This document shows positions 1-64,000 of a stretch of DNA of 64,000 bases, one piece after another. Positions within the stretch are counted from its first letter, which is position 1; every line of letters begins with the position of its first letter. The stretch lies in contig NC_134025.1 in the NCBI RefSeq assembly GCF_964204645.1, positions 7,502,001-7,566,000 on the forward strand, in the 5' to 3' direction. The DNA is from Tubulanus polymorphus. Lineage: Eukaryota > Animalia > Nemertea. A program made the position numbers and the translations under genes. The notes under the pieces are model-generated. The model did no database searches and had not been told where the DNA came from. It saw only the letters and a program-made list of their open reading frames with translations.

Positions 1-2579
1 TAGTTCTTATTATGTATATATAGTACGTTGTAAATCATCTATGACAAATAAATATCCAATCGAATATTTCAACTTCGGAAGAAAAATCCCGCGAGACGTA
101 GTCGACGTTTCATCTCCTGCATAGGATTTGATTTTCATTTTATGTTTACCACATGGCGTGTCAGGCCCCAATATGGCGTGACAAGCCTCGGGGCTTGTGA
201 CGCCATATGCAGCAGGTCTTAAGATTGCCCTAGATGATCGGAGCCGGTGTCGCGGACGCACTAAATTCCGGTTCCCCCCATTTTGGCGCTAATTTTAATC
301 GCCTTCACCCGGATTTCACCGCCACAACTTTATTGCATGACTGTAGGCCTACTTATTTTTGTATCGGGAGCAGCCGGTTCTACTATTTATAATCTTTTTT
401 GGCGGATGTTCCGGCCGCGGCTCGGTGGTTACGGGTTTACATACAATAAAACCTCAAGAACCTCGTTACTTATAGTTTACAACGAGATCGTCAACGAAAT
501 ACTGAGTTTCGAACGAAGAAATTTCCGTGTTCCAGTTAAAACAAAGTCGTTATTTCCTTTAATTCCCATCGGTTTTAACGAGATTCCCGACGGTTTTAAC
601 ATCGGCATTTTTACAACGAATAGAACGAACAGTATAAATTTTTGTGCCAAAGACTTTTCGTCACGAGGTCGCAGCAGAAACATTACAAACTTTCGAGACA
701 GCCGTAACGACGGGCGCGCGAGTTCTGATAATTATCGCTGGCAACAATTTACTGTATTTCTGAAGCCTGCATTTCTGAAGTATGGTTAGCTTTTAAAAAA
801 AATCGTTTACTTTTTCCAATCCAAAAATTCGCCATTGATTGTCAATTTGTCATGGTAAAAATCCCCCGTTTCTCCATATTCCAACTACCAATCAAAAATT
901 GCCATCAAACGGCGAAAATATAATTAGCCATATACTAGAGAAAAACCAAAAAATATTGGCTGGATTTGGAAAAAATGTTTTACTTTTTAGCTCTCATTCA
1001 TTTCATTTCATTTCATTTCGTTTATTGTAACTTTGTACAAAGTACAGTATACAAATATCGTTCATGTAATACATAATATAATATAAAACACCATTTCGCA
1101 GATTTGACGAAAACCTGTCACAGAAGAAATTGGAAATTCACTCAAAGACAAGCAGATTCCGTTTATCATATCTCATATGAATGAAAACTTCAGAACATTC
1201 CAACAAGTTTCTCGCTGGTCTTGGTGTTATCAAAAATTCATAAAGACTAGTCTTTATGAATTTTTGGTGTTATTGAAAAATCAAAATGTTTTACACTGGT
1301 GAACGTTTTTAAGTCACGTTCTTTCTAAAAACAGATCAATGGCAGTGCGTACAGCGGCCAGATTACACTATGACCGAAATAGTTGGTAATGAATAAATTG
1401 ATCAATCGACCCGATGTTCAAAATCAAAGCCTTCACCAATAACCTTAAGTCCAAAAGTGGTCTTAATCTTGAATGGTCTTAAGTGGTTAGATTGGGTACT
1501 AACGTGGTCTTCCGCGACTGGTCTCAAGCCTGCCTATGCAACCGATCCCAGCGCTGGGTGAATCAAACTCAAAGCCTTGTTATACTGAAGCTCGACTGGA
1601 ATTATTGTAACGAGGTTTGACTATTTTAACCCTTTTAAATAGATTTGTAATTTTATCATCTTGTCACGCGCGTAGGGTTCGAATCCTTTCTATTTCATAC
1701 CACCGGGTTTCGGGAATTCTTATAATATTCATTTTTTTGTATTATACGGATCACACCTAATGTATCAATAAACTGGAAAATATAAGCTCAGGGACTATCA
1801 AGTTTAAATGTGCATGAGTAGACCGAGTTCTAACTAAAATCAATTAAAACAAGTGAGTACAGGTGATTGTACAGACAATAGATTGAGTTTGAAAGTGTCT
1901 GAGTCCGAGTCGATACTATAATTGAATAGTGTGATTCGATTTAAAGAGCCAAGAGCTGAGTCAACTGTAGATCACAGAAAAATAACAAAAACAATTTGTA
2001 GTGAACAACTAAACCACGAATAGGTTTTAGTTGTTGTGATTAATAGTATATGTATTTACATGTAAACAAAGGTCAACCAATTATCAAACACCAATCACAG
2101 GCCCTTTAAATCAATTAAGCACCACAAAATCAATATAATTCATCAATGTAACAAATAAAAGACAAGATAAACTGGTTACGTAAGTACTTTCCACCTCGTT
2201 TTACTATTCTACACCAAGTTGAGAATACAGCTCCTCTACGAATCGATCATGTCATTTCATAGAAATAAATATGGTATTTACAAAAACAAATGAGTTAAAA
2301 TGCATTGTAATTAACCAACACCGACAGAAGTCAACACGTAAGAAATCAAGGTCTGTCATCATGTCATGTCGATATTCAAACACACTACGGAACCGACTGC
2401 TGCATTTCAGTTTGACTTCAAAACAACATCAACAATTCTTTAGAAACGATCAAAGATATTCTAACTTGTTTTATTTAAATCAAAATAAATAAATAAATCA
2501 AAATAAATCTCAAATTGAACACATATGTTCATACACACGGTCAGTTGCACACACAAGAATTCTCAAAGTCTTAACACGC

Positions 2580-2905
2580 AGAAGAGTTGTCCAAGTTCCA
2601 GCAACGCATTAAGAGTTGTCCAAGTTCGAGCAACGCATTAGAGTAATCCAAGTTCCAGTAACGCATTAGAGTTCTCCCAAGTTTCAGCAACGCATTAGAG
2701 TTCTCCCATGTTTCAGCAACGCATTAGAGTTCTCGAAGTTCCAGCAACACGTTAAGAGTTCACCAAGTTCCAGCAACGCATTACAGTTCTCGAAGTTCCA
2801 GCAACGCATTAGAGTAATTCAAGTTCTAGCGACGCATTAGAGTTCTCCCAAGTTTCAGCAACGCATGAAGTTCCAGCAACACATGAGAGTTCTCTTAGTT
2901 CCAGG
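2580..2905. repeat. Minisatellite, about 29-32-bp unit (agagttctcccaagttccagcaacgcatt), about 10 copies
   Basis: Directly visible imperfect tandem copies. Confidence 0.9.
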
Positions 2906-3404
2906 AATGCGATAAATCAAATAAATCTTTAATTCTGTAATAAGAAAAACAAGTATTTTAATAACAATGAACAACGATTTTAAACTTGACACCATTGTCA
3001 GGTATCAGGGGTGGGATAACATTGAACACATTGAAAAATGTATTTCAATGTATTTAATAAGAAATCGCATTATGTGTAAAACATAGCTGTTCCTTCTCCG
3101 TGTTTAAAGTATCAAAAAGAATCACATTATGTGAATCAAAGCAATCCTTTTGATTTGAAAAATCCATGGAAGAGACACTGAATGATTCTAAGTCAGAATT
3201 CTTTCAAATTTTTTTTCAAACTTCACAGAAAAATTATGGCAGAGATGGCACTTTCCAGCGTGTCCTAGAGGACTTTTCAACAGGCCATAATGATTACAGC
3301 AATTGAATCGGTGATTAATTACCACGAGTACTGCCACTGAAAAATGGCAAGGATGGATACAGATGGTAAAGATGGATACTGAGGCTGAATGCTGCTGCAA
3401 AATG

Positions 3405-3675
3405 GAACGCAAGAATGGAACTGCATGAGTCAGTTCGAATGCAGGAATGGAACTGCAGGAGTCATTTTGAATGCAGGAATGGAACTGCATGAGTCAGTTC
3501 TAATGCAGGAATGGAACTGCATGAGTCAGTTTGAGGATGCAGGAGTGGAACTGCACGATTCATTTTGAATGCAGGAGTGGAACTGTATGAGTCAGTTCGA
3601 ATATAAGAATGGAACTGTATGAGTCAGTTCAAATGCAGGAATGGAACTGCATGAGTCAATTTTAATGCAGGAATG
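3405..3675. repeat. Minisatellite, about 31-bp unit (gaatgcaggaatggaactgcatgagtcagttc), about 8-9 copies
   Basis: Directly visible imperfect tandem copies. Confidence 0.9.
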
Positions 3676-4160
3676 GTGTGGGAGGGTTTGGTAGGAACAC
3701 AGCGGGACGTACAGTAAAACAAAAATTAATTAAAATGATTTTAAATAAGTATGGATGATATGATGGAACAAATTTTAATTTGCCCAATAAAATAAATAAA
3801 GGGATGAAATGAATTGATGGTTTCTTTTTTTATTTTTAGTTTTTATAATTTTTTCAGGAGAACCGTAAAACTCCCTATAAAACCGGTAGCATCTGGTTTT
3901 ATATTTTTTATTTTTTTTTAAATAAAATTGAAATGCAGGACTGCACGCCCACTGGTTCCTAATGCAAGGGGGTTGAAAGATATTTTGTGGCACCGCGCCA
4001 ACTGCAGACCGACGAAGAAATGAAATGAAACGAAATGAATGAGTTCTTAAAACTCACTTGAGCGATAATAATAATGAATGATGAAAGGAGTGCCGATCTG
4101 CAGACGTGCATGGGCTGATGTTGTTGCCCGGAGTGATGGCGAGTGAAGGGGGATGGATCT

Positions 4161-4900
4161 TTAATTTCTTCTTGCTCTTTTATTTCGTATAAATGTATAA
4201 TTTCCATCAAAGGCCCCTTCAACATCGCGGAGCAATTGCACAGGATCTTTTATGCGGATGTTTCGAGACCAACCAGGGCCGCGTGCAACAAGCTCTACAG
4301 CGGGGGCGGGTGGTACCCCCACTGGAGCGCCCGATGTTCCAGCCTGGGCGGGCATATCATTATTATTAGTTCTTTTTCTTTTTCTTGTAGGATGCACGCA
4401 CACAGGTGGTTGTGGTGGTGGTGGGGGCCCTGGTTGTGGAGCTCCAGGAGCCGCTGAGGACTCCTCATCACTGGACTCCTCAAAATTTGGTTGTGGTGGA
4501 GGAGCCGCACGTTTTGGTGTTCTTTTTTTGTTAGGCCGCCCCGAACCTTCCGTATAATTCACATCTTTCTTATTTTTGCGGGGCGACCTGCGCGGTGCAG
4601 GAGTCTGGACCTGTGGCGCCTCTGTCGGGGCAACCACGGCAGGGGCGACCTCCTGCTTCACGATAACAGGTGGCCCGACCTCCGTATCCGAAGATACGGT
4701 GACCGCAACCACCTGCACCGCAGAAGCAGGGTCCACCACCCGCGGGGGAGCCAACGGTGTTGGTGGATTTGGCTCCCCGTGCTTATGAGACGATAAACGC
4801 TCCACGCACCTTTTTAATCTCCTTTGTAGAAGGGAAGCCGCCTCATAAGCGTGGCCAGACTCATCTTTTCTGTTGACAACATCAATAACAATTGATTCAG
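4161..4900 (-). CDS. Probable terminal coding exon of an unknown Pro-rich, basic (nuclear-type) protein
   Basis: GC-rich open frame of about 245 codons from an acceptor (ttcatttcag near 4901). It contains PRRSPRKNKKDVNYTE, an acidic EESSDEE patch and RKRKR. Upstream exons could not be assembled cleanly. Confidence 0.5.
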
Positions 4901-6189
4901 CTGAAATGAAAAGAAAAACTATTAAGGATCACGAATATTACACATTAATACCACATAGACTTAACGTCTCCACGTCTCCAAATATGCAATTAATTGCCAG
5001 TTTATCTGATTCATTTCTAAATCAAGAGTTCGAAGGCAATTTCAGTTTTGTCATAGTATGTGTTGATACATCAATAATGGTGATGGTATTAGCTTTTGGA
5101 ATGCATAGGTAAAATTGGTTCATACCAATAACTGGAATTATGGTATAGTTCAGGTTTCACAACTACATAAATTTGTTTTGGAATAACTCATAATTTAACA
5201 CTAAAAGAGAAAGCTGATACAGATGTTAATATTATGATCACCTGCCCCAGCCTTACATGTAGATTGTTGCTGAAAAGCTTTCAAATGTATCTTCTTTATT
5301 CCTCATAATTATCAAATTTGATATTATCGTTAATTCATTTTCATAACATTTATAACACCCATTGCTATCAATACAGTTCGGGTATAACTGCAGATGCCTC
5401 TAGGGGTATAAACAAGTATAAACCAAATATCAAGAAAATCCATTATGCATTTCCTCAATCTGTTCTTAATATCTTTTAAGAAAATGCTCAGTAACAAATA
5501 ATCAAGACAAAATAATTACTTTAATTTGTTCATATTCTATTATCTTAACTATAAGGCGCGTTCACACGACGAAATTTAAACCGGCCTAAATTTTAAGTGT
5601 TCACACGGGCAAAAATACCGTTCCAAATTAGACCGGTCTAGTTTAGACCGGTCTAATTTGGCATGGTGTAAAAAAGCGAACCAGGTCCGGACCAAATTTT
5701 GGACCGGTCTAAATAAGTGTGTGTGGACAGAAACTGGTACCAGGTCCGGTGTCACAGTACAAGTGGTATCCCACTCATTACAGGCACCCCCTGATTGCGC
5801 ATGCGCGTGGGATTCCACTGCTTGTTTACCGCAAACGAGTAAAAGCCATCCCCGTACTAGAGGCATCCCCTTCTTTTGTACCAATTCAATTCAATTTATT
5901 GATGCTTTGATTCATCAAACAATTACCAATTATTTATTGTTTGTTTTTGAATAAAATCACTCGCAATGAAAAAAATACTACGTAACAATGCATTCAGTAA
6001 TGAATGCTTCGGCAGTTGCATTTTATAAGCATCAAAACCGTAAATTTAAAAAGTAATCAGACAATTCCGTTTTTTCAAATACTAAAATATATTTTATTTT
6101 CAATATTTAACGATATTTACATTTCCAGTAAAACATAAGAATAACGCATATAAACATGATAACATAAATGATAGTATCTACTAGTATCT

Positions 6190-9100
6190 ATAAAACATGA
6201 TATTAATGATATTTTGAATAAGATACATTCTGATTAACCATTACTTATGACTTAAAAGGAGGGGATGCATGTAATACCGTACCATCTGACAGTATTAGAG
6301 CTACCCCCTAACAGATTGATATTAAAACAACTATTGCAATTAATAACTTCAAAATCTATAATAAAACATGATATTAATGATATTTTGAATAAGATACATT
6401 CTGATTAACCATTACTTATGACTTAAAAGGAGGGGATGCATGTAATACCGTACCAGCTGACAGTATTTGAGCTACCCCCTAATAGATTGATATTAAAACA
6501 ACTATATTGCAATTAATAACTTCAAAATCTATAATAAAACATGATATTAATGATATTTTGAATAAGATACATTCTGATTAACCATTACTTATGACTTAAA
6601 AGGAGGGGATGCATGTAATACCGTACCATCTGACAGTATTAGAGCTACCCCCTAACAGATTGATATTAAAACAACTATTGCAATTAATAACTTCAAAATC
6701 TATAATAAAACATGATATTAATGATATTTTGAATAAGATACATTCTGATTAACCATTACTTATGACTTAAAAGGAGGGGATGCATGTAATACCGTACCAT
6801 CTGACAGTATTAGAGCTACCCCCTAACAGATTGATATTAAAACAACTATTGCAATTAATAACTTCAAAATCTATAATAAAACATGATATTAATGATATTT
6901 TGAATAAGATACATTCTGATTAACCATTACTTATGACTTAAAAGGAGGGGATGCATGTAATACCGTACCATCTGACAGTATTAGAGCTACCCCCTAACAG
7001 ATTGATATTAAAACAACTATTGCAATTAATAACTTCAAAATTTATAATAAAACATGATATTAATGATATTTTGAATAAGATACATTCTGATTAACCATTA
7101 CTTAAAAGGAGGGGATGCATGTAATACCGTACCATCTGACAGTATTAGAGCTACCCCCTAACAGATTGATATTAAAACAACTATTGCAATTAATAACTTC
7201 AAAATCTATAATAAAACATGATATTAATGATATTTTGAATAAGATACATTCTGATTAACCATTACTTATGACTTAAAAGGAGGGGATGCATGTAATACCG
7301 TACCATCTGACAGTATTAGAGCTACCCCCTAACAGATTGATATTAAAACAACTATTGCAATTAATAACTTCAAAATCTATAATAAAACATGATATTAATG
7401 ATATTTTGAATAAGATACATTCTGATTAACCATTACTTATGACTTAAAAGGAGGGGATGCATGTAATACCGTACCATCTGACAGTATTAGAGCTACCCCC
7501 TAACAGATTGATATTAAAACAACTATTGCAATTAATAACTTCAAAATCTATAATAAAACATGATATTAATGATATTTTGAATAAGATACATTCTGATTAA
7601 CCATTACTTAAAAGGAGGGGATGCATGTAATACCGTACCATCTGACAGTATTAGAGCTACCCCCTAACAGATTGATATTAAAACAACTATTGCAATTAAT
7701 AACTTCAAAATCTATAATAAAACATGATATTACTGATATTTTGAATAAGATACATTCTGATTAACCATTACTTATGACTTAAAAGGAGGGGATGCATGTA
7801 ATACCGTACCATCTGACAGTATTAGAGCTACCCCCTAACAGATTGATATTAAAACAACTATTGCAATTAATAACTTCAAAATCTATAATAAAACATGATA
7901 TTAATGATATTTTGAATAAGATACATTCTGATTAACCATTACTTTAAAGGAGGGGATGCATGTAATACCGTATCAGCTGACCGTATTAGAGCTACCCCCT
8001 AACAGATTGATATTAAAACAACTATTGCAATTAATAACTTCAAAATCTATAATAAAACGTGATATTAATGATATTTTGAATAAGATACATTCTGATTAAC
8101 CATTACTTATGACTTAAAAGGAGGGGATGCATGTAATACCGTACCATCTGACAGTATTATAGCTACCCCCTAATAGATTGATATTAAAACAACCAGGGCA
8201 ATTAATAACTTCATAATCCAAAATAAAACATGATATTAATGATATTTTGAATAAGATACATTGTGATTAACCATTACTTATGACTTAAAAGGAGGGGATG
8301 CATGTAATACCGTACCATCTGACAGTATTAGAGCTACCCCCTAACAGATTGATATTAAAACAACTATTGCAATTAATAACTTCAAAATCTATAATAAAAC
8401 ATGATATTAATGATATTTTGAATAAGATACATTCTGATTAACCATTACTTATGACTTAAAAGGAGGGGATGCATGTAATACCGTACCATCTGACAGTATT
8501 AGAGCTACCCCCTAACAGATTGATATTAAAACAACTATTGCAATTAATAACTTCAAAATCTATAATAAAACATGATATTAATGATATTTTGAATAAGATA
8601 CATTCTGATTAACCATTACTTATGACTTAAAAGGAGGGGATGCATGTAATACCGTACCATCTGACAGTATTAGAGCTACCCCCTAACAGATTGATATTAA
8701 AACAACTATTGCAATTAATTACTTCAAAATCTATAATAAAACATGATATTAATGATATTTTGAATAAGATACATTCTGATTAACCATTACTTAAAAGGAG
8801 GGGATGCATGTAATACCGTACCATCTGACAGTATTAGAGCTACCCCCTAACAGATTGATATTAAAACAACTATTGCAATTAATAACTTCAAAATCTATAA
8901 TAAAACATGATATTACTGATATTTTGAATAAGATACATTCTGATTAACCATTACTTATGACTTAAAAGGAGGGGATGCATGTAATACCGTACCATCTGAC
9001 AGTATTAGAGCTACCCCCTAACAGATTGATATTAAAACAACTATTGCAATTATTAACTTCAAAATCTATAATAAAACATGATATTAATGATATTTTGAAT

Positions 9101-11880
9101 AAGATACATTCTGATTAACCATTACTTATGACTTAAAAGGAGGGGATGCATGTAATACCGTACCATCTGACAGTATTAGAGCTACCCCCTAACAGATTGA
9201 TATTAAAACAACTATTGCAATTAATAACTTCAAAATCTATAATAAAACATGATATTAATGATATTTTGAATAAGATACATTCTGATTAACCATTACTTAT
9301 GACTTAAAAGGAGGGGATGCATGTAATACCGTACCAGCTGACAGTATTATAGCTACCCCCTAACAGATTGATATTAAAACAACTATTGCAATTAATAACT
9401 TCAAAATCTATAATAAAACATGATATTAATGATATTTTGAATAAGATACATTCTGATTAACCATTACTTATGACTTAAAAGGAGGGGATGCATGTAATAC
9501 CGTACCATCTGACAGTATTAGAGCTACCCCCTAACAGATTGATATTAAAACAACTATTGCAATTAATAACTTCAAAATCTATAATAAAACATGATATTAA
9601 TGATATTTTGAATAAGATACATTCTGATTAACCATTACTTATGACTTAAAAGGAGGGGATGCATGTAATACCGTACCATCTGACAGTATTAGAGCTACCC
9701 CCTAACAGATTGATATCAAAACAACTATTGCAATTAATAACTTCAAAATCTATAATAAAACATGATATTAATGATATTTTGAATAAGATACATTCTGATT
9801 AACCATTACTTTAAAGGAGGGGATGCATGTAATACCGTATCAGCTGACCGTATTAGAGCTACCCCCTAACAGATTGATATTAAAACAACTATTGCAATTA
9901 ATAACTTCAAAATCTATAATAAAACATGATATTAATGATATTTTGAATAAGATACATTCTGATTAACCATTACTTATGACTTAAAAGGAGGGGATGCATG
10001 TAATACCGTACCATCTGACAGTATTATAGCTACCCCCTAATAGATTGATATTAAAACAACCAGGGCAATTAATAACTTCAAAATCTATAATAAAACATGA
10101 TATTAATGATATTTTGAATAAGATACATTCTGATTAACCATTACTTATGACTTAAAAGGAGGGGATGCATGTAATACCGTACCATCTGACAGTATTAGAG
10201 CTACCCCCTAACAGATTGATATTAAAACAACTATTGCAATTAATAACTTCAAAATCTATAATAAAACATGATATTAATGATATTTTGAATAAGATACATT
10301 CTGATTAACCATTACTTATGACTTAAAAGGAGGGGATGCATGTAATACCGTACCATCTGACAGTATTAGAGCTACCCCCTAACAGATTGATATTAAAACA
10401 ACTATTGCAATTAATAACTTCAAAATCTATAATAAAACATGATATTAATGATATTTTGAATAAGATACATTCTGATTAACCATTACTTATGACTTAAAAG
10501 GAGGGGATGCATGTAATACCGTACCATCTGACAGTATTAGAGCTACCCCCTAACAGATTGATATTAAAACAACTATTGCAATTAATAACTTCAAAATCTA
10601 TAATAAAACATGATATTAATGATATTTTGAATAAGATACATTCTGATTAACCATTACTTTAAAGGAGGGGATGCATGTAATACCGTATCAGCTGACCGTA
10701 TTAGAGCTACCCCCTAACAGATTGATATTAAAACAACTATTGCAATTAATAACTTCAAAATCTATAATAAAACATGATATTAATGATATTTTGAATAAGA
10801 TACATTCTGATTAACCATTACTTATGACTTAAAAGGAGGGGATGCATGTAATACCGTACCATCTGACAGTATTATAGCTACCCCCTAATAGATTGATATT
10901 GAAACAACCAGGGCAATTAATAACTTCATAATCCAAAATAAAACATGATATTAATGATATTTTGAATAAGATACATTGTGATTAACCATTACTTATGACT
11001 TAAAAGGAGGGGATGCATGTAATACCGTACCATCTGACAGTATTAGAGCTACCCCCTAACAGATTGATATTAAAACAACTATTGCAATTAATAACTTCAA
11101 AATCTATAATAAAACATGATATTAATGATATTTTGAATAAGATACATTCTGATTAACCATTACTTATGACTTAAAAGGAGGGGATGCATGTAATACCGTA
11201 CCATCTGACAGTATTAGAGCTACCCCCTAACAGATTGATATTAAAACAACTATTGCAATTAATTACTTCAAAATCTATAATAAAACATGATATTAATGAT
11301 ATTTTGAATAAGATACATTCTGATTAACCATTACTTAAAAGGAGGGGATGCATGTAATACCGTACCATCTGACAGTATTAGAGCTACCCCCTAACAGATT
11401 GATATTAAAACAACTATTGCAATTAATAACTTCAAAATCTATAATAAAACATGATATTAATGATATTTTGAATAAGATACATTCTGATTAACCATTTCTT
11501 TAAAGGAGGGGATGCATGTAATACCGTACCATCTGACAGTATTAGAGCTACCCCCTAACAGATTGATATTAAAACAACTATTGCAATTAATAACTTCAAA
11601 ATCTATAATAAAACATGATATTACTGATATTTTGAATAAGATACATTCTGATTAACCATTACTTATGACTTAAAAGGAGGGGATGCATGTAATACCGTAC
11701 CATCTGACAGTATTAGAGCTACCCCCTAATAGATTGATATTAAAACAACCAGGGCAATTAATAACTTCAAAATCCAAAATAAAACATGATATTTTGAATA
11801 AAATACATTCTGATTAACCATTACTCATGACTTTAAAGGGATGTTATACTGTACCAGCTGACAGTTTTAGAGGTATCGCA
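6190..11880 (+). repeat. Tandem satellite array, 171-bp monomer (164-173 bp variants), about 33 copies
   Basis: cttaaaaggaggggatgcatg recurs at 6251, 6422, 6595, 6766 and onward. Copies are near-identical, with a recurring 7-bp deletion variant. Confidence 0.97.
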
Positions 11881-12072
11881 TTATAGAATGACAGATAAAA
11901 TGATATCAAAACATAAAGGACATTTTTTACTGTCAAACTACCTGACCTGACGATAGTATAGCTCAAAATGATATCACAACTAATTATTAGAATTCATAAC
12001 TGCAAAATAAAAAAATCAACTATGATAATCTTTGGATTCTTACGAAGATACATTTTGTAAAATGACGAAGCA

Positions 12073-15000
12073 TTAGTACGTTGGTTTTAAGCCCTTTTGC
12101 AAAATTTCAATACATTCTTCATCAGATATAACAACATCTGATGGCATAAAGATATTTCCATCAAATTCAGGGTATTTTCTCAAAATACAAGTGGCGTTAG
12201 GGTGGAAATAACCAACTCTCCAGGAATCCCTCTTGCTGGCAGATTTTTTATCAAAGAATTGATAATTTCCATATGAAGCCACAACCAGTCTCGATTTAAG
12301 ATCCGTAGGGCAGCCTTGGCATCGCTTTATTCTCGTCGATCTTTCCTTCATGTAAAATGGCGCTGAAAAATAATACATTATTGATATGTTAAAGCGCTAA
12401 AATGAGACGTGTTACAGCTTTCATGTCGTTATTTTCAAATTACCTATATCTTTTTCTTGTTTACTAGTTCTTTCCTTTTTCGGTAACTCCATCTTTCCGC
12501 CTAGAAAAGTCAATGTAATTGTCAAAAATAACCGATACAGATGTAATAACTAAATTCAAATCTGTGAAAAGTATACCTGTTTCTTTTTTCTTCTTTTTTA
12601 CAGCTTTTCGCATTTTCGTACCTACAAATTGTACACATATATGTATATACAAGACCATACCTCTCCTACTTAATTCGTTATATACGAACATAATTATGTT
12701 CGTGGTCACAAATGCGCTACATCAAATTAGTAATCTGATTGAATAGAATTAAGAAATGCAGAATTAACAGACCTGCAGTTTTGTTGTCACATGCAGTGGT
12801 ATTCTCGAACTCAAAATCACTCGTTTTTCTTCGTTTTGGTGGAACTATGTCTGGTAATTCATTATCTGTAATATAGAAAAACAGGGTACTTTAGGACGAC
12901 TCTATTTCATAGTACTAACTTTCTACTACAGTAGGCCTATCATAATGATTCCTTGGCGAATGTTTGTCTCCATCTGTAATCCATCTTGCAATAAATTATG
13001 GACATTCCCGGTATCCTGACATATTGAACTTACTAGTAACGAACTCTGCATCATGAAGCTCATTTTCATTTTGGACGAGGGACACATCAGGAAAGTTACC
13101 TGAAGAAAAGTTTCTATTCAATTTATCTTCATTCTCCGTTGGTCTTTTACTCTTACTTTAAAATTAGGATTGTGCGCGCGACATGTGTAGTGAGTAGATA
13201 CCTCGGAGCTAGAACCAACTTAATTATTTCTCCTTAGTCTTAACTAAGTACACTGTGAAAAAATTATCATTGATTTTCTTTCGTAAGATTTTTCATCAAA
13301 TTATCCTAAGACTTTAATAACTCCTATAATAATATAATGTTATAAATGGAATCATTCTGGGTAAACCAGGTCGACCAAATGAATCATGCCAGCCAACCGA
13401 TTGGAGTCTTCCCAGTCTTCCTCAAAGTTTGATACATTGTTATGCAACAGCAATTCATTATAACTCACCATTTCCTATAGGATTTCCTTGATTTTCTTGT
13501 TCGCCTGAATAAAAATGAATGCAAATATATTCATTAAAGAATTAATATAATAGATAGAAAAGATATTCGCGAGACTGATCTTTGCTTACTGTCAATAGCT
13601 TTGCAGTACTTGCAAAAAAACATCACACTGCTTGCAATGTTGCTGCCTATCAGGGGTATTTGTCTGTTGTAGCAAGCTAGGTGAAACCACCTAAAGCATC
13701 TATCACAGCCAATCTGATTGAAAATGATAAATCAAATAAACTGGGAACATTTCTAAACATTCACCACGAATAGAAGAAAAATTGTATAATATCAATTAGT
13801 GTCAACGGAAACTTACCCAATCGGTAACATGAATTGAGCTTGCATGACAACATAGACAGCACATCTTTGAAGGATCTGTAGCTATTGAATGAAAATACAC
13901 TGTAATTTCAATTTCAGGTAAAGGAATGTGTATATCTTTATTGCGTACTGTTCACCTTTCTTACCTATCGATCCCATGAGCCACATGGCTATCTCAAATC
14001 GGTACTGATCGATCGCAGAACTAGTATTGTCAAACTCAAGGGTTTCATTTGCCAAAATACTCTCTGCAAACTACAGAATATCGCAGAATATAATCAATTA
14101 TAGTGTGAGGCCTATTTGATTAACAAACACGGTCTCCTGCAAGTTATTTAGATACAGGGTATACCATAATTAAACTTGTTAATATCAATAATATCCCTGT
14201 ATATAAAGTCCTTTCATATACCTTGAGAACAAAGACTCCACATGATGATGAATCTAGCTGCTTTGAGTGTTTGACGGTCCTCAACCTCCAGTTTCCCATT
14301 GACTTGACACTCTTGATGGCGATTGTGTTTTTAAAAACGGTTATCAATTCCTCTTTTAGTTCGCCCAATGAATTGAGATACAAGATCTCTTTCGTATTTG
14401 TCTGTATGATCTGCAGATATAATGAATTTTAAAGCAATTATAAGTTCTATGTTCAGTTCTATGTGATTTGATTAAGTACCATGAGTGTCCAGTGACCACC
14501 ATGTAACAATGGGCATAGCCATACTTCTTTTTCTGCCAATGATCTCTGAAATATAAGAATATCTTTTTAAAAACTGTCACATGAAATGACATTAGATAAA
14601 TCCTTGGATAATACTTCTAACGTTACTTCCTAAGAATTCCAGCTTATTCTATTTCATGGTTACACAAACTTACCAATGCACCCGGCAATCGGCGTCTATC
14701 ACCAAATATCATTGGCGACAAAATATGGCTACTCTGTACTCCAATCGTCTAAAACCATAATGTTTATTTCAATGAATTCAAGAAATTTTCAATAAGCAGT
14801 ACCGCGGTAATTTGTTTAATTGGTACATACGAATGTACACTTCAAACTTTCCATACTTACTTTCGATTCCGTCGAATACTTTAACGTTAAATGATTGAGC
14901 CCTTGAAAAACAGCCTGAAAAAGGAATACGTTTAATCAACCCAGAAAAAATCAAAAAATTGTAAGAGCTTTATACTTACTTCATCATTGAGCTGTTCATT

Positions 15001-18000
15001 TTTTTTTAATGAAAATATTGTCGCATCCGACAACGGTACTCCTCTTACGGTAAACAATTTTCCAAAGTAGTAGTCCTTCGGACCATATTCCCAGGTCGTA
15101 TAAACCACTGAAAGACAGAAATCATACATTCATGATAATTATCATCGCCATTGACTGTGGGCACAATGTGAGAAACTGTTTTCTTACGAGTATCATCTGA
15201 AGGTACTGCTGCTTCTTTTGCGATCGGTACAGACATTTCTATCTCTTCCGTATCACTTATATTTATTATTTCTGTAAATAGACAGGGAATTTATTAAAAG
15301 ATGGGAAAAATGTTTAGAATTTTGTCTATTATACCAACGATATTCTATGTACACACCAGCGTTGTTGTCCACGATGTCGTCACCAGCCTGGACTTCAGTG
15401 TCATCAATTAAACCATCTAGAACAGAATTAATTGACGATGACATTCAACATAATTATTATTTACAAACTTCCCAAATTAATTCATTCATTCTTAAACTTC
15501 TGTTTTATTCTGTACACACCAGCGTTGTTGTCCACGATGTCGTCACCAGCCTGGACTTCAGTGTCATCAATTAAACCATCTAGAACAGAATTAATTGACG
15601 ATGACATTCAACATAATCATTATTTACAAACTTTAGAATTAATTAATTCATTCTTAAACTTTTGTTTTATTCTGTACACACCAGCGTTGTTGTCCACGAT
15701 ATCGGCACCAGCCTGGACTTCAGTGTCATCAATTAAACCATCTAGAACAGAATTAATTGACGATGACATTCAACATAATCATTATTTACAAACTTTAGAA
15801 TTAATTAATTCATTCTTAAACTTTTGTTTTATTCTGTACACACCAGCGTTGTTGTCCACGATGTCGTCACCAGCCTGGACTTCAGTGTCATCAATTAAAC
15901 CATCTAGAACAGAATATAATTGACGATGACATTCAACATAATCATTATTTACAAACTTTAGAATTAATTAATTCATTCTTAAACTTTTGTTTTATTCTGT
16001 ACACACCAGCGTTGTTGTCCACGATGTCGTCACCAGCCTGGACTTCAGTGTCATCAATTAAACCATCTAGAACAGAATTAATTGACGATGACATTCAACA
16101 TAATCATTATTTACAAACTTTAGAATTAATTAATTCATTCTTAAACTTTTGTTTTATTCTGTACACACCAGCGTTGTTGTCCACGATATCGGCACCAGCC
16201 TGGACTTCAGTGTCATCAATTAAACCATCTAGAACAGAATTAATTGACGATGACATTCAACATAATCATTATTTACAAACTTTAGAATTAATTAATTCAT
16301 TCTTAAACTTTTGTTTTATTCTGTACACACCAGCGTTGTTGTCCACGATATCGGCACCAGCCTGGACTTCAGTGTCATCAATTAAACCATCTAGAACAGA
16401 ATTAATTGACGATGACATTCTACATAATCATTATTTACAAACTTTAGAATTAATTAATTCATTCTTAAACTTTTGTTTTATTCTGTACACACCAGCGTTG
16501 TTGTCCACGATGTCGTCACCAGCCTGGACTTCAGTGTCATCAATTAAACCATCTAGAACAGAATTAATTGACGATGACATTCAACATAATCATTATTTAC
16601 AAACTTTAGAATTAATTAATTCATTCTTAAACTTTTGTTTTATTCTGTACACACCAGCGTTGTTGTCCACGATATCGGCACCAGCCTGGACTTCAGTGTC
16701 ATCAATTAAACCATCTAGAACAGAATTAATTGACGATGACATTCAACATAATCATTATTTACAAACTTTAGAATTAATTAATTCATTCTTAAACTTTTGT
16801 TTTATTCTGTACACACCAGCGTTGTTGTCCACGATGTCGTCACCAGCCTGGACTTCAGTGTCATCAATTAAACCATCTAGAACAGAATATAATTGACGAA
16901 GACATTCAACATAATTATTATTTACAAACTTCCAAAATTGATTCATTATGAACTATTGGTTTATTCTGTACATACCAGAGATGTTACTGTCGACTTCCGT
17001 GTCAGCATTTGCCTTCAAACCTTCTAAAACAAAAGATTTTAATTACTTTTCATTATCAGTACATGTCTTCACGAGTATGATGTCTTTAATTCATTAAGAT
17101 ACTCAACTCTTCTTTAGAAGGTTTCTTGGAATATACTCAGTGATTAAATCTCTGGTGGGCATCAAGTGTTTCAAAGACACTTTTCTGCCCAGAGGTCTAC
17201 CATCTTTCAATAATATCGCTGATTTGCCAACAATCTCTTCAATAGTCAACGTCTCCTCGTGGAAGTTAGATTCCAAGAAACCACCTTTCCTCCCAATATT
17301 TTCTGCTTTGTACCTAATATATATACCATATATTCAATGCAACACGTAATAATACATACATAAAACTATAGGCATGGTATGGAACTAATACCTGTAGACC
17401 TTGTCTCCAACTTTGAGGCTCTTCGCTCCTTTATTTTGCCGCCTATCGTAATTAATTTTTTGACGAGTTTGGGCCTTTTCAATATTTTGCCTCGCGGTCT
17501 GTTCAATTTTCTCATGAATGGATAAAATATTGGCTTCAGTATTTCCGTTTTCTTCAACTCCCTGGATATATAAGGTAAATATAGGAAAATGAGACATATT
17601 TTAACAAAATTCAGCATCTTTATACAAAAATTCGAACTGAAAAAATTGATTTTACCGAGTATTCTTCAGTAACCTCTGGTACCTCAATTCCATTCCTGGC
17701 AACTCTTCCATACATAACATAAAACGGAGACATTTTCGTGCTGCTGTGTGGCTTCGTATTAATGGAGTAAGTGGCACTGTTTAAGTAATCGTCCCAATCA
17801 TTTTTTTTAGAATTAACTAAATGCTTTAATCTCCTAAAATACAATAATGTAAGAATGACATAATACATGAAAATAGATCTGTCTGATGTTATATTTCCGT
17901 ATTTTCACGTACTGTTTTAGAGTTTGATTTGTCCGTTCATCGAGTCCATTGGTTTGTGGGTGGTAGGCAGCGGTGACACAATGTTTCGTACCCATCATTT

Positions 18001-21000
18001 TCAATAACTCATCATTCAACTAAAATGAATCAGGATCATTTCACTTATAGTTGTATAGTACTAGTTATACTTATATTGTTATATTGTTATATGATTAAAG
18101 CTGTATAGTTAATTATATAATCATAGTTATATTTATAGTTATAACTATAGTTGTAGTTAAAGATGCTTACTTGAATTTTAGCTAATTTATTAATAATGAA
18201 TAAAATATGAACATTTTCACAAAAATACATAAAACATAAGGTGATCGAAGCTTTAAGATCCCGTAAGAGAATGACAAAACCAATTGTGGGTTAACAAAAA
18301 CCAAAGCTGAGAAATACAACACCAACGTTACTATGATTAAAACACAACCTTAATGTTAAAAAGTTTGACAGTACCTACATACCTTCCTCTGAATTCTGCA
18401 CTTAAAAGAAGACAATATGACATGATTTTCAATGATAACAAGTTCTCTGTGATTTATCAAGAGTCAAACCTACTTGATTATTAAATTCCCTTCCTTGATC
18501 AGACAGGATTCTCTTTGGGGCACCAAATCGATAGTACATCTGTAGGATACACTTTGCAACTTCAGTTGCCGACTTTTGTTTTATCGGGTATGCTTCTACC
18601 CATTTTGACACGTAATCAGTAGCCGTAAATATATACCGGTTTCCATTTTTTGTCATCGGTGCTTCGGTTAGATCAACGCCTACCATTTCCCAGACTTCAT
18701 TAACCTAGAAATAAAAAACAATTAACAATATGGTCTATCGTAATAATAACCTCATAATTAACTTAACTAAATTTCGAAATACAAATCATAAGCTCACAAT
18801 AAAAACGTAGATGGGATAATACTGAGCGCGGCGAAAGCACATGTCATATGTATATAAGGATTGGGGACGAATTTCACTACCTTTTCAACTGTACATATTC
18901 AAATGATAGTAGGGAATTATATCTAGACAGCAGATTTTATATCAACCTTATGAAACATAAGTTATTAATGCAAACCAAAGAGAAAGCCGAACTTAGTAAA
19001 TTGTGAATTTTTATTGGTAAAATTATGAGATTTTTCACTTTTCCTTAGAAATAGCTCGCATGTAAACCTATATTTAATTAGGTATCTACCTACTGTACGT
19101 CGCATATGATGTATCTTTTTATGTACTGTATATATCACTCAAATTGCCTTTGTATTAAGACCAAGAGTTTGTCAAATAAAGTAAAGTAAAGTAAAGTATG
19201 TGAAATAATCTTATACTTGATGTTGGTGAGGGTACATGTAAATTTTATAGAAGAAAAGAGACATTTACCTTAATAGGTTGCAACTCAGAATCGCCCTTCA
19301 GCAATCTCCCAGTTTTGATATTACAGCTTTCACATCCCTTGATCTATTGATTTATTGATGATAAGAAATAAAAAGGCACCTTTAATTGGGTAATAATACA
19401 TGCTCTAATTATTCTATGTTATGTTTAATAATTGTACTGTTACGTAGAATATTCAAACAAATAATATACGGATCAGTTGATCACAATATCCGTGATAAGA
19501 CGATGAGTAAAAATCCCACAATATATGACTGAATCTAAAAGGGTTATTTGATATATGAACTTACCCAGTCTCGCAAGTCATTAGTCATTGAAGGCCAAAA
19601 GTACTTCTCTGCGATCACGGAGAAAGTCTTTTCTAATTTGAAATGGCCTCCTTCAGGACTCGAATGATATGATGTAAAAATCCTTTTTACTTCATCCAAG
19701 GAGCTTACAACTTGGGCATGCTTGCCATTCCGACGAATTCTAAATAGTTGAGTTCCTGCCAAAAACGTAAATTGAAGCAAGATTTATTTTTCAAAACTTT
19801 TATTGATTTTATTTTACCAGAATGAGTTCAAATAGAATAACAAGTTCAATCATTTATATAATATATATCTATCATCAGATTTATGATTATTCGATATTAG
19901 CTGCTTTACTAACTATTGATCGGGACTTGAGATATTTTTCTTAGATATTGAGATTTGATCTTTAATCTATCGATGCAATATCATTATTCATAATTTTGGT
20001 TATGTTCGGTGAAATGGTGGCGCGTAATCTCAAACTCAAGCGGATACAGATCAGTCGTAAGGAAAGATATTCAAACAATTTAAACGCCGGCCCGAACGGC
20101 AAACAACCCTTTTAACCTCTGTGAAAATTGGAAATATAGCTTTTAGAGATACTTCAAAGTTAATAGATATCGCGCGGTTAAAATATGCGGTCCTTGGTTT
20201 CACATCGTCACTGTTCTCTGTTGCGTTCAAAACATCCAAGAATCACCAGCAGATATCTGCATTTCATTTCCTTTAAAATGGTGTTTGAGTTCATCGAGCA
20301 AGGGACTGTAGAACTATATGATATTTAATCTAAACATATGTTTTAAAAAAAGAGTTGAAATTATCGCAAAAATGTGGACCTCGAGGGACCGCCATAAAAT
20401 GGCGCCTATTTATCAAATTTATCAACTTTTAGCATCAAATGCTAAATTTCATGAATCACCCTTAAAGTCGGATAGAATATAGTTCATCAGAATGTATTCA
20501 CTCTAAAATAATCGTTTTAAATCTAAGATTTGGAAGTAATTCTTTTAAATGTTCTAATAGATAGCTCAACTGCTAAATAGAACGGTATAACATGCACATC
20601 CTGTTAAGTTAAATATAATAGTCAATGAGAATACATCTACATAAAAACGTGAATAAGATGATGTCTTATTTTGGAATTATCCAAAAGTGATTTATCTTTG
20701 AATTTTTAATTTGGTTTAGTATCTTTCTATTACGGAACAGCTCTATTAATGCTTTCTCTGGTGCGATGTTAATCAGAATATATCTTCTAAGATACCAAAA
20801 ACCTGTTTGATTTATCAAGTAATACCCTTCTAATTACTGGTACATGGAAACCGCTGTTAAACAACTGTTGTGTTGCGTCGCCTCGTATCAACGTACGTGA
20901 ACATATCATGCCTATCCTAATTGATGGGTACTGCCACGTTCGGGGCCATTAATTTTTACTGCTGACAAAAAGATTCTGACTGAGACACCTGTTCAAGCAC

Positions 21001-24000
21001 GTTGCTATGCATACTAGTCGTATGATTCTATCTACGGTGATTAGAGGCCACAAAATCATAAATTAAAAGTTTTTCACTATCGCAGTTCAGTATAATAGTA
21101 GTCTACTTTAATTTAAATAATAATTGTCCTCCAGTATCTTAATATCATTTTATCAGGGGATAGCTCTAACACTGTCAGCTGGTACGGTATAACATGGATC
21201 CCCTCCTTTAAAGTCATAAGTAATGGTTAATCAGAATGTATCTTATTAAAAATATCATTAATATCATGTTTTATTTTAGATTTTGAAGTTATTAATTGCC
21301 CTGGTTGTTTTAATATCAATCTATTAGGGGGTAGCTCTAATACTGTCAGCTGGTACGGTATAACATGCATCCCCCTTTAAAGTAATAAGTGATGGTTAAT
21401 CACAATGTATCTTATTCAAAATATCAGTAATATCATGTTTTATTTTGGATTATGAAGTTATTAATTGCCCTGGTTGTTTTAATATCAATCTGTTAGGGGG
21501 TAGCTCTAATACTGTCAGATGGTACGGTATAACATGCATCCCCCTTTTAAGTCATAAGTAATGGTTAATCAGAATGTATCTTATTCAAAATATCATTAAT
21601 ATCATGTTTTATTATAGATTTTGAAGTTATTAATTGCCCTGGTTGTTTTAATATCAATCTATTAGGGGGTAGCTCTAATACTGTCAGCTAGTACGGTATA
21701 ACATGCATCCCCCTTTAAAGTAATACGTAATGGTTAATCACAATGTATCTTATTCAAAATATCATTAATATCATGTTTTATTTTGGATTATGAAGTTATT
21801 AATTGCCCTGGTTGTTTTAATATCAATCTATTAGGGGGTAGCTATAATACTGTCAGATGGTACGGTATTACATGCATCCCCTCCTTTTAAGTCATAAGTA
21901 ATGGTTAATCAGAATGTATCTTATTCAAAATATCATTAATATCATGTTTTATTATAGATTTTGAAGTTATTAATTGCAATAGTTGTTTTAATATCAATCT
22001 GTTAGGGGGTAGCTCTAATACGGTCAGCTGATACGGTATTACATGCATCCCCTCCTTTAAAGTAATGGTTAATCAGAATGTATCTTATTCAAAATATCAT
22101 TAATATCATGTTTTATTATAGATTTTGAAGTTATTAATTGCAATAGTTGTTTTAATATCAATCTGTTAGGGGGTAGCTCTAATACTGTCAGATGGTACGG
22201 TATTACATGCATCCCCTCCTTTTAAGTCATAAGTAATGGTTAATCAGAATGTATCTTATTCAAAATATCATTAATATCATGTTTTATTATAGATTTTGAA
22301 GTTATTAATTGCAATAGTTGTTTTAATATCAATCTGTTAGGGGGTAGCTCTAATACTGTCAGATGGTACGGTATTACATGCATCCCCTCCTTTTAAGTCA
22401 TAAGTAATGGTTAATCAGAATGTATCTTATTCAAAATATCTATAATATCATGTTTTATTATAGATTTTGAAGTTATTAATTGCAATAGTTGTTTTAATAT
22501 CAATCTATTAGGGGGTAGCTCTAATACTGCCAGCTGGTACGGTATTACATGCATCCCCTCCTTTTAAGTCATAAGTAATGGTTAATCAGAATGTATCTTA
22601 TTCAAAATATCATTAATATCATGTTTTATTATAGATTTTGAAGTTATTAATTGCAATAGTTGTTTTAATATCAATCTGTTAGGGGGTAGCTCTAATACTG
22701 TCAGATGGTACGGTATTACATGCATCCCCTCCTTTTAAGTCATAAGTAATGGTTAATCAGAATGTATCTTATTCAAAATATCTATAATATCATGTTTTAT
22801 TATAGATTTTGAAGTTATTAATTGCCCTGGTTGTTTTAATATCAATCTATTAGGGGGTAGCTCTAATACTGTCAGCTAGTACGGTATAACATGCATCCCC
22901 CTTTAAAGTAATACGTAATGGTTAATCACAATGTATCTTATTCAAAATATCATAAATATCATGTTTTATTTTGGATTATGAAGTTATTAATTGCCCTGGT
23001 TGTTTTAATATCAATCTATTAGGGGGTAGCTCTAATACTGTCAGCTGGTACGGTATAACATGCATCCCCTCCTTTTAAGTCATAAGTAACGGTTAATCAG
23101 AATGTATTTTATTTAAAATATCATTAATATCATGTTTTATTTTGGATTTTGAAGTTATTAATTGCCCTGGATGTCTTAAATATCAATCTATTAGCTCTTA
23201 TAATGTCATCGATGTTTTAAAATCATTTTATTTGGAGATAGCTCTAATACTACATCTAGTATAAAATGCACCCCTTACGGTCAAATATGATAGCTGTATC
23301 TAATAATTAAATATTGAATAATATGAAGTTTTCAATTTTCATCTATGTTTTGATATCAAACTATGAGGGAATAGCTCTAATACTGCCATATCTGGTGCCA
23401 TGCTAGATATTACCATTAATCAGAATCTGATTGATGTCGTGTATCATTTTCTTATTTTTAAGTAATTAATTGTCATGATGTTTTGATATCATTCTATTAG
23501 AATAGTACGTCAAATATGCCGCCTCTAAGATTGGCCTTAGTTAAATTAGCCTCAAATACCTGAAAAAAAGCTGTTTGATTTATCAGGGAATACCCCTCAT
23601 AATTGCTGGTGCGTAATTGGCATCCATAGAAACCGCAGTTAAACAACTGTTGTGATGCGTCGCCTCGTTTCAACGCACGTCAACGCATCATAAATTGCTA
23701 CAGTCTTCCTTGGGTACTGCCACTTCCAGGGCCGTAGTACCATTAATTTTTACTCCTGACAAGAAGATACTGATAGAAACACCTGTTCAAGCACGTTGCT
23801 ATGCACAATGAAAATCTAAAGATTTTTACGATCTCCAAAGTTCAGGACCTACGTTTTCATCGAGTTGTGAAAAACGTTGAAACTATTTTTTTTCTAACCA
23901 ATATCCTTTACAAAATACACACAAATTTTCAAATGATTGGTTGAAACATTTTGTTCATTTCTTTTCATCTAAATGACTTATTGAAAACTTTTTTAAAAGA

Positions 24001-24567
24001 AATAACTCATTCAGCTTTATTTGGTCGATCCAGAGTCATGACAAATCTTTTTCCCAACAATTTTAGCTTTGATAATAGCAATAAAACCAAAACGCTTCAG
24101 AATTAAAATGATTGGTCGAACAAATTTTCTCACATTACTTAGTAAATTTTTCTTTAAAGAAATAGTCTTGTTGGATAGATCCTGAATGCCGAAAAATAAT
24201 TTTTATTTGGGCCCAAACAGTTTTCCCAACAATTTTAGTTCGGTAACAAAAATCGCACATTCGGTCACAAACGCTTCAGATTTTCAAATGATTTGTTGGA
24301 ATTTTTCACTCACATATCTATCTAAATTTAATTTAAGTCAAGATATCTTTTTCCTAACTGTATTTATCTATCTCAAAAATAATTTTAAAACACTTTAATG
24401 AATTTTCAAATATTATTTTGAAAAACGAAAATATTTCATTTCCTACCTTGCATGGTAAAATGCTTCGCTTTCTTTCTCAGAGTACACTTCATCGCCTTTG
24501 TAAAATCGGCTGGATATTGGCCATTCAACAGGTAATTAGAAAGGTTCGTTGCTTCAGCAGGATCCAT
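12073..24567 (-). CDS. Ginger1 transposase, multi-exon: HHCC Zn finger + DDE integrase + acidic repeat + Ulp1/C48 protease + PHD + C-terminal Zn finger
   Basis: Exon 1 24567-24447 MDPAEATNLSNYLLNGQYPADFTKAMKCTLRKKAKHF. 19755-19565 and 19343-19269 give YHSSPEGGH...YFWPSM...CESC. 18704-18474 has VGVDL...ILSDQGREF. 18019-17913 has YHPQTNGLDERTN. Further exons at 17833-17656, 17561-17392 and 17313-17108, then ten 60-nt exons. Ulp1 motifs LNDE / GGHWTLM / YLNSL / QLDSSSCGVFVL at about 15108-14222. PHD CLCC..IGCDRCFRWFHLAC..CKYC at 13876-13591. Last exon 12362-12073. GT-AG phases stay compatible throughout. Confidence 0.9.
15345..16975 (-). repeat. Ten tandem 162-163-bp exon+intron units, each with a 60-nt phase-1/1 exon encoding DGLIDDTEVQAG(D/A)DIVDNNA
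   Basis: Unit landmarks at 15351, 15514, 15676, 15838, 16001, 16163, 16325, 16487, 16649 and 16811. The minus strand reads ttctag|ATGGTTTAATT...AACGCTG|gtgtgt. Confidence 0.88.
21150..23200 (-). repeat. Second array of the same 171-bp satellite in reverse orientation, about 12 copies, inside transposase intron 1
   Basis: The reverse complement of the left-array monomer (catgcatcccctccttttaagtcataagtaatgg) is repeated. Degenerate copies extend to about 20560 and about 23500. Confidence 0.96.
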
Positions 24568-27409
24568 TTTTATTGATGATAGTTAAATAAATCGATAAGT
24601 ATATTATCGGAAACAAAAAGCACGGCGCGATTGATTACGGTAAATGCTAGCTATGCTGTCAGAGGATGCCGTTTATACGGCGAAAAGCTGTCTGCTATTG
24701 ACGCATGCGCAGTGCATATTGACGCATGCGCAGTCTGCTATGGGATGCCTGTTGTACGGGGATGCTAGTTGTACTGTGACACCGGTCTAAATCGTGATTC
24801 TGTATCTCAGCGGTAGATGTCGCGACCTCTGCGGTAGAGTGTGAGTCCAGTTTATAAAGTTTTAAATGCTTTTATTACCGTTTATGTACTTATTTTTAAG
24901 TACTGTTTTTCCTCCCTATTCTATAGAAATGTTTGGAGCTTATTCGTATTCGTATATCACGATCATCATCCGTTTTACTGCCGTGCTTTGAACCGTGTTT
25001 AAATGATACTTAGCGTTTCAGCGTGATAGAATAAGTCGAATTCGCAAAAATGTCTAAACCTGACAAAGGATCAAATTGGTCAAATGAAGAATGTCTTGCT
25101 CTACTTCGAATCTGGAAGCAAGACTTCATCCAGTCGCAATTAATTATAGCAGATGGCGACATCTTGTGGGCCCGGTGACAAGCGATTTTATCACCGCGTG
25201 TCAAAACACCGTGTGAATGCTCACCAAAATTTCGTTGGTCTAACTAGTTGTCGTGTGAACGCGACTATAGACAGTACATGGTAAATCATATTCAATTTTC
25301 ACATATTTCAAAGTTTTTTTACATTTTTTTCATGGTAGAAAAACAATGCAAACAATTTGATTCAAATTTCGTACATATTTTTATATATATTTTGTATTAT
25401 GAAAATTGTATTATATTTTTGATAAATTTTCAATTTATATGAACTACATCATAAATAATGGAGCTTGCCTGCCCGGGCAAACCTCCGTTTCCGGAGGTGA
25501 AAAATTGAAACCGAATGACAAATAGTCAGAACTACAGTCCGGAAACGATTGACCGCGGAATTGAGCACGGTTGCTGTAGTTCGCACCTAGTTTCAAGATA
25601 GCCGACACTGAAATATGTAACGACCGAACTATAGTGCCTTTGGTTATAAGCTCCGACCTTTAATCGACTAACAATAAAAACCAGGTTCGACCTGGTTAGA
25701 CAGATTGCCACTCAATTCACTGTTGATTTATTCACATTCAAAACAACCAAGATCTGATACCATGAGCCCTGGATTGATGAAGGATCAGCGACTGGGTCAC
25801 TTCACCTCAATGAAGGCCTATTTCACATAAATTCACAACTTATTCAAATGAGCCACTTACCCCTTGAATATCGAATCCTTCAGACACAGCTTATTTAAGA
25901 ATTCACAGGTTTTTGAGTTGTGGCGATAAACGCAAAAATTTCACACAGACGCAGCACAGGTAAAACTTTATCTCCCAAGACTACATCAAGAGGATATGGT
26001 ACTAGTGGTTCTGATGAAGTTCTGGAGTTGTATTTAACAATGTTCAGCTCATATTTGACATAATCTAAGACAATATTCTGACAAAACGCTACATTTGAAT
26101 ACATTTTAATGTTTGAATACATCTTAGTTTATGTGTATTCCTCTGAAACGGATTTACACCATTTACAAAAAGCGATTTGTCTTGAAATCAAACACCAAAA
26201 TTCATTTTCACTTAAACCCGATTTTAGCTATTCACATAAAATGCTTATCATATGAAAAAAGTACAAAATAAGTTTAGGCCTCATTGAGACCTCACCAAAT
26301 CTTCAAATACTGGGCAGTCATTAGTTTCAACTTTGCAATTGAGAGCAATAAAAAATATACCGACACCAACGCGAATCGAAAAATTGCTTATATTTTCATA
26401 ATTTTCAGTTCTCCTTATGGGAGTATCGATACTGAAAAATACTAATTCAACTTGATAAGATGCTGTTCAATTCAAGTAAAATAATATCACAGCATGATAA
26501 TTCATTTACCATTTTGATTTACATGTATAAGAATTGTACAATGGTGATACAAATAAACAATTCAAGATGGAGGGACGCATCAAGAAACCTGTTAAGGTTT
26601 ATGAAAGTAGTTGATGATATTTACATCAATACAAGCAGCCTATCTGCTTCTCCGCTGTTTAATGATAAGACTTTACAAGGACCACCTACACAGCACTCTC
26701 AAGAGTTCAAATCTAGAAAACGGCTCTATTACTTTCTAGCCCTTGGCCCATAGTATCTACATACCAAGTTTCGTCAACATCGGACAATAATTGTAGGACT
26801 AGTAGCGATTTAAAGATTTTACAAGCGCCACCCGTACAGTGCCCCCTAGAGATCAAATTGGGAAAATGGGTCTATAACAAGATCAGAAAAGAACTGTAGC
26901 ACTAGTAGCAAATTGAAGCAAAAGTTGACGGATGGACGACGATGGATAATCCCCCTAACCCATCAAAACCCACAAAAACTCATTGGAAAGCGGGTTTCAT
27001 TGAATATCCCGCGGCATTTTTGCGGCATAAATACCCACAAGAAAGCCATTTTGTTTCTGATCAAAAAATGTTTTTGGGATGATGAAATAAAGGGTATCAT
27101 AAATGTATAACAAAAATTCAAGACGAGAATAAATATGCAAAATGTACTTATTTTGACCGAGAAACAACAAAGGCTGCCAGTCAGTTATCTTAATTCTGAT
27201 AAGGGCCAATACTTAAGATTCGTTTATTGAATATTGAATTTCAACCAAAAAAATTATTAAGACAATTCTGATTTCTCAATGTATCATTTTATTTAAAATT
27301 TTTTTTTAATTTTATCATTTTATTGAAGTATTCACAAACCGAATTCAGAAACCGAACAATCAACAATCAGCAGTTTGTAGAATAACCAGACAGCTACAGT
27401 TAACAATAA

Positions 27410-27990
27410 TAAGTACTGGGCGTAGATGCGCTGGTATCACTGGTACTGGCTTGATGCACTGGTATGACTGGTACTGGGATGATGCATTGGTATGACTGGT
27501 ACTGGGATGATGTACTGGTATCACTGGTACTGGGATGATGTACTGGTATCACTGGTACTGGGATGATGTACTGGTATCACTGGTACTGGGATGATGTACT
27601 GGTATCACTGGTACTGGGATGATGCACTGGTATCACTGGTACTGGGATGTTACACTGGTATCATTGGTGATGGCTTGATACACTGGTATCACTGGTACTG
27701 GGATGACGTACTGGTATCACTGGTACTGAGATGATGCACTGGTATCATTGGTGATGGCTTGATACGCTGGTATCACTGGTACTGGGATGATGCGCTGGTA
27801 TCACTGGTACTTGGATGATGCGCTGGTATCACTGGTACTGGGATGATGTACTGGTATCACTGGTACTGGGATGATGTACTGGTATCACTGGTACTGGGAT
27901 GATGCACTGGTATCATTGGTGATGGCTTGATACGCTGGTATCACTGTTACTGGGATGATGCGCTGGTATCACTGGTACTGGGATGATTAT
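27410..27990. repeat. Minisatellite, 28-bp unit (atcactggtactgggatgatgtactggt), about 20 copies
   Basis: Directly visible. The unit is not a multiple of 3, so it is likely non-coding. Confidence 0.92.
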
Positions 27991-29774
27991 ACACTGCAAC
28001 TGGGTTGGTGTGGTTTGATAGTACTTCAATTGTAGTAATGAAGAAGGCGGCCAATCTCACTACTGGGTAGCCTAGTATCAGATGCTGAACTCAGAAGCGG
28101 TGCTGCGATGTTGCATAACCAATTCATAGCCGGCTTCAAACAAATTCATTCTAAATATAATAAACACATTTTCATCTACGTCGTCATAAAAAAACCAATA
28201 TGAATCATTAAATAATGAATAAATGAGAGATCGATTATACTTACATTTAGTACATTGTTATTGTACTTGCGCAATTATTCAAACTTTCTCCCACAACCAG
28301 GTGACTTCATATAAATCAATCAAATCCATTTACTACAAAATATCGAATAAATTTTCATTCAATCATAAAAAAAAACATCAGTAAACAGTGAATAATGAAT
28401 AATAATTGGAATCTAGGCCTATTTCACATATACCGATATTTATGAGATATTTCAAACGAATCACTTACCCCTCGAATATTGAATCCATCACCGGAAAAAT
28501 TCACTGACACTGTAGATATAATGATAGCTACTTCCCCCCAGGAAAAAAACGCTCAAAGGCTGGAAAAACACTAGGCTGGGGTTGCTAGGCTTATGAATGG
28601 ATAAATATTTGGGTCCGGTACCTACCGTAGCTTTTAAGGCCTAATTGAAAATAATTCTTTCAACAAAATAGAAACCTTTTCTAACTTGCATTATGATGAG
28701 TTTCAAATTCGACAATCAAACATTTCGGCCTGACTCGCAATGATGAGTTTCAAATTCAAACTTCACATAGGAGGCCTTTTTAATAGTTATTTGTATGTAG
28801 GCCGTGTGGGTGGTGCATTTGCCAGAGCCAGCCCCAGCGCCAGCGCCCAGGCCCTGTGATACGGTCTAGACCGGACGGAAGGAGGACTCGCCCACCACCC
28901 GTGGCGTCCAAGCTAATGATGTCAATGATGACTGAGGCCTATTATCAATTTAAACAGTTTCAAACTGTTTATTTGCTGTTTTCTGAAAGGAATTAAACAG
29001 CATCAATGATACATGCTTGGAGCGCATGATGGAAATTCTTTAGAAACGGCACGTCAAATTTGGACCCGGAAATACGTTTTTACATCATTATAATAAATCC
29101 CATCCATCAGTCACATTCTATTAAATTCAATTCAATTTTGTTCCGTGAATATTTGTGTCGAGAGACGGAAAGGAAATTCTATGTCGAGACATCAAGGATA
29201 GTTTTATCGTTATTACTGCAGTTAATTTAATGTTTTAATGCAGATATAGAAATAATTGTCTTTCCTTATTGAATGTTTCTAAATTTTTTACTTTTCAATA
29301 AAATAATTGAGATTCTACCTAGAATGAAATATTTAAGATCAGTAAAATTGGAAAAAAATATATATTTGAGATATTGAAACGTCGATATTTTTGTGATCAC
29401 TTTTGAGATTAAGAGTTGAAATAATTGAACTTTCAAAGTGACTGAGGTATTCAGATGAATAAAAACATCATCTGAATAGAATTGGATAAGTATTTAGCAG
29501 TTTAGATATTCTAGTTTAAGATTTCGAGAAATATTTAAATGAAATTTCAGAGATTTGTGCTAGATAAGTTGTGTATTTGAGATAACCAAGATAAGTAATT
29601 GAGATATTTGAGGCATACTAATTGAGATAAGGTAATGAGTAAAAACTTACTTAAATTGAGGAACAGGTCGAGTGCCCCGCCATTTTTCAGCACCTCGACC
29701 TGTACGGATTTCAGCACGTCGAATAAAAAGTTACATGACATGATTGTTGTAGTTTGTGTAGTTAGTTGTCGACG

Positions 29775-30223
<449 letters not shown>

Positions 30224-31766
30224 AATATTGATAAAAAGAAAATAATTAATACCAAGATATTAAATCAATCAAGAAACATTTCATCGACAGAAAAAATAAA
30301 ATGGACGCAGTTTAGCATACCGGAAAATGGCCGAACTGGAAAGAGTGACCCCGTGACCGGGCCTTATATACCGACACCGGTGTGACGTCATATTACACAA
30401 TACTGACCAATGACAAGTAACTTGACATTCCCGCCGAGAAATAATGAAATTATTGCCACCGAAATGCCATTAGATTCGAATCCGCCTGCAAACGGAAAGA
30501 TGGTTGATTTTCTATTAAGGGTGCATTCACGTTGGAAAGCGCCGATGCCTGGGCCACACCAGTCTACTTAGTACTTAGTGGCCAATTTAACATACCGTAA
30601 ATCGGGGTGACTTGAGACGCTTGTTTGTGATTTTTTTTAATGCAGCTCGAGGACCTACCAACAATCTACCCAAATGATGATTATTTGAACAATAATTGGT
30701 CCCTCTTCACAGTTCTAGGCATGATGAAAAAATGCTTATTACTTATCTTGGTTATCTCATACACAAAATGATGACACAGAATTTTAGTAAAATGAATATA
30801 TGAGTAGTTATGAACCCCCTAGACTAAGAGTCAGGCAGACAAAAGGCCGACTCATGGTTGGGTCCTGTACATTCAGGAATCTTTTTGCATGACCCGCTAC
30901 AGACAGGCCTGTATCATCAAGTAACCTCATATGAAATTGCACTGAAAACTTTAGTTGGGGTGACTTGAGATACTGTCTCCCTAAGTCACCCTGGTTTGAT
31001 AAATTTCCAACCTTTGGAACAATTGGATTCAAAACTACGTAGAACTGGATCCAGAACTGTAGAACTGAACGGCTGAAGCTACGTATTATTAGAAATCAAA
31101 TAAAGCCAGAAAATTTGAAGAAATTTCGGTCTAGGAGACGCCTTCGGCCACTCGCTACTTTGCTTTTGATGGCTGATTGCGCGGGTCTTATCTAAATAAA
31201 GGCCGTACTCAAGTTGGTCAGTGAGGGATCGAGTTCAACTAATACACCTTTAACCTGTGGAAACAGTATGATATATTATGTACAGCCTTGCGCCGATAAT
31301 CAAGTCTTTTTTATTTTGGTTCATTTAACCAATCCGTGAAATTGATTGTCCGACAACTATTTCCTAAAAAGTGTTGAAAGTCTCTTTTACACTCCCAAGA
31401 CCGACTGCGGTGCGGAATGTACTGTGTGTATTGTAAGACCAAACTTGGTTTTCTCGCGCGAGAAATCAAAACATTTTGGTTTTCTCCCGCGGGAATTCAA
31501 AACTTTGTTTTTTCGCGCGAGAAAATCAAACTTTTTGAATTCTCATGCGAGGGAACCAAACTTTTTGAATTCTTGCGCGAGAAAACCAAAAACGGGCCAC
31601 GGGTGAAAAATCTTTGTGTTCTAGCCGTACAGAAAATTTTTTTTCTATGACCGGAATCAGCCATACACCATGGTTCCGATTGGTTTTTTTTTTTTTTAAT
31701 GTTTAAGGTATAGTATAGTCTTTTTGAACCGTTTTTTATAATAGTTATCAAAAAGATTACCATGTT

Positions 31767-31808
31767 ACACCTGACGATGATCTCTAGGGTGAGATCGAAA
31801 CGTCGTGT
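31767..31808 (+). ncRNA. Minimal type I hammerhead ribozyme motif of the Penelope-associated kind
   Basis: acac-CTGACGA-t-GATCTC-tagggt-GAGATC-GAAAC-GTC-gtgt. Core boxes CUGANGA and GAAA are present, with stem II GATCTC/GAGATC, palindromic ACGT stem III, a GUC cleavage triplet and stem I acac/gtgt. Confidence 0.72.
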
Positions 31809-31923
31809 CTTTTATATATTTTAGATTGAATAAATAAATTCCGGTTTTTAAATTCTTTTAATCTGTAAAAAGTGGGATTTTATCTTATTATCCGTTCACC
31901 ACGGTTGAGTGTGGTTATCGTTC
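31768..31923 (+). mobile_element. Short Penelope-like (pLTR/retrozyme-type) fragment
   Basis: Begins with the hammerhead motif and is bounded by the direct repeat taccatgtta (31758-31767 and 31924-31933). A related copy lies at about 54985-55105. Confidence 0.6.
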
Positions 31924-32156
31924 TACCATGTTAACTATGTATCATAAAGGTACGGTTTATATTTGAATTTAATTTGTTACTTATAATCTCAAGGTCGCTG
32001 AGCTGAGTTGTTGACATTTGGGCATTTGGGGGCCTTACCTGACATTTTACTCTCTTTCTAACATATTTTTGACATTTATGTGAATTTTTTTCGAGTTAAT
32101 GAAGAAATCATGTAATGTGGAATATTTGTGAAGTCGTGTGAATACAGTTGAGAGAG

Positions 32157-33690
32157 ATGGCTACCGCTACGAGTGAAGATGTGGTCGATGATTTATTAGT
32201 AGATGATGATTTTGATCAATCAAAACTTATTCAAGTCTGGTGGACGATACTAAAGAAATCTACTGATTATGACGCATGGGGTCAACCAGTTGAGGCTGTG
32301 GAAGGCTACAAGCAGTAAGTTGCCATAATAGCCATATTTATAGTCTGAATACCAGTCGTTGTTACGGGTTGTTTGTGGAACTACGTACGGCTAACTAGAG
32401 ACTACCATATTTACACATCTATGTTTAGCAGTACAATAGGCCTACCGGGGTAGGTTATGTACTGTGCTCTGATTTTGTTATTCGATCTGCAGGTTGTCAC
32501 AAGAAATTCCCAAAAGAACTCGCCCAGATCAAACTTATTTCACCGATGACCAAAAGAAAGTTCTTCAGAAATTAGTGGTTTGTTTAGAGTTAAGATCACA
32601 GGCGTTGCAGGTAGAAATCCTCATCAAACTGCCAAGGTTTTATGAAAAGCAAGATAGGGCTGTTAAGAATGGTATTAATCTTTTTCAGAATCCTCAAAGA
32701 AGTATGGAAGTGACCTTAGATCATCTTAAAAGAATTTTATCTGGTAATCGAAAAATCTTCTCCAACAAGATAGCCTAACCGAATAGTTGTTGGACAGCTT
32801 TGAATTACATGTTGTTACTTTTTTAAGGACTGCCATCATTGTTTGGTATTACATCAATAGAAAATGAGGGTAAACTCATAAAAAATAGCTCTGAAGGTAC
32901 GTGTTATTCTGCTTTTCTTTGATCATTAAAATGCTATTCTGTAATAAGCAATGGTGTTTACCTATTTTAGCTCCAGCAAGTCTTGTGTCTCTTCCACCTC
33001 TTCCTGGACAAGATCAAACAAAAATATCATTATGGATTGAAAAACTTGGTATCAAGGATGCTCCACAGTATATCGATTCATTTATCACTGTTGCTGTTAA
33101 AGGTTTAATCATTCATTCATGTGCCATACTAAATCCAATAGATTTATGATAAAAATAGCCTTGTATCTTGTATTATCTTTTATTTCAAGATGCTAAGGGA
33201 ATAGATCTAAACACTCCTATCGATACACCAATGTCTAATCATCGGGATGAAAATTATGTATATTTCGGGTCAGAAATAACTATAGAGAGACCACTTGAAT
33301 GTCTTCCCACTGGTAAGGGTCTTCCGCTTTTAACAATAAGATTCTATCGAGGGATATTAGGAGTGTGAGGGAATATGTTGTTTATTCTGACAGGGTTTGC
33401 CATTTTCTTGGAATTTCGCCACTATAAGCCTAAAAAGAAGACTGTGAGCACCAAATGCTGGACTTTTCTTGAACGCGATGAAATCAAAGATGGTCCTGTG
33501 ATTGCTGAATTGTAAGTTATTTCTGATTTTGATACTTGATTTGTTTGAGCCTATTCTAAATTTAATGTATTCAAAGTTTGGTCATTTCTGCATTTTCAGG
33601 TATAAAAAACCAACTGACTGCAAAAGGAAAAGTATTAATCTGTTAACTACAAAGCCATTATATTTACATGCAAAACTGACCTTGACTTGA
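32157..33690 (+). CDS. AIDA: Axin interactor, dorsalization-associated protein (multi-exon)
   Basis: Exon 1 has KKSTDYDAWGQPVEAVEGY. C2-Aida motifs IEKLGIKDAPQYIDSFITV and FLEFRHYKPKKKTVSTKCW follow. The C-terminus is YKKPTDCKRKSINLLTTKPLYLH. Confidence 0.92.
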
Positions 33691-34928
33691 ATTTTTTCTC
33701 TAGTATTTATGTTGTCTCATTTATCATGGTTAGATATCTCTTATTCATGTGCTTTGACTGATCAACTATGTTTAAGTGGAAAACATATTAACCTCTCAGG
33801 GTAAAATCAGATGATTGAGAATACGGTATGTGAAGCTGCGTGAATTAGAATATGAGGAATCTTTTATACTTTCAAACCACTTATTTAAGATTTTATTTCC
33901 ATATTAGATTGTGCTATTTTACAAGCTTGTAGCTGTATGTACATATCCTGCAATAAGTGTCTATGCAATATCTAACTTTTTATAATCATTGTACATGTAT
34001 TCAATTTCCTGCATTCCTGCAAGAGTTTTATATCAGCAGTAGATATAGTGATAATTTAATTAACTAATTTACAACTTTACATGTATTGGATATCAAAGAC
34101 TTACTAAATAAACCATGCAATTGTTGGTCTATTATTGGAGTCTATTAATACTGTATGTGTATGTTAGTCTGTCATTGGAGTCATCTCATCTTGTATGATT
34201 TATTCTATTTTACAAAATACATTTTGAATTATATATTGGAAGTTTTGACTTTTTGTGTCTTATAGTTTCATGAAGACGACATTCATTATAGAATTTTAAG
34301 ATCTTGCCTGCCCGATATTTATTCAGCCTTTACGTATGTGATGGACTCTGTTCCACGTAGAAGTTGGCTGTTGGAAGTTAAATGGCTGGTCCAGTAATTT
34401 TTGCACTGAATAAAGAATTGGGATAGAGGAATGCCATATAGCCATCCACGAACTATTTTTGGTGAATACCAGTATATCTTCAGGAATTTTGGTATCATGT
34501 CCATAGTTATTGTCCATAAATTCTACATCTGTCTCATTGAAATAAGTTGAAGAAGTTAAGATGATAATATCTGTTTCTTTTCCATCTACATATTGTTCTT
34601 TCCCCGTCACACACCATTCTAAACAACAAACAAAATTTTCAACATTCTTAATATTTATTTTAACTGCTGGCACATAAAAGAAGCATCATAAAAAGTTACA
34701 CATCTTAAAGACATAGTAGCTTGAACAACATTTCAGTAATCTCGTGTGTATAATTTTATCAAGTAACTTATCACTGCAAATTTAATAGTTTTGAAATATA
34801 AAAAATACTAAAAACTCTTCAGATTCACACTAAGTGGAAGACACTCTGATATATGTACAACTTAGCATCAATGATAGAAATTCTATCCTCATAGGAATGT
34901 GTTGTGTATGGATTGTCCTACTTATTCA

Positions 34929-37558
34929 TCACCAGTAGCTGATCATCGTCATTAGACCAGGTTTCTCTGGTGAAGCTGTAATCAAACGCGTGTCTCCTAC
35001 CCACAATTTGTACAGTATATTCGGATTACGATGAACGCGATTAAGAATTTTTAGATCCTAAAAGAAAGAAATTTTTACTCAGATATTGATCCCAAAAAGG
35101 AGTACCGAATTAACTATGCTTACGTACCTTCCAATCCCAAATGACTATTCTCTTCTGATCTCCTCCGCTGATTAGTTTTTCATTATCTATGTGGAGACAA
35201 CGTACCGTACCAATATGTCCATCGTTAAACACCTTTAATATGCAGCCTGGATATATGAAAAAACAAGTAAATCCACTTATAACACACTATAGCGGTATAC
35301 CCATTATTCAACACACTGGGTTAGTATTTGTCCAAATTTGAAAAATTATCTCTAGCATTTTTTGGTATGAATTAGAAAGCGCTGAAAGGAAAGTTAAATG
35401 TACCTGTGTGGTCCCAAACAATAACACAACTATCAGTACCTCCTGATGTAATCACATGCTCATTGTAGGCAACACAAAACTAGAAAATAATGAAAAAGGT
35501 CACAATAGCAAAAAAAAACAATTTTGAGTCCAGAAACTGGACCATGGAAGAACTACCCAGTACTTCAAATCACTTACAACTTCACCCATATGACCTCGTA
35601 GAATAAACTGACAAAGTCCATCATTAATTGTCCAAATTCTTAATGTTGAATCCGAACTTGCACTCACTAATTTCTTCTGGTCGAATTGAATCGCATTAAT
35701 CACTGAAAATATACAGATTATCAGTATTATTTTCCATGTTTTAAATCACATAAAAATCTCTGCTGCAATTACTTTCTAGATTAAAAGTACCTTCTGTATG
35801 CCCCTCAAATCTCTGGCTCAATTGTCCTGTTTCAGTATTCCAGATCATTATTAAGTTGTCATACCCACCAGTAGCTACAAGCGTTCCATGAACTGCAAAA
35901 CTCTGAAAAAATTCAGGAATGTCTTTGCATTATTATTATTATTACATTAGGGTCCATGACAATTTACACCAAAATCGTAAAGTTTTTGACTGCAATGTAT
36001 ACCTCAACATCATCAGTATGACCTCTCATTGTATATTTCAGTTCACCACATTTTATATCCCACACCATCATAGCCCTGAAATATAATATTCCAAACTGTC
36101 GTGCATGAATTTCCATTTCAGTCTTAAGAAAATTGACACCTTGTTTCTCATTTCTGCTAAGCTTAAAAACGTGGACCTGGCCAGCCACCTATCTACTCTA
36201 TAAATAATTTTTTCAAAAATTATGATCAAGCTAACAATAACAGACCTGGCAGTTTTTGAAATGAACTGATTGCAAATGTTAATGCAGTCAACAAAATGAC
36301 CCAGGCGATTAGACGAAACAAGGTATCTTTATTCTATTTTAGCCTCAGATTCCATTTAAAAAAGCATGCATGTGGTAATTGAAAAAAATTCTGTATCCCA
36401 AATCAGTGATTTATTCAATAAAGTTATAGCTAATTGCACCTTTACCTGTCAGCAGCCACACTGATTATTATGTTGCCATCAAATGCCATGTGATCTATGC
36501 TTGAATGGTGTCCTTGAAATGAGATCTTCTTTTGTAGGGTTGATGAATCATACACGTGGATTCCACCTCCATAACATCCCACGACCAACACATTGCCCTA
36601 AGTGGATTGAAGTAAATGTCGAAAAAAGGATTCTAATAATTTTGTCCTACATAAACACAATATAAATTTCCTACCTTGATTTTGACTGCAGTTAGAGGTT
36701 CTCCATTCACATTTAGTTTGTTGATACACTTACAAGTGTGCAGATCCCAAACACGAAGAGTTTTATCTTCTCCAGCACTAACAATCACTTGACCTTTCAG
36801 AAAGAATTTTTCGAGTTAGAGTAAAATAAATCCAGTCCCGTATGGAATTCCTGCAAACTTTATCTTTGTTACTTACTATTACAATCAAATGCATTGACTT
36901 TATCGGTGTGACCTCTTAAAGTTGGTGCCACACTATAGCGGCCTGTTTTCCAATTAATTTTCAAATGTTGAGCACGCATATAAATCTGTTTCCACTTATT
37001 CACTGGTTCTAACGTGGAATAATCCCCGACACCTAAAGACCGCAAAAAGAAAACGTTTTCAAAACTGAAAATAAGCGAACTATTTCGTGATGAAAACGAA
37101 TGCACACCCTCATATGAAAAGACAGGAGATGTTCCAGATATATTAGTGACACTAGCATATAAACCAGTCGGTTGATCTAGTAAACCGAAAGGCAGTCCAT
37201 ATTTCAACCATCCATTTGCGAGACAATGATGTAACCTGAAAAATAAATTAGTTGCAATTGAATTTAGGAGAACCGATTAGTGTTTATCGGACTATTATTC
37301 TGGATTGAATTAATGTGTATGTTTGTTGACGTATCTTGATAAAGGAATCTCATACCATAGATGATCCTGGTTGGAGTTGATTCGTAAACTATGGCTACAT
37401 CGTGATAAATGGCAAAGATCCTTCGGGTTCAAATAAGAAAATATCTTTTCTATGATTTCTTTCGGTAGTATCTCTGTAAAATCGACCATCTCCATACCAG
37501 CATACTTAAATCCCAATTCTCGACGAACAACAATATGTTTTGTATTGGTTTTACCCAT
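34929..37558 (-). CDS. F-box/WD40-repeat protein (multi-exon)
   Basis: F-box DFTEILPKEIIEKIFSYLNPKDL. WD40 repeats LRGHTDKV, MRGHTDDV, SASSDSTLRIW and LRGHMGEV. The last exon ends MTMISYW-stop. Confidence 0.9.
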
Positions 37559-37869
37559 CACTCAATCAGCTCTGTTTCTTGGTGATCAGCATTTTCAAAG
37601 TTTATTTATTGCTACACTTTAGTAGGTGTAGGCCTGGCCCGGCCTAGCTTTGGAAGGCATAAAAGCAATTCAATTCTCAGGGATTAAACACAAGCTATAA
37701 AAGCCTAATATTAATTGTTGCTTATTCACAATTTTCTCATTTAAGCATGGAATTAGTAATTTATTCCATGACACTACATACATAACGTGAACATAACAAT
37801 GAAATGTCAAAAACTCAAACTGTCAAAATAAACGGACTTCCGGGTCGACGACCTTGAGCTAAAACCAAA
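37559..37869. promoter_or_regulatory. Probable bidirectional promoter (F-box/WD gene and CGRRF1)
   Basis: Divergent ATGs are about 310 bp apart, with an ETS-like ACTTCCGG at about 37836. Confidence 0.5.
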
Positions 37870-39534
37870 ATGTCATCCGAAGTAACGAAGTTAATGTATT
37901 CGTTCATGCATTTATCGAATTTTCTGTCTATAAGTGCCGTGTTGATATGCCTAGCATTAATGTTCATATTCATAGTCAGGTAATTAACGTATTTTAAGGT
38001 GGCATACAGCTCAATGTTATTAGTAACTGTTCACACAAGGGTTAGGGGTAAAGATAAAATATTAAGTTACCGGGGACGTCCCGATATTGGGTTATCGTTT
38101 GAGTACCAAATTTTTGCTCAATGCAAACTAAATGCATGTGATGCGACCCAATTCCTGTTATTTTTGCTTCTTTTTCAGGATAAATGGGGAGCACAATAAT
38201 GTTGGTATGCGCATAACACGGCAATCATTTGTTCCAGCACAAGATATTGTGGGAATATTCAACCCATTCGAAATAAAATTCCCAAATCTACAAAATAAAT
38301 CGCTTTCTGGTAAATGGAGACGGCATGATTTTATCCTTTACACAATCTCATTTTCATAAGAGTTTTACTGTTACTTAAATCTGTTAAATGTATTAAATAT
38401 TTTTGTCTTGATTGAACTGTTGAAATAACTTATTTCGATGATATTTCAGATGGAGTCCATTGTTCAATCACAACTAAGATCCCATGTTATATTCAGACAT
38501 TTTGGGGAGCAGTAATAGATAAGACCCATTGGAAAATTCGACTGCCATGGAGGCAGTACTTGGATGAATTACTGTCAGACAGTCTACTGAATGATCAATG
38601 CATTATTAAAGATGTTCCTCAATTGTATCTTTTTTCGTAATATTTTATTGAAAAGATGACCATTCCATTAAAACCCGTATGAAATTATCCTTAATTCTCA
38701 TATCTAGATTACACAGCGGAACGCATCATATGCATTTACAAACAGAGTTAAAAGTTGAGAGTCTTGGTCAGTCACCTCGTGCAAGGTATCCTCTGGTCAT
38801 TATTATGTCTACTCAAAACATCTATGATTCAGATAGCTCTGTGGTAAGGTGGATAATCTTTCTCAAGATTCACTTTAAATTGTGATACAGCTCTTAAATC
38901 TACTCACGGTATTGATCTATTATTGTAGATCAGTCTCATATCAATACTTCACCTGAAGGACAGCGTATGCGATGGGGCGTCACATTTGATATATAGTTAC
39001 ATAAAATCAAACCAAGGGGATGTCGGTCACCTATGCTCATTACAAGTAAGCACACATTTATGGCCTCAAGAATTGATTATTTGTGAGAATTTTTAAATAA
39101 TTCAGATGACAGATTTTTCACAGGAAGGAAAGTGCCTCGCGGTCAAATAATGCTTCAATCCCTTTAATTTGGATGCCACATTCCTTAAGGGGCACAACTA
39201 GTTCAGTTAAAAATCCTACATTATATATTTTCAGCAACTGTATGTAAGTGATCAGCAGTCAGATGGTCGTGGTTGTGTGGTGTGCTGCAATGGACCGGTG
39301 TTTTGTGCTTTGTTACCATGTCGACATACGTGTGTCTGTAAAAACTGTTTCTCTAAATTGGATCGATGCCCTATGTGTCGGTCGTTGATTACATCATTTT
39401 TCTCAATCGAAGAACACAATGAAAACCCTGTAAACTATGACCAGGAGGATGATATACAAATGCAGAATCTATCATGGATGCAAACCATTGAACTTTGGAA
39501 TCAAAGAGTTAATGAATATTTTGGTTTCGTTTGA
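37870..39534 (+). CDS. CGRRF1: Cell growth regulator with RING finger domain 1 homolog
   Basis: N-terminal hydrophobic segment, NPFEI, FWG and GQSPRARYPLV motifs, and a C3HC4 RING CVVCCNGPVFCALLPCRHTCVCKNC..CPMCR. Confidence 0.85.
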
Positions 39535-40010
39535 AGATTTGTTATTACTTTGGCGACGCTCAAGTGCTGTATATGTTTTTCAGTTGTTCTTTTTTAAGAA
39601 AGTTTTAATTCTACAATTGCTGTGTGTTAGTTGTTTGATTTATCAGTCATTGATGGTTAATTTGTAACACCGGAAGATGATTTAGCTTAATTCTGGATCC
39701 AGTTCTAGCAGTGAGCAAGTTGAAAGGACGCTGTCATTGATCGAAAGCATCTAGAAGGGCCGATAATCGACTACAAATCCAAAATCAGAGATTTATGACA
39801 TCAAATGTGAAATGTTTATTATAAAAATGTACATCACAATGTGTATTTTACAAATCTAAATGGATAGAATGTGCAGTAGAAACAGAAGTTACCAGCAACT
39901 TTCAAATTTTAAAGAATTCAGTAAATATTATAAATAATTACAGTGAGTCAGATTCATTAACTCTATTGCATCAGTCTACGACCCAGAAACTCTGATTTGA
40001 AAGAAAGGAA

Positions 40011-43000
40011 CTAATTACAATTCACCTTCATTTTCTTAGCTTCATTACTCAATACTAATGTATCTGAGCCTTTTCTCTTATGGTTTGGATGCCTGAAAAG
40101 TCAAATGGACAATAGAAATAGAAAACATAATTTCTTGAAATTACTTGAGCCACAGCTCAAATCTCAAATATATTTACCTCATAACAGAAGCAGCAACTTG
40201 ATTGATGTAAAAAGAATTTGGCGTAGGCTCGTTGACCAGGAAAGCACCAATATATTCAGGTTTCAAACAGTCAATTCCAGCTTTTACAAACTCATTTACT
40301 GGAAACTAAAAGAAACAAAGTCATTATAGAAGAGATAATGGAATAAGAGTTGGGTTTTAAACCAAACATCATCAAAGACTATTTTTTAATTTACCTCAGT
40401 TTTTGATTTGGTCTCGATAAATGCATGAGTACAAGATTCTAATACATTCGGGCTTGAATACGGTGGTCTGAAATTATAGGTGGATGCAATATGGTAGAGC
40501 ACCAGGTATATGAAAATCTAAACAGTTGCCCCTTGTGATATAAACATACCTCGTTGCTAATACCGTCCCTCCACCTGCCTCTATCAGCCGTTTAAACCCA
40601 GTCACTTTATGTGGCGTACAACAGAAAACAACACTCCAACCGCAGAAAGCTCCTTCGTGATGCTGAAAACAAATTAAACGCACAACTCAACACATTCTTG
40701 ATAAGAAACAGCGGTTGAATAAACCGTTGAAAACTCACTTGTTCAACCCTCAATCTCCATCTATGAGCAGCAGATGCTAAATCAAGCGACAATTTACTGA
40801 GGCCAGTCATACCTTCTGTACTAATACTACCCCACTCATGTTCAGACTCCTACAAGTAAACAAACGCATTATAGATATAGATATAGGGAAGAGATATTGT
40901 GAAATACTGTATTATATGTATGAATGTTACTAACTTACATCGACAAAGTGACCGGCAAGCTTACACGCTTGGAAGTAAGACTTATGTAAAACCCATTTTC
41001 CAGAAGCTATAGATGCCAATACCTTTTCATTACGTGTAGGTACCTCTGAAAATTTTCAAATCATGCAAATTCATGGTGAAAGAATGGCATTTTGTGTACT
41101 ATAAATATTCTTTAAATCATTACTTACCTATAACTAGATGTGTGGATTTTGTATCAAAATGTTGCGAGTCTGAACAAATACCACCAAGCTGCTCAATTAA
41201 TGCACCATAAACTGTGCGTTCCTAAAAAAGAATCAAGTTTTGATGACTAGAAGCTAGAGAATCTATTTCTGTTCAATCAACTCTTTACGAATACCTACTT
41301 CAACAGATATTCCGGACAACAAGAAAACAGGATTGGTCTTCAATTTCATCCCTTCTTCCTCATTTAAATCGTCGCCATCGTCGATCAACTCAATAGGCTG
41401 TGGTGGTGGAATGTTAGTAGATTTAGGTCGAGGGAACGTAAGTGATGGTGGTTCTGGGGTTACTGTACGGTCTGCTTGATGGTCATTCTGTGCATCCTGT
41501 AAATTAATGATAAAATGAAATGCTGTTCTGAAGATTACAGGTAAGTCTTCCAAATAAGACTCACGATTACAATATTTCATACCAGTGGTTGGTCAATTGG
41601 TACATTATCTGCATTCGAAGGAAAAACCGGCTGAAACTGAAAATCATTAGGTTGAGTTGGATTATAAGCACGCTCTAATTCATCAGCCATCTTCTCTCTT
41701 TCTAATCTACAAAAAGATTTGAATTATCCCTATACATGTGATCTCAATAGAAACGAATGATTTTCTAGGTGATTAGTTTTGAATTTACCTGCCAGTAGGA
41801 TCGTCCCACATTACTTCTAAACTCTGTGAAGCTTCACACTGAGTGTCTGGTGGCGCAATATTTTCCACAATTTCTTCTATAAGTATATCGATTGATTTAA
41901 TCAGAAGCTAAAAACAATAATTCTACAACAAAACTACCGGGAATCGTACCTTTTGAGGTATGTTTCACAAATTTGGATCGTGTTGACTTTGACTCATTAC
42001 TGACATTACTTTCATTTGACGATGAAGCATTTAACTGTCCGAACGCTACAGAGAGAAAGAATACAATGAATGGCGCATAATTCAAAATAGCACATTATAC
42101 ATTGATAAACCGGTAATAGACAATTTATAATTAAAACTTACAGTTGAGCCGCCTACTTTTCCGTCTTTCGGGTTTTTGGCCTCTGTAATTACGATCAAGA
42201 GTTTGAGTTCATGCATCAAATAGATGAAAAAGAAAAGATACTGGACGTATTAGAAATTTGCTTACTTTGTGGCATTAATAAGGTCTTCCATCTGTTTACA
42301 TAAAACTTTACTGCTCTCTGATACAGTCATAGAAGTCTCTTCTACATTCTCTTTAGTGGCATTCTGATAAAAATGAAAGGAAACAGCCTGTACAAGGTTT
42401 ACTGGTACGTTGTATCCAAATGAGATAATATGTCACGATATGTATGGTAAGCTTTATCTACCTGAATTGGCTCAGACTCTTCATTGATGTCTATGTTATT
42501 AGCACTAGGAGCAGGAGTAGCTGCAGCAGCTGGGGTACGTTCATCTTCTGATGAATTACTTTTTGAGGTCGTTTCCTCTTGGTTCGAATCGCCAGTAGTA
42601 CTGCTATTACGCACGGACCTGCGTGTGGACCGACCTGTTGGAGTCGGTGTCGAGACTGACTGTTGAAAAGTGGATGAAAATCCAAAATTAGATTAGCCTT
42701 GCATAGTTTCTCTTTATTTCAATGATTAAGTACATACTGGTTGGTACATACCAGACTCATTTTTGGATTATAATTGTGTGGAAAAAGTGCCTCCTCAACT
42801 TTAGAATTCATATCTTTACACTAAAAAATACATTTTCAAGTTGTTAAGAACTGTAACATTTTCTAATGAATCCTGGACAAGTGTTCTGGTTTCAATTTAT
42901 TTCGTGTAATAGAATTTTGCTGTGTATGTATTTTCATAAGATACATGCCAGTAATAGCCAATACGGTGATATGATGAACTTTTTCTGCTGTTTGGCTGTC

Positions 43001-46000
43001 TTATACTCTTTATCAGTTCCACGGCCCTGAAAGTCAACAGTTCATACATATAAATATACTTAACTCTTAAGTTGAGAGTTTGGCACTAGAAGCGTGTGTC
43101 ATACCTGATAAAGTAAATGAGTAACAGAGGAATCATATGTCCATCGATAGTCTGCTCCTAATGGACCAGCTATATTGTGGTATTCAGCTTGTTTAGCTTG
43201 CAGTTTCTTACTGACATAAATCACAACACCAGCAAGTGGTTTATTTAGATCGTTATCCTGTGTTTTAAGTAAATTAATACACAAAGATTGTTACAGTTCT
43301 ACGAATGAATAAAGGAGGAGTTCACACTGAGTTACAATTACTCAACTGACCTCAGAATTTCGCGTGTTTTGTTCAACATCGTCCTCAGCTCCACCAACCA
43401 GAGCCTGGTCAAGTTGTAATCCTCCTTTCGCCATATTCTCTACCCCTTTTGCTAAATTCCTACTGATCAATTCAGCAATGGGCTAAACAATTTGGGAATG
43501 AAAATCAAAAGATACAGTGTAAAAACTCATTTCCAATATCTACAAAATATACACGTACACTAGTAATGTGTTGTGTTTTATCTGCAGAGACTTACTGTAC
43601 TATTTCTTCTCTTTAGTTGTCCAGCCTGCCTTACAGCATTAACTGGAGTTTTAATAGCATCGAGGAAAGCCTAGAGAATATTTCAAGTATTTCGTTAGAT
43701 CTAGCATATATTTTTTGTGTTTACTCACAATATCCTCCACTTGGCTACATGCACTTACCGCGCAATCAAAGTTTGGTATAAATGGTTTATCGGGGTTCAG
43801 AAATTGTCCAGGTGACACTAAATTATGATTGGGTTTCGGCGTCAAAGATTCTGCGCTTGCCATCAATGCCTTCAATACAAAATATTCAATTAGTTACGAA
43901 ATTAGATATTATCCGAATGTCATCATCGTTTTTGTCATTAGTGACTTTAATAAAACATTTTTGGTCTTTTTACCTGTACTCTTTGATTAATGAGTTTAGG
44001 CGTTTTTGGTGGAATATTTAAATCTCTTGGAGATTGCAGAGGTAAACTTTCACGATCTGTTGGTATTCGATTGGTACTGGTAGGTGTAATTGCTATATTT
44101 CGCTTGTTTGATGTCGGAGTGTTAGTGGCGGAACTAGTACTGGTATTCATATCTTCTTGTTTTCATAAATAAAAAGTTTATATTCATAATTCTGTCAAAA
44201 GAACAACGAACTAAAGTCACATCAACCATGAAAATTCGATGCTCACTCGATGCTGCCGCCGCCGCTGTTGTTGTATCAACTGAATATTTATCTTCTGCTA
44301 TCTTTCTACCAGTTTTAGCACACTCATACAGCCATCTACATTGTAAAGAAAGGAGAGATTAACCTAAACAAGACATTTCGAAAAACAAAAAAAAGTTGAA
44401 TTAAATGAAATAACAATGACTTACTCTTCTCGGACAATTTGAATTTTCCATTTAACAGCAGCCTTGTATTTGCTGCTACCTATACCAGCAGGAATATTGA
44501 CCAGTAAATGAGTGCTCGCTTTCAACGCTTGCTCGCTTTTAGCTTTGTGAGCTAAATGATCTTGTACGCTGAAATAAGAAACAAACTATTGCTTGAATTG
44601 TGGCCGAAAATAGATGAAAAGAATATTGATCGGACAAACTCACCAGGCTCCTAAACTTTCAGCTATCTGGTGCAAACAATTACGAAACGATCCAACAAAA
44701 CCGCTTTAATCAGAAAGAAAATCACATTGTTAATACCAACTGATAAAGAAACTTGAAACGTTATCCATATTGCATCATCAATTTTTTATTGTAACCTGAT
44801 AGTAACAACACATCCGGTAAGAGGCTGTGCATCTGCTGCAAGTGTTAATGGTCGATACAACACATGATCATCAACTGAGAGTAATGCTTGTTCTTCAATA
44901 CATCGATCCTAAAATACAAATAAGTATTTCGTTAGATAGCCAAAACCTAGCATATATTTTTTTGCTGTTTACTCGCACATCGCACGATAACCTGTGGACC
45001 ACTGATAGACGACTGAGGGGTTAATAGGAGACTTACAATCCATGCAGTAGATACGACTTCACCAACTGTGATGTTAACAGGATAACCGAATAATGGAACC
45101 ACGGCGTAATCAACAACATGTCGTACGACTGATTGAACCAACTTTCCTGTAATCAGTAAATACTTACAATCAGTCACTTGATGTTTGACATTTTTAGATC
45201 GATAATCCTCAATATATTTAGGCTTTAATTTACCTCCCATTTCAGTAATGATTTCTTTTAGATGCTCAACATCTGTGTCTAACCCAAATAGGATGAACTC
45301 TTTGTCTTTAAACGGTAGCGCCCAGTATGTTGTTTCCATTGTATTGTCAACTATCAAAACATCAAATATGTTATAGATTATCCATGCATTCATTCATCCT
45401 GAATCATTATAGATCTTCAATCATACCTAGTTGTGAATTGTTATCCGGTACTGGAGGAGCTGTCATGTCATGATCTGGGTCATCCAACTGTCGTTCTGGG
45501 TCACCTGAAAAAGAAAATAGCAAAGCACTGATACCTGTCTGGAGAGGGATGAATGAGGTTTAGGTGACATTAACTAAAAGTGTCACTCACCTAAATACTG
45601 GCTCAAAATATCATTCATATCATCCTGATTATTTTCCAATTGGTTAGGCTTAGGAAAGGGATCTTTCTCATTTTGTTTAGGCTTGACATCCATTTTCCTA
45701 GAGATAACAAACAAACGTTTTACCACAAATTTCTCTTAATACCACATTCAAATCAGTATTTCTACCATAGTTAGAGATGATTTGATAAAAAAGAACTATT
45801 AGTTTATCGAAAAATGTTGCTCAAATAATGACTAATAAGCTATTCTTAACTGACACATGTTAAGATCATGTACCGGTACCAATACTTACTTTTTAGGTAT
45901 ATCTATTTTTTGATCAGATGTTGCTTTTTCAAAGCGGAAAGGTATCTCATCAACAGGATGTCCTTGTTGTAAACTCTCGAGCAGCCATGAAAGAGTCACT

Positions 46001-49000
46001 ACTTTGGGCCTATCAGTATAAGAATTGTGTAAATGCAAACATAAAATTGATTTTAAACATGGCAATTTCATTACTTACAGTACATTGTTACTTACTCAAA
46101 CGATTCTTTGATTATCAAATCCAAGTCTGATTGAATTCTTTCACCCATTATTACATGTGTTACACACTCATTTATATTGCTATAGCTGAAAAATGTAGAT
46201 TAGCAATTATCAACTGTTACAAAAACGAAATAACTATAAAATGATCAGTTCGAAAATATGCAACTGGTCATTTGTCTCACACACCGTGTTGCGCCTCCTA
46301 AATTGATGATTTTCTTCACTTTTTCACTGTCTTGTTGCGAGAATCCCACCACATAAATCTGTAAGCATTTAGAAAATCGTGATTTAAAGACTTATGTAAA
46401 ATGACTAAATCCGTTAGGTTAGCTGGTCAGGTAAGAACCTCAAAGTTACCTTACAGCCATCAAGGAACATTTCGTGGGATTGAACTTCAGGTGAATTCAG
46501 ATCAAGATTTTTCAATTCTATCAATTCTGGTTTCAGGTCAGAACTAGAGGGTCGTCGAGTAAAGCTTGTCAGAGGTTTCGCCATCTCCATTGAAGCATCT
46601 GTGGTTTCATCTATTGCAGATACTGCCGACATATTAGACGAGTCGATACAGCTGATATCCGTTAATGAGTGCAATGATGCTGAAATATATTTAAAGACAC
46701 ATTTGAAAAATATGATAAGTTTTTACCACAGGACAGGCCACTAATTCCAGCAGGAACAAATGATATCAATACCTCTATCCTTAGTAGGTGTAGAGGTAGC
46801 TTTCGATTTGTCAGGACCAACAGTATACAGTGTTTCATCCAAACGATAACCTCGCTCAACTGAATCGTGTAACCACTGTGGACTTACGATCAGTATACCT
46901 TTCCATTTAACAGCAAAAGTATATTTTTTACCTAAAATGTAATATTCCGGACATGATAACTGAAAAAAGATTTCTATTGACGGAAAATTTCAAATCTTTG
47001 TCATCAATTTACCACGCGGTTCTGATGTAACAAGGTGCGTGCATTCTTTGGCTATCATCTGACCTGAGAAACGTCCACCTAAAAAGAATTCAAGATGATT
47101 TTTCCTTATTTATAGGGTTCAAATTCTATTTGGGGTGATTGTACAAAATAAGCATGATTAAGGGGAGATTGACCATAAATGATATATTTTGAATAATTTC
47201 GTTAATAAAAGTTTCATCATTCTAAAAAAAATTTTATATGGAAAATTCGAATTTTTTTGTTAAAAAACACTGACCTGGGGCATTTAAAGCAGGGTTAACG
47301 CTAGTTTTTTAATGTACACTTACCAGCATCTTCAATCAACAGCTTATACCGCGCTCTTTCACTTAGGTCAAATCCTGATAATGTTATCACGGCCTTGTAA
47401 AAGACAGGAGTTCTAAGATGGGAGAATTGTTCCTCAGTTGCTGCACATATGCGTTTTTGTGATTCTTTCCAGACAGCGTCAATCCATTCAGGCAACATTA
47501 TAGGCACACCCATCTGGCCAGCAACCTAAAAATAAAAATAAATTACAATAAAACCCTGCTAGGGCACGTGAATGATCTACCACCAGGTCTATACCTAGCC
47601 GACCATACCTAGTCGAACTTTTTCACTAGTTACTCAGTCTTCTTCAACTTTTCTCTTGAGTTAATCAGAAAATTAAGGGTTTTTTATCTGTGTGCATTTC
47701 GAAATCAAAGGAATAGAAAAATTTAGTGTGACTAACCAGATATTTTTGTGAGCCAGTATCTGCTGCTACGAGATGAGTCACATTGTCGTTGAATTGTTTG
47801 TCAACTTTTCCACCCATGTACTTGACTAATTTAAAACATTTGTTCTGGAAAAAACGAAAAAAAAAACTTAAATGCATATTTTCAAAGTTATTCGTTCTGG
47901 CATAATGAAGTGCAAAATAAGAACTGACTCGTTGTTCAGTGGGAACTCCTGTACAGCAAATTGTCAAGTTATTCATAGACATACAGAACACTGGATGTGG
48001 AAATCTTGGAAAACCCTAGAAAAATAAGAGAATTAAAAACAGTGAATATACAATGTAATACAACTGGGCCGGATCAAGGAAGGCCACTGTCCAGAAGAAA
48101 ATAAAAAGTATTTCATGAATGAAGCAGCCAAGTAAAAGGTTATAATACCTGTTGGTAATAATACATCGAACTAAGTGCCATAGAGGAGTAGCTTGCATGC
48201 ATTTTAAGTTGATGTACATAAGAATAGATGTTTAAACACTTAAGAGCTATACCATTTTATATTCAATATTGCCACAAGGACATAATGAAACAGGATTGGC
48301 GTTTTCACGAGGTTCTGCCCTCGGTTTTAGATTATTTTTGAGTAAATACATCCGAAAGCTTGCAATTTCTGAGAGGAGTTTATTCGTGTCAAATTGACAA
48401 GTTTTAACAATCTGTCATGATGAAAAGGGCAACCTCAACGGGAAGGAAAGGGTCCGAACCACCGAGATCACCACCTAAATCCACCCCTGTATAAAACGAG
48501 GACATATCTCCAACAAACTTACCACACCAAGCTGAAAGCAGTTAATTGCACAGAATGGTCCATATATCCTAAAAATAATAATATGAATAATATGAAATCA
48601 TATTTTTCACAAGGCAAAATCAGTTCCAATAAAAATGGATGAAGAATTTACCGATTTTTAGTCGATTCTAAATGCTGGAATTCAGGAGTTGAAAAATCAT
48701 TTACAAACATTGTAACTCGTGATTTTTTCTCTTTGATCGCATAACATTCATCTTTACTAATCCAAATTGGTGAAGTCTCTGCCCCCAAAATCTACAATAG
48801 AGAATCCTCAAAAATAAAAAGTGCCTTTTGTGAATGAATGACTATAGGCCTACACTACCCCACACAGTCAGTCACAATGATCTTATCTCCGATCTAATAT
48901 CATACCTAGTCTGAATACCAGACAATCTTGGGCTATCCCTAGATCCATACACGTGAGTTTTGGGAATGATGACCATTATTACAATCGCACATACCTTGAA

Positions 49001-49078
49001 TGCCTGAAGCAAAGGCTGCGGTATTGATTTTTCATCACCATCCGGCACCGGTTTCAGGAAATAAACTGCCAAATTCAT
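40011..49078 (-). CDS. TOPBP1: DNA topoisomerase II-binding protein 1 (multi-BRCT)
   Basis: Multiple BRCT repeats ([39 protein letters not shown]). The ATR-activation-domain motif [15 protein letters not shown] lies at about 41790-41835, and the C-terminus is basic. Confidence 0.93.
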
Positions 49079-49875
49079 TTTCACCTAAAAATATACAAGC
49101 ATTTAAGGAATATGTATCGTAAGTACTTTTCACCTCACTTCTTCTTTCTGTAGCTTACTACCAATGCCCCCTACTTAAACTACCGCACCGGACGGGACCT
49201 ACGTTATTAACAGGCGATCAATTGGGAATGAAATGTCTTTTTTATACTTTTTGAATTTCTCTCCGGATGTCAATGATTGGTCAGTGGGTGGTGTAATGGG
49301 TGGTGTGACAGCAGGTGTGGTAGACTTTCCATAAAAAGAAATTTTTCATTCACTATTTTCAAAACCTGGCCCTCTCATCTGGACCTGTCTCACTCTCAGT
49401 CTCAGTGTCTGGCTCTGCGCCCCTGACCTGTGGCTGTGCGCCTGTTTTAAAGTTTACGACAATTGAAAACCACCAAATTAGGGCATTGGGCGCTGGTCGC
49501 ATGTTCAAATTTTGTCGAAAGAAAGGATATATTATGATATACCTTCGCATTGTCATTCAGTTTCGTCAATTATTGTTTGATATTGTTTTTTTTATCGCGA
49601 TTTGATTTTCGCCCCAGCGGATGTAAGAAAGTGCCCTCTACTGGGAAGAAGTTTACTCGCCTTCCAAAACAGTCAAATTCAATTAACTCTGTATATTGCA
49701 TAGAGACCATCTTCATATTGAAATTGTCAAACTATTTTTATCAGATAGATAACAGAAATGATTTGAAATACGAATTAGGAAGTTATTATCAGCAAGCCTA
49801 TTTCATAAGCCGGAGATGAAAACTCGCGTGCCAGGGCAAGTTTGCCGCCGATTGCTTAACGACGAAACTAACAAG
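49079..49875. promoter_or_regulatory. Probable bidirectional promoter / 5' UTR region (TOPBP1 and DPY30)
   Basis: Divergent starts are about 800 bp apart. An E2F-like TTTTCGCCC is near 49605 and a YY1-like AAGATGGCGG overlaps the DPY30 start. Confidence 0.45.
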
Positions 49876-51037
49876 ATGGCGGATGGTAATCTTTTTCTAA
49901 TATCTAACAGTTTCCCCCTTATTTTAACGGGGATAATCTCATTCGCCTGTAAAGATGTTTTTCGTTTGAATAATCGGGTCGTTGGTAGATATTGTCCTAA
50001 GCAATGATCTTGCTAAAACGTCGCATATATTCGCTATAAAATCAGAGACTGGTTGAAAATATAAAATTAAAAACAATCACAATCACGTCACTATATTTAC
50101 TAACCACTGTAACTGATTGATTGTAATCTTAAGTTTAAAGTGGCCGTAGTAAAACGTTAGAGCGTTTACGTTCAAGTTGTATGGCTTCATTGAATTATGT
50201 ATCATTAAGTAATTGTCTATTAATCATATATTTACATTTTAGGCCGGGCTCTGGCTGCTCAATAAAATCTTATAAGTGAGGCCTGATTAAACTTTTCTTC
50301 GTGTTCTATTTCAGATCAGCCAGCAGCTGCTGCAGTTGATTTGAATGGAGGAGCTGATTCTGTTCCGAAAAATGATGCGACTACACCTGTACCACCGGCC
50401 CAACCAGCTACTGATCCACATGCAGCACATGGATTAACAGATAATGTACAGGTAATGCCTTTAGTTTAGCCATTTATTCTCAAGTAACCTGTAAATTTTT
50501 TTTTTTGATGATGATGATGAAAGGCTATAGCATATGGCTAGAGTAGAATACATCTTTTAATCACCTTTTATGATTGTTGTAACATTTTATCGTTATTAGA
50601 AAATTATAGTTGCGGAAAAAGAAGCAATGGAATCACAGACCAAAAAGCCAAAAGTGGAACTGCAGTCTCTGCCAACACGTGCTTATTTGGATCAAACAGT
50701 TGTACCAATATTATTGCAAGCGATGTCAGCATTGGCAAAGGAAAGGTAAAAAACTTTTGTTCGTAATGAATATACATCATCTGACATGATTAAGGCAAAT
50801 TATCTTGATCCGAGTAATACATGTTACGATCTGTTTCATAAAGAAAACAGTTAGAATTATATAGCTTATGTGTGATTTTTATGAATATCATGGACAAATT
50901 CAAAAGCTTGATTTCTTGGCGACAAACTTATGAAATATTGATGTTCTTCGTTATTTCTTTTTTTGTATTTCAGACCTCCAGATCCGATTGAGTATATGGC
51001 TGCATATCTGTTAAAAAACAAGAAACAGTTCGAATAA
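49876..51037 (+). CDS. DPY30: Dpy-30 histone methyltransferase complex subunit (4 coding exons)
   Basis: [29 protein letters not shown]|[16 protein letters not shown]. This gene is absent from the ORF track and was read directly from the sequence. Confidence 0.95.
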
Positions 51038-52091
51038 ACAGCATATTGAACAGCTTATTGGTTTAACAGACACAACGTTTGTTGTATTTCCGCTCTTACT
51101 AATGAGCTGCGTGTGCAATCATATTATATTGTTTCTAGCACATTGTACAATATTGTATGATGAAAACCTGTGTTTTTAAAACTTGTTTTGATAACACGTT
51201 CACTTATCTTGTAAAGAAAGAAATTGTTTGATATTTCATGAAATGTAACATTGAAAAAATAAAGGTTTTTAAATGTATATAGCTGTATTTCTTTTTACGT
51301 GACATATATCAATTATTGGAGTCGGTGCAGTTTTGCGAATTAATATCGGGATGGCGTCATTTAGGAAAAATTGCATGCATAGACGCGCGTTGAGTGCTAT
51401 TGACGCATGAAACGATTGCCTTTGTTTTCATATTTCGTACTGCCAATGGATAGATGCCATATGTGCGCACGAAGAGACGACTTATGTTTTTCGCAATAGA
51501 TCTGCTCAAACTACGTTAAATATTTGCTAGACCAGTCTTTAATGAAAGAAAAATAGAAACAATTTGTTCGTGTAAATCTTCAGAAATATATCTGCTTTGT
51601 TAAATGATATTATTGATATCTGAAATTCCAAACTACGAGGACGACACGTGAGTTCCTATAAAGACATGCATTCGTTAAGTAATAATTGGCCAGTGATCAA
51701 TTCAATGAAACAAAAATTCTTCTTATGGTATCTTTATTTTCGAAATCTGAATAAAATTTATTAATTACTTCTTATAAGATTAACGATTAAAATTAAACTC
51801 GCAAAAGAAACAACACATAAATCACAAATATTGACGATTTTCATCGTCCATCTATTATGGAAGATTAATCCGATGTTTTGATATGCATTCCATGATAAAT
51901 ACATGTAAAACTTCATAATCTTTTATCACACATTTAATTTCAACCATATTTAAAACGAACAATGCAGGATATGGCGAAGAAATTGGTTTCCTGAAAATAC
52001 GTATTGACATTATCATCCCAGACATTAATACATTGATCAAATAAAACATTTTAATACCGATTAAAGAATATAGTAAGTCACATATGATGCA

Positions 52092-60903
<8,812 letters not shown>

Positions 60904-62370
60904 TGTATGGTAATTACTATCCACACAGTGCCGTCACCTAAAACACAAATTTACGAAGATAGGGCTGCAAAACGTTTGCGTCCGTCCGGGCCGTCCGTTA
61001 TCTGAAGACTAAATAAGTCAACGAAACCCTGAACTCGAGTGACAACTGAAGCAAGCGTATTAAAATTAGCACTCGACTAATCCTTTTCTATTTCTCCAAG
61101 CATTATGAGCAAAAAGGACATTAATATCTCATTAACCGAAATATGCCTATGCAATCATATACACGGATCTTACATTATTTTAGTAGACTAGTCTCTATAT
61201 TTTCTGGTATACTTTCATGCTGTAAATTACGTACATAATTTGTTTAATCTCGATTAATGTTGTTATTTTGAGAATTGACATGTCTGGTTAAGTAATAATG
61301 TATGTTGAGTTGTTTGGGTTGTTGGAGTTGTTTGAACAATTAGTGTCCGTGGTTACTCCTTGTCATAACATGTCATCACTAAAATTGTATATAAGGTTTT
61401 GATTCTGACAATTAAAAAAAATGTTGAGATGTAATAGATTTATGGTAGAGAATAGAAAGAAATATGAACATTATCAACGTTTTGTCTTCTTGGTTGTCGC
61501 TGATTTAGTCAGTGATTATGATAATTTTAGTATATTTCAAATAATAGATAGATCTGTATGTAACATAACAATAAACCCGGAGTATATGATGAATCATTGT
61601 TAATATCTCATCTCACCAGTTCTGCTGAAAAAACAGAACCCGATCTTAATGAACCAAATTCAAAAAGTGCTTTGCAGTATCTGGAAATCTAATGTCAGGA
61701 TTCGAATGGCTTATGATAAACTGTATAACATAGGTAACTACATGTGTAAACATTTAGCACGATAAATATGATTTACTAAATCTTGATGTTCATATCAATA
61801 AATAAGGATTCATTATATATACGTACCTTATACCTTGTGATCTGTTGTACTGCCTATAAACTGGGCAATGCGCGATGAATTATACAAATAGATAAGAAAG
61901 TTTGGACTAATCAAAGATCGAATCAAACCTAAGAACCTTATCAGTTCAGCAAAGTTGCCTGATCAGATAATAAAGTATTTTTATCATACTATCAACTTAT
62001 CGAACCGACATGTTTTCATATTTCACTATACAAAAATATGACACATAAAGTCACCAAAATTTCAGCATACGTGATCTTGTCTCTATTCAATCAGAATACC
62101 CAAGACCAGGGATAATTTGTGGCTGCCTAAATGTACGTAACGCTATTTCGAAAAGAATTCAGTAGTAATAACGATTGAAATTTGTATCTGTTTGGATCTT
62201 TTTCCATTTAGACAAAATATCATTAAGAAGTTGATAATAATAGAAGGTGATATGATGTTTTGGATGTAATGTACAGAAATCGGTGTTAGTTAGGAATTAA
62301 TTTCATCGTCACATTGATCTAATTAGTTTTTACTCTGAATATGAAAAGTTCAGTTTTCTTAAACATGCTA

Positions 62371-62536
62371 CAGTAGAATCCACTTATAATTCGGATCATT
62401 TGGGACTAACAGAATTCATCCGGTTTACGAGAAATCCGGATTAGAAATAAATTTCTTGTATATTGATCGACAATTGGGTTGCAATTATTGTCTGGATATC
62501 CGCATTAAGCCGGCCCGGATTAAGCGGGTTTGTCTG
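62371..62536. mobile_element. Degenerate Tc1/mariner-pogo (Tigger-like) MITE
   Basis: ta-CAGTAGAATCCACTTA ... TAAGCGGGTTTGTCTG-ta, with internal tccgga(tt) motifs. Confidence 0.6.
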
Positions 62537-63024
62537 TATAGTAACATCTTGATGAGGAGGATAGGTAGCGTGGATTTCCAGCTAAATTGCAAAATTAACT
62601 TAAATTTAAATGACTCTCTTTTTCATTTGATCGCGTGACAGAAATTCGGCGAGTGAATTGGGAGTTTTAGGCAGGCGACTGGATCTCGGAGATCGTCGTA
62701 TTTTGTAGTTATTTCATTTTCGGCGTGTGAGAAAATAAGGCGACGATCAACACAAAAACCTAAGCAGCTTCAACAGTTAAGCTCTAACCCAACAATCTAG
62801 AGGAAGAAAAGCAACGTGAAAATAACTTTAAAATTTTATTTGGCACATCTAAATTCATCTACATATGAATTGGCAAACATTCTTTAAATCATACTTTCTT
62901 ACATATTCGAATTTTATATTTCGCGGGGCATTCAATTAGATACACATATAACATTCCAAAATATAATGTCATTAGCTAAGTTCATCACTCGTTTGTGCAA
63001 ATTCCATCTATATGGCTTAGATAT

Positions 63025-63433
63025 GCTGTCAAAATGAAAAATCAAATTTACCCGTCAAATTTTCATATTTTACTCGTCAAACTTTCAATTTTTTACCCGT
63101 CAAAACTAACCATCGATTTTACTCAATTCTTCATAAAATGCTCGTCAAAACTCGTATTTGACGAGTGTCGGATGTAGAAATGGCAAAACTAAATCGCTAT
63201 CGTAGATATTCTGTCAAAACAAACTATCGATTTGACGTGTCAAAATCGCTATCGTAGATATCCCGTCAAAATTAATACCTCCTATTGCCAGTAACCCGTC
63301 AAACACATCGTTTTACCAGTCATATTACGCACCAAACCACGTTTTTTGACGCATATTTTTACTGTTCCAATGTAAGTTCGACGAGTAAAATATGAAAAAA
63401 TTTGACGGGTAAATTTGTTATTTTATTTTGACA
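63025..63433. mobile_element. Foldback-type MITE with about 65-bp inverted arms and internal cgtcaaaa sub-repeats
   Basis: ctgtcaaaat..aaatttacccgtcaaatttt..actcgtc is mirrored by gacgagtaaaatatg..aaatttgacgggtaaattt..attttgacag. Confidence 0.65.
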
Positions 63434-63589
63434 GTACCGGTACATCTATGCCATAATCTCAAAACTAAATCGATGTGTACAGTAAAAGATTTTCAATTTC
63501 CCCTCACCTTATACGGCCCAACGCTATTAAATGTATTCATTATTACACAACGTTTTCTCACAATAACCATCAAGAAGTATTTCTTTTCA

Positions 63590-64000
63590 TTATCCAATAG
63601 GAAAACCAACAGGCTCGATTTCGTAGCCGTAATAGTCAATTATTCTCAAAGAACCGGCACAACAATACGCTATTTCATTCAACTGAGAGTCATTGATTCG
63701 GTCGCAATAATTCAAGTTGATATATCGAAGGTTAATCGCGTAACTGGTGGATCGATGTCGATTTTTATATTCCTGTAATGAAATAAAAATTTATTCAGAT
63801 AGATGATGATATCGAAATGTGATAATTTTTGAACATCTCGTTTCTTTTCTTGAGCTTTATTAAAATGTCTGTATTTCGTTGTGTCTGAAGTGAAATTCCT
63901 TACCTCATCACTAGGGCTATTATAGTGTTCATCACGTCCTAGAATCACTCTTTCGGCATTTTTCAGTTTGAGAGGTGCTTTAAATTTCAATTGAAAACGA
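63590..64000 (-). CDS. 3' end of a probable leucine-rich-repeat (FBXL-like) gene continuing beyond the window
   Basis: Last exon 63772-63590 (ttacag|, 61 codons) reads NLRYINLNYCDRINDSQLNEIAYCCAGSLRIIDYYG, a cysteine-containing LRR pattern. The upstream donor gag|gtaagg is at about 63903. Confidence 0.55.

Follow-up and report, generated by a model that had tools for sequence, protein, structure and literature searches.

The element and its predicted transposase gene

The window analyzed here is a 64,000-nucleotide stretch of contig NC_134025.1 of the nemertean Tubulanus polymorphus. Positions 5750-24781 hold an element of 19,032 bp that begins with TGT, ends with ACA and has CCGG at either side. 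Its left end opens TGTCACAGTACAA, and the right end is the reverse complement of this sequence, identical at 13/13 positions and at 20/24 over the first 24; with gaps allowed the likeness reaches ~55 bp, of which 13 bp are perfect, the Ginger1 criterion for TIRs being ~40-270 bp. The empty site was found in another sample from another study (run X5), in which 355 raw reads join the left flank straight to 24782 with a single CCGG; the left flank in these reads agrees with window positions 5716-5745 at 29 of 30 letters. An earlier sequence-only reading had described a 19-kb element bounded by TIRs and target-site duplications (TSDs), and the ends, the CCGG duplication and the empty-site reads bear this out. 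The features of the locus are as follows.

5554..5749, plus strand: host repeat struck by the insertion, left part
5746..5749, no strand: left TSD, CCGG (sequence and X5 empty-site reads)
5750..5791, plus strand: left terminus, 3' of the gene, with a 7-bp tip and two copies of the 17-bp terminal motif (5757, 5775)
5837..5870, plus strand: two extra subterminal motif copies, strong at 5854 and weak at 5837
6188..11924, plus strand: array A, beyond the stop codon, ~33 monomers of 171 bp running antisense to the gene
11944..12054, plus strand: decayed monomer between array A and the stop codon (nhmmer E 6e-4)
12073..24567, minus strand: predicted transposase gene with 34 exons and 33 GT-AG introns, its 1134-aa frame free of internal stops
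13881-13590, minus strand: PHD (PF00628, 27 bits, cut-off 24)
~15107-13965, minus strand: Ulp1/C48 (PF02902, 21.4 bits, cut-off 20.7)
15348..16985, minus strand: array C, ten 162-bp units, each a 60-nt phase-1 exon and a 102-nt intron (TRF, 10.1 copies)
Exons 18704-18474 and 18019-17913, minus strand: DDE integrase core, D140/D198/E234 (PF00665, E 5.1e-13)
Exon 19755-19565, minus strand: H2C2 (PF17921, E 1.2e-11)
20522..21011, minus strand: second 240-bp intron-1 unit (21011-20797), then decayed monomers (20769-20522)
21120..23208, minus strand: array B, ~12 monomers in gene sense within intron 1, inverted relative to array A
23204..23805, minus strand: first 240-bp intron-1 unit (23805-23565), then decayed monomers (23501-23204)
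24741..24781, minus strand: right terminus, 5' of the gene, with a 7-bp tip and two copies of the 17-bp motif
24782..24785, no strand: right TSD, CCGG (sequence and X5 empty-site reads)
24786..25266, plus strand: host repeat struck by the insertion, right part

The struck host repeat is ~680 bp long, CCGG-rich and high-copy, with 17-bp TIRs and ATA on both sides. Its read depth is ~350-650, versus ~5-26 within the element (array monomers excluded). From the 3-bp TSD and a short Myb-like reading frame this repeat may be Harbinger-like; a Pfam search of it gave 0 hits. No further insertion site of the element appeared among the loose ends listed.

The gene is predicted to encode an intact, unbroken integrase-Ulp1-PHD transposase. 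In the gene model the stop codon lies at 12075-12073 with array A beyond it, and intron 1 (24446-19756) contains array B, just where the sequence-only reading had placed them. Since exon 1 is outside array B, however, the gene as a whole is not bracketed by the arrays. This exon aligns with the N-termini of homologues and has, by eye, Y..YP..F..F before the zinc finger (the Ginger1 trait is YPYY). Exon 4 gave no protein homologues at E<=1e-10, and the full HMMER search recovered homologues. Array C, overlooked in the sequence-only reading, is a third array whose modeled exons encode an acidic 20-aa linker repeat.

Several Ginger1 traits are present. Both ends read TGTCA, which fits the TGTNR rule; the 4-bp TSD (CCGG or CCGT/ACGG in Ginger1) is CCGG on both sides; the H2C2 zinc finger and the DDE core are both there; and of the proteases (Ulp1 or OTU) and the optional PHD, the element has Ulp1 and PHD. 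Residues ~350-410 can be aligned with the GPY/F region of both P0076 and P0121, whose triad is faced here by H-E-E-T-L. Because the literal G-P-Y/F triad is absent, the element is filed as Ginger1-like, not canonical. An RT probe gave no tblastn hit in the window, and in a tree of 41 integrases, built without Repbase references, the element falls in a 98/98 group whose 13 rows all lack RT. Among named proteins, the closest to it are "Gypsy integrase-like" proteins of fish, amphibians and lancelets. Ginger2/Tdd, which has an AT-rich target and no YPYY or GPY/F region, was rejected on the CCGG target and the aligning GPY/F region. GingerRoot was rejected on the 4-bp TSD and the H2C2 finger: in the available text it is likewise an integrase-related DNA transposon of up to 12.9 kb, but has a 6-bp TSD and no HHCC, YPYY or GPY motifs, and forms a separate family (PMC6839031).

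According to the accessible part of the Ginger1 description (Bao, Kapitonov, Jurka 2010, PMC2836005), these elements measure 2.6-7.1 kb, have 0-4 introns and encode ~500-800 aa. The Ulp1 and PHD type described there, Ginger1-9_HM, shares with our element the CCGG TSD, TGTNR ends, H2C2 and DDE domains, C-terminal Ulp1 and PHD, introns and lack of RT. Unlike the Ginger1 elements in that text, ours is 19 kb long (~9.6 kb without its three arrays), has 33 predicted introns and 1134 aa, carries a replaced G-P-Y/F triad and has short, imperfect TIRs; its internal inverted tandem arrays go unmentioned for Ginger1 in that part of the paper. The earlier claim of a Ginger1-type element far larger than those described (19 kb vs 2.6-7 kb) is supported by comparison with the same source. 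The word "giant" is weakened, as it describes in part only the window copy: half of its 19 kb consists of the three length-variable arrays, and another individual has on average ~5-6 monomers per element body.

Two inverted arrays of a 171-bp monomer

TRF found period 171 at 6190-11839 (33.4 copies) and 21139-23194 (12.1 copies), and self-BLAST aligned arrays A and B as mutually inverted, with 94.7% identity over 2,064 bp (93% on average), confirming the two opposite arrays of ~33 and ~12 copies first noticed in the sequence-only reading. Unrelated DNA of 438 bp and 1,573 bp (exon 1 included) separates the tips from the arrays. Deletion variants of 164 bp are scattered among the 171-bp monomers of array A, both arrays have decayed monomers at their edges (identity down to ~77%), and the two 240-bp units of intron 1 are 75% identical to each other. 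An exact 622-bp block with rare variants inside is common to A and B; 15 of the 44 full monomers (12 in A, 3 in B) are identical across arrays, and rare variants are found in both (B07=A22=A27, B08=A12). Judged by their sequence, the arrays are old and likely exchange sequence, because their edges are decayed and yet they have the 622-bp exact block in common. Searched for structured RNA, the monomer and the 240-bp unit gave 0 hits with Rfam and 0 with ARAGORN. The 45 kb of the window outside the element holds no monomers.

Reads and contigs join the arrays to the gene. Array A is joined to the last exon by an X1 contig (11764-12183, depth 151, no differences) whose depth is like that of the body (144-152), a second X1 contig (23141-24371, depth 81) links array B with intron 1, and sample S2 contains the inner junction of array B. 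In total 3/4 array junctions are present in contigs or reads, which upholds the assembly at these junctions, while array lengths are given as assembled. The monomer contig has a depth of 2520, or 83 for each of the 30 such monomers in the window, which nearly equals the depth of intron 1 (81); such depths are approximate, and the assembly may itself derive from X1. Monomer number per body varies by sample (~5-6 vs ~17 vs 45), so that the window's 45 units are above the ~5-17 seen in reads. In run X5 the count is ~5-6 monomers per body, positions 23316-23458 are nearly bare of reads, and many of the reads on the body derive from a ~90%-identical subfamily that may or may not carry arrays. Since X5 has so few monomers per body, some copies can do without long arrays. 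In three places a contig's loose end leads from monomers into DNA that the window does not contain.

The arrays belong to the element, as had been supposed, and their junctions in contigs and reads speak for a family trait. The sequence-only reading had itself raised the opposite case, an abundant independent satellite; read depth shows only ~5-17 monomers for each element body, so that a free satellite in high copy number is absent. Its suggestions that the element spreads nucleosome-length satellite or seeds chromatin are so far unsupported, monomer depth being low and roughly matching the few element copies.

An image of the element's fused ends within the monomer

In each monomer a 48-bp stretch resembles the right end of the element joined directly to the left end, with CCGG absent (33/48 ungapped). 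This match is obtained at spacer 0; spacers of 1-7 give 20-27, and a junction that includes CCGG scores 21/52. Among 3000 dinucleotide shuffles the mean was 21.1 and the maximum 27, and the maximum for 261 tiles of outside DNA was 25. The 24-bp arm length behind the 33/48 figure was picked after the match had been seen; the signal peaks at 20-24 bp, with no gain beyond 24. Every monomer carries an inverted pair of terminal motifs with a 14-bp gap; taken on its own, this gap agrees with the two tips at 9/14 positions (P=0.002). Each monomer arm is nearer to its own element end than to the other (17 vs 14 and 16 vs 14). Within the monomer the tips are altered, one side lacking TG...CA.

The arrays hold ~90 copies of the terminal 17-bp motif (90 sites at a score of at least 10). 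A matrix trained on just the 4 terminal copies scored at least 14 at 83 sites in the arrays and at 5 elsewhere in the element, 4 of which were its training sites; outside the element no site reached this score. A weaker third copy lies at 24678 in the right subterminal region. Among full monomers 3/34 columns vary in the motif vs 43/123 elsewhere (columns not independent), and in decayed monomers identity is 0.80 in motif positions vs 0.77 elsewhere.

We considered how such a unit could have arisen. A plain deletion derivative is unsupported, because the 123-bp interior of the monomer has no significant match to either subterminal region. A double insertion with the TSD kept was also rejected, as the CCGG-containing junction (21/52) is at background.

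Relatives with arrays were also sought among 80 metagenome loci. RT was present in 53/80, the fused-end junction pattern in 0/80, and a complete TIR/TSD-bounded Ginger in 0/13 loci examined for ends. One contig from another host (L002) has the same end layout, with CCGG, a TGTCAC tip and a motif ending GGTATCCCC. This motif is repeated there six or more times, some copies inverted; the end is not linked to a transposase gene in that locus. The same contig has 30-bp and 36-bp arrays near an integrase, unlike the terminal motif by eye; ends of the integrase-bearing element were not found on it.

Possible roles of the arrays and their relation to known systems

Our best reading is that this is a low-copy Ginger1-like cut-and-paste transposon whose foldback-like design has converged on that of Galileo and Tetris. 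Inverted tandem repeats are present in both arms and contain copies of terminal sequence; continuous long TIRs running from the tips are absent. In working terms the element is therefore like a foldback, though strictly speaking it is none, and the earlier term "foldback-like" fits the inverted arrays in both arms, but not their internal position, which differs from true long TIRs.

In the parts of the literature available to us, Galileo (P superfamily, foldback-like) is also coding and has, close to its two ends, internal tandem repeats of variable length in which the terminal recognition sequence recurs (PMC3688188, PMC3573991); its TIR tandem repeats bind the THAP domain in EMSA (PMC3688188). 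According to these texts, Galileo differs in having 2-3 repeats in continuous long TIRs and demonstrated binding, whereas our element has 12 and 33 internal repeats, one array intronic, built of inverted pairs spaced like fused ends, with putative binding sites. Tetris / TIR-220 of Drosophila virilis, as far as its accessible description goes, likewise has inverted arms and satellite-sized repeats sharing a short stretch with the terminal domain, but is non-coding and seeded free satellite arrays; our element is predicted to be autonomous and has no abundant free array (PMC4079207). Bari1 head-to-tail arrays and tandem TE dimers resemble the monomers in being TSD-less end-to-end units with damaged tips, for which the passages seen propose a circle-derived concatemer or a trimmed dimer; those are whole elements in heterochromatin, whereas here the unit is 171 bp, matches just 24 bp of each end and is nested in its parent (PMC8834629, PMC5932611). 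The available oyster satellitome text has one 1,736-bp repeat with Ginger1 similarity, of another size class (PMC8268682). A Ginger with internal inverted arrays was not found in our search of openly accessible papers.

We lean toward the view that this low-copy element, with its predicted intact, intron-rich transposase, uses the end-mirroring arrays as extra transposase-binding sites, because every monomer resembles the element's two joined ends. The 17-bp motif, positions 8-24 of each end, would be the recognition site. The monomer may go back to a very small Ginger derivative or to a junction of two ends, amplified head to tail through a circle-derived concatemer or a dimer that lost CCGG before becoming resident at both array places. 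Its altered tips could let transposase bind but cut poorly, so that the arrays would gather transposase or titrate it away, aiding or dampening the pairing of ends 19 kb apart; being inverted, they may also pair, exchange sequence and slip in length. A role in end pairing or self-regulation had been suggested by the sequence-only reading; the idea gains strength because the monomer is built from the element's terminal motif, and the role itself stays putative. A bolder version is possible but distinctly tentative: a captured fused-end concatemer whose mirror arrays, as ~90 disabled-tip sites, form a tunable transposase scaffold or sponge, kept identical by array pairing, adjustable by repeat number and possibly joined by fold-back RNA.

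Passive carriage is a serious contender, though we consider it rather unlikely: an end-derived junction fragment would have changed length by slippage or unequal exchange without any function. The large differences in monomer number between samples, the unrelated array C, which points to a general tendency to tandem expansion, and the motif's lack of clear excess conservation all suit it, but nearly all units keep both motif copies at the exact 14-bp spacing despite decayed edges, and the arrays are mirror-oriented near both element ends. Action through RNA is improbable by our estimate. From the stop codon to 6098, across all of array A, there is no sense-strand AATAAA or ATTAAA, and a transcript running through array A might pair with array B at their 93% average identity, giving ~2 kb of dsRNA that silences or edits its own message; the one sense AATAAA per monomer in array B could truncate it. 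This is pure prediction, however; the transcript may stop earlier at a non-canonical signal, intron 1 may already be spliced out by the time array A is transcribed, and why the monomer copies the element's ends would stay unexplained.

An independent host satellite, or a Helentron/MITE-type carrier core, inserted twice would be consistent with the two 240-bp units of intron 1, each followed by monomers, with the three monomer junctions to unknown DNA and with the 160-180-bp monomers that oyster Helentrons commonly carry in the accessible text (PMC8268682). We regard it as highly improbable: monomer depth is merely ~5-17 times that of the body, the surrounding 45 kb is free of monomers, array A has no 240-bp unit or other common carrier ends beyond decayed monomer sequence, and the monomer matches the element's own ends. 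Assembly error in the array lengths or in the identical A/B blocks, with real junctions, has equally little to recommend it; the window does differ from the majority X1 contig at body sites 12245, 13094, 13128 and 14447, but most array junctions recur in contigs or reads, variant monomers recur in ordered, non-identical patterns, and X1 monomer depth fits the assembled count.

Foldback-like design is known from P, Mutator and other superfamilies. It now extends to the Ginger group, the DNA transposons closest to Gypsy and retroviral integrases, in a copy that is testable because it is predicted intact. The gene, with 33 predicted introns, ten of them gained via tandem exon-intron duplication, is far above the 0-4 of Ginger1. 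Positions 8-24 of the ends offer a candidate recognition motif for Ginger transposases. The element would also provide a natural setting in which to ask whether additional binding sites make up for the cost of length or throttle the element. The scaffold or sponge reading, if true, would be a self-built dosage control for which we found no counterpart among integrase-type DNA transposons in the papers that our search turned up. Finally, a satellite-sized repeat appears to have been caught here where it arose, its derivation from fused transposon ends still readable.

Boundaries, target site and predicted gene

The element, a Ginger1-like DNA transposon with its gene on the minus strand, spans 19,032 bp. 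TGTCACAGTACAA starts both ends, which are identical at 13 of 13 positions and at 20 of the first 24; allowing gaps, the similarity extends to about 55 bp. CCGG borders the element on either side. When 12% of run X5 (raw reads from another sample and study) was compared with 23030-27300, 355 reads had a loose end before 24782 that was the window's left flank in 29 of 30 letters. Because these reads join the left flank to 24782, they represent an empty site with only one CCGG, which confirms the target-site duplication. The sequence-only reading had proposed a 19-kb TIR/TSD-bounded element with two opposite arrays of one 171-bp monomer; the matching ends, flanking CCGG and empty-site reads bear out the former, and the latter is confirmed by TRF and by the inverted identity of arrays A and B (94.7% across 2,064 bp). 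Together with array C, absent from that reading, they occupy 9,464 bp of the element.

Features of the window (arrays delimited by TRF)
5750-24781, gene on the minus strand: the element
5554-5749 and 24786-25266: host repeat, with ATA on both sides, many CCGG sites and a short Myb-like reading frame at 25050
6190-11839: array A, beyond the stop codon, 171 bp x 33.4
21139-23194: array B, in intron 1, inverted relative to A, 171 bp x 12.1
15348-16985: array C, exon-plus-intron units, 162 bp x 10.1
23805-23565 and 21011-20797: two copies of a GC-richer 240-bp unit in intron 1, each running into decayed monomers
26460-27030: second high-copy repeat, read depth up to about 600, internal 126-147-bp tandem joints
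32473: Aida N-terminus, the first of several host gene fragments within 32473-54451
39211: RING finger, host gene fragment
44950 and 47668: BRCT repeats, host gene fragments
54140: molybdopterin-binding domain, host gene fragment
2576-2873, 3405-3676, 27425-27987, 29956-30223, 52574-52792 and 53308-53725: tandem repeats outside the element

The element sits in a host repeat that is rich in CCGG, present in high copy number, about 680 bp long and equipped with TIRs of 17 bp. The repeat's Myb-like frame had no match in Pfam. To Ginger elements specific for CCGG, such a repeat offers a natural place to insert. Among the tandem repeats outside the element are minisatellites with units of 29, 32 and 28 bp, a perfect (CTG)89 tract and long stretches of (TA)n, of which one lies inside a 360-bp palindrome (52498-52859).

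Exons were chosen by hand on the minus strand from open frames and splice signals and joined by script. The predicted gene model has 34 exons, GT-AG at every intron, 1134 aa and no internal stops; its low-complexity exons (the 8-9 boundary and 29-33) are the least certain part. Of 16 pieces compared with Pfam, 5 had a match at E<1e-3; single exons match Integrase_H2C2, rve, Peptidase_C48 and PHD. The predicted catalytic residues are D140, D198 and E234. Array C is a tenfold repeat of a 60-nt phase-1 exon and its 102-nt intron (units 97% alike, two exon variants alternating), which adds 200 acidic residues to the predicted transposase linker.

Over the integrase part, identity to "Gypsy integrase-like" proteins that lack RT is 38-44%; ten of these relatives were looked up, and those with a named source come from fish, amphibians and lancelet. 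A tree of 41 proteins, 20 of them with RT, places the integrase part within a 98/98 group of 13 rows, all without RT, and an RT probe found no match in the whole window. Integrase genes with introns in eight metagenome loci (L002, L003, L005, L006, L007, L001, L011 and L018) are split near the positions of exons 4-6 here, and the exon-4 boundaries coincide with the start and stop of many short database proteins; intron positions around these exons therefore seem common to a wide clade.

In the available part of Bao et al. 2010 (PMC2836005), Ginger1 agrees with the element in TSD, ends and domains, but in the element the GPY/F triad is not present in literal form, and both its size and its 33 predicted introns lie above the 2.6-7 kb and the 0-4 introns given there. 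It is for these reasons called Ginger1-like. GingerRoot identity was excluded by comparison with the accessible portion of PMC6839031.

The 171-bp monomer and the element ends

Each monomer carries two copies of a 17-bp motif, inverted to each other and 14 bp apart. The same motif lies at positions 8-24 of both element ends and is repeated just internal to them. When the final 24 bp of the element are fused to its first 24 bp, the product agrees with the monomer at 33 of 48 positions, ungapped; the 24-bp arm was picked after the match was seen. Controls with spacers of 1-7 gave 20-27, a CCGG spacer 21, 3000 dinucleotide shuffles a mean of 21.1 (maximum 27) and 261 tiles outside the element a maximum of 25. 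With arms of 16 and 20 bp the match beats every one of 400 shuffles; with 7 and 12 bp it does not, and arms longer than 24 bp bring no gain. Taken by itself, the 14-bp spacer agrees with the two tips at 9 of 14 positions (P=0.002), and each monomer arm resembles its own element end more than the other end; the remainder of the monomer matched neither subterminal region. A matrix built from only the four terminal motif copies found 83 array sites at a score of at least 14, against 5 in the rest of the element and none in the surrounding 45 kb; at a score of at least 10 it found 90 array sites, with 15 outside.

Integrases generally require a terminal CA. One tip of the monomer junction keeps CA and the other is without TG...CA, so the junction would be a poor transposase substrate. 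An end of the same layout occurs in L002, from another host, with at least six motif copies, some inverted, unlinked there to a transposase. This CCGG-flanked Ginger-like end (1236-1070, minus strand) has a 32-bp subterminal repeat with direct and inverted motif copies ending GGTATCCCC.

Among the 44 full monomers (33 in A, 11 in B), 15 are identical across arrays, and rare variants recur in the same order (B07=A22=A27, B08=A12). The arrays share an exact inverted stretch of at most 622 bp (A 10279-10900, B 22440-21819), and identity averages 95% among monomers of A, 93% among those of B and 93% between the two arrays. Decayed monomers of about 77% identity lie at the margins (11944-12054, 23501-23204, 20769-20522), and an older duplication, of the 240-bp unit together with monomers, is found in intron 1 (75% identity). 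These old edges and identical centres point to long-resident inverted arrays that probably exchanged sequence with each other recently, within one copy or between copies. The 240-bp unit had no match in Rfam and is identical between samples S1 and S2.

X1 contigs join array A to the last exon (11764-12183, depth 151, 0 differences, at the depth of the element body, 144-152) and array B to intron 1 (23141-24371, depth 81), and the inner junction of array B is present in sample S2. Contig branches at depths 118, 73-80 and 40 indicate a few near-identical copies and a subfamily of about 90% identity. In reads on 11980-13155 from X1, X2 and X5, a second subfamily of that identity has deletions of 76, 116 and 143 bp close to the 3' exons.

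Possible roles of the arrays and known parallels

An element with Ginger ends, inserted at CCGG, carries about 90 terminal-motif copies in two mirror arrays. We consider it rather probable that the transposase would recognise the 17-bp motif, cut out the whole 19 kb and re-insert it at CCGG, and that the arrays would hold extra enzyme with little cutting and in this way would either assist the pairing of the distant ends or buffer the enzyme. Neutral expansion of arrays derived from the element is a less probable alternative; monomer comparison gave no clear sign of selection on the motif. RNA-level self-silencing through the arrays seems improbable, and is raised because canonical poly(A) signals are absent from the stop codon to 6098 but occur once per monomer in array B.

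That the unit is an independent satellite is very unlikely. The sequence-only reading had named an abundant one as its refuting case. In X1 the main monomer contig reaches a depth of 2520, equal to about 17 monomers per body, or to a depth of 83 for each of the 30 such monomers in the window; the monomer/body ratio in X5 raw reads is 5-6, with 23316-23458 almost uncovered. Contig depth is not copy number, and the assembly may itself derive from X1, so these figures are rough; even so, they are too low for an abundant free satellite and put the 45 units here above the average per element. On the other side, three contig ends link monomers to DNA absent from the window. We give equally little weight to an assembly error in the array lengths or the identical A/B blocks. 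These five readings do not fully exclude one another.

From the parts of the sources available, Galileo TIR repeats bind the Galileo THAP domain (PMC3688188) and vary in number (PMC3573991), Tetris TIR-220 has 37 bp in common with the Tetris terminal domain and seeded satellite arrays (PMC4079207), and Bari1 arrays consist of head-to-tail units with trimmed tips and no TSD (PMC8834629, PMC5932611). Several TIR- and MITE-derived satellites are reviewed in PMC9659126, whose available text does not mention "Ginger"; the available texts of a giant-transposon review (PMC6431247), the Imagin paper (PMC12863088), an oyster satellitome (PMC8268682) and a Ginger2 MITE paper (PMC3845634) contain no such element. 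A Ginger with internal inverted arrays was not found in the literature searched, which lay outside Repbase Reports, subscription journals and supplements. That repeats echo element ends is a principle already known from Galileo and Tetris, as far as those sources go; this element stands apart by a monomer made of fused ends, the placing of an array in an intron, 33 predicted introns and an enzyme that appears intact. The arrays are real and element-derived and, as far as searched, new to the Ginger group.

Follow-up and report, generated by a model that had tools for sequence, protein, structure and literature searches.

How does a DNA transposon come to carry, well inside its own termini, a satellite whose every monomer holds a likeness of those termini joined to one another? 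The question is raised by a 64-kb window of the Tubulanus polymorphus genome (64,000 nucleotides of contig NC_134025.1), in which a sequence-only reading had noticed that a 171-bp monomer contains a stretch resembling the right end of the surrounding element followed directly by a stretch resembling its left end. That reading had suggested either a head-to-tail array of a 171-bp miniature Ginger element or an amplified circle junction. The features on which our answer rests are collected in Table 1.

Table 1. Positions of the element, its gene, its ends and its repeats within the window.
Feature	Position	Strand	Remarks
Ginger1-type element	5750-24781		19,032 bp; TGTCA at both ends, CCGG on both sides
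Left target-site duplication	5746-5749	.	CCGG; paralogous empty host-repeat copies
Left terminus	5750-5772	+	23-nt inverted-repeat core
Further inward-pointing copies of the 16-nt motif	5775-5869	+	5775, 5837, 5854
Left array	6190-11839	+	171-bp monomer; 33.4 copies, 96% matches
First joint-like core	6261-6307	+	right-end-like arm 6261-6284, left-end-like arm 6285-6307
Decayed monomers	11786-12060	+	inner edge of left array
Transposase gene	13469-19755	-	28 modelled exons, all AG/GT; model partial at 5′ and 3′ ends
Exon-plus-intron unit of 162 bp	15348-16985	-	10 tandem copies, inside transposase gene
Old decayed monomers	20440-20800	-	inner flank of right array
Old direct repeat, copy 1	20701-21011	.	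70% identical to 23468-23805
Right array	21139-23194	-	same 171-bp monomer; 12.1 copies, inverted relative to left array
Decayed monomers	23195-23600	-	beside right array
Old direct repeat, copy 2	23468-23805	.	with copy 1 brackets right array
Further inward-pointing copies of the 16-nt motif	24663-24757	-	24663, 24742
Right terminus	24758-24781	-	
Right target-site duplication	24782-24785	.	CCGG

The element and its arrays

Ginger1 is the DNA-transposon sister of the Gypsy integrases. The element described here is a Ginger1-type DNA transposon by its ends, its target-site duplication (TSD) and its transposase domains. Both ends read TGTCA, in agreement with the TGTNR terminus of the group, and the CCGG on either side is one of the forms of its 4-bp duplication (CCGG or CCGT/ACGG). 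The two ends are identical at 20 of the 23 positions of the inverted-repeat core, the first 13 perfectly so, with a weak extension to 5805 (77% over about 60 nt). That CCGG is a true duplication follows from contigs of runs X1-X3, in which paralogous host-repeat copies lacking the element have one CCGG, directly followed by the sequence of the element's right flank. One X2 contig, from one study, has a different 98-nt flank, likewise ending in CCGG, before the left end, which indicates a second insertion.

The host of the insertion is itself a non-autonomous element, present in high copy number and bounded by short inverted ends (about 5554-5745 and 24786-25266), and its internal repeats are rich in CCGG, the Ginger1 target site. 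Palindromes of the GCGCATGCG type, which we take to be like an NRF1 site, occur at 5796, 24701 and 24722, near both ends of the Ginger1-type element and nowhere else in the window. Elsewhere the window holds minisatellites with units of 29, 32 and 28 bp and an uninterrupted tract of 89 CTG triplets (2576-2873, 3405-3676, 27425-27987 and 29956-30223), a proline-rich open frame of 255 codons upstream of the element (4161-4928, minus strand), and exon-like frames split by a 209-copy AT run (53170-53882, minus strand), presumably, from their peptide motifs, a gene of the xanthine dehydrogenase family.

The transposase model reads through 930 codons with no stop and carries an H2C2 finger, a DD35E core, an Ulp1 domain and a PHD finger. 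When 18 frames were scanned against Pfam, four domain matches passed Pfam's cut-offs, each within a single exon: Integrase_H2C2 (PF17921, E 5.7e-13), rve (PF00665, E 4.5e-13), Peptidase_C48 or Ulp1 (PF02902, 21.4 bits, cut-off 20.7) and PHD (PF00628, 27 bits, cut-off 24). The D-D-35-E triad is present. An H2C2 finger and a DDE core with no reverse transcriptase, together with a C-terminal Ulp1 (or OTU) domain and sometimes PHD, are what characterises a Ginger1 protein, and this is the combination found. Within 11900-21100, 150 homologous proteins matched in a representative protein library, those bearing reverse transcriptase included, align to the integrase region and to one exon of the Ulp1 region only. 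YPYY and GPY/F motifs also belong to the Ginger1 protein; in the 5′-partial gene model a simple pattern gave no GPY/F, though homologues match 17585-17142; a word-index protein search and a PDB sequence search returned no match. The repeated exon between 15348 and 16985 is 60 nt long, of phase 1, and keeps its frame in each copy, so that the ten exons would encode an acidic repeat, 20 residues per unit, lying between integrase and Ulp1. The Ulp1 region has N at what we presume to be an acidic catalytic position.

Inverted tandem repeats lie inside both ends of the element, which is the defining arrangement of a foldback. The two arrays are separated from the termini by unshared DNA, about 0.4 kb on the left and 1.6 kb on the right, and do not begin or end in register with the joint, their edges grading into older copies. 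Since decayed copies trail both arrays, the 171-bp repeat is old in the element. The left and right arrays exchange sequence: of the 11 right monomers that were compared, 3 have identical haplotypes on the left, and an exact inverted match between the arrays extends to 622 bp at its longest. Each copy of the old direct repeat adjoins decayed monomers, marking an earlier and larger duplication, and at 23900-24430 there is another decayed periodic pattern, with a period of about 172-180 bp and no relation to the 171-bp monomer.

Evidence from reads came from contigs of the same three runs, which cover only the left end of the element. All three contain the monomer, the head-to-tail joint between monomers, and monomer variants. 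By contig depth, a rough measure, the monomer in X1 (possibly the source sample) lies at 28-47 times the depth of the left end, near the approximately 45 copies per element expected from the window, so that a large free array elsewhere is disfavoured; the corresponding ratio in X2 and X3 is just 2.6-4.2. Measured against the host repeat, the depth of the GC-rich left end (5746-5942) in X2 and X3 is 6-13 times that in X1, and the left-end contigs of X2 and X3 both stop at 5942, with 5948-6163 lacking cover.

The joint-like core of the monomer

A recount reproduced exactly the matches first seen by eye, 17 of 24 between 6261-6284 and the last 24 nt of the element and 16 of 23 between 6285-6307 and its first 23 nt. 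When the ends were joined into one 47-mer and compared with shuffled monomers, as had been suggested, the observed 33 of 47 was reached in none of 5000 shuffles under any of three schemes (mononucleotide, dinucleotide, and the core alone; maximum 27 in each), and the analytic tail for such a score over 342 positions is about 1e-8. Each half is significant alone, being equalled in 5 and 19 of 5000 shuffles, and a scan of offsets from -8 to +8 gives each half a single peak at 0 (16 compared with at most 9; 17 compared with at most 11). The best joint score elsewhere in the window, outside the element and the windows spanning its ends, is 26. The estimate of about 45 paired-end sites holds as well: 46 cores were counted, 34 on the plus strand in the left array and 12 on the minus strand in the right.

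The terminal bases of the core agree with the proposed joint on one side only. Right halves end in the expected CA in 44 of the 46 cores; left halves begin with TG in none, starting in this register with TC (33) or GC (13). The two halves do abut with neither spacer nor TSD, as had been claimed, in that a joint with no spacer aligns better than one containing CCGG in all nine alignment settings, by 1-10 points, the margin narrowing to 1 in two copies of the right array when gaps are cheapest. A tandem formed by double insertion at one site, which would keep the duplication at the junction, is therefore disfavoured, narrowly so in those two copies. The central 14 nt of the core match the joined terminal 7-mers at 9 positions (P about 0.002). 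Of the six diagnostic bases, from the three positions that distinguish the two ends, five support the right-left order originally read, one is neutral and none opposes it (coin-toss P about 0.06); the right-right and left-left alternatives each score 30.

Variation among monomers can be read in two ways. Where the monomer consensus mismatches the joint, four of five minority alleles carry the joint's base (a small sample, with two transitions), suggesting an ancestor closer to the joint; over the core as a whole, 16 of 21 minority alleles move away from it. The predicted fold of the core, considered with a hairpin function in view, is weak, at -5.3 kcal/mol compared with -16.5 for the joined ends, values computed without a shuffle control.

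Similarity to the ends is confined to 23-24 nt on each side of the core, and the remaining 124 nt of the monomer fell within the shuffle range in six of six comparisons with the element's subterminal DNA. Three bases are common to both arms of the core and found in neither present terminus. The joint therefore does not reproduce the ends of the element as they now stand, and any joint must derive from an ancestral or related element whose ends have diverged since then. A 16-nt motif, corresponding to positions 8-23 of the ends, has five further copies near the true ends. In a profile built from terminal and subterminal copies only, with 5854 and 24742 as training sites, the other copies score 10.1 (5775) and 8.2 (5837), both weak, and 12.3 (24663), and the two arms of the core score 16.9 and 11.3. 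Outside the element, among 89,906 positions, none reaches 16.9 and four reach 11.3, as many as reach 11, the maximum being 15.4. Each arm agrees with a subterminal copy at one position more than with a terminal copy (13 compared with 12, and 12 compared with 11, of 16). The terminal ACA is complete in one arm and partial in the other, and it precedes none of the five subterminal copies.

Proposed origin and possible role of the satellite

The origin that we prefer is an amplified old end-joint, which retains the circle-junction half of the sequence-only proposal and leaves the 171-bp mini-Ginger in a weak position. After excision, the two ends of an ancestor or relative would have been joined to each other with no target DNA between them, and a short fragment across this joint would have been captured near one end. 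Tandem amplification of the unit would have followed, then a copy at the opposite end in inverted orientation, and homogenisation both inside each array and from one array to the other, a step in part directly visible. Loss of the left TG would have prevented the cores from being cut as ends, allowing the array to persist. Arms bearing the end motif may load transposase near both ends and aid their pairing in so long an element, as in Muta1 and Galileo. By analogy with such elements, the subterminal satellite of this foldback-type Ginger1 may serve as a set of cleavage-dead transposase-binding sites. The combined reading, in which the core would be a decayed joint relic that now provides uncuttable pairs of binding sites, is tentative, falling somewhat short of probable.

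Several observations count against this combination. A joint of this very element should extend its similarity past 23-24 nt, and no such similarity was found; the right-left score of 33 is barely above the 30 of either alternative; the depth ratios in X2 and X3 are low; and the arms are not preferentially kept in nine decayed copies. In those copies the arms keep 143 of 220 positions (65%) and the rest 466 of 694 (67%; Fisher P 0.57). With no extra conservation of the core, a neutral passenger becomes a close rival, one in which a captured joint was carried along while its arrays grew by unequal exchange and were homogenised as inverted repeats. The divergence of about 30% between core and ends, the minority alleles that mostly move away from the joint, and the tendency of the element to gather tandem repeats anyway (the periodicity of about 175 bp at 23900-24430 and the 162-bp exon repeat) also suit such a passenger, which leaves unaddressed why arrays stand at both ends in symmetric orientation and why the end-motif score of the stronger arm is reached by no position outside; moreover 7.7 kb of repeat should burden a cut-and-paste element. 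We regard it as rather unlikely; were the arrays neutral, they would still clearly exemplify a satellite arising within a transposon. A little less likely again is the more ambitious proposal that Ginger1 domesticated its own circle joint, with about 45 cleavage-dead paired-end sites whose copy number tunes transposase at the true ends. If true, the amplified joint would be a loading platform or a built-in titration brake for transposase, and the satellite would be fossil evidence of precise Ginger1 end joining after excision.

Because the 16-nt motif has further copies near the ends and the arms are closer to the subterminal ones, it is a live alternative that no joint ever formed and that a segment of one end was duplicated by fold-back, giving the subterminal binding motif as an inverted pair. 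The two ends being inverted copies of each other, such a pair would resemble a joint in any case; the three arm bases absent from both termini and the scores of 30 for right-right and left-left speak for it and count against a joint, as does one old decayed copy (23235-23274) that keeps both arms around a centre of 8 nt instead of 14. The exact 7+7 spacing with its 9 of 14 central matches, the right-left order of five of six diagnostic bases, and the want of a preceding ACA in all five subterminal copies point the other way and make this origin distinctly improbable. More improbable still is a mobile 171-bp unit that, once excised as a circle, underwent rolling-circle amplification and was integrated as a head-to-tail concatemer. 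A miniature element may have only its ends in common with its parent, and no TSD stands between the units here; Bari1 arrays also lack TSDs and have defective ends and a partial last unit, according to the available text of PMC5932611. The absence of the left TG from all 46 cores, where a mobile unit would have intact TG and CA ends, and array edges out of phase with the joint weaken the idea, the 124-nt remainder unrelated to subterminal DNA tells against it, and the inverted second array is left unexplained. No solo dispersed monomer with a 4-bp TSD occurs within the 64-kb window, and neither a solo 171-bp unit nor a right-left joint at 5750 appears among the 18 of 140 loose ends listed for the X1-X3 contigs, a type of assembly that drops rare forms; left-end contigs of these runs begin at or before CCGG. 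Least credible of all is a chance likeness of a GC-rich palindromic patch or an assembly artefact. The comparison was picked after looking, and the 622-bp inverted match could reflect mis-assembled array interiors; the analytic tail, the maximum of 27 for the shuffled GC-rich core, and the recurrence of monomer, head-to-tail joint and variants in three runs leave it very little room.

With a candidate binding motif, a likely end-joint fossil and an open transposase in hand, the end requirements and excision products of Ginger1, of which we found no description in the literature examined, become testable. The preferred origin also suggests a route to satellite DNA, a joint fragment amplified inside a live element, that we did not find among the routes listed in the reviews consulted.

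Comparison with known systems

The element shares with the Ginger1 transposons of the founding paper (Bao et al. 2010, PMC2836005, from the text available) its TGTNR ends, 4-bp CCGG duplication, spliceosomal introns and an H2C2 and DDE integrase-like transposase with Ulp1 and PHD. It falls outside their descriptive ranges in length, 19.0 kb compared with 2.6-7 kb (2.7 times the longest), and in introns, at least 27 compared with 0-4; its inverted repeat has a 23-nt core, with 77% identity over about 60 nt, and theirs measure 40-270 bp. Inverted internal satellite arrays are a feature of our element and not of those described there; in its main text the words tandem, satellite, foldback and circular each occur zero times. 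Relatives were sought in viral contigs by end pattern (no matches) and by integrase exon (no loci with DNA), and of 532 metagenome stretches the 80 best (34-50% identity) included none with Ginger1-type ends or a match to the monomer.

The sequence-only reading knew of no description of the arrangement for Ginger, in agreement with the full-text literature that we compared, which covers also PMC6431247, PMC8268682, PMC6839031, PMC12628747, PMC9659126 and PMC10045372 in the parts available: no foldback Ginger, TSD-less junction array or internal satellite with a right-left joint as its unit was found there, and Repbase and supplements may already hold such a case. The available part of an oyster table has one 1736-bp satellite annotated as Ginger1, without structure. 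Foldback arrays and TSD-less junction arrays are already known in other superfamilies, and as far as we found are new for Ginger.

The architecture is that of foldback elements such as Muta1 (PMC5499845), Tetris (PMC4079207) and Rehavkus (PMC12581902), though the element is Ginger1 by ends, TSD and domains, so that foldback architecture is extended to an integrase-type superfamily. As described in the accessible text of these papers, all three have inverted tandem arrays inside both ends, with units partly derived from the ends (37 bp of the Tetris TIR-220 are common with its outer TIR) and evolving in concert. In contrast to our element, they and Galileo (as cited in PMC4079207) have been placed in the MULE or P superfamilies, and the units of Muta1, Tetris and Rehavkus carry direct copies of an end, whereas ours hold an inverted pair in the geometry of an end-to-end joint, in arrays set off from the termini by unshared DNA. 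In Muta1, binding and excision rise with the number of subterminal repeats (PMC5499845, available text).

Tandem transposon arrays (Bari1, hobo and P dimers), in the text available of PMC5932611, have head-to-tail end junctions like that in the core. Those arrays are whole elements free in the chromosome; here a 47-nt core lies in a 171-bp unit inside an autonomous element. Bari1 junctions lack TSDs and have defective terminal repeats, defects that the authors tie to persistence of the arrays, arguing for quicker loss of tandems whose ends are intact. No Ginger circle was found in the literature searched or in this analysis. Precise end-to-end joints in animals, like the proposed origin of the core, are known from hAT episomes and V(D)J signal joints and can reintegrate in vitro, and perfect joints are the most abundant among Hermes episomes in houseflies (PMC2803484, available text). 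Zero-spacer Hermes joints reduced canonical transposition in vivo (PMC2803484), so binding at the cores might hinder rather than help. The hAT episomes are transient extrachromosomal molecules of another superfamily, whereas the joint-like core of the present element is chromosomal.

Follow-up and report, generated by a model that had tools for sequence, protein, structure and literature searches.

Why a transposase should carry a protease and two further modules behind its catalytic core is the question raised by a gene tail in the ribbon worm Tubulanus polymorphus, located in a 64,000-nucleotide stretch of contig NC_134025.1 (here called the window). The first-pass annotation of positions 12073..15271 had read the tail as a Ulp1 protease, a PHD finger and a PARP-type-like finger stacked on one Ginger1 transposase. 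It had considered this triple set unusual, and suggestive of chromatin reading plus de-SUMOylation, possibly anti-silencing. For the Ulp1 or OTU domains on so many transposases, a 2010 account by Bao, Kapitonov and Jurka only proposed a repair role (PMC2836005), and a 2026 review describes the function of Ulp1 in Vandal elements as unknown. At the present locus, the tail belongs to the gene of an intact Ginger1-like cut-and-paste transposon, and we see about an even chance that its transposase, equipped with an acidic spacer, Ulp1, PHD and a PARP-like finger, handles its own DNA breaks. The new part is the terminal finger domain, a family missing from Pfam; the combination of Ulp1 and PHD is already published.

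The attribution to a Ginger1-like host element was borne out by its termini, target site duplication (TSD) and integrase matches. Both termini read TGTCA, in line with the 5'-TGTNR of Ginger1, and the flanking CCGG duplication corresponds to the 4-bp CCGG/CCGT TSD of that group. The inverted repeats fall within the Ginger1 range (~40-270 bp) and are imperfect, with 13 identical bp, 25 of 40 positions paired without gaps and 77% over 64 columns including the TSD. The transposase (24567-17108) lies outside the region first noted. Its integrase matches Pfam rve (PF00665, E 4.5e-13) and Integrase_H2C2 (PF17921, E 5.7e-13), and the residues of both the H2C2 finger and the DDE triad could be mapped. 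The YPYY motif, given as Y/F-P-Y/F-Y/F in PMC2836005, was recognized by eye in exons 1-2 as Y-P followed further on by two Phe, without a Pfam model match. The exon of the C-terminal integrase module has no Pfam match either, and a BLAST alignment to the amphioxus protein XP_078701370.1 (P0018; "uncharacterized" in RefSeq) spans this module. The Ginger1 GPY/F tripeptide is absent, with EETL standing where P0018 has GPY in the alignment, so that we file the element as Ginger1-like and not as a certified Ginger1 member. Neither reverse transcriptase, gag nor LTRs were seen by eye among 116 ORFs at 4000-20000 (part of which were searched against Pfam), nor at 20000-24781, where no ORF reaches 150 aa. 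With inverted ends, a TSD and no reverse transcriptase seen, both an LTR retrotransposon and a domesticated gene were rejected.

Table 1. Features of the Ginger1-like element and its predicted gene (window coordinates).
Feature	Position	Strand	Details
Whole Ginger1-like DNA transposon, intact	5750..24781	-	19,032 bp; TGTCACAGTACAA starts both ends; CCGG flanks
TSD CCGG, left	5746..5749	.	
TSD CCGG, right	24782..24785	.	
Imperfect TIR, gene's 3' end	5750..5805	+	13 bp identical, ~60 bp at 77%
Imperfect TIR, gene's 5' end	24723..24781	-	
Subterminal array, 171-bp unit, 33.4 copies	6190..11839	.	inverted relative to array at 21139-23194
171-bp array, 12.1 copies	21139..23194	.	within 4,691-bp first intron
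Exon 1, start codon, YPYY-type motif	24447..24567	-	predicted; by eye
Integrase exons 2-8	17108..19755	-	H2C2 (H71 H78 C108 C111), DDE (D140 D198 E234), C-terminal module
Intron joining integrase to tail	17024..17107	-	weakest donor of 33; read-through gives stop after 421 aa
162-bp tandem array	15348..16985	-	each unit a 60-nt phase-1 exon and an intron; splicing predicted
Acidic exon preceding protease	15188..15271	-	predicted
Ulp1/C48 protease domain, six exons	13965..15107	-	H768 at 14494, N785 at 14374, Q823 at 14260, C829 at 14242
PHD finger, two exons (13881-13817, 13713-13590)	13590..13881	-	C4HC3 complete; W892 D896 W901
Five short linker exons	12444..13504	-	13504-13469, 13099-13034, 12865-12773, 12621-12577, 12500-12444
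Last exon, 95-aa terminal domain, predicted PARP-type-like zinc finger	12073..12362	-	C1047 C1050 H1086 C1091; joint 12362/12444

Compared with the Ginger1 elements described by Bao et al. (PMC2836005), the termini, TSD, YPYY-type motif, H2C2, DDE and the presence of introns agree, and Ginger1-9_HM likewise ends in Ulp1 and PHD (their Table 1). In contrast, the element is 19 kb long (2.6-7 kb in Ginger1), its gene has 33 introns instead of 0-4, and the protein of 1128 aa exceeds the ~500-800 aa given there. The PARP-like terminal finger and the acidic exon array are undescribed for Ginger1 by that paper's description, the terms "PARP" and "UBA" occurring nowhere in its main text (term search). 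With its size, its intron number and a spacer derived from tandem exon duplication, the element widens the known Ginger range.

The gene model comprises 34 exons with 1128 codons in one open frame, joined by 33 GT-AG introns. Its part from 15271 to 12073 has 15 exons and GT-AG introns and runs to a first stop (TAA) at 12075-12073; within its 492 codons there is no stop, whereas the two alternative frames contain 30 and 40. None of 5000 random chains stayed open, a weak control, as the exons had been picked for open frames. Nine of the 12 contig joints listed are GT-AG splices, all from run X4 (taken as RNA solely from these joints) and extending from 14222 down to 12362, whereas the remaining three are deletions in a diverged copy. 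They cover 9 of the 14 introns, the last ten exons thereby being spliced in contigs. Because the 3' exon limits were derived from X4 joints, agreement between model and joints is no test; the real tests of the 3' model are its open frame and the RefSeq protein XP_074655369.1 (P0001), which has the same tail (316 of 319 residues identical). Contig support for the protease exons is confined to joints below 14222, there are no spliced contigs upstream of 14375, and the five introns between 15188 and 14410 as well as all further upstream are predicted. At 16990-21100, 0 of 15 joints are GT-AG; cover is lacking there, so this has no bearing on splicing.

The claim that the modules are stacked on one transposase thus holds insofar as the three share one transcript model, whereas their join to the integrase is predicted. 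Its donor at 17108 scores -4.7, the lowest of 33 (next lowest 0.7; leave-one-out matrix). Better-scoring phase-1 donors at 17201, 17228, 17282 and 17285 may serve instead, but at the cost of the end of the integrase module, which is conserved. One could imagine that the tail is mainly expressed on its own or through alternative processing and that the working transposase is the read-through form: the donor is weak with an in-frame stop just within the intron, the RefSeq model covers the last 319 aa only, a tail-only model exists in amphioxus as well (P0005), and at 14375 X4 has a loose end of 32 unexplained letters (best window match 16/20). We regard this as quite improbable. The exons from 17023 to 15107 are all in phase 1, a frame that only a phase-1 donor keeps and that 17108 provides; P0018 unites integrase and tail in a single model; published descriptions present Ginger1 transposases as single fusions; and the RefSeq model, starting at Met810 inside the protease and after the catalytic His, would not yield a whole protease. 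A fusion of integrase and tail in one 1128-residue transposase is likely, and given the weak exon 8 donor, a short integrase-only form of 421 aa may be made as well.

Between integrase and protease, the ten 60-nt exons of the tandem array would, if spliced as predicted, encode an acidic spacer of 200 aa. At aa 638 there is a SUMO-interacting-like motif, but it arises in 590 of 2000 shuffles and was rejected. Of the pieces reported to be in frame, protease, PHD and the CQGC...YFHPNATC exon were all recovered, and the linker, said to be Lys-rich, is so in its last third only; aa 934-1033 contain 19 K/R and 18 D/E in all. It is acidic at its start and later contains basic runs that may act as nuclear localization signals.

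Profile searches placed the protease and the PHD finger above cut-off on ORFs, as anticipated, and left the last module without a Pfam match. Peptidase_C48 (PF02902) scores 21.4 bits (E 2.5e-4, cut-off 20.7) on the ORF 14147-14428 and, when restricted to the exact exon, falls below cut-off at 18.2 bits; the amphioxus homolog P0005 matches SENP2 with E 1e-8. The catalytic His and Cys and the oxyanion Gln are all present (H768, C829, Q823). The third triad residue, Asp in SENPs, is Asn here and in amphioxus, and Gln replaces the Trp of the WLND motif, which P0018 and SENP2 retain. A viral protease, pS273R, is described as functional with a C-H-N triad (PMC9920524).

The PHD finger has all eight C4HC3 ligands and reaches 27 bits (E 4.7e-6, cut-off 24) on the ORF 13537-13731, but 18.5 bits, below cut-off, within P0001. 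Its best PDB sequence matches are a plant ARID PHD (6lqf, E 5e-4) and the PHDs of Spp1, BPTF and MLL, which we take to be readers of the active mark H3K4me3, with W892, D896 and W901 presumably at cage positions. The suggested anti-silencing tail, in which the PHD would read histone marks, the protease would deSUMOylate the silencing complexes that sit on the element and the finger would merely anchor it to DNA, perhaps at the 171-bp arrays, finds some footing in these residues and matches and in the large arrays at both element ends. In Vandal elements, moreover, the VANC/KIU proteins, which carry Ulp1, bring about hypomethylation, although the role of Ulp1 therein is unknown (PMC13317346). 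The Ulp1-bearing Mutator elements (Kaonashi/VANC) share a transposon-borne Ulp1 domain with ours (PMC13317346, PMC2836005), but they form another superfamily, and VANC, like the hypomethylation-linked KIU, is a separate gene and not a transposase tail. The amphioxus PHD has kept its zinc ligands and lost both Trp at the cage positions. Reading of H3K4me3, presumed for the closest PHDs, would fit target choice equally well, and PARP-type fingers bind independently of sequence (PMC8150716). Anti-silencing is thus possible but, in our estimation, unlikely; break handling is favoured over it because the finger, which amphioxus has kept, has a predicted fold known from DNA-break sensors.

The triple set itself is less unusual than was claimed, given Ulp1 and PHD in Ginger1-9_HM (PMC2836005) and the triple plus a UBA domain in amphioxus. 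P0018 has the same order of integrase (39% over 325 columns), acidic tandem repeat (59 TEDS repeats), His-Asn-Cys Ulp1, PHD-like module and terminal finger, all in one protein, and therefore points to a lineage rather than a one-off. It differs by an additional UBA, which precedes the finger, by a Pro/Lys repeat, by its retained GPY and WLND and by an unrelated repeat unit; the model lacks an N-terminus.

For the last module, the PARP-type guess gained support from structure prediction and fold search. In the alignment, the first two Cys and the His are invariant in 11 of 11 rows and the last Cys occurs in 10; P0010 and P0011, two of 13 matches, had been dropped as chance matches (no CxxC; short repeats, PDZ). 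The model of the finger reaches a pLDDT of 95.3, and zf-PARP chains of PARP1 and DNA ligase III take ranks 1-7 of 48,161, with a middling best Z of 7.1 (rmsd 3.2 over 80; next row 3.4). The same seven chains lead for the amphioxus homolog P0004 (Z 6.5, rmsd 3.1 over 87; next row 3.0). Both Z values are about twice the next row, yet under 8, where a common arrangement can suffice, and the two models, which rest largely on shared alignment rows, are not independent. Foldseek gave no match at E<=0.001 for either model (best 0.038 and 0.056), and none of the 11 finger sequences matches Pfam zf-PARP (PF00645) at E up to 10, which is why we call the finger PARP-like and not a Pfam member. PDB sequence searches returned no match with the untrimmed alignment A1 and six with A2 (E 0.44 or worse). 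The Atlas search with the window's finger gave no usable match; one Atlas cluster at 0.85, with zf-PARP in 19% of its members, is a lead only. Predicted fold and ligand order (CxxC..H..C) are shared with PARP-type fingers, whereas a sequence-level match is lacking, the hairpin is longer, and H-x4-C replaces the H-x2-C of PARP1 fingers. Those fingers are N-terminal on repair enzymes, whereas this one ends a transposase. On the modelled evidence, we predict the fold of the PARP1 break sensor for the terminal finger. In the openly accessible literature searched, including passages of PMC12863088, PMC6431247, PMC6839031 and PMC8195603, a PARP-like finger was not found on any Ginger element.

The same finger also terminates amphioxus DED and CARD/Death proteins, and is therefore not tied to transposition. 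If it were PARP-like in shape but protein-binding or purely structural, the tail would govern transposase stability and not breaks. An identity to PARP fingers of ~10-12%, the middling Z and the missing Pfam or profile match would fit, as would the UBA adjoining the finger in amphioxus and the fusions to death-fold adaptors. On the other hand, zf-PARP chains alone head both fold searches, and basic residues cluster before the first Cys, the site of the PARP1 backbone grip (by eye, 7 of 11 rows have K/R four places ahead, and 10 of 11 have it four or five places ahead). We consider this reading very unlikely.

According to our preferred reading, break handling, the integrase would excise the element and reinsert it where CCGG occurs. 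The finger would recognize the nicks and ends that this leaves in donor and target DNA, whatever their sequence, just as PARP1 fingers bind breaks (PMC8150716), and would thereby keep the protease at the break. There, the protease would free the transposase or repair factors of the host from SUMO or a different ubiquitin-like tag, and repair would then favour the element, with the PHD adding a nucleosome contact. Conserved between nemerteans and amphioxus, a predicted break-sensor fold accompanies the protease in one chain, which directs attention to the break site. Bolder, and in our view doubtful, is the proposal that a cross-phylum Ginger lineage has its own PARP-like break sensor. This sensor would link the recognition of breaks with the loss of SUMO or ubiquitin-like tags and would compete with the host's PARP1 wherever the element is excised or inserted. 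The finger would then be a new, uncatalogued PARP-type branch, which amphioxus would have grafted onto its DED and CARD/Death adaptors as DNA sensor or decoy. With 95 aa, the domain is small and testable.

The tail gene lies on the minus strand of a mobile element in which both the element and the reading frame are intact. TGTCACAGTACAA opens both ends, CCGG flanks both, and the terminal inverted repeats become imperfect past 13 bp (77% over 64 columns). The termini, TSD and TIR as well as the YPYY, H2C2 and DDE motifs agree with Ginger1. Because the GPY/F tripeptide of Ginger1 is absent from the modelled integrase and the assignment is based on features rather than tree placement, we file the element as Ginger1-like. 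With 19,032 bp and 33 introns it is far outside the published Ginger1 table (2.6-7 kb, 0-4 introns; PMC2836005, available text).

Features of the element and of the modelled protein
Feature	Position	Strand	Details
Mobile element	5750-24781	gene on minus	19,032 bp
171-bp unit array	6190-11839		33.4 copies
171-bp unit array, inverted relative to the former	21139-23194		12.1 copies
YPYY-type motif, H2C2, DDE core, C-terminal integrase module	aa 1-420	minus	
Acidic spacer	aa 421-664	minus	77 D/E, 3 K/R
Ulp1-type domain, PHD, linker, terminal domain (in this order past the spacer)		minus	

A direct repeat (76%; 20797-21011 and 23565-23805) lies on either side of the 5' 171-bp array. Intron 1 contains a high-copy repeat (about 20020-20408; in sequencing run X1 its summed contig depth peaks at 19,090 versus 114-138 on unique parts), and lesser repeats are present near 18920-19140 and 19490-19550. 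The host site (about 5553-5749 and 24782-25258) is apparently a small, CCGG-rich non-coding element with inverted ends, AGGCGCGTTCACACGAC on the left and GTCGTGTGAACGCGACT on the right. A 255-aa Pro/Lys-rich open frame adjoining the mobile element (4161-4928, minus strand) had no match in Pfam.

The gene model comprises 34 exons (24567 to 12073), GT-AG borders in 33 of 33 introns and 1128 open codons. Its last 15 exons (15271-12073) contain 492 codons and no stop, compared with 30 and 40 stops in the other frames. The in-frame C48-type protease and PHD proposed by the first-pass annotation were recovered from the ORFs, where scores exceeded the Pfam cut-offs for Peptidase_C48 (21.4 bits against 20.7) and PHD (27 bits against 24), both falling under cut-off when the sequence was cut differently; rve and Integrase_H2C2 were matched upstream. 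Of the 12 joints listed, 9 are GT-AG splices (14222 to 12362), all in contigs of run X4, which is taken as RNA from these joints only; they connect the catalytic-Cys exon, PHD, linker and last exon via overlapping pieces, none of which spans all. The closest database protein, XP_074655369.1 from the nemertean Tubulanus polymorphus, is identical to model aa 810-1128 in 316 of 319 residues, which indicates that it is another allele or a very close copy of the modelled gene. Joints and RefSeq protein, which has the same tail, together speak against the terminal exons having a transcript of their own, as far as the PHD-to-finger part is concerned.

A second copy of 12154-12757, roughly 90% alike, has deletions at 12218-12293, taking out part of the finger exon, and at 12575-12690. 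At 14375, on the 5' edge of the protease exon, one X4 contig carries 32 foreign letters at a point where there is no AG acceptor; they do not occur within the window and are perhaps a chimera.

Contig-shown joints are confined to 14222-12362, and splicing at the integrase-tail junction is predicted. It requires a phase-1 donor past the integrase module, the sole one there being 17108, the lowest of the 33 modelled donors in a leave-one-out matrix (-4.7; next 0.7). Read-through at this site would stop the protein at 421 aa, and XP_074655369.1 begins within the protease, past the catalytic His. Since the spacer exons are all phase 1, Ginger1 enzymes have been published as single fusion proteins (PMC2836005, as far as its available text describes them) and the amphioxus model is fused, we regard a fused integrase-tail protein as quite probable. 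Ten predicted 60-nt phase-1 exons within a 162-bp tandem array would supply 200 aa of the spacer; these exon-intron units (15348-16985) are near-identical, with exon sites varying at 2 of 60.

For the terminal domain (aa 1034-1128), Pfam gave no match. Searching 1.84 billion representatives, phmmer returned 13 hits, namely XP_074655369.1, 10 true relatives and two others, which were discarded as chance matches; a profile search among longer proteins had 8 hits and added 3 new sequences. All 11 finger rows of the alignment have C14, G16, C17, Y51 and H53, and 10 of them have C58. With the AlphaFold2 model (pLDDT 95.3), Foldseek ranked PARP1 zinc fingers on top (best E 0.038, nothing under 0.001), and in VIA-align the top seven of 48,161 chains were those of PARP1 Zn2, PARP1 Zn1 and the finger of ligase III (best match with Z 7.1 and an rmsd of 3.2 across 80 residues, against Z 3.4 for the next row). 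For the amphioxus relative P0004, the model (pLDDT 69.7 overall, mostly 78-87 across the finger domain) retrieved the identical seven chains (Z 6.5 and an rmsd of 3.1 across 87 residues, against Z 3.0 for the next row; Foldseek best E 0.056). As the two models have most alignment rows in common and both Z values are below 8, we label the domain PARP-like, by predicted fold and ligand order, rather than a PF00645 member.

The triple tail, which the first-pass annotation considered unusual, is real. Ulp1 plus PHD is already published for Ginger1-9_HM (PMC2836005, available text) and the order recurs in amphioxus. In our literature search, no Ginger element bearing a PARP-like finger came up; the FASTA supplements of PMC2836005 and Repbase, beyond its reach, may bear on this point. 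Amphioxus XP_078701370.1 (1577 aa) matches the model in three stretches, at 39% across 325 columns in the integrase, 26% across 241 in the protease-PHD part and 34% across 83 in the finger. It has a UBA domain past the PHD and an unrelated acidic repeat of 59 TEDS units between integrase and protease. Judged by sequence, the integrase-Ulp1-PHD-finger architecture is not a one-off, and the acidic repeat in the same place suggests repeated expansion of the spacer. Elsewhere, P0012 pairs a PHD with the finger, and the finger terminates amphioxus proteins of DED and CARD/Death/TRADD-N types (P0003, P0008, P0021; two fingers in P0020). Transposon fusions are reported among such DED/CARD/Death proteins in PMC8195603, whose available text leaves the finger unnamed.

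The third position of the Ulp1 triad is Asn in the model and in the amphioxus protein and Asp in SENP2; His-Asn-Cys is workable in the protease clan, e.g. in pS273R (PMC9920524, available text). In the modelled protease another residue stands in place of the WLND-motif Trp, so proteolytic activity is not assured. The modelled PHD keeps two Trp and an Asp, typical of methyl-lysine readers. In the amphioxus PHD both Trp are lost, so histone-mark reading is not a constant feature across the lineage; for this reason we rank break handling above anti-silencing, raised by the first-pass annotation, as the probable role of the tail. Enzymes of the DDE integrase type both cleave and join DNA. CCGG is the insertion site of Ginger1 elements (PMC2836005), and PARP1 fingers hold breaks sequence-independently by means of a stacking loop together with a basic grip (PMC8150716), according to the available text of both. 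The finger would keep the tail at breaks arising in transposition, where the protease could strip SUMO or a related tag off transposase or repair factors; given the UBA in amphioxus, its substrate is not narrowed to one tag. A repair role for Ginger1 proteases was suggested by Bao et al. (PMC2836005, available text).

Elsewhere in the window, we found a perfect (CTG)89 tract (29956-30223) and long AT microsatellites (52574-53725) between exons of what, by its motifs, is presumably a xanthine dehydrogenase/aldehyde oxidase gene.

Follow-up and report, generated by a model that had tools for sequence, protein, structure and literature searches.

The 64,000-nt window analyzed here (contig NC_134025.1 of the nemertean Tubulanus polymorphus, positions 7,502,001 to 7,566,000) contains what is apparently an intact and complete Ginger1-type transposon, as judged from its sequence, and within the predicted transposase gene of this element, a tandem array of ten near-identical exon-intron units separates the integrase from the Ulp1-like protease. 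The ten-unit array was confirmed as real, and its exons are predicted. Our main reading, to which we give a probability of roughly 0.6, is that the array is spliced in as a 200-residue, acidic and likely disordered spacer that is tolerated by the linker rather than needed. Table 1 lists the features with their positions in the window.

Table 1. Features of the transposon and of its predicted gene (window coordinates).
Feature	Position	Strand	Remarks
Target-site duplication, left	5746..5749		CCGG
Ginger1-type DNA transposon, 19,032 bp	5750..24781	-	Terminal inverted repeats with a perfect match over 13 bp and an imperfect one over about 120 bp
171-bp array, 33.4 copies	6190..11839		Non-coding; lies within the element, past the 3' end of the gene
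Last predicted exon	12073..12362	-	Unnamed Cys/His-containing domain and stop codon
Second linker	12444..13504	-	Five small phase 1-1 exons (36, 66, 93, 45 and 57 nt), all in P0022
PHD finger exons	13590..13881	-	Pfam; also in P0022
Ulp1/C48-like protease exons	13965..15107	-	His774, Asn791, Gln829, Cys835; Pfam E 2.5e-4 in one exon
84-nt phase 1-1 exon after the array	15188..15271	-	Its first residues are the most SIM-like core in the model
Whole array	15357..16876	-	Ten 60-nt phase 1-1 exon candidates and nine introns of 102/103 nt; aa 443-642 of the model
Exon candidates, units 1-5	16876-16817, 16714-16655, 16552-16493, 16390-16331, 16228-16169	-	60 nt each
Exon candidates, units 6-10	16066-16007, 15903-15844, 15741-15682, 15579-15520, 15416-15357	-	60 nt each
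48-nt phase 1-1 exon	16976..17023	-	Diverged relative of the unit exon
Atypical phase-1 donor	17099..17110	-	AGA/GTTGAGTAT; intron 17107-17024
Predicted exons 2-8	17108..19755	-	H2C2 zinc finger, DDE core (D140, D198, E234), SH3-like C-terminal part; Pfam, model, Atlas lead
171-bp family array, 12.1 copies	21139..23194		Inverted; inside predicted intron 1
Predicted exon 1	24447..24567	-	Start codon, YPYY-type motif, phase-1 donor; 40 aa
Target-site duplication, right	24782..24785		CCGG

The earlier note on this DNA described the 162-bp repeat as an exon plus its intron, with intact ag/gt sites and phase 1 at both ends, in ten copies, and both the splice sites and the phases in the gene model agree with that description. 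A pyrimidine tract followed by TAG precedes the exon and GTGTGT follows it in every unit, the spacing between units is 162 (seven times) or 163 (twice), and TRF returned 10.1 copies with 97% matches. The two variants that had been seen in irregular order differ at two linked sites, a D/A codon and one silent change, and run D A D A A D D A D D along the array. When the unit was base-shuffled, a comparable in-frame exon appeared in 3 of 2,000 shuffles. GC content was 48% in the unit exon and 24% in its intron, a contrast that parallels the one between the remaining exons (40%) and introns (29%) of the gene. The array donors score like the other donors of the gene (3.25 with a position weight matrix built from this gene), and their duplex with U1 (-6.1 kcal/mol) is stronger than that of 8 of the 22 others. 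In the gene model, retention of a unit intron introduces a stop codon and skipping of all ten units keeps the reading frame, which bears out the frame neutrality claimed before. The 48-nt exon upstream proved to be a diverged relative, as had been proposed: its alignment score with the unit exon was reached by 2 of 2,000 shuffles, and its intron is a clear homologue of the unit intron. The 84-nt exon showed no demonstrable kinship with the unit exon (670 of 2,000 shuffles reached the score). A 358-aa open reading frame that crosses the array on the plus strand was rejected as a by-product of the repeat. None of 12 candidate public proteins contained the unit in what was a weak search, and the units differ at only about 1 position in 60 nt, too few for a test of selection.

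Tandem joints between units were also found in sequencing reads. In run X5, which comes from a different sample and study, 32, 4 and 1 reads jump back by 162, 163 and 161 bases, respectively, which rules out an assembly artefact as the source of the array, and contigs of X2 and X3 likewise carry unit-to-unit joints; since these contigs run through introns, both runs behave as DNA. Unit peak-depth ratios were 6.0 to 7.4, and read depth in X5 corresponds to a minimum of 7.8 unit-equivalents, compared with 9.4 for the window, two values that the bias of the method does not allow to be separated. Because reads are clipped at the one-unit reference, this count is biased low, and we claim no variation in unit number. 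The element itself is of low copy number by X1 depth, with 81 to 118 at its right end and 71 to 156 on the flank contigs, whose repeats prevent an exact figure. Run X7, which may be RNA, gave no contigs over 23420-27400, a result that carries no weight as to expression.

The gene was modelled by hand as 34 exons running from 24567 to 12073 on the minus strand, with 3,405 nt coding for 1,134 aa, a single stop codon at the end and GT-AG borders at all introns. Exon 1 is 47% identical to the N-terminus of a relative (P0078). At the other end, the last 319 aa agree at 316 of 319 positions with a RefSeq model, P0022 (Tubulanus polymorphus LOC141908960), which starts downstream of the array and spans only the 3' third of the gene. 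As another annotator's prediction, P0022 supports nine of the predicted junctions, and the near-match would imply a second copy or an allele of the element gene. In the protease, His, the oxyanion Gln and Cys are present and Asn occupies the position of the catalytic Asp, a replacement also seen in 20 of 64 motif-matched relatives. The best match of a profile built from 24 related protease domains was SENP2/SENP1 (E 3e-23). The C-terminal domain is about 34% identical to amphioxus proteins P0034, P0053 and P0176, and it had no match in Pfam or the Atlas. Half of the exons (17 of 34) are phase 1-1, and every one of them lies within the two linkers; the gene thus builds its linkers from such exons, with the array as the extreme case.

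The limits of the element could be fixed at 19,032 bp by three observations: the CCGG pair, the end sequences, which read TGTCACAGTACAA next to CCGG on both sides and give TGTCA termini, and 111 X5 reads that connect the left flank straight to 24782. This empty site belongs to further copies of a host repeat that is present in high copy number. Several features of the element are marks of Ginger1, namely, a 4-bp target-site duplication of the CCGG/CCGT type, TGTNR ends, terminal inverted repeats within the 40- to 270-bp range, the YPYY motif in exon 1, an H2C2 finger, the DDE triad, and C-terminal Ulp1 and PHD domains with no reverse transcriptase in the stretches scanned. Single exons gave Pfam matches to H2C2 (PF17921), rve (PF00665), C48 (PF02902) and PHD (PF00628). 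The GPY/F region aligns with relatives that carry GPY or GPF and gave weak SH3-like leads in the Atlas, with the tripeptide itself replaced. A protein search with an integrase exon returned 21 matches, all of them Gypsy-type polyproteins or unnamed records. An LTR retrotransposon or provirus was rejected on the grounds of the terminal inverted repeats, the 4-bp CCGG, the introns and the lack of any reverse transcriptase or RNase H family across the 17 stretches scanned with Pfam.

Other repeats were seen in the element and its surroundings. The satellite-like 171-bp unit, inverted on the two sides of the main coding region, makes up 40% of the element length and gave no useful alignment with the 162-bp unit. 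Its array in intron 1 is flanked by a diverged direct repeat of ~330 bp (20705-21035 and 23465-23830), and a decayed three-copy repeat of ~175 bp lies at 23924-24423. Also in predicted intron 1, a high-copy repeat at 20020-20408 reached an X5 depth of about 550 against 17 and showed opposite-strand joints; further repeated pieces appeared as X5 depth peaks at 19383-19636 and 26612-27010. The Ginger element is nested in a high-copy non-autonomous repeat (5548-5749 and 24786-25270; X5 depth about 115 to 295). This repeat, which we take to be Harbinger-like, has inverted ends that are short and, near 25040, an interrupted Myb/SANT-like frame. To the left of the element, a GC-rich and proline-rich open frame of 255 aa (4161-4928, minus strand) had no Pfam match, and the region 35500-57800 presumably holds host gene fragments which by eye have the look of F-box/WD40, RING, BRCT-repeat and xanthine dehydrogenase genes.

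In order to place the linker within its family, we used P0022 as a query, which returned 245 proteins, and surveyed the domains of the best 149 others listed. At least five relatives among these 149 matches combine an integrase with Ulp1, and two cluster members, P0173 and P0176, bring the set to seven. Four of the seven have tandem repeats in the integrase-Ulp1 linker, with 3 to 60 copies, a recurrence that was absent from the earlier note: the amphioxus protein P0176 (XP_078701370.1) carries an acidic repeat of 60 × 11 aa, the tilapia proteins P0173 and P0023 carry 6.6 × 9 and 4.6 × 9 aa, and the rainbowfish protein P0033 carries a neutral 3 × 9 aa. The two cichlid copies belong to one family and differ in their unit counts. 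Linkers of the relatives, five of them measured by motif, range from 124 to 716 aa with net charges of -96 (amphioxus) to +3 (fish linkers, -6 to +3), and the Tubulanus linker has 279 aa and a net charge of -72. By alignment, the linkers of P0119 and P0143 are 3 and 47 aa long, lengths which may come from mis-modelled genes. The 11-aa amphioxus unit is unrelated to the Tubulanus unit, with shuffles reaching the score 91% of the time. All of these relatives are automated gene models, and their repeats were seen at the level of the predicted protein. Taken together, the predicted proteins suggest that what is conserved in the linker repeats is their position and not their sequence, length or charge. 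Repeats before the protease were also seen in a set of Ulp1-PHD transposon-like proteins, P0176, P0125, P0074 and P0087 (60 × 11, 4 × 40, 4 × 48 and 31 × 8 aa).

The integrase is joined to the array through an atypical donor at 17107, which the earlier note did not mention, and this site bears on whether the array is translated at all. No other phase-1 GT follows the last strand of the integrase, the score of the site with the matrix from this gene is -9.9 (below 98% of GT sites), and an in-frame TGA at 17105-17103 lies directly beyond it, so that leaving the donor unused yields a 427-aa protein ending just past the integrase. The array could then be a by-product in the transcript, either through this stop or because the units are skipped together, and both the survival of the frame without any unit and the restriction of P0022 to the 3' third of the gene agree with that. 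Nevertheless, position 17107 fits the 5' end of U1 in a register shifted by +1, at -6.0 kcal/mol. This pairing equals that of the array donors and is stronger than that of three GTs close by that compete with it (-4.7 to -5.3 kcal/mol), and just 1 of 445 non-donor GTs fits the shifted register as well. Shifted and bulged U1 registers are described at human 5' splice sites in the accessible text of PMC4856993, and shifted ones also in that of PMC9311317. Furthermore, the 84-nt intron implied by this donor resembles its neighbours, all exons downstream keep the frame and the catalytic residues, and the relatives are single fusion proteins. We therefore consider an untranslated array unlikely and donor 17107 probably real, perhaps leaky, as a prediction.

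Granting translation, the composition of the spacer might still have been selected. The earlier note had described an acidic linker built by symmetric exons between the integrase and Ulp1 domains, and the predicted model bears this out, with 66 D/E and no K/R in the 200 aa of the array. A charge-hydropathy test called the array disordered and, by the same test, the integrase borderline. The integrase part has a net charge of +16 and the array one of -66, taking the predicted net charge of the protein from +20 without the array to -46 with it, a flip that may be non-neutral for a DNA-binding protein. By mimicking DNA, or as an arm comparable to a histone chaperone, the tract could damp the basic integrase or assist it in engaging nucleosomes, in proportion to the number of units; the acidic amphioxus linker and the PHD finger downstream are consistent with this, but the near-neutral linkers of the fish relatives argue against it, and we rate such a role as very unlikely. 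The same low standing goes to the proposal that the repeats are a selected multivalent reader of SUMO or poly-SUMO that feeds the protease and helps the element to escape SUMO-dependent silencing. The position of strongly acidic repeats next to a protease with SENP2/SENP1 as its best profile match speaks in its favor, as does the presence of a consensus core with acidic neighbours at the head of the following exon. According to the available part of PMC8616421, the consensus of a SUMO-interacting motif (SIM) is hhXh or hXhh (h being I, V or L) with acidic flanks and rare exceptions, and non-consensus motifs such as that of Ssa1 exist. The array has acidic flanks in abundance. However, LIDD and DIVD, which had been likened to SIMs, contain two aliphatic residues each and no such core, and none of the nine cores of the model falls within aa 443-642. 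The one with the most acidic neighbours, IINI followed by SDTEE, begins at aa 644, at the start of the 84-nt exon, so that the SIM prediction proposed in the earlier note located its best core just after the repeat. Nor was there any core in the repeats of P0176, P0033, P0125 and P0074, and the single one in P0173/P0023 lacks an adjoining acidic patch; the sequence and charge of the repeats are not conserved among relatives. Lastly, the amphioxus relative has a UBA domain, which hints at ubiquitin as much as at SUMO as the protease substrate, and transposon proteases of a different family are reported to cut ubiquitin in the accessible text of PMC9741609.

Under our preferred reading of a tolerated spacer, a single 48-nt phase-1 exon and its intron would have been duplicated and would have diverged to the 60-nt form, and slippage or unequal exchange would then, presumably recently, have amplified this form. 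Units 1 and 7 share an acceptor-side variant, which points to the duplication of a larger block, and the order of variants is the same in units 1-3 as in units 7-9. The two 171-bp arrays and the older ~175-bp repeat indicate that such amplification is common in this element. Given the phase symmetry, any number of units would survive without a frameshift, and the likely sole job of the spacer, free in both length and sequence, would be to keep the protease-PHD module attached to the transposase. A wider scheme can be drawn in which splicing is self-regulated, with the shifted donor choosing between the 427-aa integrase and the full protein, unit inclusion tuning both charge (+20 to -46) and protease reach, and the Ginger1 linker serving throughout the family as a hot spot of independent repeat expansion that sets this reach; we think it quite improbable. 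Most likely, the array plays a passive part.

The element roughly triples the size of described Ginger1 elements with respect to the range listed in PMC2836005, and the number of introns would rise from 4 to a predicted 33. The array would also represent a tandem exon duplication caught very early within a transposon, and the relatives indicate a repeat-expanding linker across the Ginger1 kin. What Ulp1-like proteases do in transposons could be tested with the short and long forms that this element provides naturally. No account of repeats or exon arrays in the linkers of Ginger elements turned up in the accessible portion of the literature, PMC12863088 included (Repbase, subscription papers and the original GIN-transposon report were outside this scope).

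Symmetric, tandemly duplicated exons that code for disorder are a pattern described in host genes (accessible text of PMC3632108), as are tandem duplicated symmetric exons and linkers (PMC2812944, likewise in part). The Tubulanus array has in common with them the phase symmetry, the low-complexity spacer between globular domains and the preserved frame; the difference is that it lies within an apparently intact transposase gene. Similarly, donor 17107 fits U1 one base downstream, like the human sites of shifted register (PMC4856993 and PMC9311317, as far as their available text goes), but it is a prediction and belongs to an invertebrate transposon. Closer at hand, P0176, P0173, P0023 and P0033 share with the Tubulanus protein the layout of integrase, tandem-repeat linker, Ulp1 and PHD-like domain, and P0176 has the C-terminal domain as well, together with an Asn in its protease motif. 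The units of these four proteins, 9 to 11 aa long, are unrelated to the Tubulanus one and neutral to mildly acidic. With the Ginger1 elements of Bao, Kapitonov and Jurka (2010; accessible text of PMC2836005), the element shares the CCGG duplication, TGTNR ends, a YPYY-type motif, H2C2, DDE, C-terminal Ulp1 and PHD, and spliceosomal introns, and Ginger1-9_HM (Ulp1 and PHD) has the nearest known layout. The members listed there measure 2.6 to 7 kb, with 0 to 4 introns and proteins of about 500 to 800 aa, in contrast to 19 kb, 33 predicted introns and 1,134 aa in Tubulanus; the replaced GPY/F, the 171-bp arrays, the linker of exon-intron repeats and the extra C-terminal domain set its element further apart from these members.
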